Below, piece after piece: positions 1-32,000 of a stretch of DNA of 32,000 bases. The notes below the pieces were generated by a model. That model saw nothing but the letters and a program-made list of their open reading frames with translations. It did no database searches and was not told where the DNA came from. Every line of letters starts with the position of its first letter. Within the stretch, counting starts at the first letter, position 1. Location of the stretch: NCBI GenBank assembly GCA_965208905.1, contig OZ242365.1:1327902-1359901 (forward strand). Reading direction: 5' to 3'. A program made the translations under genes and the position numbers. This DNA is from Nitrosopumilaceae archaeon. Its GTDB lineage: Archaea > Thermoproteota > Nitrososphaeria > Nitrososphaerales > Nitrosopumilaceae.

Positions 1-347
1 GATTCCAAAACGATCTGGATCTTTTGGTCTGGAGTAAACTTTGTTCTTACCATGGCATCATCCCTCCCATTACGACTTTAAGCTGTATGAACGTGAGTGT
101 TCTCATTCTAGCGGGGTCCCCACCAATACAGGCACAATCTGATTTGCGTTTAGAATGCCTTCAGACAATTTCGGAGACTTATGTTAACTCTACTGACAAT
201 ACTCTTGACAACATGTTTAACATTATTGAGGAAGGCCGTTTAACTGGTAATACAGCGACTCATGCGTTAATTATTGGTCAAACACGTGTTATCATAGACA
301 GTACAACTAGTCTTATCCTTGCCGATTTCTGTAGCTCTTTCGGATAA
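1..347 (+). CDS. hypothetical protein, 5'-partial (open from the window edge)
   Basis: Reading frame is open from base 3 to the stop at 345-347. No recognisable motif. Confidence 0.3.
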   Translation, partial: FQNDLDLLVWSKLCSYHGIIPPITTLSCMNVSVLILAGSPPIQAQSDLRLECLQTISETYVNSTDNTLDNMFNIIEEGRLTGNTATHALIIGQTRVIIDSTTSLILADFCSSFG

Positions 348-495
348 ATGTATGTTTTATCTTAGTGTTTTGAACAATGCCTTCTGGGGTAGTGATACTT
401 GCATACAATCATGTTATGACATCAGGCCCATAAACTTGACAGTTCCTAGAAGCACGTATGATAACTTTTAAAGTGTAATATTATACGAATAACCA

Positions 496-511
496 ATGAA
501 AAAAATGACTA
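496..511 (+). pseudogene. detached 5' end (MKKMT + first base of codon 6) of the protease gene split by IS630
   Basis: ATG AAA AAA ATG ACT A at 496-511 abuts the IS. Deleting 512-1623 (IS plus one TA) joins it in frame to ATG 1626, giving MKKMTIMLACGMIVCTGLLAWSQS, a signal peptide with a charged n-region. A TTTTAAA TATA-like box lies about 25-30 nt upstream. Confidence 0.55.
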
Positions 512-538
512 TAGTTAGGTGCATAAATAACCCGACAC
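512..538. repeat. IS630 left terminal inverted repeat
   Basis: tagttaggtgcataaataacccgacac matches the reverse complement of 1595-1621 (tagttgggagcataaataatcctacac). Confidence 0.8.
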
Positions 539-543
539 CAGTT

Positions 544-1551
544 TTACACCGGTAGGATTTTGTCTAAATTTCTGAACAGAATGCTGCGCGGATCAAACTT
601 TATTTCCAGCGACTCGTATATCCGCATGATTTTCCTCCGGAAATATCTCTTGGCAGGTCGCTTGAAAGTCCGCCGTATCCTTGCCTTGCCGTTGAGCCAC
701 AGCCATTCGGCCGGATTCAGAAATGGTGAGTACGGCGGCAGAAATATTAGTTTGATGAAATCACTATTCTTTTTCAAGTATCGCTTTACGCGGCTAGAGT
801 TGTGATATGCAGCATTATCCAGTATTACGGCAACCTTGCCGAACCGTTTTTTCGTCTTGTTCAAATATCTGATAAAGGACCTGTCGTTGGCCTTGCTAGC
901 GGCCATATAGCATGTCTGCCCATCTAGCGTGATGCCACCGTATATGGTCTGGCGCTGGTTGCCGAGTGGCGTTTGTACCGGTATGGCATCACCGCGTGTA
1001 TAGACTGCGCCGCTGCCAAACATACTTAAATTTTGGTGGCTTTCGTCTACCATCACGAGTGTAAAACCGTCCTTTTCAAACATTTCTGCCTCCTTTTTGG
1101 TGTCTTTCTGCCAGATTTCGAGATCTTTCCTTGGTGGAATTCGGTCGGATATCCGGGGAGTCTTCCGTATAGTGAAGCCAAGAGACCTAAGGATACGGCG
1201 CGCTTGTGATTCGCTGTATTTTATGCCGGTCTTTTTCTCAGCCAGTTTAACAAATCCGTAGGCGGTAAATCGCTTGACACCGTTAATTATGTTCTCTAAT
1301 GTGTGGCGCGGTACGAAAGATGGACGGCCAGGCCTCGCACCATCGGCGAGGCCATCCAGGCCTTTGTGGTCGTAGGCATTAAGCCAATCATATATGGTGC
1401 TACGATCGACACCAAGCACATCCGCTGCCGCAGAGATGGTATATCCTTTAATGCGCACCATGTTTACGGCTACGATACGGGCGTGCTGTGTCGCACTCTT
1501 AGTCTGTTTTAGGGCAGCCTTTATTTTTTGGGCATTAGTTTGGTTATTCAT
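544..1551 (-). CDS. IS630-family (Tc1/mariner-like) DDE transposase
   Basis: N-terminal HTH (ISAAADVLGVDRSTIYDWL). DDE_3-type core with VMVDESH, ILDNAAYH and the signature LPPYSPFLNPAEWLW. Confidence 0.9.
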   Translation of the reverse strand: MNNQTNAQKIKAALKQTKSATQHARIVAVNMVRIKGYTISAAADVLGVDRSTIYDWLNAYDHKGLDGLADGARPGRPSFVPRHTLENIINGVKRFTAYGFVKLAEKKTGIKYSESQARRILRSLGFTIRKTPRISDRIPPRKDLEIWQKDTKKEAEMFEKDGFTLVMVDESHQNLSMFGSGAVYTRGDAIPVQTPLGNQRQTIYGGITLDGQTCYMAASKANDRSFIRYLNKTKKRFGKVAVILDNAAYHNSSRVKRYLKKNSDFIKLIFLPPYSPFLNPAEWLWLNGKARIRRTFKRPAKRYFRRKIMRIYESLEIKFDPRSILFRNLDKILPV

Positions 1552-1594
1552 ATAATTAGTTAGTAATTTTGATCATTTATGTATTTCTAATAGA

Positions 1595-1621
1595 GTGTAG
1601 GATTATTTATGCTCCCAACTA
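1595..1621. repeat. IS630 right terminal inverted repeat
   Basis: Reverse complement matches 512-538 at 23/27 positions and is followed by the TA duplication. Confidence 0.8.
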
Positions 1622-1625
1622 TATA

Positions 1626-2390
1626 ATGCTGGCATGCGGTATGATAGTATGTACAGGATTGCTTGCATGGTCACAGTCTAACAATGTGACAGCCGAGGCC
1701 AATACCACAGACGAGATTGCCATGAAGGGTTTTTCGCCCGATATACTGGCGCATAATGTAAAGTATGAAGTGGTAAGTGTTGAATCGTTTTATCACGATA
1801 CAATTGAGTATCTGGATTACTATGGTACGGGATTTGTGTATGATTCCGAGCATATTATCACAGCAAGGCATATAGTTGAGGATGCAATAGACGATCCCGA
1901 TAATATTACTATCGATGTAACTACCGAATATGGCATAACATGTGTTGGCTACGTCATTGGCAGTATGGAAGATTTAGACATAGCAGTGATAAAATTATAT
2001 GACAGTCCTAATTGTTTTGATCTGAATGATGATGATCTGGAAGATGTCGACGATCATGGTTTAATGTCAGTGTCCGTATCGAGTCAGGGTGTGGATGTTG
2101 GTGACTGGGTTATGAGTGCGGGATATATAGACGACTATTGGCCAGTTTATACCGTTGGTGTGATAAGCCATACTGGTTTCGCAAGCGAACTAATATCTAC
2201 GGATGTTATAGTACATAGTGCTGCCTTGGGAGATGGTTCTAGTGGTAGTCCTGTCTATGATTTATACGGTAATGTAATCGGCATGACTTATGCTGGCTGG
2301 TCAGGTGAGCATAGAATATCCCTCGCTCACACCATACCAATAGATGTCGTATATGATGCCGTTGAGTTTATTATTAGATATTCGAATTAG
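1626..2390 (+). CDS. trypsin-like serine protease (S1 fold), 5' end displaced by the IS630 insertion
   Basis: Catalytic triad contexts are TARHIVE (His), DIAVIKL (Asp) and GDGSSGSPVY (Ser). The hydrophobic N-terminus is MLACGMIVCTGLLAW. The track start at 1569 (TTG) lies inside the IS and is probably artefactual. Confidence 0.8.
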   Translation: MLACGMIVCTGLLAWSQSNNVTAEANTTDEIAMKGFSPDILAHNVKYEVVSVESFYHDTIEYLDYYGTGFVYDSEHIITARHIVEDAIDDPDNITIDVTTEYGITCVGYVIGSMEDLDIAVIKLYDSPNCFDLNDDDLEDVDDHGLMSVSVSSQGVDVGDWVMSAGYIDDYWPVYTVGVISHTGFASELISTDVIVHSAALGDGSSGSPVYDLYGNVIGMTYAGWSGEHRISLAHTIPIDVVYDAVEFIIRYSN

Positions 2391-2395
2391 GTAAC

Positions 2396-2414
2396 TTTTC
2401 ATTTTTTTATTTTT
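2396..2414 (+). terminator. oligo-T tract downstream of the protease gene
   Basis: ttttcatttttttattttt directly follows the stop. Archaeal RNA polymerase terminates at T-runs. Confidence 0.4.
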
Positions 2415-2454
2415 GTTACAGCCGATTAGGGACTTGACAGTGAAGAGTATACAA

Positions 2455-2646
2455 TTACGTCACTTTATCTTTTTCAAGAATCTTATATATCAAAGAGTAT
2501 ATGTTAGTCAATGAACCAGCTAACAGTAAGGCAAGCGTCAATCCAGCAACACTGACCAACTCCATCTGTGTATCGCTGAGTTCGGGTAGGATGTTAGAAC
2601 CAAGTATGATAAAATATGCTGCGTATACAATGATCACCAAACACAT
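2455..2646 (-). CDS. small hypothetical membrane protein (two predicted TM helices)
   Basis: 63-aa ORF with two hydrophobic stretches (LVIIVYAAYFIILG and VAGLTLALLLAGSL). No homology recognised. Confidence 0.35.
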   Translation of the reverse strand: MCLVIIVYAAYFIILGSNILPELSDTQMELVSVAGLTLALLLAGSLTNIYSLIYKILEKDKVT

Positions 2647-3001
2647 TGCCTGTTTTCAAGTGGAGTGAACCCCTCGTTTTGATACCACTTTTTACATTAA
2701 ATTCCGAATGATTCTAGCCGTCATTAATTTGTCATCTCCCACTGTGCGGTAAATTCTACTGCCTGGCGGGGAAATTACATAGGCGAGGGTCCAAGTGGAA
2801 ACGTAGGTTAAGCTGAGCTCACATACCACTTTGGTACAGTTCACGCGTCACCGGCAGTTAGTAAACTGGACTTTATTTGCTGGTAAGTAAGTAATATTAT
2901 CAGCCCATAATATTACCAGCTGACAGATCACGTCTAATATATTCCTGAGTTAGTAATATAATAATCATTAAACCTTAATACATTGGCAAATATACGTCTG
3001 T

Positions 3002-4132
3002 ATGGACAGAAGCGACTTTGGCAACCCGTTTGGGGTACTGATGGAAGAGTCGGACTATCACGCGTTCATTCCCGGCAGGATCCCGCCGAAGATTGAGTAC
3101 GATAATATCTTGGTTGGTGAGATAAACAGGACCGAGAGCAGTCTGGGCGAGCTCAGAGCCACGGCAGAATCGTTTCCCATACCCAAGGCGCTGGAGAGAC
3201 TCTTTGGAAGAATGGAGGCGGTCAAGAGCTCAAGCATAGAGGGGACGACGGCATCATTCCAAGACACTCTGAGGTGGGATCTTGACCAGATGTCATCAGA
3301 TGAGGCCCGACGCCTACGCATGAGAGAAGTACTCAACTGTCGATCTATACTACAGAAGAGGTGGCCGGACGCTAGGTCTGGTGAGCAACTGAATAACAAC
3401 ACCATAAAGGTAATGCACCGCTCTCTGTGGCATGATATGGAGGGGGAGGAGATGTTCTCCGGTGAGTACCGCCTGCACCAGAACTGGATCGGGGGAGGGG
3501 GAAACGTGGACGATGCAACATATATTCCGCCCCCGCCCCGATACATTCCCACGCTGATGGATGAATTGGAAGCGTTCATCAATGATCCGGTCGGGGTGCC
3601 CGGCCTTTTACAGTGCGCTATAGTACACTATCAGTTTGAAGCGATACACCCATTCCATGATGGGAATGGGCGAGTTGGTAGGATCATGCTGTGCCTCATG
3701 CTGTCGGTCCATGCGCAGCTTATCTGGCCGCTGGACATAAGTACGTACATTAGGCGTAAACAGATACAGTACCAAAACAGCCTGTTCAGGGTCAGCACCT
3801 GTAGTGAGTGGTATGGGTGGTTCAGGTTTGTCTTAGGTGTAATCCAGGATGTCGCTACCGGCTCCATAAGAAGAATACGGCTCCTTCAAGAGGAGATAGA
3901 ACGATGCAAGGGATTGTCAAGTACTAGTAACGGTATTGAGCTGGTAGACATGTTGGTGGAGCACCCAATGGTTACAATTCCACAGATCCGTGCCCGCCTA
4001 GGTATGTCATACCCGGGAGCCAAGCACCTAGTCGAGACATTTGTGGAGATTGGTATACTGACGGAGCTCCACACCAAAAGGAAGCCTAGGTTGTTCTTTG
4101 CTCCTAACATAATGAAGCTGGTTCATGATTAG
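3002..4132 (+). CDS. fic: Fic/DOC-family protein (class II, autoinhibited AMPylase type) with C-terminal winged-helix
   Basis: Canonical Fic motif HPFHDGNGRVGR. N-terminal inhibitory-helix motif SSSIEG fits (S/T)xxxE(G/N). The C-terminal region has an HTH-like character. Confidence 0.9.
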   Translation: MDRSDFGNPFGVLMEESDYHAFIPGRIPPKIEYDNILVGEINRTESSLGELRATAESFPIPKALERLFGRMEAVKSSSIEGTTASFQDTLRWDLDQMSSDEARRLRMREVLNCRSILQKRWPDARSGEQLNNNTIKVMHRSLWHDMEGEEMFSGEYRLHQNWIGGGGNVDDATYIPPPPRYIPTLMDELEAFINDPVGVPGLLQCAIVHYQFEAIHPFHDGNGRVGRIMLCLMLSVHAQLIWPLDISTYIRRKQIQYQNSLFRVSTCSEWYGWFRFVLGVIQDVATGSIRRIRLLQEEIERCKGLSSTSNGIELVDMLVEHPMVTIPQIRARLGMSYPGAKHLVETFVEIGILTELHTKRKPRLFFAPNIMKLVHD

Positions 4133-4139
4133 CCGTCGG

Positions 4140-4410
4140 GCATCATACGTGGACAGGGTGCGCTGCCAAGTTTTCTGGCAACCACCTCGCTCTGACAGGC
4201 AACCAAGCAGATGGTAATACTGTGTCCGTACGACCTCTCCTGATCCTGCTTTCTGAGCACGGCGGCCTGTAGCCTGTCTCTGGACTTGCCGGGGTGTTCG
4301 CGCCTGTATGTCTCTTCCAGCTCGGATCAATGCACCCTCAATAGGTATCTTCTCATCTCTTTACCAGTGTCTCCTTTGGCATAGGTGGTAGACAGGCCGA
4401 ACTCACAAGA
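4140..4410 (-). pseudogene. possible frameshifted remnant of a transposase N-terminal HTH region
   Basis: Three minus-strand frames together read ...GKEMRRYLLRVH* / SELEETYRREHPGKSRDRLQAAVLRK / AGSGEVVRTQYYHLLGCLSERGGCQKTW. This resembles an IS630-type HTH leader. The stretch is visibly GC-richer than its surroundings. Confidence 0.3.
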
Positions 4411-4610
4411 TTAGACTTTAGTAAAAAGCGAATAGAATAATCCCCCATAGACATACACTAAGTTGGGTCTGGCAAATATGCTTGATTAGGCTAATGTCTG
4501 TTTGGATGGTGGTGACCGATTACAGTCGGTCTGACTACTACTAAAAGTGTCCGAGTCGCTACTATCTAATTTTGGTTACAAACCACTCACAAGTCTGTTG
4601 TTGAGTTTTT

Positions 4611-4657
4611 TGTAATATATATTACAATAATTTATATTATGTAATGTCTATTACATA
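4611..4657 (+). promoter_or_regulatory. hsp20 promoter with two palindromic operator candidates
   Basis: Perfect 16-bp palindrome TGTAATATATATTACA (4611-4626). An A/T-rich TATA-like tttatatta lies about 29 nt before the ATG. A second inverted repeat is TATGTAAT-gtct-ATTACATA (4638-4657), between the TATA and ATG 4664. Confidence 0.5.
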
Positions 4658-4663
4658 TTTAGT

Positions 4664-5080
4664 ATGAAAATAACATTACTTGAAGATTTTGACAAAATCT
4701 TTGAGCAGATATTCTCAGGAAACTGTTACATGGCACCATCACTGTGCTACTGCCATGATGCGACCAACTCTAATAACATACCGGACATACAAACGTCTCA
4801 AGGCAATACAATACAAATAGACACTATTCACGACAAAGAGAATAATGAGATAAAGCTAGTATCAGAAATACCTGGTGTCGAAAAGAAAGACATACAGGTT
4901 GTCGTCGATGACAATGTTGTCTCAATTGATGCTGTTCGTGATGAGCGAAAGTATCATGCTCATATACGACTTAATCAGTCGCTGTCTGGCGATGTTAGTG
5001 CTACATACAGGAATGGAATCCTAGAGATCACCTTGGGTCTAAATAGCAGACCAAAAGGAAGAGAGGTGAAGGTAGAATAA
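4664..5080 (+). CDS. hsp20: small heat-shock protein, Hsp20/alpha-crystallin family
   Basis: Alpha-crystallin domain pattern: IKLVSEIPGVEKKDIQVVVDDNVVSI ... ATYRNGILEITLG. Confidence 0.9.
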   Translation: MKITLLEDFDKIFEQIFSGNCYMAPSLCYCHDATNSNNIPDIQTSQGNTIQIDTIHDKENNEIKLVSEIPGVEKKDIQVVVDDNVVSIDAVRDERKYHAHIRLNQSLSGDVSATYRNGILEITLGLNSRPKGREVKVE

Positions 5081-5082
5081 CC

Positions 5083-5101
5083 TTCTTTTTTTATTATTTT
5101 T
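5083..5101 (+). terminator. oligo-T tract after hsp20 (possibly leaky)
   Basis: ttctttttttattattttt follows the stop. The Shine-Dalgarno sequence of cdc48 comes 14 nt later, so read-through is plausible. Confidence 0.3.
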
Positions 5102-5114
5102 ATGGGAGTGTATG

Positions 5115-7271
<2,157 letters not shown>

Positions 7272-7282
7272 CATAACTGTGA

Positions 7283-7603
7283 AAAATAGTAACAACTCAT
7301 ACCCTGTATATACAGTTTCATAACAACCTGACGGCTGCCAGTTATGTATATCTCATCAAACACCTGCACCGGCATTACCATGCGAAAGTGCTGGACGACG
7401 CGTGTGATGACATAGAGATACTGCACCTGCCGCCCCACACCCCGCAGCTCAACCCCATCTAGGCAGAGTGGAGGAAAGTAAGGGCGGCCATCGCCGACAT
7501 CTTCTTTGATGGCCTGTACAGTATGCGGAATGCCATAAGGCAGATTATTCGCAACGGGGAGATGACAATAGTTAAAATGTTTGACTGGCTGCTGGTACCA
7601 TAG
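7283..7603 (+). pseudogene. C-terminal remnant of a second, different IS630-family transposase
   Basis: Reads ...IEILHLPPHTPQLNPI*AEWRKVRAAIADIFF.... An in-frame TAG (7460-7462) replaces the conserved Glu of the LNPIE..W motif. The N-terminal two thirds are absent. Confidence 0.7.
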
Positions 7604-7854
7604 CGGCCCGATGCGTCTTGGAACTATCCCGGGGCCGGAAGTGGCCTACCCGTCTTCCGCAACCAGCTCTCTACAGGCGATGGGGCGGTAATGTCTATCT
7701 ATTCATTCTGAGTTTTTCCATTCTTTTTGACGAGTACCATACATGACAATCCGGGTGCTTGGGAATGGCAATCGTATTTTTGAAGCCATACAATTTTGGG
7801 CGTAGACCTACCGTTCCTTTAGATCATCTGTGATAGTACGGCACTTGTGCGGCC

Positions 7855-9759
7855 TTATGGTGGCAGATCCGCGGGAGCAAGTATGTCCGACACATAATAT
7901 CCTGACCCAAATATCAGACCATCGTGCATTACAAGCCATGTGCGCTTGGTCTCTTCGTTGCTTGTTACCGGATTTATATGGTTATAGGCGACCCATGTGC
8001 CGGTTCCACGGCTGATTGCATCTATAATGTCTTGTGTGGCGAGCACCTCTGTAATGGCGCCCCAGTCTGCGACCTGTCCTATCAGATTTGGATTTACGTT
8101 CTGCGCCAGTGTGGTTCCTGTCTGCGGGTCGACTACAAAGAGATATGTGGCGAGTGGTTCGTCCGGTGTAGCATCAAATGCTGCAATGGCGGCATCCTTA
8201 CCCTTGTCCTCATATTGAAGTACGCTGCTAAACGTCACGGCCTGCACCTGTGAGTCCAGTATGTAATAACCCGAGCCAAAGACCAGTCCATCGTGCAGCT
8301 GCAAGTATGTGCGCTTTAGTTGCTCTACACCCGTAGCCGGATTGTGGAATGTGTACGTAAGCCATATTCTGCCGTTCTCTCTTAGCTCTGCAAGCACATC
8401 ATCAACCGACCTGCCGGATGTGTCAAGTATGGTCTCGGGTTGTCCCACCCTGGCAGGCACTACCCCATCGGCCAATCTGGTCCAGGATGTGGCGTTTATC
8501 ACAAACGGGTATAACGCGTCGGTAATGACAGGTTGTTTAGGCGTTATGATGTCAACCCACGCGTTGTTCTCACGGTTCGACTCGTAGATAAACCTAGCAT
8601 AGTCTGTCACCGACTGAGTATCAGCATCTGCAACGGTATATGGTGATAAGAAGATATAGTCATCATGGAAAATATACCATGCGCGTTTGATCTGCGTTAT
8701 ACCGGTAAAAACGTCGTAAAATGCAACCTGTGTCCACCATGAATCTCCCTCCTCGAGTTGGTCTAACATCACATCGTTGCCCGTTGTCGATAGGGGGCGA
8801 ACAGACCCGGCTAGACTGGGTACTCCCCCATGTGCAAGAATGTGTGTCGAGTTTGTCGCCACAGGATACATATCAATATGGTTAAGCATGCCCGAAGAAA
8901 TGACATCAAAGCCCGTCTCGGGATTGTTTCTGTATGTATAGATAGTATCGTCTACTACTGATTGTACCCGAATATCTGGTAGTGATATGCTTGCACCAAA
9001 TATGTAGCCATCATACAATATGATATACGAATGAGTGAGCTGGTCAGTCTGGGTTGCTGGATTTCGTGACATATGCCACACCCAGATACCGTCCTCATGA
9101 GACTGTAGCTCTTCTTTGATGTCTTGCAGAGATTTGTCGGCCATATTCAGGTAGGGGCTGATGGTTCCCACCAGTCCGGGCGCCCTTCCATGAGCCTCCA
9201 CCTCCAGCGTTGCGGCATTAAGCACAAAGGTCGACTGTGTCGATAGGGGATCGGGTACATCCGGTGTTATGATATCAAAGGCAGCAATACCGCGGGCCAT
9301 ATACAGGATTTTGGCCGAGTCTGCCAGAGACTGGGCCCTGAAGTCGTGCGGATAATAACCCGAGCCAAAGACCAGTCCATCATACAGGTAGAGCCAAGTA
9401 CGTTTGAGCTGACTCACATCGGTAGCCGGGTTGTGGAATGTGTACGTCACCCATACACTGCCCCTTACCTCTAGTTCATCTAGCACATCTGTAACAGACC
9501 TTGAGGAGGTATCAAGTATGGTCTCGGGTTGTCCCACCCTGGCAGGCACTACGCCATCGGCCAATCTGGTCCAGGATGTGGCGTTTATTATAAATGGGTA
9601 CAGCTCATCTGTTATGACGGGCGCCTCGGGGGTGATAATATCAAAGGCACCAACACCATGTGTCTCGTACAGCTGCACTGTATCCTCTATAAATTGTTGG
9701 ACCTCAGAGTCTGGCAGGTAGTACCCTGCGCCAAATATGTAGCCATCATATAGGTGCAA
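7855..9759 (-). CDS. tandem single-Cache-like (sCache_2-type) repeat protein, 5'-truncated by the IS6 element (probable pseudogene)
   Basis: About five repeats of roughly 120 aa each end in W(V/L)TYTFHNP.T....KRT(W)L.L.DG..FGSGYY. The frame stays open upstream to 9852 through the IS inverted repeat. No ATG, signal peptide or TM segment is present, and the ORF begins in the middle of a repeat. Confidence 0.6.
   Translation of the reverse strand: MHLYDGYIFGAGYYLPDSEVQQFIEDTVQLYETHGVGAFDIITPEAPVITDELYPFIINATSWTRLADGVVPARVGQPETILDTSSRSVTDVLDELEVRGSVWVTYTFHNPATDVSQLKRTWLYLYDGLVFGSGYYPHDFRAQSLADSAKILYMARGIAAFDIITPDVPDPLSTQSTFVLNAATLEVEAHGRAPGLVGTISPYLNMADKSLQDIKEELQSHEDGIWVWHMSRNPATQTDQLTHSYIILYDGYIFGASISLPDIRVQSVVDDTIYTYRNNPETGFDVISSGMLNHIDMYPVATNSTHILAHGGVPSLAGSVRPLSTTGNDVMLDQLEEGDSWWTQVAFYDVFTGITQIKRAWYIFHDDYIFLSPYTVADADTQSVTDYARFIYESNRENNAWVDIITPKQPVITDALYPFVINATSWTRLADGVVPARVGQPETILDTSGRSVDDVLAELRENGRIWLTYTFHNPATGVEQLKRTYLQLHDGLVFGSGYYILDSQVQAVTFSSVLQYEDKGKDAAIAAFDATPDEPLATYLFVVDPQTGTTLAQNVNPNLIGQVADWGAITEVLATQDIIDAISRGTGTWVAYNHINPVTSNEETKRTWLVMHDGLIFGSGYYVSDILAPADLPP
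8423..8499. repeat. intragenic 77-bp near-identical direct repeat, copy 1
   Basis: Differs from 9512-9588 at one position. The offset is 1089 bp (363 codons, in frame). Flanking sequence is much more diverged. Confidence 0.85.
9512..9588. repeat. intragenic 77-bp near-identical direct repeat, copy 2
   Basis: Partner of 8423-8499. Confidence 0.85.
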
Positions 9760-9790
9760 CAGTGTGCGCTTTGTCTGTGGCTGTCCGTTG

Positions 9791-9840
9791 GGAACTGGTG
9801 CATCTTGGTGACCTAGTGTGTGGTGGTGCGTGGGTGACCT
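9791..9840. repeat. IS6-element terminal inverted repeat (transposase-distal end)
   Basis: Its reverse complement is 46/50 identical to 13343-13392. All four mismatches fall in a 7-nt patch (acacact versus gtacaac) between two AGGTCACC direct repeats. Confidence 0.8.
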
Positions 9841-9881
9841 GAGTTGAATTACTCAAATTAAAATGAAATGAAAAGGGGGAT

Positions 9882-11126
9882 TTATGCTGTGGATTTAGTT
9901 GCGGCTTGAATGAGTGTCATCCATTTGTTGTTACCTTCAACGGTAATACCTGCGGCCTCTGCTGGGGTTATTTGATTCGGTAATCCCAAGTGGGGTTTTA
10001 CAAAATTGTGATATAATCGCAGTCCAGAGATTATGCCAGAGTCTTCACGCTTAAGGCCACGGCACACTTTCTCTCTATGTCGCAGTGTTGCTCCGTTGAA
10101 TGATTCCATTTGGTTGTTATGATGTATGCCGTCAAACGCCACATCATGAATGTGTTCTGTATCTTTGTGTAGGAAGTTCTTTGCCTTGTATTGTTGCTTC
10201 CATGCATGATGGAAGTTAGCCGCTTTATCACTGATTAATGTGGTTGGGACTTTGCCTGTTACTTTTTTGGCTTGTTTAAACATGGGTGCCACATCATCAT
10301 TGCCCTTGTGTTCTGCTACCATCTTGGCTATCCAGAAGCGTGTCTCACTGTCTAGCATGGCGAATAGGTACTTTCTATTACCCTTGATTTTCAGATATAA
10401 CTCATCGGTACGCCATTGTTCACCAACTTGGGGTTTAATCTTGTCAACGAAGGTTTCCATCAGTTCTGCGTATTGTTTGCCCCATCGTTGTATGGTAGTG
10501 TGTACTACTGTAATACCAACCATCTTGAGTGTATTGGCCACCTTCCGTGAGGATAATCCACTAAACAGGAGATCTACTGCTTGAGTGATATGTTCAGGTG
10601 ATGCCTGCTTCTTTTCAAATCCTAGGTTTTGGATAAATCTCCTGCCACACGTCCTGCACCCGAACTGTTGTTTGCCACGCTTAATACCCTTCTTGATAAT
10701 ATCAGTTGAGTCACAGAATTTGCATTTTGTAAGGTCAACAACCTTGATAGTAGTGGTAACTTCCTCTTGGACGGCTGCCCTCATTCGCTTGCTAATTTCG
10801 ATTGCATGAGCGTGCTTGCATACAACACCCCTGTACATTGAATCGGGACAGGAACAAACCCATCCTGATTCTGTATGTATCACCTCATAGACTTTACTAG
10901 AGGATTGACTTCTTACAGTATAGGTTGTATCATCTATTCTGGTTATCTGATTAGGCTTGCCTGCTATCTGCGCACCCCGTGTGATTCTAGCCGCCTGACC
11001 GGGGCTATGGTTCTTATGGGGTGATAAGATAGTAGGCTCAGAGTGCAATTTGCTCTTCATTGGGATGGTCGAGATCCCTCTGACTTTCTTTTCATCATCG
11101 CCATACTTTGTTATTGTTTTATTCAT
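9882..11126 (-). CDS. IS6-family DDE transposase with N-terminal SWIM and zinc-ribbon fingers
   Basis: WRTDELYLKIKG..YLFAMLD, LISDKAANF and HHNNQMESFNGATLRHREKVCRGLK parallel the IS26 Tnp26 D, D and E regions. SWIM motif is CSCPDSMYRGVVCKHAH. Zinc ribbon is CKFC...CRTC. Confidence 0.85.
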   Translation of the reverse strand: MNKTITKYGDDEKKVRGISTIPMKSKLHSEPTILSPHKNHSPGQAARITRGAQIAGKPNQITRIDDTTYTVRSQSSSKVYEVIHTESGWVCSCPDSMYRGVVCKHAHAIEISKRMRAAVQEEVTTTIKVVDLTKCKFCDSTDIIKKGIKRGKQQFGCRTCGRRFIQNLGFEKKQASPEHITQAVDLLFSGLSSRKVANTLKMVGITVVHTTIQRWGKQYAELMETFVDKIKPQVGEQWRTDELYLKIKGNRKYLFAMLDSETRFWIAKMVAEHKGNDDVAPMFKQAKKVTGKVPTTLISDKAANFHHAWKQQYKAKNFLHKDTEHIHDVAFDGIHHNNQMESFNGATLRHREKVCRGLKREDSGIISGLRLYHNFVKPHLGLPNQITPAEAAGITVEGNNKWMTLIQAATKSTA

Positions 11127-11176
11127 GTATGTTATTAACGGTACGGTTATTTAACTGTTGCCAAAACCGCACGGTT

Positions 11177-11184
11177 TTTATATA
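11177..11184 (+). promoter_or_regulatory. TATA-like box for the small ORF / methyltransferase operon
   Basis: tttatata is centred about 25 nt upstream of ATG 11205. This is the spacing expected for a leaderless archaeal transcript. Confidence 0.35.
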
Positions 11185-11204
11185 GACATGTCTGTAATGT
11201 AATA

Positions 11205-11393
11205 ATGACGCGATGGAAAAAGAACGAGACAGAGTTCAGAGTCAAGATGCACCATTATAAGAACAGGGACGGCTCCGGCACATCAAGTTGCCGGATTCCC
11301 AGTCCTATAATTAACTACATGGGAAAGCCCAACGAATTGATATTTGTGATCAATAATAAGACGGGGGAGGTAGTCGTAAGTGCAGGTGACTAA
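11205..11393 (+). CDS. small AbrB/SpoVT-like (swapped-hairpin) protein, candidate R-M controller
   Basis: 62 aa. The C-terminal half SCRIPSPIINYMGKPNELIFVINNKTGEVVVSA fits the AbrB-type pattern (.IP..i...g....l.f.i....g.v.v). It overlaps the methyltransferase start by 14 nt. Confidence 0.4.
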   Translation: MTRWKKNETEFRVKMHHYKNRDGSGTSSCRIPSPIINYMGKPNELIFVINNKTGEVVVSAGD

Positions 11394-12441
11394 AACACTG
11401 GCGTATGAACCAGATGCCGTATCTGACTTTGACCTGCTTATGGGCGATTCGGCAGACGTACTGACACGATTTCCGGATAATTCGATCAACTGCACCGTCA
11501 CGTCCCCACCGTACTGGGGACAACGCGAGTATGACACAAAAGACAGCATCGGACATGAAGGTTCGTTTGATGAATACATGCAACACTTGATATGCGTGTT
11601 TGACCAAGTGTATAGGGTAACGGCAAAAGATGGGTCGTTGTGGCTCAACATCGGGGACAGATACCACAACAAGAATCTCATGGGTATGCCTTGGAGGGTC
11701 GCGCTTGCCCTGAAGGATCGGGGATGGATACTGCGCAATGACATAATTTGGAACAAGGTACGCATGACTCAGAGCGCAAAGGACAGGCTCCGTGACCTGC
11801 ACGAGTATGTGTTTCACTTCGTCAAGAATCCAAAATATTACTATAACAGGAAGGCTATACTGATCAAGCACGACGAGAAACCCAAAAGACGTAACGGTAG
11901 ACTTGTGTCAATCACAGGTACAAGTGGGATCCGTTACAGGGAACAGATACGACTGTCAACGCATCTCTCAGACACGGAAAAACAAAACGCAGTTACGGCA
12001 TTGGACAATACACTACACGACATGGCAGACGGCAAGATTGTGGATTTTCGCATGGCCATACGCGGACAACAAAGAACGTCACATGGTTCCAGTGAAAAGA
12101 TCAGTGGTAGAGCAAAAGAGATAGAAAAGTACGGATTCTATGTCATATCGCAGAGTTCGGAGGGATACATGCCTACCGACTTGTGGAGTATCGTACCGGA
12201 AGACACACACCGAAAAGACATACACTGCGCGGTATATCCAACTACCCTCTTGGAGATCCCGATAAAGGCGACATGTCCACCGGGAGGACTCGTACTAGAT
12301 CCGTTTACGGGAACTGGTACTACTATAGTGGCCGCCCTCAAGCACGGCAAGCGTGGTATAGGCATAGACGTGAGTAGCGCTTATCTTACACATGCAGAAA
12401 ACAGGATAAAGACATTCCAGCAGACGGGACTAGAATGTTGA
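11380..12441 (+). CDS. beta-class N4/N6 DNA methyltransferase (N6_N4_Mtase family), probably m4C
   Basis: Motif IV TVTSPPYW is near the N-terminus and motif I VLDPFTGTGTT near the C-terminus, which is the beta order. SPPY is typical of N4-cytosine enzymes. The start is GTG. Confidence 0.9.
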   Translation: MQVTKTLAYEPDAVSDFDLLMGDSADVLTRFPDNSINCTVTSPPYWGQREYDTKDSIGHEGSFDEYMQHLICVFDQVYRVTAKDGSLWLNIGDRYHNKNLMGMPWRVALALKDRGWILRNDIIWNKVRMTQSAKDRLRDLHEYVFHFVKNPKYYYNRKAILIKHDEKPKRRNGRLVSITGTSGIRYREQIRLSTHLSDTEKQNAVTALDNTLHDMADGKIVDFRMAIRGQQRTSHGSSEKISGRAKEIEKYGFYVISQSSEGYMPTDLWSIVPEDTHRKDIHCAVYPTTLLEIPIKATCPPGGLVLDPFTGTGTTIVAALKHGKRGIGIDVSSAYLTHAENRIKTFQQTGLEC

Positions 12442-13275
12442 GACCGGATCACTTTTGTTTATTTTTGCCCCTATGATTTTTTTGGCGTCCTCATAGTTGA
12501 TGAGCAGGTTACCATCAACTGCAAACGAGAACAAGAGATCAACCCACCTCGTGGCCATAATCTTCTTTCTGCGTATGCGGTATCGTTTATCTTCTTCTAC
12601 AAGTGAGTACAGGAAAAACATGAATGTCTCAGTAGAGTAGGACTTGATCTCATGCGTTTGTATCTTGAATTTCGATGTGAACTGCTCCCACAACTCGTCC
12701 TGCATGACGGCTATATATGGCATCTTCCATTCGTCGAACAACTGTCCCTTGAAGATAAACTGTGGTAGAAATCCCTTGAAGGACGCAAGCGTATTTAACC
12801 CAAATGTGTAACTTTTTTTGAGCCTATCATTTAACAGGTCATCTATCGCAGTCGCAAATGATCCCGTACCCGTTGTGGCATCGGACTGTATCTCTACCCC
12901 TATGAACCTGTTTGGGTCTCTGACCGGTGTTAATATCCAGTCAAGATTACCGTAATCAAATCTCTCGTTGTCTGTCTTCTTTGCCAGTTTGACTTCGTTG
13001 CGTGCGTCAGTTTGTACCTCGGATCCCCAAATAAAGTCTCGTATTTCGTGCAGTATCTTATAATCGTCCTCATAAAATCGCCGCGGGCAGATGATCCTGT
13101 TTCTGTCTCCCAGACATGCAGAACAGTTGCCGTATTTCGATGCAGTTCGGTTGGGCTTGTCACACTGGACGATGCGCCTGTCAAACGGACACCCATAATC
13201 GCGGTTGCGAAAGCGGGCCTTGGCCACGTCTGAATCGAATTTTTCGCCAAACGCCTCCAACTGTCTATTTGTCAT
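12430..13275 (-). CDS. type II restriction endonuclease, NotI-like
   Basis: N-terminal Cys cluster is CPF..(8)..C..(12)..CSAC..(8)..CPRRF. The core LDWILTPV...IGVEIQSDATTGTGS parallels NotI FDWTLVEV...GVLEIQTMDFHGS. It converges on the methyltransferase with a 12-bp 3' overlap. Confidence 0.7.
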   Translation of the reverse strand: MTNRQLEAFGEKFDSDVAKARFRNRDYGCPFDRRIVQCDKPNRTASKYGNCSACLGDRNRIICPRRFYEDDYKILHEIRDFIWGSEVQTDARNEVKLAKKTDNERFDYGNLDWILTPVRDPNRFIGVEIQSDATTGTGSFATAIDDLLNDRLKKSYTFGLNTLASFKGFLPQFIFKGQLFDEWKMPYIAVMQDELWEQFTSKFKIQTHEIKSYSTETFMFFLYSLVEEDKRYRIRRKKIMATRWVDLLFSFAVDGNLLINYEDAKKIIGAKINKSDPVSTF

Positions 13276-13295
13276 GAAATATGTTGACTGACTTG

Positions 13296-13304
13296 TTTAT
13301 AATA
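13296..13304 (-). promoter_or_regulatory. TATA-like box for the endonuclease gene
   Basis: The minus strand reads tattataaa, centred about 25 nt upstream of the ATG at 13275. Confidence 0.35.
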
Positions 13305-13342
13305 TATCTTGAGAGTGTGTGATATAATTCCCGGGGATTCCT

Positions 13343-13392
13343 AGGTCACCCACGCACCACCGTACAACAGGTCACCAAGATGCACCAGTTCC
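13343..13392. repeat. IS6-element terminal inverted repeat, inner copy
   Basis: aggtcacccacgcaccaccgtacaacaggtcaccaagatgcaccagttcc. Confidence 0.8.
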
Positions 13393-13626
13393 TATTTCGT
13401 GCAGTATCTTATAATCGTCCTCATAAAATCGCCGCGGGCAGATGATCCTGTTTCTGTCTCCCAGACATGCAGAACAGTTGCCGTATTTCGATGCAGTTCG
13501 GTTGGGCTTGTCACACTGGACGATGCGCCTGTCAAACGGACACCCATAATCGCGGTTGCGAAAGCGGGCCTTGGCCACGTCTGAATCGAATTTTTCGCCA
13601 AACGCCTCCAACTGTCTATTTGTCAT
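13372..13626 (-). pseudogene. duplicated 5' fragment of the endonuclease gene (stand-alone Cys-cluster domain ORF, 84 aa)
   Basis: The first 78 codons are identical to 12430-13275. The frame then runs into the IS inverted repeat (..HEIGTGASW*). Confidence 0.7.
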
Positions 13627-13693
13627 GAAATATGTTGACTGACTTGTTTATAATATATCTTGAGAGTGTGTGATATAATTCCCGGGGATTCCT

Positions 13694-13743
13694 AGGTCAC
13701 CCACGCACCACCGTACAACAGGTCACCAAGATGCACCAGTTCC
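13694..13743. repeat. IS6-element terminal inverted repeat, outer copy
   Basis: Identical to 13343-13392. It contains the outward-facing ATG at 13731. Confidence 0.8.
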
Positions 13744-15365
13744 AAAATAACGTTACTGATATATACTTTGATTCAATAGCATCTGTTATGGCTGGAAAGC
13801 GAATAGTTCTCACGGCCGACCGTAGTCTGATGACTAACTACCGCGGGAACTTTTTATACGGTTTTATCGCTTGTGGCCCGTATGAAGTTTTACCTGAATG
13901 GGTATTCGATAAAGTATTCTGCCCTGCCGTAGAGACTGACCCACAGACCGGCGAGGCCAAGGTTGCGCAGGTGGGATTGAGGCGGGTAGAGAGCGCACTA
14001 CTTCAGGGGTATGGTCGAGACGAGGTGTTTGTGGCCAATCCAGATCATCTAGACAAGGTCATAGGTCCAGACACCAAAGTGGTAGGAATCAATGTTATGG
14101 ACCCTCTGGGAATGGCACCGGTTACCACCACCATGTCACCAGAAAAGTTGTCATATGTGGCAATGAAATTCAAAAAGATGTGTGCCTCGATAATTCAACT
14201 AAAGAAGAAGCATAACTTTCACGTGGTCGTGGGTGGAAATGGAGCTTGGGAGCTGGCAAAGACTGACCGTATGAGAATACATGGCGTAGACACCGTGGTG
14301 GTGGGCGAAGCAGATGAGTTGGCTTTAGATCTATTTCATGATTTGGAGGCGGGTGATGCCCCCGAACTGATGCACTGCTTTGTCAAAAACATACAGAATA
14401 TACCCCGAATACAGGGGCCTACTGTCAACTCACTAATTGAGGCCATGCGGGGTTGTGGGCGAGGATGCGACTTTTGTGACGTCAATAAACGCTCCAAAAA
14501 AGATCTTCCCATAGATAGACTCCAGACCGAAGCAAAGATCAATCTGGATTATGGATTTGACTCCATATGGCTACATTCAGATGAGATGCTCCTATACGGG
14601 TGTGATAATCGTGACTTTATACCCAACAAAGATGCCATCACCGAGTTGTGGAGCGGTATGAAGAATTTAGGGGCTAATTTTGTGGGAACGACACATATGA
14701 CATTCTCGGCAGTGGCCGCAGATCCGGACCTGATGTATCAGATAGCAAACATCAATCGTCAACATGAGTCTGGAAGATGGCTTGCCACAAACCTTGGTAT
14801 AGAGACTGTGTCTCCCAAGATGGTAAGAAAGCACTTGGGGGTCAAAACCAGACCGTTCTCATATGAAGAATGGGGTAGTGTGGTTAGGGAAGGTGCTGCC
14901 ATACTTAACAAGAATCACTGGTTCCCGGCAGCCACCATAATAATTGGATGGCCGGATGAGACCCCTGAAGATGTACAGTATACGATAGACATGATGGATG
15001 ACTTCCGGACGATGGACTTTAGAGGACTGGTGGCACCATTACTATATCAAGACTTTAGTGAAAAGAACTCTATGCATTTTGGTAACTTGAACGAGGCCCA
15101 GTTTACACTATTCTGGAGATGCTGGGAGAATAATCTACGGGTAATCAACGATATTATTCCAATAATACTGCGCAACAAGACATATGGCCCGCCCATGAAA
15201 GTGTTTATGTATGGTATAATCAAGGCTGGAACGTGGGCTATAATGAGATATCTTCGGGGTCTCTGTAAAGATTTGTTTAATGGCCGTACCCCCGATGAAA
15301 TAATCGAAAAATACTCAAAGAGTCGTTCTGTCTCTGCTCCCCGTATGCAAACAAAGAAACTCTAA
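13731..15365 (+). CDS. radical SAM protein with N-terminal B12-binding-like (Rossmann) domain
   Basis: CX3CX2C cluster motif is CGRGCDFC. An upstream VVVGGNGAWEL...VDTVVVGEADE pattern is typical of class-B-like radical SAM enzymes. ATG 13731 lies inside the IS repeat, so the native start is more likely ATG 13788 (MAGKRIVL...). Confidence 0.8.
   Translation: MHQFQNNVTDIYFDSIASVMAGKRIVLTADRSLMTNYRGNFLYGFIACGPYEVLPEWVFDKVFCPAVETDPQTGEAKVAQVGLRRVESALLQGYGRDEVFVANPDHLDKVIGPDTKVVGINVMDPLGMAPVTTTMSPEKLSYVAMKFKKMCASIIQLKKKHNFHVVVGGNGAWELAKTDRMRIHGVDTVVVGEADELALDLFHDLEAGDAPELMHCFVKNIQNIPRIQGPTVNSLIEAMRGCGRGCDFCDVNKRSKKDLPIDRLQTEAKINLDYGFDSIWLHSDEMLLYGCDNRDFIPNKDAITELWSGMKNLGANFVGTTHMTFSAVAADPDLMYQIANINRQHESGRWLATNLGIETVSPKMVRKHLGVKTRPFSYEEWGSVVREGAAILNKNHWFPAATIIIGWPDETPEDVQYTIDMMDDFRTMDFRGLVAPLLYQDFSEKNSMHFGNLNEAQFTLFWRCWENNLRVINDIIPIILRNKTYGPPMKVFMYGIIKAGTWAIMRYLRGLCKDLFNGRTPDEIIEKYSKSRSVSAPRMQTKKL
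13758..13766 (+). promoter_or_regulatory. TATA-like box for the radical SAM gene (supports the start at 13788)
   Basis: gatatatac is centred about 26 nt upstream of ATG 13788. The same spacing is seen at the other promoters in this window. Confidence 0.35.
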
Positions 15366-15682
15366 AGGTTGTCCAGTGCCTTGTCTGCAATCGTGTTGCG
15401 TTTTGGTGTCAGAACGACAAAGTACATCTTGTCAGCACGCTCGACTGATTCTACGATGTGATGTTCGCCTGTTGAGATGTCAAACTCATAGATTCCTGGT
15501 TCAAGTGACCCTTTAGCGTATACCATCAGAAAGCTGTCGGTATTCTGTGACAGTGGTATAAATGACATCAGGTATCCTTTATACGAGTTTATTGGTAGCG
15601 TATTCTTCATCGGTGCTGCTGCCGAAGACAACAGCATGAAGACATCTTTTAGACTATCAAATTCAGTATATTCTACATTCAT
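15362..15682 (-). CDS. hypothetical protein
   Basis: 106-aa ORF converging on the radical SAM gene with a 4-nt overlap. No motif recognised. Confidence 0.45.
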   Translation of the reverse strand: MNVEYTEFDSLKDVFMLLSSAAAPMKNTLPINSYKGYLMSFIPLSQNTDSFLMVYAKGSLEPGIYEFDISTGEHHIVESVERADKMYFVVLTPKRNTIADKALDNL

Positions 15683-15943
15683 GTCAATGTGCTATAATCA
15701 ATCTATAATAATAATCTAGACACAAGAGGGTAACTTTTGATCAAAATGCCAACATCACCGTGTTGTATGGTATACTGTGAACGTTACACATTTTATTTCG
15801 CTTGCCAAAAAGTAGACTATAAGATGAGTTATTCTTACTGTGCAGTGGGTTGTGTAGAATAGCAGCACATTTTTGGTTCTGGTTACGAGTGTTTGTGGGC
15901 TGTTTTTCGGTCAGCTGTAACCAAACAAACACATTTAACAGTG

Positions 15944-16375
15944 ATGACTCTGAATAACGATGTGAAGATAAAACGTGTTGCCAACGTTATACTCGCAGTA
16001 AAAGATCTAGATCGTTCGTTGCACTTTTATCATGAAATAATTGGCTTGCCAATAAAGATGCAGAGGCGCACATGGATTGACTTGGGAGTGAGTGGGGGAT
16101 TGCTTAGTTTGCATCCCGCATCACTGACTGCTGAACATCTAGGTGGTTCCATTGACAATGGCATTACAATTGGATTTTTAGTTGGTGATGTAAGATCTGC
16201 ATTGGAAGAACTACAAGAGAAAGGAGTTCGAGTGTATCGCGACATTGTAGAGCGCGAAGCCGGAAAGAATGCTATAGTATATGACCCCGACGATTATTTG
16301 ATATCTCTCTTTGAGCCAAACTTTAAGGATAAAGAACAACAGACTGGCGGTTATCACGGTTTCACCCCTGCCTAA
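15944..16375 (+). CDS. VOC-family (glyoxalase/bleomycin-resistance/dioxygenase) protein
   Basis: IKRVANVILAVKDLDRSLHFYHEIIGLPI is the typical first beta-alpha-beta-beta-beta module. ATG 15944 is preferred over the upstream alternative start at 15893. Confidence 0.8.
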   Translation: MTLNNDVKIKRVANVILAVKDLDRSLHFYHEIIGLPIKMQRRTWIDLGVSGGLLSLHPASLTAEHLGGSIDNGITIGFLVGDVRSALEELQEKGVRVYRDIVEREAGKNAIVYDPDDYLISLFEPNFKDKEQQTGGYHGFTPA

Positions 16376-16402
16376 ACTATTATCAAACTTTTAGTGTCTT
16401 TA

Positions 16403-16783
16403 TTATTCTGTAATGACTTTTTTGACAGACTCTATGACATTCATGTAATCATCATCCTTGCCACTTATGGTTACGATATATGCTATGTTTTCGGAGGGTA
16501 TGAGGACCATCTTTACCTTTTTATGAACTACTAACATATGCTCCATTCTTCCGATATGATCTTCAGAATCTCGACTTATATTTAGAATCGTGGATAAGAC
16601 AAAGAACTCGTTTTTTGCCTGTTCGCGACCCAACATGGGCTGAGTCCCTGACCGTATAAACCCGGTAACTGTACGCCCGTACTTGTTTATTGCGCCCACA
16701 TATCGTATACTACTTGAAATATTCAGTATACTCTTGCATATCTTTGCTTGTTTGTCTACATTAGTGCTCTGTCTTTCTGACAT
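16403..16783 (-). CDS. hypothetical protein (possibly roadblock/LC7-like fold)
   Basis: 126-aa ORF with an alternating alpha/beta-like pattern. The assignment is weak. Confidence 0.5.
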   Translation of the reverse strand: MSERQSTNVDKQAKICKSILNISSSIRYVGAINKYGRTVTGFIRSGTQPMLGREQAKNEFFVLSTILNISRDSEDHIGRMEHMLVVHKKVKMVLIPSENIAYIVTISGKDDDYMNVIESVKKVITE

Positions 16784-16795
16784 GATGTAACCTTG

Positions 16796-16810
16796 CTTAT
16801 CAATGATAAG
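16796..16810. promoter_or_regulatory. 15-bp palindrome upstream of the 16403-16783 gene
   Basis: CTTATCA-a-TGATAAG lies 13-27 nt upstream of the ATG at 16783. Confidence 0.25.
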
Positions 16811-16883
16811 TATGTTTGCTATATGCTGATGTGATGTATCGTAAATGATGTAGAACCCATACGACTATCATCTCACCAATTAT

Positions 16884-18362
16884 GGGAATTATATAGATAA
16901 GAAAACAGCCACAGCTGCGCGCTTATCCCTTTTCTGACGACTTTTCTGTATGGAGTGGAGCATGGCGGGTGTTGGCTTGTAGCCCTCCTTGTGCCCCGGC
17001 CGTCTTAGGACGACGTTCCCCGCCGCCCGATACAGAATGTTCCAGGCGGCATTGACATCCGCGTGGAACACTCTGGTACAGTTAGTGCAAATGAACTTAT
17101 CGCGTGATATACGCGACTCTGAGTCTACGTGACCACACACATGGCACGTCTGGCTCGTATATTTGGCCGATGCCCCCAACAGCGGTATGTTGTGCATCTC
17201 ACACCACTGCGCAAGCTTGCGCAGGAACTCCCCAACACGGTTCTCCCGCATTGAACGGTTCATGGCGCGTTTGTAATTCCCGCCATGGGTGGTCATATCC
17301 TTTACGGAGAGCGATTCGACCACGACTGCGTCCACACCATTAGTTATCTGCGCAATCGTCTGATTTATCGTGTTCGCGGCTATGTTGTTGGCCTTCCTGT
17401 ATAGCCGCTTAATTTGGTCATTCAATACACACCACTTCCGGCCATGCCGTACCTTATGGTCACGAAGGTTCTTGAGCGCGTCAATCTCCCGCAGGATTGC
17501 TCTATGGCGTGTGTTGTGTATTGTAACATTGCCATTTGTGTCGACGGTAACTGCCAGGTGTTTGCCGCCCACATCAACACCACGTATTACACCTGTATTG
17601 CGGTGCGGCTCGACCGGGACGCGCACGGCGATATGTATCTCAAACATGTGGTCGGACGGCTTTGTATGCTTGTCCACCCGTTTGGTGACATCAACTATCT
17701 TGAATGAGCGCATGTCCCATGATACATCGATGGGCTTGGCGGTCTCCACCGTACCATATCCGGGGATATGTATGGTGTGCTCACCTTTTCGTACAGGCGG
17801 TGTAACGGAACAAAGTATGATGCGGCCGTCTTTGCGGCGGTACGGCGCGTGGTCTGAGTTGTCATCTATAACCCTTCTACATGCGGCGGAGGCATCCTGT
17901 ATGGCGCCCCTGCCAAACGATGCGGGGCACTCGCGCAGCCATGTATGTTTGGCGCGCCACCCCGTAAGCTGCTTGAACATGCCATACTTTAATGCCCTCT
18001 TTGACGGCCCAAAATCATATGTATGGTAGTCATCGTCCAGCGTACCTGATGTAAAACCACCTAGTTTGCCCGGCAGTTTGAATGGCTGAAGGATGTCCAC
18101 TACCACCCTCTCCATATATTCGCCACCAAACAAATACTCTGATACGGCGCGGTTGTACACATATCTTGACGCATGATTCGTGCGGTGCGCCCACTCTACA
18201 AACAACACATCCTTTCGTAGCGGTACCTTGACTATCCGTATCATGATGTGTAATACGGTATACTGGTATTTAAGGAAGAATGTGGCGCATAGGCATGAAA
18301 TCCATGGTGGTTTAGGCGTTAACCAAAACCTCCGCAGGGGTGTTCTAATCTATATAATTCCC
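16884..18362 (-). mobile_element. TnpB-only element bounded by terminal inverted repeats and an 8-bp target-site duplication
   Basis: 23-bp TIRs at 16884-16906 and 18340-18362 match at 21/23, and the outer 15 bp GGGAATTATATAGAT are perfect. They are directly abutted by CCAATTAT at 16876-16883 and 18363-18370. Confidence 0.8.
16889..18244 (-). CDS. tnpB: TnpB (OrfB) RuvC-like RNA-guided endonuclease family protein
   Basis: RuvC motifs are GVDVGGKHLAV (D), AVVVESLSV (E) and FHADVNAAWNI (D). Zinc ribbon is CHVCGH...CTNC. The N-terminus has the YVYNRAV pattern. Confidence 0.9.
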   Translation of the reverse strand: MIRIVKVPLRKDVLFVEWAHRTNHASRYVYNRAVSEYLFGGEYMERVVVDILQPFKLPGKLGGFTSGTLDDDYHTYDFGPSKRALKYGMFKQLTGWRAKHTWLRECPASFGRGAIQDASAACRRVIDDNSDHAPYRRKDGRIILCSVTPPVRKGEHTIHIPGYGTVETAKPIDVSWDMRSFKIVDVTKRVDKHTKPSDHMFEIHIAVRVPVEPHRNTGVIRGVDVGGKHLAVTVDTNGNVTIHNTRHRAILREIDALKNLRDHKVRHGRKWCVLNDQIKRLYRKANNIAANTINQTIAQITNGVDAVVVESLSVKDMTTHGGNYKRAMNRSMRENRVGEFLRKLAQWCEMHNIPLLGASAKYTSQTCHVCGHVDSESRISRDKFICTNCTRVFHADVNAAWNILYRAAGNVVLRRPGHKEGYKPTPAMLHSIQKSRQKRDKRAAVAVFLSI

Positions 18363-18410
18363 CCAATTATCATACAAAACATCAAATATGTCTTGTAAAA
18401 CTTACTATGT

Positions 18411-18773
18411 ATGGATGCTTCAAGCGATATGCTAAAGACACTATATGGTCTTAATCCTGACATGTACAACATGGCATTTCAATTCCCACGCCTTCCACCC
18501 GCAGCACTGAAGAGGATTGGTATCAATAATGATACGTTTTATCGCCTAGGTGATGACATACTTTCTGCTGACTTTGAAACGTTTCGGGCAGCCTTTCTAG
18601 AGCGAGCCAATGCCCTCACTACTGGATCTGCAACAGTTCCTCCGGGCCATCCACTGAGTAGCGGACGCAGACTTTTAAACTCTGTAATTGCCGAAAGGGA
18701 CAAACTACAAAAGGAGAATCAAGAGTTGCGCGAACAACTCAAAGCTACCCCCGACACCAATACACCGCCATAA
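18411..18773 (+). CDS. hypothetical protein with C-terminal coiled-coil
   Basis: 120-aa ORF. A heptad-like ERDKLQKENQELREQLK segment is present. No family recognised. Confidence 0.5.
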   Translation: MDASSDMLKTLYGLNPDMYNMAFQFPRLPPAALKRIGINNDTFYRLGDDILSADFETFRAAFLERANALTTGSATVPPGHPLSSGRRLLNSVIAERDKLQKENQELREQLKATPDTNTPP

Positions 18774-18906
18774 CCCTACGTTGGTAATCCTGATACTTTT
18801 GCTGTGAGTATATCTCTACGATTAGGACCGCTAACCCGCCCAGTTAGAGTGACGTTCTTTGACTATGGATTATCCGAGATTGGACATAAATGACATCGAA
18901 TAAAAA

Positions 18907-19413
18907 TTACATATCTGATATTATATCTGCTCGTTTTGAAGAGATTTCCTTCTTGGCGTACTGTCTGATATCGTTTAACACATCAGGATTGGCGTCCTTG
19001 TATCGTTTAGATTCCATAAACATGTCTATCTTATCGGCATCATGCACTAGAATTGACTCGGGAGTCTTGGCTTCTACATACTCGCTCCATATGTCCTTGT
19101 ATTGGTTATGTAGCTTTTTTGGAAGTTTTTCTAGTATGTCATCCATGGCCTTTTGGGTGTGCTTCTTCTTTTCGTTCCGGGGCATCTGATCCGGGGTAAT
19201 ATCTCCGATTATGCCTTCGGCGATATCGTGCAGCAGGGACATCTTGACTACGCGCTCCGTATCTAAACCTTCCATGTCCGACAATGCCATTGCAATGACA
19301 CTTGCACCATAACTATGATCAGCTACAGTCTCACCCTCTTCCACACCTGCTTTTATCCAACCAGAACGGTATATCTCTTTGAGATCCAATGCTGCATTTG
19401 CTAAATCCATCAA
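18907..19413 (-). CDS. HD-domain phosphohydrolase (YfbR-like 5'-nucleotidase type)
   Basis: H...HD...D metal-binding pattern: VADHSYG, LLHDIAEGIIGDITP and VHDADKID. Confidence 0.85.
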   Translation of the reverse strand: MMDLANAALDLKEIYRSGWIKAGVEEGETVADHSYGASVIAMALSDMEGLDTERVVKMSLLHDIAEGIIGDITPDQMPRNEKKKHTQKAMDDILEKLPKKLHNQYKDIWSEYVEAKTPESILVHDADKIDMFMESKRYKDANPDVLNDIRQYAKKEISSKRADIISDM

Positions 19414-19730
19414 TACTTTCTCACATCTCCCTCAAGTAAACCGGAGCCAAGGTGTACCCTGTCTATATGTTTTGATAACAACTCGGCAGTTTTAAAAGTT
19501 GATCCACAATACGGACATACAAAATGCTCCATAATTTCCAGGTATATGTTTGATAATAAATAATTTCTGATTAATCTACAACGTTTCATAATTCGCATGC
19601 CTTTCGACAGGTCGTCTGGTTCCATGGCTGGCAGTGGCCGGCGGGACGATATAAGGACGCGGCGCGTTTCTTGGACATACACCAGGTTACAAATATCATA
19701 GGCCTTCTGCAGATTACTAGAATAATCCAC
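19410..19730 (-). CDS. small C2H2 zinc-finger protein (start codon uncertain)
   Basis: FVCPYCGSTFKTAELLSKHIDRVH fits C-X2-C-X3-F-X5-L-X2-H-X4-H exactly. The stop overlaps the HD gene start by 4 nt. The ORF opens with GTG, and internal ATGs are possible starts. Confidence 0.6.
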   Translation of the reverse strand: MDYSSNLQKAYDICNLVYVQETRRVLISSRRPLPAMEPDDLSKGMRIMKRCRLIRNYLLSNIYLEIMEHFVCPYCGSTFKTAELLSKHIDRVHLGSGLLEGDVRKY

Positions 19731-19775
19731 TAGGATCGCTCACTAGAATAACCCAATAGAATCACTAGATATCAT
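19715..19775. promoter_or_regulatory. 13-bp periodic (C/T)A(C/A)TAG repeat array upstream of the copper oxidase gene
   Basis: tactagaataatc / cactaggatcgct / cactagaataacc / caatagaat / cactagatatcat start at 19715, 19728, 19741, 19754 and 19763. Confidence 0.5.
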
Positions 19776-19782
19776 TATAAAA
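19775..19782 (+). promoter_or_regulatory. TATA-like box of the copper oxidase gene
   Basis: ttataaaa is centred about 27 nt upstream of ATG 19805. Confidence 0.4.
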
Positions 19783-19804
19783 CTCAAAGTATTGCTCACC
19801 TATA

Positions 19805-22800
19805 ATGATTAAATTAATGCTAGTAGCCATTATTACATTCTCACTGGCCGGAGTATCAGTACTTGCTTACTATGATACTCCCCAGAGCAATGCCGTGCCA
19901 CAGAGTGCAGGCATTCCGTTTGCAGAAGCTTCCACCCTACCCTCTGTTTCTCATGAAATATGGATAGAGGCAGTAAAAATGCCCGATGGGATGTACGCAT
20001 ACAAACTTGCCGCATATGACATGGATGGCACATCTGTGATCGACAGGTTTAGCACTAAACCATCAATTCCCGGTCCGACTCTGATCTTTACCGAGGGCGA
20101 TGAGGTTACGCTGCACCTGACAAATTTAGCCTGCAAGGATGATTATCTCATAGGAAGTAATGGACCGAACGAGAATTCTTATCTTGGAATTCACGTTCAC
20201 GGCGTGCATTATTCTATAGAAGATGATGCAAGCTACCAGCGAATGCATATGACCGGCACCACCGCTGAATCCGCCGCAAGCTGTGGCGATTCGGTGACTT
20301 ACGAATGGGATGTCGGCGTTGGAACTGCTGGAACATGGCCTTATCACGATCACACATTCAGCAAGAATGAAATCGGCTCCGAAGATCTGGGACTGTTCGG
20401 GACTGTCATTGTAAACCCCGCAAGCGGGACGGTTTCTGGTTTTGTCAATGGCGAGACTGGAACGATAGATTCAATACCCGTTGAAGACATCGAAAAGGAA
20501 TTCATCCTTTGGATGGTTTCCTCCAAAGTTTTGGGTACAAGTGTCTTTTATGGTATGGAAGTTGATAATGACGTAAACAATGATGGTACCATAACCACAG
20601 ACGACATCAAGCAGACCCCGTTGTGGACCAATCCTCCGCTCTACGCAACCGACGGTGCCAAAGTCAGATACCATGTACTTGGCATAGGTGATGAAACACA
20701 CGCATTCCACCTTCACGGCCACCGCTGGGTTGAAGCTACCGGAGGCGCAGCCGACATCATCGATGTAAAGGAGATATCGCCACTGCAGCGCCACACATTC
20801 GTCATTGAAGCGAGCGATAACGGAAATGAGCACACAGGTACGGAAGGTTGGATGTATCACTGTCATGTGTTTGAACACATGGAAGCTGGTATGAACGGAA
20901 TGATGATGGTAATCGACGGTAGCGATACGCTGCCGGAGATCGGCGCCGTCTTTACACTGAGCGATGAGCCGGGGACTTGGATGAAAACCTTGGATTCCGG
21001 GTTTACCGACGTACTTGACGATGCCTTAGCCGCTTCCACCCTGACCATCTCTGATGAGGCAGGTGAAGAAACGGTAATTCCATCACTGAACGCTAACCCG
21101 GAGGAGGGTACAGGATTCCCGCTGGATTATCTAGGCGTATTGTCTCCTGGATTCGCGGATTCTGAGGGCCGCTCCTTGGCGGTTATCGAGACCGGCCAAA
21201 CCGTACTGTTTGGCATGAAAGACTCGCAAACAAAACACACCATCACTGCGCTAATCTATCCGACTTCTGCCGCTTCGGATGGGCCGATTGGCGGCAACGG
21301 CGTATTGACGCAAGCCGGCATAGGACTCTTTGATGCCCAGACTGGTATCCGAGGCTCCACATTCATCACTGATGATGATGGATTTGCAGCCACGCTTGAC
21401 GAGCCCGGACTGTACGTGTTTGTCTGCAAGATACACCCGTATATGCTCAGCGCAGTCATAGTTGACGACCCCGAAACAAACATACATCTGGGTAATGTCA
21501 ACAAGGATTCCGGCGGCACAACAATTCCACTATTGGACCTCTCTGACAACCTGACCATTCTGACCCGCACCGGCACGTCCTTCCCGACAACGGTGTCCAT
21601 AAGTCCAGACGATCCGTTGATCGGACTGGTTACATCCTTGGTCAAGACATTCTACGCGATCACCGACCCGTCCAACTGGAAGGATTACACCCAAGATACA
21701 TGGAATGTAAACCTTCCACCAGCACCATTGACTACAAACAACAACGATGTATGGATCTTCTTGGTCGATGGTGATACCGTGGGTACCATTGCGGGATTGA
21801 CGGCTCCGTCCAACCCCGACACCGGAACAGTCGCGTCAACCATCCTGCCTCTAGGCTTGGACAGCTCTATGTCTATCAGCGCAGATGTCCCGCAAGTCAG
21901 CGGAGTAGGCGAGGTTTGGGTGAATACGCAGTTTGAGGCCACAGTGGGCAAGAACCTGCTGGGCACGCACGCGGACAAGCCAGGTACCATAACTGTGATT
22001 AACGCAGATGACTGGAGCATTGAGCGCAAGCTTTCCTTGCCTGAACTTGGGACGAACGATCCACAAAGATTGGCCACGAGTTTGGGCATGAACAACCCCC
22101 ATAATCTCTGGGCCGATGCCAAAAACGAGGTTATCTACCAGACTCAGTGGTTTGACAAACGGATGGTTGCATTCGAACGCGAATCCGGAGACGTAATCAA
22201 GGACATGTTTGTTGGTGAATCTCCATCACACGTTATGACTGCTCCTGCGGGAAGCGGTGAAGGAAACATTTACCTTGCCATGAACGGCGAGGAACAAATT
22301 ACAGTGGTAGATCCCAACACCTTTGATATCATTCAACAGATATCTACCGGTCCGCGTTCACACCCACACGGTCATTGGATATCCAGTGACGGCTCAAAAA
22401 TCGTAACTCCAGACTTTATAGGACTGAAGGCATCCATCATAGATCTTGAAGAAGGTACCGTGACCAGTGCTGCACATGCGGATGGTTCCACCCTGTTGAT
22501 TACGCCGATTGCAACCGGCATGATGGGTGATGTTTCAAAGTTCTATACCGCCGATTTCCTAGGAAACACCCTATCGGTAATTGATCTTAGTACAAACACC
22601 ATTACAAAACAAATAGACATAATTGCCGAAACTGGTGGCATAGTTGGACTTCCAATCCAGACGCCGGTTAGTCCGGATGATAAATGGATGGTTACTGCAC
22701 ACACACTTGGCACAAAGATCACCGTCGTTGATACTCGTACGGATGAAATTGTTGCCACTCTTCCATGTGATCCCGAATGCCATGGTGTTCAGTGGGGCGC

Positions 22801-23164
22801 AAAAAAGAACGGAGGATACTTGGCATACGTGTCCAGTAAATTCTCCAATGCTCTGATTGTCGTCGATCCTGACCCTAATGGAAACGGTAGCGCCCTTGAC
22901 GCAAGGGTTATTGGGAAGATTGTTCTCACAGAGCAGTTTGATACAGACATGGATGACCGAGTATACGATCACGCCGGAATGGGAGGACAAGGTCTCCTTA
23001 CAGTTCCAAATGTTTATGCGGGATGGATTCAGCAAACTATCGAAGCATGCTCAGATGGACAAGGAGAGCTCAGCGAACAACTGTGTGGAGAAGAGATGGT
23101 CGCATTCTTAGAATCACTAGAAGACGAACACTTGGACCCATTAAATCCTGCTAACGACGGCTAA
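19805..23164 (+). CDS. secreted fusion protein: two-domain multicopper oxidase + amicyanin-like cupredoxin + YVTN-type beta-propeller
   Basis: N-terminal signal/anchor MIKLMLVAIITFSLAGVSVLA. MCO motifs are HVHGVH, WPYHDH, HAFHLHGH and HCHVFEHMEAGM. The type-1 Cu site is KHT...FVCKIHPYM. The C-terminal roughly 480 aa carry repeated blade motifs (P.HG.WISSDGSKIV, TLSVIDLSTNTI, KITVVDTRTDEIV, ALIVVDPDP). Confidence 0.9.
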   Translation: MIKLMLVAIITFSLAGVSVLAYYDTPQSNAVPQSAGIPFAEASTLPSVSHEIWIEAVKMPDGMYAYKLAAYDMDGTSVIDRFSTKPSIPGPTLIFTEGDEVTLHLTNLACKDDYLIGSNGPNENSYLGIHVHGVHYSIEDDASYQRMHMTGTTAESAASCGDSVTYEWDVGVGTAGTWPYHDHTFSKNEIGSEDLGLFGTVIVNPASGTVSGFVNGETGTIDSIPVEDIEKEFILWMVSSKVLGTSVFYGMEVDNDVNNDGTITTDDIKQTPLWTNPPLYATDGAKVRYHVLGIGDETHAFHLHGHRWVEATGGAADIIDVKEISPLQRHTFVIEASDNGNEHTGTEGWMYHCHVFEHMEAGMNGMMMVIDGSDTLPEIGAVFTLSDEPGTWMKTLDSGFTDVLDDALAASTLTISDEAGEETVIPSLNANPEEGTGFPLDYLGVLSPGFADSEGRSLAVIETGQTVLFGMKDSQTKHTITALIYPTSAASDGPIGGNGVLTQAGIGLFDAQTGIRGSTFITDDDGFAATLDEPGLYVFVCKIHPYMLSAVIVDDPETNIHLGNVNKDSGGTTIPLLDLSDNLTILTRTGTSFPTTVSISPDDPLIGLVTSLVKTFYAITDPSNWKDYTQDTWNVNLPPAPLTTNNNDVWIFLVDGDTVGTIAGLTAPSNPDTGTVASTILPLGLDSSMSISADVPQVSGVGEVWVNTQFEATVGKNLLGTHADKPGTITVINADDWSIERKLSLPELGTNDPQRLATSLGMNNPHNLWADAKNEVIYQTQWFDKRMVAFERESGDVIKDMFVGESPSHVMTAPAGSGEGNIYLAMNGEEQITVVDPNTFDIIQQISTGPRSHPHGHWISSDGSKIVTPDFIGLKASIIDLEEGTVTSAAHADGSTLLITPIATGMMGDVSKFYTADFLGNTLSVIDLSTNTITKQIDIIAETGGIVGLPIQTPVSPDDKWMVTAHTLGTKITVVDTRTDEIVATLPCDPECHGVQWGAKKNGGYLAYVSSKFSNALIVVDPDPNGNGSALDARVIGKIVLTEQFDTDMDDRVYDHAGMGGQGLLTVPNVYAGWIQQTIEACSDGQGELSEQLCGEEMVAFLESLEDEHLDPLNPANDG

Positions 23165-23179
23165 ACAATACAACAATAA

Positions 23180-23193
23180 TTTTTTTGTTTTTT
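23180..23193 (+). terminator. oligo-T terminator after the copper oxidase gene
   Basis: tttttttgtttttt begins 16 nt after the stop codon. Confidence 0.5.
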
Positions 23194-23555
23194 AGAAATG
23201 CCACAAACTGTGGTGATGGATCTACCTGTCAAATCGGGCGGATAGAATCTTCTTATCCGCCTGCCTACAAATGAGTATGTCAGAAAGGTGATGTGCTGAC
23301 ATACGACAACAGCCACCAATAATTGAAAGCGCAGGTGGAAATAATAATATCCTCGTTCAAGAGGCTGCTGGGAGCGGCTCTCCGGGCAGTAAAACCCGAG
23401 TATATGATGGGGACGCACCATCTCTGGATTACCGTCTGAATGTATACAATCGTGCTGCTGGTGCCGGGCCTCCTGAGGCTTTATACTAGTGGACACACCA
23501 GATGAGATGAAGACAGAACAACATTAAAAATACCATCACTTAATAATACACACTG

Positions 23556-23918
23556 TTGCCTGATGACACCATCGTTGTATATGTGGATGGTCGGGGCGGT
23601 AACTCTAGTGGGTATGGCTACTATGCGCCAAATACGGGAGAATCAGATTTTATCAAGAAGTCAGACCTGACAAATATGGAGGCTGAATATACTGCAATTT
23701 TATTTGCATTGGAAAAGTATGCGTATACACAAAAACCACTTGTGTTGTATAGTGATGCGCAAACTGTAGTCTTGCAGATAAATCATGAATACTCTATAAA
23801 AAAAGATACACTTCGAGACCTGGCCCGTAAAATATGGCTCTTAATTAAAGAATATCCTTCAGTTGAGATAAAATGGATACCGCGTGAAGAGAACCTTGCA
23901 GGCAAGATGTTGGGCTGA
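23556..23918 (+). CDS. RNase H-like (type 1) domain protein
   Basis: VYVDGRG (Asp), NMEAEYTAILFAL (Glu) and LYSDAQ (Asp) are present. The C-terminal N..AD.LA motif reads NLAGKML, so the fourth acidic residue is missing. The start is TTG. Confidence 0.65.
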   Translation: MPDDTIVVYVDGRGGNSSGYGYYAPNTGESDFIKKSDLTNMEAEYTAILFALEKYAYTQKPLVLYSDAQTVVLQINHEYSIKKDTLRDLARKIWLLIKEYPSVEIKWIPREENLAGKMLG

Positions 23919-24686
23919 CTATGACCCACTCAGACTGCGCCGGTATATGCATTGTGTGGGGTCTACGTACATTGAATCATCTGGCATAGTGTATCCGCCG
24001 GTCACAATATTAGAACCGCGTACGACAACATAGGGTGTTGATTGGGATCCCTCACCCATGATGTAGTTGCCTGCCGATGCCATACTGTCTGCTACAGCCT
24101 GAAATGTTACCTTGAGCGGCTTTCCGTCCAAGTCTGAGCGACCGCGCATGTCTATAACTGGCGAGAGTCCCGCACACGCTACGGCGACACCAACAGTTCC
24201 TACACGACCTGGCATTAGGCGACTGTCTGCTAGTATGACCCCCACAAGAATACCTGTATCTAAAAATATGCGGCGACGAAGAGTCTCGGCAGTCTTATGC
24301 GGAGATGCAGGATACATTATCAAACTATCATGTCCAGCATTGGATGCATCAATTCCTGCATTTGGGGCCATCATGCCATTTGTGAAAGCTAAAACAAACC
24401 CGTTCATGCCACCTAATGTATAATCAGACTCTCGTAGTATGACCTCTGCTGTCTTTGATTTTATTCTATATCTGTTGGAGATATGTTGCGCATAGTCTGA
24501 AACGTGTATGGTATTGGTTTGTATGATGCGGCCTTCGGATATTGCAGCAAATTTTGTAGACACTATAACGACATCACCAGGTAATATTTTTAGATGATTT
24601 TTATATAATCCATCTTTGAGGCATCTGTACAAATCAAATCTATCACTCTGTCTCTTTACACGTACGGGGAATAAATTCATCTTCAT
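23919..24686 (-). CDS. cofE: CofE-like coenzyme F420:L-glutamate ligase family protein
   Basis: VIVSTKFAAISEGR, APNAGIDASNAG, LRRRI...GVILAD and FQAVADSMASAGNYIMGEG...PYVVVRG match the CofE pattern. Confidence 0.8.
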   Translation of the reverse strand: MKMNLFPVRVKRQSDRFDLYRCLKDGLYKNHLKILPGDVVIVSTKFAAISEGRIIQTNTIHVSDYAQHISNRYRIKSKTAEVILRESDYTLGGMNGFVLAFTNGMMAPNAGIDASNAGHDSLIMYPASPHKTAETLRRRIFLDTGILVGVILADSRLMPGRVGTVGVAVACAGLSPVIDMRGRSDLDGKPLKVTFQAVADSMASAGNYIMGEGSQSTPYVVVRGSNIVTGGYTMPDDSMYVDPTQCIYRRSLSGS

Positions 24687-24765
24687 ATATTATAACACCA
24701 CAAGGGAATTTTTAGCGTTACCATGATGATGCCAAAGTTTTAAAATCCTCCATTATAATAACAAA

Positions 24766-26040
24766 TTGTTGAATCTTGTAGAGAAGATACTGGCCCGGGC
24801 ATCAAAGCGGGATAGTGTATCACCCGGCGATGTGATATTTGCCGATGTGGACAAGGCCATGCTGCATGATGTCTCTGGCCCTGGCGTTATCAAGGTGTTT
24901 GAAAAGCTAAAAAAAAAGGGAATAAAGACCGACAAACTCTGGAACCCCTCAAAAGTCTGGGTGGCTGAAGACCACTTTGTTCCATCTGCAGAGAAGATAT
25001 CTGCGCAAAATATAGTGAAATTATCAAAGTTCACAAAATCATATGGAATCCAACGTCACTACAAGTATGGCATGGGTCAGTATGGCATATGCCACTCTCT
25101 GTCTCATGAGGAAGCACTGGTACTTCCAGGCGAGGTATATGTTGGTGGCGACTCTCACACAAACACCACCGGCGCATTGGGAGCCTTTGCCTGCGGATTG
25201 GGTCATACAGACATGGCATATGTACTGTTACATGGTCGTATATGGTTCCGCGTACCCGAGACCATACTGTTCAAGATAAGTGGTAGCCTACCAAAGAGTG
25301 TGAGCGCCAAGGATGTAATACTGCGCATTATAGGCGATATTGGTACTGACGGTGGCGCATATCGTACAATGCAGTTTGCTGGAGATACAGTATCTAACAT
25401 GTCTGTTGAGGATAGATTGACACTGTGCAACATGACCACCGAAGCCGGAGCAAAAAACGGCATTGTCTCAGCAGACAACAAGACGATACAATACTTGACC
25501 GAGAGAGGAGCCTCATCAATATCTCCAATATATCAAGATGATGATGCAGAGTACTCAGATGTATATGAGTATGATGCAGAGTCTCTTGTACCCGTGGTTG
25601 CAGAACCTTATTCTCCTGAAAATGTAACTCCTGTATCCGAGGCGCCTACAGAAGATTTGGACAAAGCATACATTGGGTCTTGCACAGGTGCCAAATACGA
25701 AGATCTGGTGGCCGCCACCCGCATACTCAAAGGTCGAAAGGTAAAGATTCGCACCGAAGTGTTACCTGCTACAATATCGATATATAGACGTGCTGTAGAG
25801 GGCGGTCTTGTATCTACACTGATGGAGTCTGGCGCCATGGTTGGCCCCCCCACATGTGGTGCATGTTGTGGAGCTCACATGGGTGTACTGGCGGATAAAG
25901 AGGTGTGCATAAGTACTACAAATCGTAACTTCCCTGGTAGGATGGGTCATGTAACGTCACGAACGTATCTGGCCTCACCTGCAGTGGCCGCAGCCTCGGC
26001 AGTGACTGGCCGTATAACTCATCCGGAGGATTTGGATTGA
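24766..26040 (+). CDS. aconitase-family dehydratase large subunit, archaeal type (3-isopropylmalate / homoaconitate dehydratase)
   Basis: NLVEKILA...MLHDVSGP N-terminus. Fe-S ligand contexts are GSCTGAKY and CGACCG. NRNFPGRMG is present. The start is TTG. Confidence 0.9.
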   Translation: MLNLVEKILARASKRDSVSPGDVIFADVDKAMLHDVSGPGVIKVFEKLKKKGIKTDKLWNPSKVWVAEDHFVPSAEKISAQNIVKLSKFTKSYGIQRHYKYGMGQYGICHSLSHEEALVLPGEVYVGGDSHTNTTGALGAFACGLGHTDMAYVLLHGRIWFRVPETILFKISGSLPKSVSAKDVILRIIGDIGTDGGAYRTMQFAGDTVSNMSVEDRLTLCNMTTEAGAKNGIVSADNKTIQYLTERGASSISPIYQDDDAEYSDVYEYDAESLVPVVAEPYSPENVTPVSEAPTEDLDKAYIGSCTGAKYEDLVAATRILKGRKVKIRTEVLPATISIYRRAVEGGLVSTLMESGAMVGPPTCGACCGAHMGVLADKEVCISTTNRNFPGRMGHVTSRTYLASPAVAAASAVTGRITHPEDLD

Positions 26041-26516
26041 GTGGCAAAGTAGTAAAGTATGATCAAGACAATATAGACACCGATGTTATAATCCCTGGTC
26101 AATACCTAAAGATACACGACTATGCGGAGCTGGCCACACATGCAATGGAGGGACTAGACGAGTCCTTTCACTCTAAAAAGGGGACGTATATAGTTGCAGG
26201 TAGGAATTTTGGCTGCGGCTCATCGCGAGAACATGCGCCCATTGCACTATCTGAATCCGGCATAAAAGCAGTCTTAGCACTATCTTTTGCGCGCATATTT
26301 TATAGAAACTCAGTGGATGGAGCATTTCTCCTACCTATAGAGATTGACCAACATACATACAATGAGATATCTGATGGTGATGATATACAAGTCGACATAA
26401 CATCAAACAAGGTAATGAATAATACCACCAAAAAGACATATTCAATAAAACCATTTCCAGATATTATACGAGATATAATAGATGCTGGAGGCTTGTTTGG
26501 GTATGTCCCAAAATAG
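26037..26516 (+). CDS. aconitase-family dehydratase small subunit, archaeal type
   Basis: [13 protein letters not shown] and [14 protein letters not shown]. The TTG start overlaps the upstream stop (TTGA). GGAGGA lies 6 nt upstream. Confidence 0.9.
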
Positions 26517-26517
26517 T

Positions 26518-27924
26518 ATGGCACGTACACTGTTTGAGAAGGTTTGGGATGCACACCAGATAATACCAAAGAGTACTGGTCCATCTTTGATATATATCGA
26601 CAGGCACCTCATACACGAAGTTACATCCCCTCAGGCATTTGATGGACTCAGACTTGCATCTAGACGGGTGCGCCGGCCTGACCTGACCGTGGCCACAGTA
26701 GATCATAACATACCTACAGGCAGACGCGGCCTACCGATACTGGATCAGACCTCATCAGTACAGATAAACACTCTGGAGTCAAACTGCAAAGAATTTGGAA
26801 TAAAACTGTACGGCATGGATAGTCCACAACAGGGTATAGTGCATGTTATTGGCCCTCAACTAGGCATCACACTGCCGGGTAGTACTATTGTATGTGGCGA
26901 CTCACACACATCAACCCATGGAGCCTTTGGTGCATTTGCTCTGGGGATTGGTACGAGTGAGGTGGAGCATGTCTTAGCTACACAGACACTCTGGGTGGTA
27001 AAACCCCGAACATACAAGATTGTAATGAGCGGCCAAACAAGACGTGGTGTTACATCCAAGGATTTGATACTATACATGATACGACATCTGGGTACTGGCG
27101 GTGGCGCCGGCTCTGTCTTTGAGTATATGGGTGATGCCATACGTGGCATGAATATGGAGCAGCGTATGACCATATGCAACATGTCAATAGAGGGAGGAGC
27201 GCGGGCCGGTATGATTGCGCCCGATGACACAACGTATGATTATCTGCGCAATCGCCTTCATACACCACCTAATTTTGAACATATGGTGGATAGATGGAAG
27301 GAGACACTATACACTGATAATGATGCCAAGTTTGATAGATCATTTACCATAAATACGGATAGCGTATCTCCCCAGATATCTTGGGGGACCAACCCCGGCA
27401 TGACATGTGATATAACCGATACCGTTCCAGACCCCATAAACTACTCTGGTGGCGACATAAATCTGGAGCGGGGGGCTCGTCGAGCCTTACAATACATGAA
27501 CCTTGAGCCTGGAACCCCGATGACCGACATCAAGGTGGATAGAGTCTTTATCGGATCATGTACTAATGCCCGTCTACACGATCTTGTGGAAGCATCGGAT
27601 ATCATTCAAGGTGGCCATGTGGCAGAAGGCGTACGCGCCATGGTGGTACCCGGCTCCCAAATGGTCAAAGCGCAGGCAGAAGAGATGGGAATCCATGACA
27701 TATTCATAAATGCCGGCTTTGAATGGCGTAACTCTGGCTGTAGCATGTGTCTAGGCATGAACCCTGACATTCTAGAGCCTGGCCAACGATGTGCTAGTAC
27801 CTCGAACCGTAACTTTGAGGGCAGACAAGGTAGTGGTGGACGTACACACTTGGTAAGCCCGGCCATGGCGGCAGCTGCTGCAATACACGGCAAATTCGTC
27901 GATATACGGGAGTTGATACAATGA
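26518..27924 (+). CDS. leuC: 3-isopropylmalate dehydratase large subunit, bacterial type
   Basis: [13 protein letters not shown]...[34 protein letters not shown] and CSMCLGMN. In-frame ATGs at 26482 and 26503 are alternative starts. Confidence 0.9.
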
Positions 27925-28481
27925 AGCCCTTTGATAATGTCACATCACGCATAACGCCGCTTCCTGACCACAATGTAGATACCGACCAAATAATACCAAA
28001 ACAGTTCCTAAAACTGGTCACCAGAACAGGTTTTGGCAAGTATCTGTTCTTTGATCGTAGAAGTTCTGACTTTGTCCTAGACGATCCAAGATACAAAGGT
28101 TCCAAAATTTTAGTAGCCGGGGATAACTTTGGTTGTGGCTCATCCCGGGAACATGCAGTATGGGCGCTTCAGGACTTTGGCTTTGATGTTGTAATATCTA
28201 CATCGTTTGCGGACATATTTTATAGCAACTGCATAAAAAACGGCGTTCTTCCCATATGCATACCTGATACACAGACACTGTTATCCGAAAAGAATAGCAT
28301 CACTGTAGATCTCCAAAGACAGACTATACAGCATACATCTGGTACAATCCATTTTGAAATTGATCCGCATCACAAGGTGACACTCTTGGAGGGCCTAGAT
28401 GACATATCACGTACACTTCAATATGACGATATGATCACTCTGTTTGAGAAGGACTCGCCGACTCCATCTGTTGTATTATAG
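27921..28481 (+). CDS. leuD: 3-isopropylmalate dehydratase small subunit, bacterial type
   Basis: [12 protein letters not shown] and [21 protein letters not shown] start/stop overlap with leuC. Confidence 0.9.
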
Positions 28482-29163
28482 TCTGTATTGTGTCATGGTG
28501 TCTATCCAGTATTATGGGAGACTCTATGTCCACCCATGGTGTACTACCTATGTCATAAGACACTATGGTGTCTGTTTTAGAGAGTTCCTCTAGTATGTCA
28601 TATGACAGATTGACATGGCCCTTCTTCTCTCTTATTGCCTGCATGACATTATCTCCGAGCATGTATATTCCCAGACACTCCTGGTGTGGCAATCGCAATA
28701 CTGGCTTTTCTCGGAACTCTTGTATTATACTCTCTTCAGTTACAGTGGCAAAGCCGGTCTCTTCTTGTCGATAAGATCGTGTAGCTATACAGGCAGATGC
28801 AGACTTTGCCTTGTACAGCTCTGCCATGGATGGTATATTTAATGCGCACAGATTATCCGAGAACCACAGTATAAAGTCGCCTTCCACATCTACACATCGT
28901 AGGTCCCCCCCCGTACCATCACTGCCATCCTGAACAAATGTTATGGGTTTGTCACTGTGCTTGTAGTAGTTTTGAATCTGTGCACCCATGTTGGCTAAAT
29001 CTGTTATTATGATGATGTCTGATATGGCATCAAAGGATTCCAGATAGTCTGTTATGTATTGTATGATGGGTTTGCCGTTTATGGGCATCATGGTCTTTGG
29101 AAAGTATTCGGTAAAAGGACGGGCTCGTTTGCCCTGCCCACCTGCCATGATGACTGCCTTCAT
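28435..29163 (-). CDS. sugar-phosphate nucleotidyltransferase (NTP_transferase family)
   Basis: MKAVIMAGGQGKRARPFTEYFPKTMMPINGKPII is the G-x-G-t-R-l signature region. Its start overlaps the S9 stop by 4 nt. Confidence 0.85.
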   Translation of the reverse strand: MKAVIMAGGQGKRARPFTEYFPKTMMPINGKPIIQYITDYLESFDAISDIIIITDLANMGAQIQNYYKHSDKPITFVQDGSDGTGGDLRCVDVEGDFILWFSDNLCALNIPSMAELYKAKSASACIATRSYRQEETGFATVTEESIIQEFREKPVLRLPHQECLGIYMLGDNVMQAIREKKGHVNLSYDILEELSKTDTIVSYDIGSTPWVDIESPIILDRHHDTIQTIIQQMESASPSQTE

Positions 29164-29606
29164 CGGTATGACTTTTGTTTTCGGCGCCGTGCACCAGGCC
29201 CACCAAACTTTTTGGGCTCTTTGCGTCGGGCATCTCCGCTTATCAGATACTTGTCATAGTCGGTCAATCTCTTTCGCAGATCGTCTCGTACAGGTTTTTG
29301 TAGAGGATGATCCTTTGGCTCCTTACGTGACTTTGTCCAACCCACTAAGGCTCGGGATATGGCAATGGATGCGGCTCCTGCCTGACCCATATATCCTCCC
29401 CCTCTGACTCTTACTGAGATGTCCACCTTGTCGCGAACGTCTCCCACCACCTCTAGTGGCGCCAACATGGTCTCACGCGCTACCTCTTGCGGTATAATCT
29501 CTATGGGTATGTTGTTTATTCGAACACTACCATGACCTTTCTGTATGTGTACAAAAGCCCTTGCGGTCTTTCGTGTGGCAAAGTAAATTTCAGTCTTGAT
29601 GGTCAT
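29160..29606 (-). CDS. rps9: 30S ribosomal protein S9 (uS9)
   Basis: GGGYMGQAGA core and the characteristic C-terminus ...RRRKQKSYR. Confidence 0.95.
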   Translation of the reverse strand: MTIKTEIYFATRKTARAFVHIQKGHGSVRINNIPIEIIPQEVARETMLAPLEVVGDVRDKVDISVRVRGGGYMGQAGAASIAISRALVGWTKSRKEPKDHPLQKPVRDDLRKRLTDYDKYLISGDARRKEPKKFGGPGARRRKQKSYR

Positions 29607-30067
29607 TCAGTCCACCCTATAGTCCTGCCTAAATCTGCCATTGTTGTATAGTTTGGTGCATCTCGGGTTATGTATGCCTTTTGTATTGTAATCTTTTTGA
29701 GCGACTTTACATCCTTGGGAGCTCCTATATAGGTACGCAACCGTTTGTGGGCTGCACGGCCAGAGGGCTTTTTGCGTGGAAGCATGCCGCGAATCATTCT
29801 CTTCATTATGGTGTCCGGTCGCCGGGGGTGGAATGGTCCGTGCTTGGGGTTTAGTATACTGGATATCTCTAGAAAGTCTCTATACTCTTTTATGATGTTT
29901 GAGCGGGTGCCACTAATCATTATCTTTTCACAGTTTATCAGAGTTACATGATTGCCATTTAGCAACATCTTTGCCGCGTGCGATGCCAGCCTGCCGGCTA
30001 TATGATTTGTAGAGTCTATGACTATGTGTTCGCTGGTGCCTTTCGGCTCTACTGCTTTGTCATCCAA
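29603..30067 (-). CDS. rpl13: 50S ribosomal protein L13 (uL13)
   Basis: VIDSTNHIAGRLASHAAKMLLNG..V.LINCEKI is the uL13 N-terminal pattern. It sits in the conserved operon position. Confidence 0.95.
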   Translation of the reverse strand: MDDKAVEPKGTSEHIVIDSTNHIAGRLASHAAKMLLNGNHVTLINCEKIMISGTRSNIIKEYRDFLEISSILNPKHGPFHPRRPDTIMKRMIRGMLPRKKPSGRAAHKRLRTYIGAPKDVKSLKKITIQKAYITRDAPNYTTMADLGRTIGWTE

Positions 30068-30407
30068 GAAGAATCACTCCGGTACCTGTTGGTCTTTCGT
30101 TGGTCAGTGTCTTATAATCTAATATACGGCCACCAGCATTTGTGACCTTTGATACGGCAGTCTTAGATATGTCAAAGCAGAACAGCGATATGTTGTGTGT
30201 TATGTCTCCGGTACCCAACACCTTACCTGGAAATATCACAACATCGCCATCTTTAGTCAACTTTTCAATACCATTAACATTTATGACTCTCTTGGAGATT
30301 GCAGTCTTTAGTGCAAACTCTGAAACCCTCTTCCAGATGGGCGCCTTGTGCGTTACAGACATTCGTCTCAAATCTCGAGCCATGCGCACAATATGCTCAT
30401 TTACCAT
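30060..30407 (-). CDS. rpl18e: 50S ribosomal protein L18e (eL18)
   Basis: 115 aa with the PIWKRV...V.VNG..L...GD.V..PGKVLG pattern. It lies between rpoD and L13, as in archaeal operons. Confidence 0.9.
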   Translation of the reverse strand: MVNEHIVRMARDLRRMSVTHKAPIWKRVSEFALKTAISKRVINVNGIEKLTKDGDVVIFPGKVLGTGDITHNISLFCFDISKTAVSKVTNAGGRILDYKTLTNERPTGTGVILLG

Positions 30408-30434
30408 GTCGTCATTGTCCCTAAAGTGCCCATA

Positions 30435-31055
30435 TTAATCTATGACTTGTTTGAACTCTTCTAGCCTGCCCGATAACTCTTGCATACCAGCCATTATGAT
30501 ATCTGCAGGATCTCGAGATCCCGTAGTCTCTACCTTTAATTCAAACCCATCCTCTTCTGTGCCGGTCAATACGGAGATGTTTGCCGAGTTCCACTTTGCA
30601 TGTTCGGACCCACGTCCTAATTTAGCATGACATTCCATGACTACTTTTTGCATGGGGGCCAATGTGGCTATTGGAATGTCATCGTTTACCGGCCTCACCT
30701 CCGGGTCCTCAGAGGAGAGTCGTGCTGTTGTTACATCTGTAGTTTGATCAGTCTTACCCGAGTCTAGTACCAGCATGACAGTACTGTTGGAACCCTCATC
30801 CTCCCCTTGATAGTCGCGCTGATCAGACATGTACTTCCCTGATGGTGTTGTGAGTGGCACCAATGCCAAGCGATGCGCCAGATACTCGTCGGCAAATACG
30901 GTGGTGTTCTCTATTACATCTACTGTCTCTATGGCAAATGTGGGTACACCGTTTAGACATATTCGTCGGAGGGCATTGGCGTATTGTATGGGAAACCCAT
31001 TCATCTTTATGGTTATACTGGTATCACTTCTGTCTATTACCTCAACTGAATACAA
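30435..31055 (-). CDS. rpoD: DNA-directed RNA polymerase subunit D (Rpo3)
   Basis: ANALRRICLNGVPTFAIETVDVIENTTVFADEYLAHRLALVPL is the subunit D/RPB3 dimerisation-domain signature. Confidence 0.9.
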   Translation of the reverse strand: MYSVEVIDRSDTSITIKMNGFPIQYANALRRICLNGVPTFAIETVDVIENTTVFADEYLAHRLALVPLTTPSGKYMSDQRDYQGEDEGSNSTVMLVLDSGKTDQTTDVTTARLSSEDPEVRPVNDDIPIATLAPMQKVVMECHAKLGRGSEHAKWNSANISVLTGTEEDGFELKVETTGSRDPADIIMAGMQELSGRLEEFKQVID

Positions 31056-31188
31056 TCTAGTCTGTCAACTAATTTTACAAATATGAATGTAACTTTTTAC
31101 AGACACGTATGTATTTGCCCCTACCTCGCAACTGTATGCGGCCCACACAAGCTGGCAATAAACGGAATTGTAACATCTATGTAACCGG

Positions 31189-31217
31189 AGCTGGGGCGTA
31201 ACACGCGTAACCCAGCT
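31189..31217. other. hairpin-forming inverted repeat in the region upstream of rpoD
   Basis: AGCTGGG-(15 nt)-CCCAGCT. Function unknown. Confidence 0.2.
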
Positions 31218-31316
31218 GGCCTGTGTAGATGTGACAATTCTATGAGCGGGAAGAGGTTATCAAGATTATCGAAGGTTATTCGTCCACTTGGTGTGTATCC
31301 AACCCAATTCTATCTT

Positions 31317-31796
31317 CTAGGGCCAGTAACACCTGTGAATCAAACTGATAGAGCCTTCGCCATCGGGCCACTCATCGTATTCAATGCTATAATGACATCT
31401 GTTGAACTTCTTACTGAACTCGAAGTCGGTCGGGTCAACCCGGTGTAAAGTCTCACCATCCCCAACCATTCTAGGTATCTCCACACCACACTCCGCGACA
31501 AGAGTAGTGTTTGTAAACGTCAAACGATTACCCTCTTTGGTGACAGTTATGAGGCAATCATTTTGGCTGGTAGCATAGAGCGCTACACTTCCTAGGCTTT
31601 CTGTAATCGCTACACTCCACTCCTCAGGAATGCCTTCCAAGTCATGTGGCTGGTTATTGGTTGGCGGCACCCACCACCAACTCGGCACCACCATGTCAAA
31701 GATAAATCCTCCTACGATCACCAGCAGTCCGATGGTGGCATACTTATAGGTGTTGCGGGTCATGGTAGCTCCAACGTAGTGCACCGTTATAAGCAT
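31317..31796 (-). CDS. hypothetical membrane-anchored/secreted protein
   Basis: N-terminal hydrophobic segment YATIGLLVIVGGFIFDMVV. The likely start is the internal Met (MTRNTYKY). No family recognised. Confidence 0.5.
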   Translation of the reverse strand: MLITVHYVGATMTRNTYKYATIGLLVIVGGFIFDMVVPSWWWVPPTNNQPHDLEGIPEEWSVAITESLGSVALYATSQNDCLITVTKEGNRLTFTNTTLVAECGVEIPRMVGDGETLHRVDPTDFEFSKKFNRCHYSIEYDEWPDGEGSISLIHRCYWP

Positions 31797-31917
31797 TAAG
31801 ATGATTCTGCCAGTCTGACTATGCGTGTTACACCACGATCAGATTACGTGGATGTTACAACTCCACAGAATAGATAGATATCTAAGGTCGGTGTTTGCAT
31901 GTAACTGGTGAAGTGTA

Positions 31918-32000
31918 ATGTATGAAGACCGAATATTACGTCTATTAGAACAAAACCCAACAGCCTTATACACAGAGGAAGATATCCAATTAACACTCAT
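31918..32000 (+). CDS. 3'-partial ORF, possibly a winged-helix regulator N-terminus
   Basis: MYEDRILRLLEQNPTALYTEEDIQLTL... runs off the window. The pattern resembles ArsR/TrmB-type HTH starts. Confidence 0.3.
   Translation, partial: MYEDRILRLLEQNPTALYTEEDIQLTL

Follow-up and report, generated by a model that had tools for sequence, protein, structure and literature searches.

A tnpB gene as sole cargo of an inverted-repeat insertion sequence with an 8-bp target-site duplication in a thaumarchaeon

The window analysed here, a 32,000-nt stretch of thaumarchaeal genomic DNA, contains a 1,479-bp element (16884-18362, read directly from the window) that is bounded by terminal inverted repeats (TIRs), flanked by an 8-bp target-site duplication (TSD) and encodes a TnpB nuclease. 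We consider it probable that this element is a transposase-less insertion sequence (IS), the sole gene of which is an intact tnpB and which is mobilised in trans. The host is judged, from the source names of homologues, to be a sponge-associated, Cenarchaeum-like thaumarchaeon. With filled and empty alleles known, the insertion represents a clean, population-verified case of a prokaryotic RNA-guided nuclease on a TSD-making transposon, an association long thought typical of eukaryotic Fanzors.

Two copies of CCAATTAT directly abut the element, one on the tnpB 3' (right-end) side at 16876-16883 and the other on the tnpB 5' (left-end) side at 18363-18370. Inside them lie the 23-bp TIRs. The right-end TIR (16884-16906, minus strand) reads GGGAATTATATAGATAAGAAAAC inward; the left-end TIR (18340-18362, plus strand) is GTGTTCTAATCTATATAATTCCC on the plus strand and GGGAATTATATAGATTAGAACAC when read inward. 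The two repeats match at 21 of 23 positions and are perfect over their outer 15 nt. A repeat search returned them as the longest inverted pair in the region, and the outer 15-mer is present at only two places in the 32-kb window, the two element ends. The TIR pair and the flanking CCAATTAT copies, which a preliminary description of this DNA had reported, were thus recovered both by direct reading and by the repeat search. The element has a G+C content of ~0.53, as compared to ~0.39 in the flanks. Its sole long ORF is tnpB (16889-18244, minus strand; 451 aa), in agreement with the earlier statement that TnpB alone is encoded, and the stop codon is located 5 nt from the element end, the final codons and the stop being held within the right-end TIR. 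An antisense ORF (17370-18029) was judged spurious; it is open in some copies of the element and broken in one (L121).

The 8-bp repeat is a true TSD. Ten contigs, drawn from MAGs and from ENA and Logan assemblies, were recovered by looking up the 126-aa protein encoded next to the element (16403-16783). In eight of these (L203, L204, L206-L211) the same 140-bp intergenic region is free of the element and has ATAATTGG, which is CCAATTAT in reverse complement, just once; the site reads ...TTTTGTATG ATAATTGG TGAGATGATAG... in all eight (empty-site sequence, TTTTGTATGATAATTGGTGAGATGATAG). These contigs represent closely related Cenarchaeum-like populations whose flanks are 97-99.8% identical to the window. 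When the window was aligned to the empty sites by BLAST, the gap was exactly 1,479 bp and the two alignments overlapped by 8 bp. At L205 (GCA_965243275.1) the same site is filled and the junctions are identical to those of the window, while the remaining contig, L212, ends short of the insertion site. Because the empty sites carry one copy of CCAATTAT and no element, the repeat was generated upon insertion, as the preliminary description had proposed, and did not pre-exist as two copies at the same spacing; the existence of these sites also excludes a chance origin of the repeats. The occurrence of a filled allele (L205) and of empty alleles in near-identical flanks shows that the insertion is real, recent and polymorphic in the population.

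The encoded protein is an intact TnpB under purifying selection. It exceeds the cut-offs of the Pfam families OrfB_IS605 (PF01385; 32.6 bits, cut-off 30.5) and Cas12f1-like_TNB (PF07282; 62.1 bits, cut-off 26.3) and of the NCBIfam model guided_TnpB (NF040570; 126.9 bits, cut-off 100), and it matches solved TnpB and Cas12f chains. The RuvC residues D224, E310, and D396 and the zinc-ribbon cysteines C367, C370, C386, and C389 are invariant across 21 aligned family members, and the catalytic and zinc residues align with the catalytic motifs of solved TnpBs; the intact RuvC D/E/D triad and zinc ribbon claimed earlier are therefore upheld. pN/pS values of 0.21-0.38 between tnpB copies indicate that selection has maintained the protein through successive transpositions.

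The element belongs to a tight, multi-copy family of homologues in these archaea, with at least 10 distinct variants on one 2.2-Mb contig. We compared the window insertion with six further independent insertions of relatives, in which TnpB is from 90% to 28% identical to that of the window. The closest, L121 (90%), is 1,469 bp long and has TIRs that match at 24/24 positions and a perfect TSD, TAAATTAA. L202 (84%; 1,442 bp) has TIRs matching at 18/23 positions and a TSD matching at 6/8; in L213 (80%; 1,472 bp), the left end is mutated at two positions and the TSD matches at 7/8. L214 (60%) measures 3,432 bp including a nested IS, with 32/33 TIR and 7/8 TSD positions matching. Perfect duplications, CGTCTCAA and AACATCTG, flank the two most diverged members, L215-L219 (32%; 1,437 bp; TIR 21/25, beginning GGGGGTGGTAAG...) and L222 (28%; 1,418 bp; TIR 16/26), respectively.

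In all seven insertions tnpB is the only gene of the element, L214 additionally containing the nested, unrelated IS; the TIRs start with GGG and the eight-bp duplications are all different. The terminal 12 nt of the right-end TIR of the window, GGGAATTATATA, are identical in L121, L202, L205, and L214. The right-end repeat of every insertion contains the tnpB stop codon, at 5 nt from the tip in close members and at 12-14 nt in distant ones, and the conserved C-terminal (S/C)-I-stop of the family is the repeat itself, translated. The family represents a deep TnpB lineage of thaumarchaea whose tnpB gene and element ends have evolved together. The location of the stop codon within the TIR, noted at first for the window copy, is thus a layout shared by six other independent insertions. 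Each of the six also has a TSD of its own, and none displays the IS605-type ends that would have spoken against the original description; all show TIRs and TSDs instead. A site-specific integrase is excluded because the duplications differ at every site. Scanning genome contigs with the 15-nt TIR core gave 120 loci, all of them chance matches in unrelated bacteria in which the similarity ends at the 15-mer. When metagenome contigs were scanned with the family alignment, the relatives among the matches listed were 23-42% identical, mostly below ~31%; a scan of viral contigs returned no matches.

The 3' end of tnpB may serve a second function. The last ~230 nt on the tnpB strand are predicted to fold with z = -3.28, and 0/200 shuffles fold as well. 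RNAalifold analysis of five copies yielded seven helices with 63 pairs, and 93.6% of the cells in the alignment are paired. Ten compensatory pairs were counted in this alignment of five fairly similar sequences, which are also constrained by coding, as compared to 4.8 ± 1.7 in shuffles (2/500 reach ten) and 0-5 in slid controls. Synonymous divergence falls from ~0.45 in the middle of the gene to 0.21 in codons 391-435, within about the last ~60 codons, pointing to a second constraint there. The 3' ends of the distant members L215 and L222 are unusually stable as well (z = -3.8 and -2.2). The predicted multi-helix fold (16887-17083, minus strand) is conserved and would end at the element tip, since the terminal UAUAUAA of the repeat is predicted to base-pair, in a long-range helix, with nucleotides ~190 nt upstream. 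Rfam gave no match in this region, only sub-threshold chance matches, and a covariance model of the fold (R1) recovers close copies only, missing the distant L215 and L222. The predicted RNA is most likely an omega-RNA scaffold embedded in the tnpB coding region. The suggestion, made in the preliminary description, that any such scaffold would have to reside in the 3' coding sequence is thus supported by fold stability, compensatory changes and reduced synonymous divergence.

A scaffold terminating exactly where the element does would take its guide from the flank, the 8-bp TSD coming first. With IS200/IS605 omega RNAs and Fanzor reRNAs (PMC10711439) as models, we predict a guide segment at 16864-16883 (minus strand), consisting of the TSD followed by ~12 nt of flanking DNA (ATAATTGGTGAGATGATAGT when written on the strand of tnpB). 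The whole RNA would measure ~210-230 nt, reaching on the minus strand from about 17083 through 16884 and 16-20 nt into the flank. No consistent TAM-like motif precedes the seven duplications; the sole common feature is a G at position -1 in 6/7. The same ~25 nt may play three roles, as transposase-binding repeat, as the end of the tnpB ORF and as the 3' end of the probable guide-RNA scaffold.

How did the element arrive at this site? We propose that it entered the intergenic region via an 8-bp staggered cut followed by repair, a hallmark of DDE-type transposition. The 8-bp duplication and the symmetric repeats together point to a DDE-type transposase acting in trans; encoded elsewhere, it would recognise the GGGAATTATATA... 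ends. The last ~200 nt of tnpB would double as a structured RNA ending at the element tip, with a guide read from the flank and beginning with the 8-bp duplication. TnpB would then, as in IS605, probably act by cutting element-free copies of the site, which would help the element to be retained or copied. The structural part of the trans-mobilisation model put forward in the preliminary description has held, while the transposase itself enters the model by inference.

TnpB is usually carried by IS200/IS605 and IS607 elements, and the IS607_TnpB and IS200_TnpB models match the window protein, though below threshold. On that basis the element might be a conventional member of IS200/IS605 (IS1341-type) or IS607 that depends on a Y1 or serine TnpA for its movement, its repeats being coincidental. 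We give this reading almost no credence: the empty sites prove an 8-bp duplication, the seven insertions have different duplications that each abut GGG... inverted repeats, and no Y1 or serine recombinase gene is found among the called genes at their loci. IS605 and IS607 are described as having neither TSD nor TIR (PMC13565253; PMC6188088). Y1 (IS200/IS605) and serine (IS607) transposition are excluded because neither yields TSDs or inverted repeats (PMC13565253; PMC4810608), and with them the corresponding element architectures, given 21/23-matching TIRs and a TSD proven by empty sites. The statement that the element does not have an IS200/IS605 architecture is therefore correct. It resembles these elements in other respects. 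The nuclease is of the same kind, scoring above the guided_TnpB threshold, TnpB-only copies occur (as in the IS1341 group), and the RNA structure predicted here would cover the 3' end of tnpB and finish where the element does. In contrast, IS200/IS605 and IS607 elements lack TIRs and TSDs; their ends bear subterminal hairpins or GG, and a Y1 or serine TnpA moves them. IS200/IS605 insertion proceeds without TSD 3' of a fixed 4-5-nt target, whereas we observe seven different duplications.

A more radical alternative is that the element is autonomous, with TnpB, alone or together with host repair enzymes, inserting it and the duplication resulting from a staggered RuvC cut. TnpB and Cas12 enzymes do cut DNA with a stagger, all seven insertions are solo in a lineage that is deeply diverged (28-90% identity), selection on tnpB is purifying, and the gene evolves in concert with the ends. 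However, we know of no TnpB that integrates DNA. Moreover, a guide derived from the flank of the current insertion would be unable to steer cleavage to other, unrelated sites, and the seven target sites are unrelated. The symmetry of the inverted repeats suggests a transposase that binds the ends as a dimer. We regard autonomy as very unlikely. The broader proposition that this deeply diverged archaeal TnpB lineage exists solely as solo TIR/8-bp-TSD elements with no cognate transposase, integration being carried out by TnpB and its RNA or by a host enzyme, appears to us just as improbable; if TnpB plus RNA or an unrecognised host enzyme did integrate the element, this would be a transposition route new for any TnpB.

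If a transposase acts in trans, as we favour, its gene should lie elsewhere. None of the seven insertions has a cognate DDE transposase within its ends, and searches of the window and of 303 kb of related thaumarchaeal DNA revealed no transposase with matching ends; the autonomous IS with the same TIRs and a DDE transposase envisaged in the preliminary description was likewise absent from this DNA. An IS630-like element in the window (510-1623) was rejected as the mover, as it has its own, different 29-bp TIRs. An IS6-like gene in the window (9882-11126) encodes a protein matching DDE_Tnp_IS240, and IS6 family members typically make 8-bp duplications, but no GGGAATTATATA-like sequence occurs around the gene, and the sole inverted repeat there is duplicated host sequence. 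The IS66-like transposase nested in L214 is a comparable candidate: perfect 8-bp TSDs surround the IS66-like elements of L220-L222, and one such copy has landed in a TnpB element. The intact copies in L220-L222 encode a 580-aa protein (Pfam DDE_Tnp_IS66) and have GTAACCGTTCACCCCC ends, which are unrelated to GGGAATTATATA, and no IS66-like homologues were returned from contigs that carry window-type elements. The L214 copy (1,959 bp), whose transposase is frameshifted, is located in the leader that separates tnpB from the left end, and since taking it out restores a normal 106-nt leader, it represents a nested insertion. With GTAA ends of its own, stand-alone copies with 8-bp TSDs and a nested position, the IS66-like transposase of L214 was rejected as the cognate enzyme; the TnpB elements themselves begin with GGGAAT... 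and not with GTAA. That either the IS6-like gene or the IS66-like transposase moves the family is therefore improbable.

A transposase of the IS1595 family (ISNwi1-like, Merlin-related) encoded elsewhere in the genome is a possible mover, though we would not count on it. The ISfinder end consensus of the ISNwi1 group is 'ggnnatTAT'. ISPepr2, a member of this group, has CGGAACTATCACC ends, an AT-rich 8-bp TSD (AAAATAAT) and an ORF whose stop codon lies within the right repeat, all of which resembles the TnpB element, and its termini share GGAAyTAT with GGGAATTAT (ISPepr2, CGGAACTAT). 8-bp TSDs and GG termini, as seen here, are features of the IS1595 family (PMC8101967). However, the similarity extends over only ~8 terminal bases, and 8-bp duplications are made by several other families too. 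ISPepr2 also differs in encoding a DDE_Tnp_IS1595 transposase, whereas none is present in or near the TnpB elements. Two IS1595 transposases used as tblastn queries gave nothing below E = 0.1 in these 303 kb of related thaumarchaeal DNA, and no IS1595-type transposase is found among the called genes of the loci. Since this DNA has no such transposase, the resemblance of the ends to IS1595 stays a lead.

The transposase-less, trans-mobilised element that we favour is, in its arrangement, already known in kind. Six branches of DDE-transposase-associated TnpBs (DDE-1 to DDE-6) with inverted terminal repeats were described by Altae-Tran et al. in 2023 (PNAS, PMC10691335), together with solo TnpBs that have the same ends and are presumably mobilised in trans. 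As in our family, TIRs surround tnpB, solo copies occur and the tnpB 3' end is near the transposon end (PMC10691335), less than 250 bp from it by the definition used; the stop codon lies 5-14 nt from the end here. The preliminary description therefore had the structure right but implied more novelty than it holds, prokaryotic DDE-associated and solo TnpBs with inverted repeats having been reported already (PMC10691335). Differences exist nevertheless. Our family has a thaumarchaeal host and an 8-bp duplication, and its seven insertions are all solo with no transposase in cis, whereas some members of the DDE-associated branches contain a DDE transposase inside the same ends. ISL2, IS630, and IS1031 elements make 2-3-bp or TA duplications. 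These are the families to which a 2026 review assigns the transposases of the DDE TnpB branches (PMC13565253); the 8-bp duplication points to a transposase family other than these three.

Fanzors in eukaryotic DNA transposons with TIRs and TSDs offer a parallel, in that a TnpB-type nuclease travels as cargo of a cut-and-paste element (Bao and Jurka, 2013, PMC3627910; Yoon et al., 2023, PMC10711439). In Fanzor elements the guide-RNA scaffold overlaps the TIR and the duplication is situated at the start of the guide (PMC10711439). The element described here differs in being archaeal and in encoding a compact 451-aa TnpB with a canonical RuvC domain and zinc ribbon. The comparison drawn in the preliminary description thus holds as an analogy and does not extend to homology of the carrier transposons. 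The arrangement raises the questions of whether TnpB benefits a DDE-type element, given that a break is left upon its excision in any case, and how a TAM is chosen where insertion sites vary. A compact archaeal TnpB with a defined putative RNA region is also a prospect for engineering.

Upstream of tnpB, the 5' leader (18245-18339, minus strand) separates the gene from the left-end TIR, and the distance from the left-end tip to the ATG is 81-118 nt across copies. A TTAAATA motif in the leader (18267-18275), ~25-30 nt upstream of the ATG, is conserved in the window, L121, L202, and L213. The motif is TATA-box-like and may be part of a promoter of tnpB.

The strand opposite to tnpB holds an open reading frame of 219 aa (window 17370-18029, plus strand). 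Of five copies compared, four keep it uninterrupted and the one at locus L121 has it broken; codon usage probably gave rise to the frame as a by-product.

The terminal repeat of the TnpB element has a near match elsewhere in the window. A perfect 351-bp tandem duplication occupies 13039-13741, where 13039-13338 and 13390-13689 are 100% identical, and takes in the 5' end of a gene for a NotI-like restriction enzyme and the first codons of a radical-SAM gene, together with the divergent promoter region. Within the duplicated promoter lies TGATATAATTCCCGGGG, which almost exactly matches the element terminus, TATATAATTCCC; by this resemblance, the repeat tip has the look of a native TATA-box promoter. 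All related contigs, the one with the same TnpB insertion among them, lose synteny with the window at 13744, and past this point the window carries a strain-specific block (~9790-13744). The block encodes an IS6-like transposase (9882-11126), a DNA methylase (11380-12441), and the NotI-like enzyme (12430-13275); its boundary is formed by the radical-SAM 5' region, repeated there in inverted orientation (9790-9840). Relatives have a THF-dehydrogenase gene in its place, which the window lacks.

The distant P0043-type TnpB element occupies the same site in five contigs (L215-L219). In L218, the sequence from 11377 onward, directly past the 8-bp duplication, is unrelated to that of the other four contigs and encodes an SNF2 helicase and a type ISP restriction gene. 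This abrupt loss of similarity places a rearrangement breakpoint exactly at the element boundary. L216 and L215 are polymorphic for a DDE_3 insertion related to an IS630-family element of the window (510-1623), which has 29-bp inverted repeats starting with TATAGTT and encodes a 335-aa transposase with DDE_3 and HTH domains on the minus strand (544-1551).

An archaeal insertion sequence of ~2.4 kb, resembling the IS66 family, is present intact at three loci (L220-L222, about 5863-8245). It encodes a 580-aa transposase and, on the opposite strand, a 101-aa ORF; its ends read GTAACCGTTCACCCCC, and its 8-bp duplications are perfect (GATTCCAT, GAGTCCGT, and TGTAATAT). Another copy (L214, 7982-9940) is nested in a TnpB element; at 1,959 bp it is shorter, carries two frameshifts, and lacks a matching duplication.

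Among the chance matches from the scan with the 15-mer, the perfect outer part of the TnpB-element inverted repeat, an Acidiferrales contig (L010, 949-1119) contains two exact, inverted copies 156 bp apart. Together the two could form a small element, palindromic or MITE-like, that has no relation to the TnpB element.

What the first reader, a model, noticed from the sequence alone, without database searches (positions are those of the whole stretch)
19805..23164. Three-module secreted copper protein: two-domain MCO + amicyanin-like cupredoxin + beta-propeller
Seen: one 1119-aa ORF with a signal/anchor sequence. It carries the four multicopper-oxidase copper motifs (HVHG, HDH, HLHGH, HCHVFEHMEAGM) within the first roughly 375 aa. 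A separate type-1 copper site follows, with amicyanin-like spacing (CKIHPYM; compare amicyanin CTPHPFM). The C-terminal roughly 480 aa form a YVTN-type propeller. Established: two-domain MCOs and small blue copper proteins are abundant in ammonia-oxidising archaea, whose electron transfer is copper-based. MCOs have been proposed as candidates for unassigned steps in that nitrogen-oxidation pathway. Beta-propellers of this repeat type form the substrate-binding or catalytic modules of cd1 nitrite reductase, nitrous oxide reductase and the methylamine dehydrogenase heavy chain; the last of these partners with amicyanin. Inference: fusing an oxidase, a dedicated electron-shuttle cupredoxin and a propeller suggests a self-contained extracytoplasmic redox enzyme. 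The propeller would bind the substrate or a partner. I do not recognise this architecture as a characterised enzyme.
Basis: partly seen in the sequence, partly recalled or inferred. Interest (0 to 1): 0.75.

Follow-up and report, generated by a model that had tools for sequence, protein, structure and literature searches.

The report
Copper oxidase fused to histidine-lined propeller
This archaeal gene encodes one large secreted copper protein that joins an oxygen-reducing oxidase, a small electron-carrier domain and a seven-bladed propeller with a conserved ring of histidines; the same kit, as one or two genes, occurs in ammonia-oxidising archaea, ammonia-oxidising bacteria and methane oxidisers, and its substrate is unknown.

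Summary
ORF 19805-23164 (+) encodes 1119 aa. It has an N-terminal signal or anchor helix, a SLAC-type two-domain multicopper oxidase (MCO) with all copper ligands, an amicyanin-like type-1 cupredoxin, a folded ~140-aa linker domain and a 7-bladed YVTN-type propeller. It is not an assembly artefact: more than 100 collinear full-length homologues exist, and AlphaFold2 gives a compact model (pTM 0.86).

New findings:
- The propeller carries a family-specific ring of conserved histidines (H766, H809, H855, H857, H993) at the start of the innermost strands. The closest solved propeller lacks them.
- The cupredoxin-propeller pair is an autonomous unit. It stands alone in several phyla and lies directly downstream of a complete MCO gene in methanotrophs.
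- In Nitrosomonas, Nitrosospira and soil AOA, a small and a large MCO subunit have lost complementary halves of the trinuclear-copper ligands. This implies an obligate hetero-oligomer.
- The family appears to be the AOA 'MCO3' lineage. It is strongly induced in N. franklandianus biofilms and in phage-infected N. europaea.

Best reading: a substrate is oxidised at a metal site in the propeller, and electrons are relayed through two type-1 coppers to O2. The substrate is unknown. The gene is accessory; it is a pseudogene in a 96-98% identical relative.

The parts
19775..19782 (+). TATA-box-like element (TTATAAAA). It ends 23 nt before the ATG, which suggests a short-leader or leaderless archaeal transcript.
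   Evidence: Read directly from the sequence. Inference only; no promoter model was run.
19805..23164 (+). Complete ORF of 1119 aa plus stop codon: MCO, cupredoxin, linker domain, propeller.
19805..19870 (+). N-terminal signal peptide or membrane-anchor helix (aa 1-22). A disordered stalk (aa 23-47) follows.
   Evidence: It is the only hydrophobic 19-mer (Kyte-Doolittle 2.26). AF2 predicts a helix at 2-18 and then pLDDT <50 up to residue 44. Split homologues also begin with signal peptides.
19946..20425 (+). MCO cupredoxin domain 1 (aa 48-207). It holds the trinuclear-cluster ligands H130/H132 (HVHG) and H181/H183 (HDH). It has no type-1 site, because the motif is HDH rather than HCH.
   Evidence: Pfam Cu-oxidase_3. 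The ligands are invariant. Matches SLAC.
20426..20929 (+). MCO cupredoxin domain 2 (aa 208-375). Type-1 ligands are H299, C353, H358 and M363. Trinuclear-cluster ligands are H302, H304, H352 and H354.
   Evidence: Pfam Cu-oxidase_2. The alignment to SLAC covers HxFHxHGHRW and HCHxxxHxxxGM. All are invariant.
20930..21472 (+). Cupredoxin unit (aa 376-556). It opens with the conserved SDEPGTW motif (386-392). Its type-1 site is H478, C541, H544 and M547, with amicyanin-like C-x2-H-x2-M spacing.
   Evidence: Alignment to amicyanin. The ligands are invariant in all clades and in stand-alone versions. Pfam Copper-bind is below threshold.
21473..21904 (+). Folded alpha/beta linker domain (aa 557-700) with no family match. 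Conserved residues are L612, D621, W625, D627 and Y628.
   Evidence: AF2 pLDDT is 88-94 here. Conservation. No Pfam or NCBIfam hit.
21905..23029 (+). Seven-bladed YVTN-type beta-propeller (aa 701-1075). Conserved residues sit on the innermost strands of blades 1-3 and 5-7:
- H766 (NPHNLW)
- H809 (SPSHVM)
- H853/H855/H857 (SHPHGHW)
- Q952
- C988/C992/H993 (CDPECHG)
- Q1062 (GGQG)
   Evidence: DSSP gives seven sets of four strands. Foldseek best hit is 1L0Q. Conservation. In 1L0Q the same positions read P-M-G or P-L-G.
23030..23161 (+). C-terminal helical tail (aa 1076-1119) with the conserved pair C1082/C1094, probably a disulfide.
   Evidence: AF2 helices. Cys conservation is 91-94%.
23180..23193 (+). 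Two T-runs (T7 and T6), 16 nt after the stop codon. This looks like an archaeal poly-T terminator.
   Evidence: Read directly from the sequence. Inference.

Best explanation
The gene encodes an extracytoplasmic, modular copper oxidase, either secreted or N-terminally anchored.

Shown:
- A SLAC-type two-domain MCO with a complete ligand set is present. Such MCOs are established to form trimers that build a trinuclear copper cluster between domain 1 of one subunit and domain 2 of the next, where O2 is reduced to water.
- A type-1 cupredoxin with amicyanin-like ligand spacing is present.
- A 7-bladed propeller is present. Its innermost strands carry a family-specific ring of four to six conserved histidines plus two glutamines.

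Inferred:
- The histidine ring at the mouth of the central channel binds a metal centre, most likely copper, where a small substrate is oxidised.
- Electrons pass from that centre to the cupredoxin type-1 copper, then to the MCO type-1 copper, then to the trinuclear cluster, and finally to O2.
- The cupredoxin-propeller pair is the catalytic unit. The MCO is its built-in terminal electron acceptor.
- The MCO-linked forms were recovered almost only from ammonia and methane oxidisers. The substrate is therefore most plausibly a by-product of ammonia co-oxidation (NH2OH, NO or HNO). This is the weakest step.
- The enzyme is accessory and stress- or lifestyle-induced. It is not part of the core ammonia-oxidation pathway.
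For: Architecture and ligands.

Compact multi-domain model: pTM 0.86, with a folded linker domain.

Position of the conserved residues: the seven blades have innermost strands starting at 765, 807, about 853, 901, 948, 992 and 1061. The conserved residues are H766, H809, H855/H857, Q952, H993 and Q1062. Apart from Q952, which closes its strand, they fall within the first residues of the innermost strands of blades 1, 2, 3, 6 and 7, on the D-A-loop face.

The ring is family-specific:
- The closest solved propeller, 1L0Q, has P-M-G or P-L-G at those positions.
- H766, H809, H855 and H993 are kept in nearly all of about 45 full-domain representatives at 50% identity. These include distant amicyanin-propeller proteins of 460-520 aa from Armatimonadota and others.

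The cupredoxin-propeller pair is an autonomous unit:
- It occurs with a signal peptide and intact type-1 ligands but no adjacent MCO in N. gargensis and in Chloroflexota.
- It lies directly downstream of a complete 2dMCO gene in methanotrophs.

O2 reduction is under selection. In AOB and Nitrososphaeraceae the small subunit keeps only the domain-1 ligands, and the large subunit keeps only the domain-2 and type-1 ligands.

There is a precedent for 2dMCO plus pendant type-1 cupredoxin chemistry on NH2OH: Nmar_1354 (PMC11761707).

Distribution: 75 of the 78 retrieved genome loci are named as known ammonia- or methane-oxidiser lineages; the other three carry only higher-rank names.

Expression:
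- The N. europaea pair rises by log2 fold change about 6.15 late in phage infection. It is identified by matching lengths of 339 and 912 aa.
- N. franklandianus NFRAN_2029/2030 rise by log2 fold change 3.16 in biofilm, with TPM 14,073 and 9,353.
Against: - No atomic coordinates were accessible. Convergence of the histidines on the axis is inferred from strand topology and was not measured.
- Nothing shows metal binding.
- Foldseek ranks NosZ only 25th, no better than metal-free lactonase or WD40 propellers. The fold alone therefore gives no link to copper-cluster propellers.
- H853, H857 and the Cys pair vary in distant members.
- An MCO can oxidise small substrates at its own type-1 site, as Nmar_1354 does, so the propeller need not be catalytic.
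- No conserved accessory or maturation genes lie nearby.
- Distribution among AOA is patchy. N. maritimus has no MCO3, and the gene is a pseudogene in a 96-98% identical relative.
- The retrieval patterns favour close relatives, so the association with ammonia and methane oxidisers is not a statistical test.
Confidence: 0.5

Rival explanations
1. The MCO is the only catalytic part. It oxidises its substrate (NH2OH, a metal ion or an envelope phenolic or glycoprotein group) at its own type-1 site. The propeller is a binding or anchoring module that places the enzyme on the S-layer, on the extracellular matrix or on a partner protein. The cupredoxin only extends the electron path.
For: - The nearest solved propeller belongs to an archaeal surface-layer protein (1L0Q).
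- The apparent MCO3 genes are among the most induced in N. franklandianus biofilms. The authors propose cell-surface modification.
- Nmar_1354 shows that a 2dMCO with a pendant cupredoxin is active without any propeller.
Against: - The same unit is conserved in Gram-negative periplasms (AOB, methanotrophs) and in archaea, which share no envelope. It also occurs without any MCO.
- An adhesin does not explain an invariant histidine ring that the S-layer propeller lacks.
- It also does not explain an obligatory type-1 copper domain fused to the propeller in every member.
Confidence: 0.2
2. The protein is a copper-handling enzyme. It would act as a cuprous oxidase or copper-sequestering protein, like CueO with a histidine-rich appendage. 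It would serve organisms with very high copper demand (AMO or pMMO). The histidine ring would bind Cu(I) or Cu(II) as cargo, not as a cofactor.
For: - The hosts recovered with MCO-linked versions are copper-dependent ammonia or methane oxidisers.
- In N. franklandianus the genes rise together with copC/copD.
- MCO1 and MCO4 of N. viennensis respond to copper limitation.
- The Methylocystis locus is preceded by an ECF sigma factor, and a YtkA-family gene lies about 4 kb upstream.
Against: - A cuprous oxidase needs no intermediate type-1 cupredoxin. CueO-type enzymes bind Cu(I) next to their own type-1 site.
- MCO-less cupredoxin-propeller proteins in Chloroflexota, Acidobacteriota and Armatimonadota have no link to AMO or pMMO.
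- No cop genes are adjacent in the window or in the 78 loci.
Confidence: 0.13
3. The protein is a reductase built like nitrous oxide reductase. The propeller would hold a CuZ-like cluster that receives electrons from the cupredoxin and reduces N2O or another N-oxide.
For: - Sub-threshold NCBIfam hits to clade III L-NosZ (E 3e-7 for the query; up to 108 bits in distant relatives).
- NosZ also pairs a histidine-lined 7-bladed propeller with a cupredoxin.
- NosZ appears among the Foldseek hits.
Against: - The score is 29 bits against a cut-off of 700.
- The cupredoxin has one Cys and a type-1 ligand set, not CuA.
- There are 5-6 histidines rather than 7.
- The domain order is reversed.
- No nosDFYL genes are nearby.
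- Fusion to an O2-reducing MCO makes electron flow towards the propeller implausible.
- The L-NosZ hits are explained by generic lactonase/YVTN repeat similarity. The same proteins also hit YncE, hydrazine synthase beta and PQQ_ABC repeats.
Confidence: 0.04
4. The long ORF is an assembly or frameshift artefact that joins separate genes.
For: Split versions do exist in other lineages.
Against: - There are more than 110 independent full-length collinear homologues, including complete genomes.
- Junction residues are invariant.
- AF2 is confident across the junctions.
- In the split lineages the gene boundary falls at a different place (before SDEPGxW) and carries its own signal peptide.
Confidence: 0.01

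Closest known systems
Two-domain 'small' laccases (SLAC-type, type B 2dMCO; e.g. PDB 3CG8, 6RHQ)
   Same: - Residues 48-375 have the same two-cupredoxin fold (Foldseek E 1e-19, TM to target 0.70-0.75).
- The four HxH motifs and the type-1 H-C-H-M set in domain 2 match.
- By analogy the protein should form a trimer with inter-subunit trinuclear clusters.
   Different: - SLACs are stand-alone proteins of about 280-340 aa. Here 745 further residues follow.
- Sequence identity is only 22-26%.
- In the AOB and soil-AOA versions the ligands are divided between two paralogous subunits.
AOA MCO4 / Nmar_1354 (PDB 9CCK): a 2dMCO with a C-terminal 'dangling' type-1 cupredoxin that oxidises NH2OH to HNO (PMC11761707)
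   Same: - Same host group.
- Same idea of a 2dMCO followed by an extra type-1 cupredoxin. In 9CCK that copper sits 13.5 Å from the MCO type-1 copper.
   Different: - Sequence similarity is only weak (E 3.8e-4, domain 1 only).
- MCO4 ends after the cupredoxin and has no propeller.
- The present cupredoxin belongs to a cupredoxin-propeller unit that also exists independently.
AOA 'MCO3' lineage (Kerou 2016 classification, as used in PMC12448741)
   Same: - Genomes reported to hold MCO3 carry members of this family: N. sediminis AR2 (58% identity) and N. franklandus.
- NFRAN_2029 is annotated as an MCO plus the arCOG02562 beta-propeller, next to a second MCO gene. This matches the two-gene form found here.
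   Different: In the text I could read, MCO3 is treated simply as a two-domain MCO. I found no description of the cupredoxin, the histidine-lined propeller, the complementary two-subunit form, or the AOB and methanotroph relatives.
Nitrous oxide reductase NosZ, including clade III L-NosZ. From my own knowledge, also thiocyanate dehydrogenase, a 7-bladed propeller with a His-ligated trinuclear copper site.
   Same: A 7-bladed propeller with histidines on the innermost strands is paired with a cupredoxin-fold electron-transfer domain. It offers a model for how the site could work.
   Different: It fails every membership test: HMM scores, CuA motif, number of histidines, domain order and accessory genes. 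Here electron flow would run away from the propeller, towards O2.
YVTN beta-propeller of the Methanosarcina mazei surface-layer protein (PDB 1L0Q)
   Same: It is the best structural and sequence match for residues 701-1075 (profile E 7.5e-27, Foldseek E 6.7e-20). Blade length and the P-x-G / YVTN repeat register are the same.
   Different: - 1L0Q has no histidine at any of the ring positions.
- It has no cupredoxin.
- It is a structural protein.
Amicyanin with methylamine dehydrogenase
   Same: The Cys-x2-His-x2-Met spacing of the type-1 site matches, and amicyanin is the best cupredoxin hit.
   Different: - The NCBIfam amicyanin score is 13.5 bits against a cut-off of 110.
- No MADH heavy or light chain similarity appeared in any search.

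Membership tests
Two-domain multicopper oxidase, SLAC-type (type B) | Two cupredoxin domains recognised by the Cu-oxidase_3 and Cu-oxidase_2 models above curated thresholds | tested here: met
   31.2 bits against a cut-off of 21, and 31.4 bits against 20.4. PDB phmmer E 7e-18 to 6RHQ. Foldseek E 1.5e-19.
Two-domain multicopper oxidase, SLAC-type (type B) | Eight histidine ligands of the trinuclear cluster in four HxH motifs | tested here: met
   H130/H132, H181/H183, H302/H304 and H352/H354 are all 100% conserved in 105 Nitrosopumilaceae homologues.
Two-domain multicopper oxidase, SLAC-type (type B) | Type-1 copper site (His, Cys, His, Met) in domain 2 only | tested here: met
   H299, C353, H358 and M363 align with the SLAC type-1 ligands. 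Domain 1 reads HDH, not HCH.
Two-domain multicopper oxidase, SLAC-type (type B) | Homotrimer with inter-subunit trinuclear clusters | not testable with these tools
   Only a monomer model could be made. Complementary ligand loss in the two-subunit relatives is indirect support for inter-subunit clusters.
AOA MCO4 (Nmar_1354 type) | Close sequence relationship to Nmar_1354 (PDB 9CCK) | tested here: not met
   E 3.8e-4, 21 bits, domain 1 only. The cupredoxin did not hit 9CCK even at E up to 10.
AOA MCO4 (Nmar_1354 type) | 2dMCO followed by a type-1 cupredoxin as the last domain | tested here: not met
   The cupredoxin is present, but a linker domain and a propeller follow it.
AOA MCO3 lineage | Orthologues in the genomes for which MCO3 is reported, with matching annotation | tested here: met
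   - N. sediminis AR2: P0017/P0018 at 58% identity.
- N. franklandus: P0532, 945 aa, with large-subunit ligand pattern.
- NFRAN_2029 is annotated as MCO plus arCOG02562 beta-propeller, and NFRAN_2030 is an adjacent MCO. Both are labelled MCO3.
- AR2 is reported to contain MCO3.
AOA MCO3 lineage | Placement inside the MCO3 clade of the published MCO phylogeny | not tested
Nitrous oxide reductase (clades I, II and III L-NosZ) | Score at or above the curated NCBIfam cut-offs | tested here: not met
   NF052460 gives 29.2 bits against a cut-off of 700. TIGR04244 and TIGR04246 were not hit by the query.
Nitrous oxide reductase (clades I, II and III L-NosZ) | Binuclear CuA site with two Cys in the cupredoxin domain | tested here: not met
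   There is a single Cys (C541) in a C-x2-H-x2-M type-1 motif, and it aligns with amicyanin.
Nitrous oxide reductase (clades I, II and III L-NosZ) | Seven histidine ligands of CuZ on the propeller | tested here: inconclusive
   Five universally conserved histidines, six in Nitrosopumilaceae. No residue-level structural superposition on NosZ was possible.
Nitrous oxide reductase (clades I, II and III L-NosZ) | Propeller N-terminal to cupredoxin, with nos accessory genes nearby | tested here: not met
   The order is cupredoxin then propeller. Neighbours are housekeeping genes or insertion sequences.
YVTN-type seven-bladed beta-propeller | Seven four-stranded blades, with closest fold and sequence to YVTN propellers | tested here: met
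   DSSP. 1L0Q is the top hit. The TIGR02276 repeat scores 23.7 bits, just under its 27.85 cut-off, in the query. PF21783 YNCE is precomputed for many homologues.
Amicyanin | Equivalog HMM score; type-1 ligand spacing | tested here: not met
   TIGR02657 gives 13.5 bits against a cut-off of 110.2. The ligand spacing and local alignment do match. The domain is amicyanin-like, not an amicyanin.

The most novel reading that the evidence does not exclude
The propeller holds a previously undescribed histidine-ligated copper centre. The cupredoxin-propeller unit would then be a new class of copper enzyme. Wired to a built-in multicopper oxidase in ammonia-oxidising archaea, ammonia-oxidising bacteria and methanotrophs, it would oxidise a reactive nitrogen intermediate (NH2OH, NO or HNO) with O2 as electron acceptor. 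That would make it an enzyme for nitrogen-oxide turnover and N2O/NO emission shared across domains of life.
Probability: 0.18. Interest if true: 0.9.

Novelty: new variant of a known kind. Interest (0 to 1): 0.7.

Why it matters
The enzymes that process hydroxylamine and NO in ammonia-oxidising archaea are still unassigned. So is the enzyme proposed to oxidise NO to nitrite in ammonia-oxidising bacteria. Multicopper oxidases are the standing candidates.

This work shows that one catalogued but uncharacterised MCO lineage is really a three-module machine. Its distinctive part is a type-1 cupredoxin joined to a propeller with a conserved histidine ring. That part is shared by ammonia-oxidising archaea, ammonia-oxidising bacteria and methanotrophs, and it is strongly regulated in two cultured model organisms.

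The work gives concrete targets that can be tested now:
- N. europaea CAD84475 and CAD84476; N. europaea is genetically tractable.
- The small stand-alone cupredoxin-propeller proteins of Methylocystis or N. gargensis, for expression and metal analysis.
- Named histidines for mutagenesis.

If the propeller binds copper, it adds a new member to the very short list of propeller-based copper catalytic sites (NosZ, thiocyanate dehydrogenase, galactose oxidase). If it does not, the protein is still an unusual example of complementary subfunctionalisation of an inter-subunit metal cluster.

Tried and rejected
- **Model coordinates.** They are not exposed. His-His and type-1 to type-1 distances could not be measured.
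- **Structure prediction with alignment A2.** I redid it with sub-sequences of search hits (A3).
- **Literature.** Kerou et al. 2016 (PMC5150414) is not held. My guess that the N. europaea genes are NE0564/NE0565 found no relevant paper; only NE0566 was matched, in unrelated c-di-GMP papers. Searches combining propeller, multicopper oxidase and nitrifier names found no description of this architecture.
- **Conserved neighbours.** Clustering all ORFs of the 78 loci plus the window gave nothing conserved beyond the MCO pair. Two clade-limited exceptions are a LuxR-type response regulator upstream in about 13 AOB loci, and an NHL-repeat protein plus a metallophosphoesterase downstream in Nitrososphaeraceae. 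The NMT1-type ABC transporter upstream in N. sediminis and several other Nitrosopumilus is absent from the window.
- **NosZ membership.** Considered because of the L-NosZ hit, and rejected. The same distant relatives hit YncE, hydrazine synthase beta and PQQ_ABC repeats equally well.
- **MADH heavy chain analogy.** No similarity was found.
- **Genomic context of N. franklandus P0532.** Not on record.
- **tRNA scan of the window.** Empty.

Full report

Yes. The ORF listing gives a single 1119-aa ORF at 19805-23164 on the + strand.

- **MCO.** Pfam places Cu-oxidase_3 on residues 87-206 and Cu-oxidase_2 on 278-370, both above the gathering threshold. The best solved relatives are the two-domain 'small' laccases of Streptomyces (phmmer E about 1e-17; Foldseek E about 1e-19, TM to target 0.70-0.75).
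- **Cupredoxin.** It aligns with amicyanin so that C541, H544 and M547 match Cys92, His95 and Met98. The match is weak (E 0.02).
- **Propeller.** The C-terminal part matches the YVTN propeller of the Methanosarcina S-layer protein 1L0Q (E 6e-15 for the single sequence, 7.5e-27 for a family profile).
- **N-terminus.** The only hydrophobic stretch is residues 2-22.
- **Transcription unit.** A TTATAAAA element ends 23 nt before the ATG, and two T-runs lie just after the stop. The gene therefore looks like its own transcription unit. Its neighbours are unrelated: an HD hydrolase and a C2H2 zinc-finger protein upstream on the other strand, then an RNase H-like gene and cofE downstream.

**2. It is not a fusion artefact.**

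- The protein search returned more than 110 clusters of collinear full-length homologues of 1050-1130 aa at 46-97% identity. They include one in the complete genome of Ca. Nitrosopumilus sediminis.
- Residues around both suspected junctions are invariant (380-395 and 612-628).
- An AlphaFold2 model built from 80 homologues has mean pLDDT 84.8 and pTM 0.86. Confidence is 84-95 across the junctions. A pTM that high for 1119 residues implies a fixed mutual arrangement of the domains; this is an inference.

**3. Anatomy (DSSP plus conservation).**

| Residues | Module |
|---|---|
| 1-22 | Signal or anchor helix |
| 23-47 | Disordered stalk |
| 48-207 | MCO domain 1 |
| 208-375 | MCO domain 2 |
| 376-556 | Cupredoxin unit, opening with the conserved SDEPGxW |
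| 557-700 | Well-folded alpha/beta linker domain with no family match |
| 701-1075 | Seven-bladed propeller |
| 1076-1119 | Helical tail with a conserved Cys pair |

The MCO is of the SLAC type. The type-1 ligands (H299, C353, H358, M363) are in domain 2, and domain 1 reads HDH rather than HCH. This sets it apart from the characterised AOA enzyme Nmar_1354 (MCO4, PDB 9CCK). That protein is a 2dMCO with a pendant type-1 cupredoxin that oxidises NH2OH to HNO (PMC11761707). It matches the query only at E 3.8e-4 over domain 1.

**4. The propeller has a conserved histidine ring.**

In an alignment of 105 homologues the invariant histidines outside the MCO and cupredoxin sites are H766, H809, H853, H855, H857 and H993. 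Also conserved are C988, C992, Q952 and Q1062. Their spacing equals the blade period.

In the models, the innermost strand of each blade starts at 765, 807, about 853, 901, 948, 992 and 1061. These residues therefore lie on the innermost strands of blades 1-3 and 5-7. Apart from Q952, which closes its strand, they fall within the first few residues. That is the mouth of the central channel on the D-A-loop face, where propeller enzymes usually have their active site (established knowledge).

They occupy the 'P-x-G' positions of the YVTN repeat. In the alignment to 1L0Q the same positions read P-M-G, P-K-G and P-L-G. The ring is therefore a derived feature of this family, not a property of the fold.

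An exhaustive profile search of 1.84 billion representatives found 149 proteins below E 1e-30. In nearly all of about 45 representatives covering the whole domain, H766, H809, H855 and H993 are kept, with Q952 and D958 kept in most. P0176 and P0240 are exceptions. H857 and the Cys pair are kept in the roughly 600-1100-aa subfamily and vary in more distant proteins of 460-520 aa.

I could not obtain coordinates. Convergence of the side chains is inferred from topology and was not measured.

**5. Relatives elsewhere: one system, three gene layouts.**

A scan of one genome per GTDB species found 290 relatives, of which 78 loci were kept. ORF analysis and ligand mapping show three layouts.

- **(a) Nitrosopumilaceae and Nitrosarchaeum.** One gene, with all ligands present.
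- **(b) Methanotrophs** (Methylomicrobium, Methylotuvimicrobium, Methylocella, Methylococcales, and Methylocystis rosea). A complete 2dMCO gene of about 325-349 aa (40% identical to query residues 50-373) is followed directly by a cupredoxin-propeller gene of about 605-624 aa. That second gene has its own signal peptide and begins at the TDEPGxWF motif. This is the true split form.
- **(c) Nitrosomonas, Nitrosospira, Nitrosovibrio and soil Nitrososphaeraceae.** A small MCO-like protein of 330-390 aa keeps the four domain-1 histidines but has lost every domain-2 ligand. It is followed by a large MCO-cupredoxin-propeller protein of 900-1190 aa that has lost the domain-1 histidines but keeps the domain-2 trinuclear and type-1 ligands.

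In 2dMCOs the trinuclear cluster is built between domain 1 of one subunit and domain 2 of the next (established knowledge). Layout (c) can therefore only form a cluster at a small/large interface. This implies an obligate hetero-oligomer and shows that O2 reduction is under selection. The N. europaea ATCC 19718 proteins are CAD84476.1 (339 aa) and CAD84475.1 (912 aa), annotated only as multicopper oxidase (domain-containing) proteins.

**6. The cupredoxin-propeller pair is an autonomous unit.**

A search with the Methylomicrobium second gene found 2289 relatives below E 1e-10.

- They come from many methanotroph genera, but also from Ca. Nitrososphaera gargensis, Chloroflexota and Blastocatellia.
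- In N. gargensis and the Chloroflexota MAG there is no MCO gene nearby.
- Still more distant members occur in Armatimonadota, Bacillota and Paceibacterota, and one protein carries a T9SS sorting domain.
- All of those I aligned keep the four type-1 ligands and the core histidine ring, and nearly all begin with a signal peptide.

A propeller that is always fused to a type-1 copper domain is most simply a redox module. In ammonia and methane oxidisers that module has been coupled to an O2-reducing MCO.

**7. Known families.**

- **NosZ.** The NCBIfam hit to clade III L-NosZ (E 3e-7) prompted a check. The query fails every test. The score is 29 bits against a cut-off of 700. The cupredoxin has a single Cys and a type-1 motif instead of CuA. 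There are five or six histidines rather than seven. The domain order is reversed, and there are no nos accessory genes. Distant relatives that score higher on L-NosZ score equally on YncE, hydrazine synthase beta and PQQ_ABC repeats. NosZ ranks only 25th in Foldseek, level with lactonases and WD40 proteins. NosZ, and from my own knowledge thiocyanate dehydrogenase, are models for how a histidine-lined propeller next to a cupredoxin can work. They are not families this protein belongs to.
- **MADH.** No methylamine dehydrogenase chain was hit anywhere.
- **MCO3.** The family appears to be the 'MCO3' lineage of the AOA MCO classification. N. sediminis AR2 is reported to carry MCO3 (PMC12448741) and holds a 58%-identical orthologue. 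N. franklandianus NFRAN_2029 and NFRAN_2030 are labelled MCO3. NFRAN_2029 also carries the arCOG 'beta-propeller repeat containing protein', and the two genes are adjacent. N. franklandus encodes a 945-aa protein with exactly the large-subunit ligand pattern. I found no text that describes the cupredoxin, the propeller, the histidine ring, the complementary subunits or the bacterial relatives.

**8. Expression and dispensability.**

- NFRAN_2029 and NFRAN_2030 rise by log2 fold change 3.16 in biofilms and are very highly expressed (TPM 14,073 and 9,353).
- In N. europaea Nm50, two adjacent 'multicopper oxidase domain-containing' genes of 1020 and 2739 nt rise by log2 fold change about 6.15 late in phage infection. 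Their lengths correspond to 339 and 912 aa, the sizes of the pair found here. An adjacent transcriptional activator and the urea-amidolyase genes rise with them. Identity with the pair is inferred from the matching sizes and annotation.
- N. maritimus has no MCO3.
- In a syntenic Nitrosopumilaceae MAG that is 96-98% identical to the window (L006), the gene has lost 252 bp covering the promoter and first 41 codons. It is also interrupted by an insertion sequence of about 1.6 kb encoding a DDE_3 transposase.
- The gene is therefore accessory and not part of the core ammonia-oxidation pathway.

**9. Mechanism.**

- **Best reading (confidence about 0.5).** A substrate is oxidised at a metal centre, probably copper, held by the histidine ring. 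Electrons pass through the cupredoxin type-1 copper to the MCO type-1 copper and on to the trinuclear cluster, which reduces O2. The ligand sets, the modular evolution and the selection on the O2 site are shown. The metal in the propeller, the direction of electron flow and the substrate are inferred. A nitrogen intermediate (NH2OH, NO or HNO) is favoured only by the host range of the MCO-linked forms and by the Nmar_1354 precedent.
- **Rivals.** A catalytic MCO with a binding or anchoring propeller (0.2); copper handling (0.13); a NosZ-like reductase (0.04); an artefact (0.01).

**10. Verdict.**

- **Already known:** the gene family is catalogued, and its MCO part is ordinary.
- **Apparently new:** the full architecture, the histidine-lined propeller coupled to a type-1 cupredoxin, its independent existence across phyla, and the complementary two-subunit form. 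I file it as a new variant of a known kind.
- **Interest: 0.7.** It offers a concrete, testable candidate for unassigned copper-dependent nitrogen chemistry shared by archaeal and bacterial nitrifiers. Two things temper the score: no metal or activity evidence exists, and the gene is clearly accessory.

Noticed in passing
window 16881-18362 (ORF 16889-18244, minus strand): A TnpB-like gene (OrfB_IS605 plus Cas12f1-like TNB domain) sits in a segment of about 1.48 kb. That segment is absent from the otherwise syntenic, 96-98% identical relative L006. It is therefore a recent IS200/605-family insertion.
   Followed up: partly
L006 6011 and 8611-10220 (corresponding to window 19677-19928 and 22523-22528): In this near-identical Nitrosopumilaceae MAG the MCO-cupredoxin-propeller gene is a pseudogene.
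- 252 bp covering the promoter and first 41 codons are missing.
- An insertion of about 1.6 kb encoding a DDE_3 (IS630-like) transposase interrupts blade 4. A 6-bp overlap suggests a target-site duplication.
   Followed up: yes
window 544-1551, 3002-4132, 9882-11126, 11380-13275: The window is rich in mobile and defence genes:
- a DDE_3 transposase;
- a Fic/DOC protein;
- an IS240/IS6-type DDE transposase;
- a restriction-modification pair, with an N6/N4 DNA methylase overlapping a NotI-like endonuclease.
   Followed up: no
L018-L068 (AOB) and L019-L050, L077 (Nitrososphaeraceae): Adjacent small and large MCO paralogues have lost complementary halves of the trinuclear-copper ligand set. The small subunit keeps domain 1, and the large subunit keeps domain 2 plus the type-1 site. 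This predicts a hetero-oligomer with clusters only at small/large interfaces.
   Followed up: yes
window 20960-20980 (aa 386-392); residues about 45-60 of P0345, P0409, P0446 and others: A strongly conserved [ST]DEPGxW[FM] motif marks the start of the cupredoxin-propeller unit. In split proteins it lies at or within about 25 residues of the predicted signal peptide. Its role is unknown; it could be a ligand, a plug or an interface.
   Followed up: partly
L064; L040 and L041; L036, L066 and L067: Some Nitrosomonas genomes carry several copies of the small-plus-large gene pair:
- two tandem copies in L064;
- two on one contig in 'Bin_1';
- three loci in N. supralitoralis APG5.
   Followed up: no
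about 13 AOB loci, e.g. L020 4821-5564; L026, L028 and related loci: A LuxR-type response regulator lies just upstream of the pair in about 13 AOB loci, and a MalT/AfsR-like regulator of about 1050 aa lies upstream in seven Nitrosomonas loci, mostly of the N. communis group. In N. europaea Nm50 an adjacent 'bacterial transcriptional activator domain' gene is co-induced, with log2 fold change 6.97.
   Followed up: partly
L069 6001-9222; L021 6286-9395: In two Nitrosarchaeum MAG chromosomes the gene is broken into four and two ORFs respectively. These are either frameshifted pseudogenes or long-read assembly errors.
   Followed up: no
window 24766-28481: Two consecutive aconitase-family large/small subunit pairs lie here: 424 plus 159 aa, then 480 plus 186 aa, with short overlaps. 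They are probably isopropylmalate or homoaconitate isomerase paralogues. The 186-aa ORF was not scanned, so its identity as a small subunit is assumed.
   Followed up: no
window 7855-9759 (minus strand): A 634-aa ORF has only weak, sub-threshold Cache-domain and DUF3105 matches. Its function is unknown.
   Followed up: no
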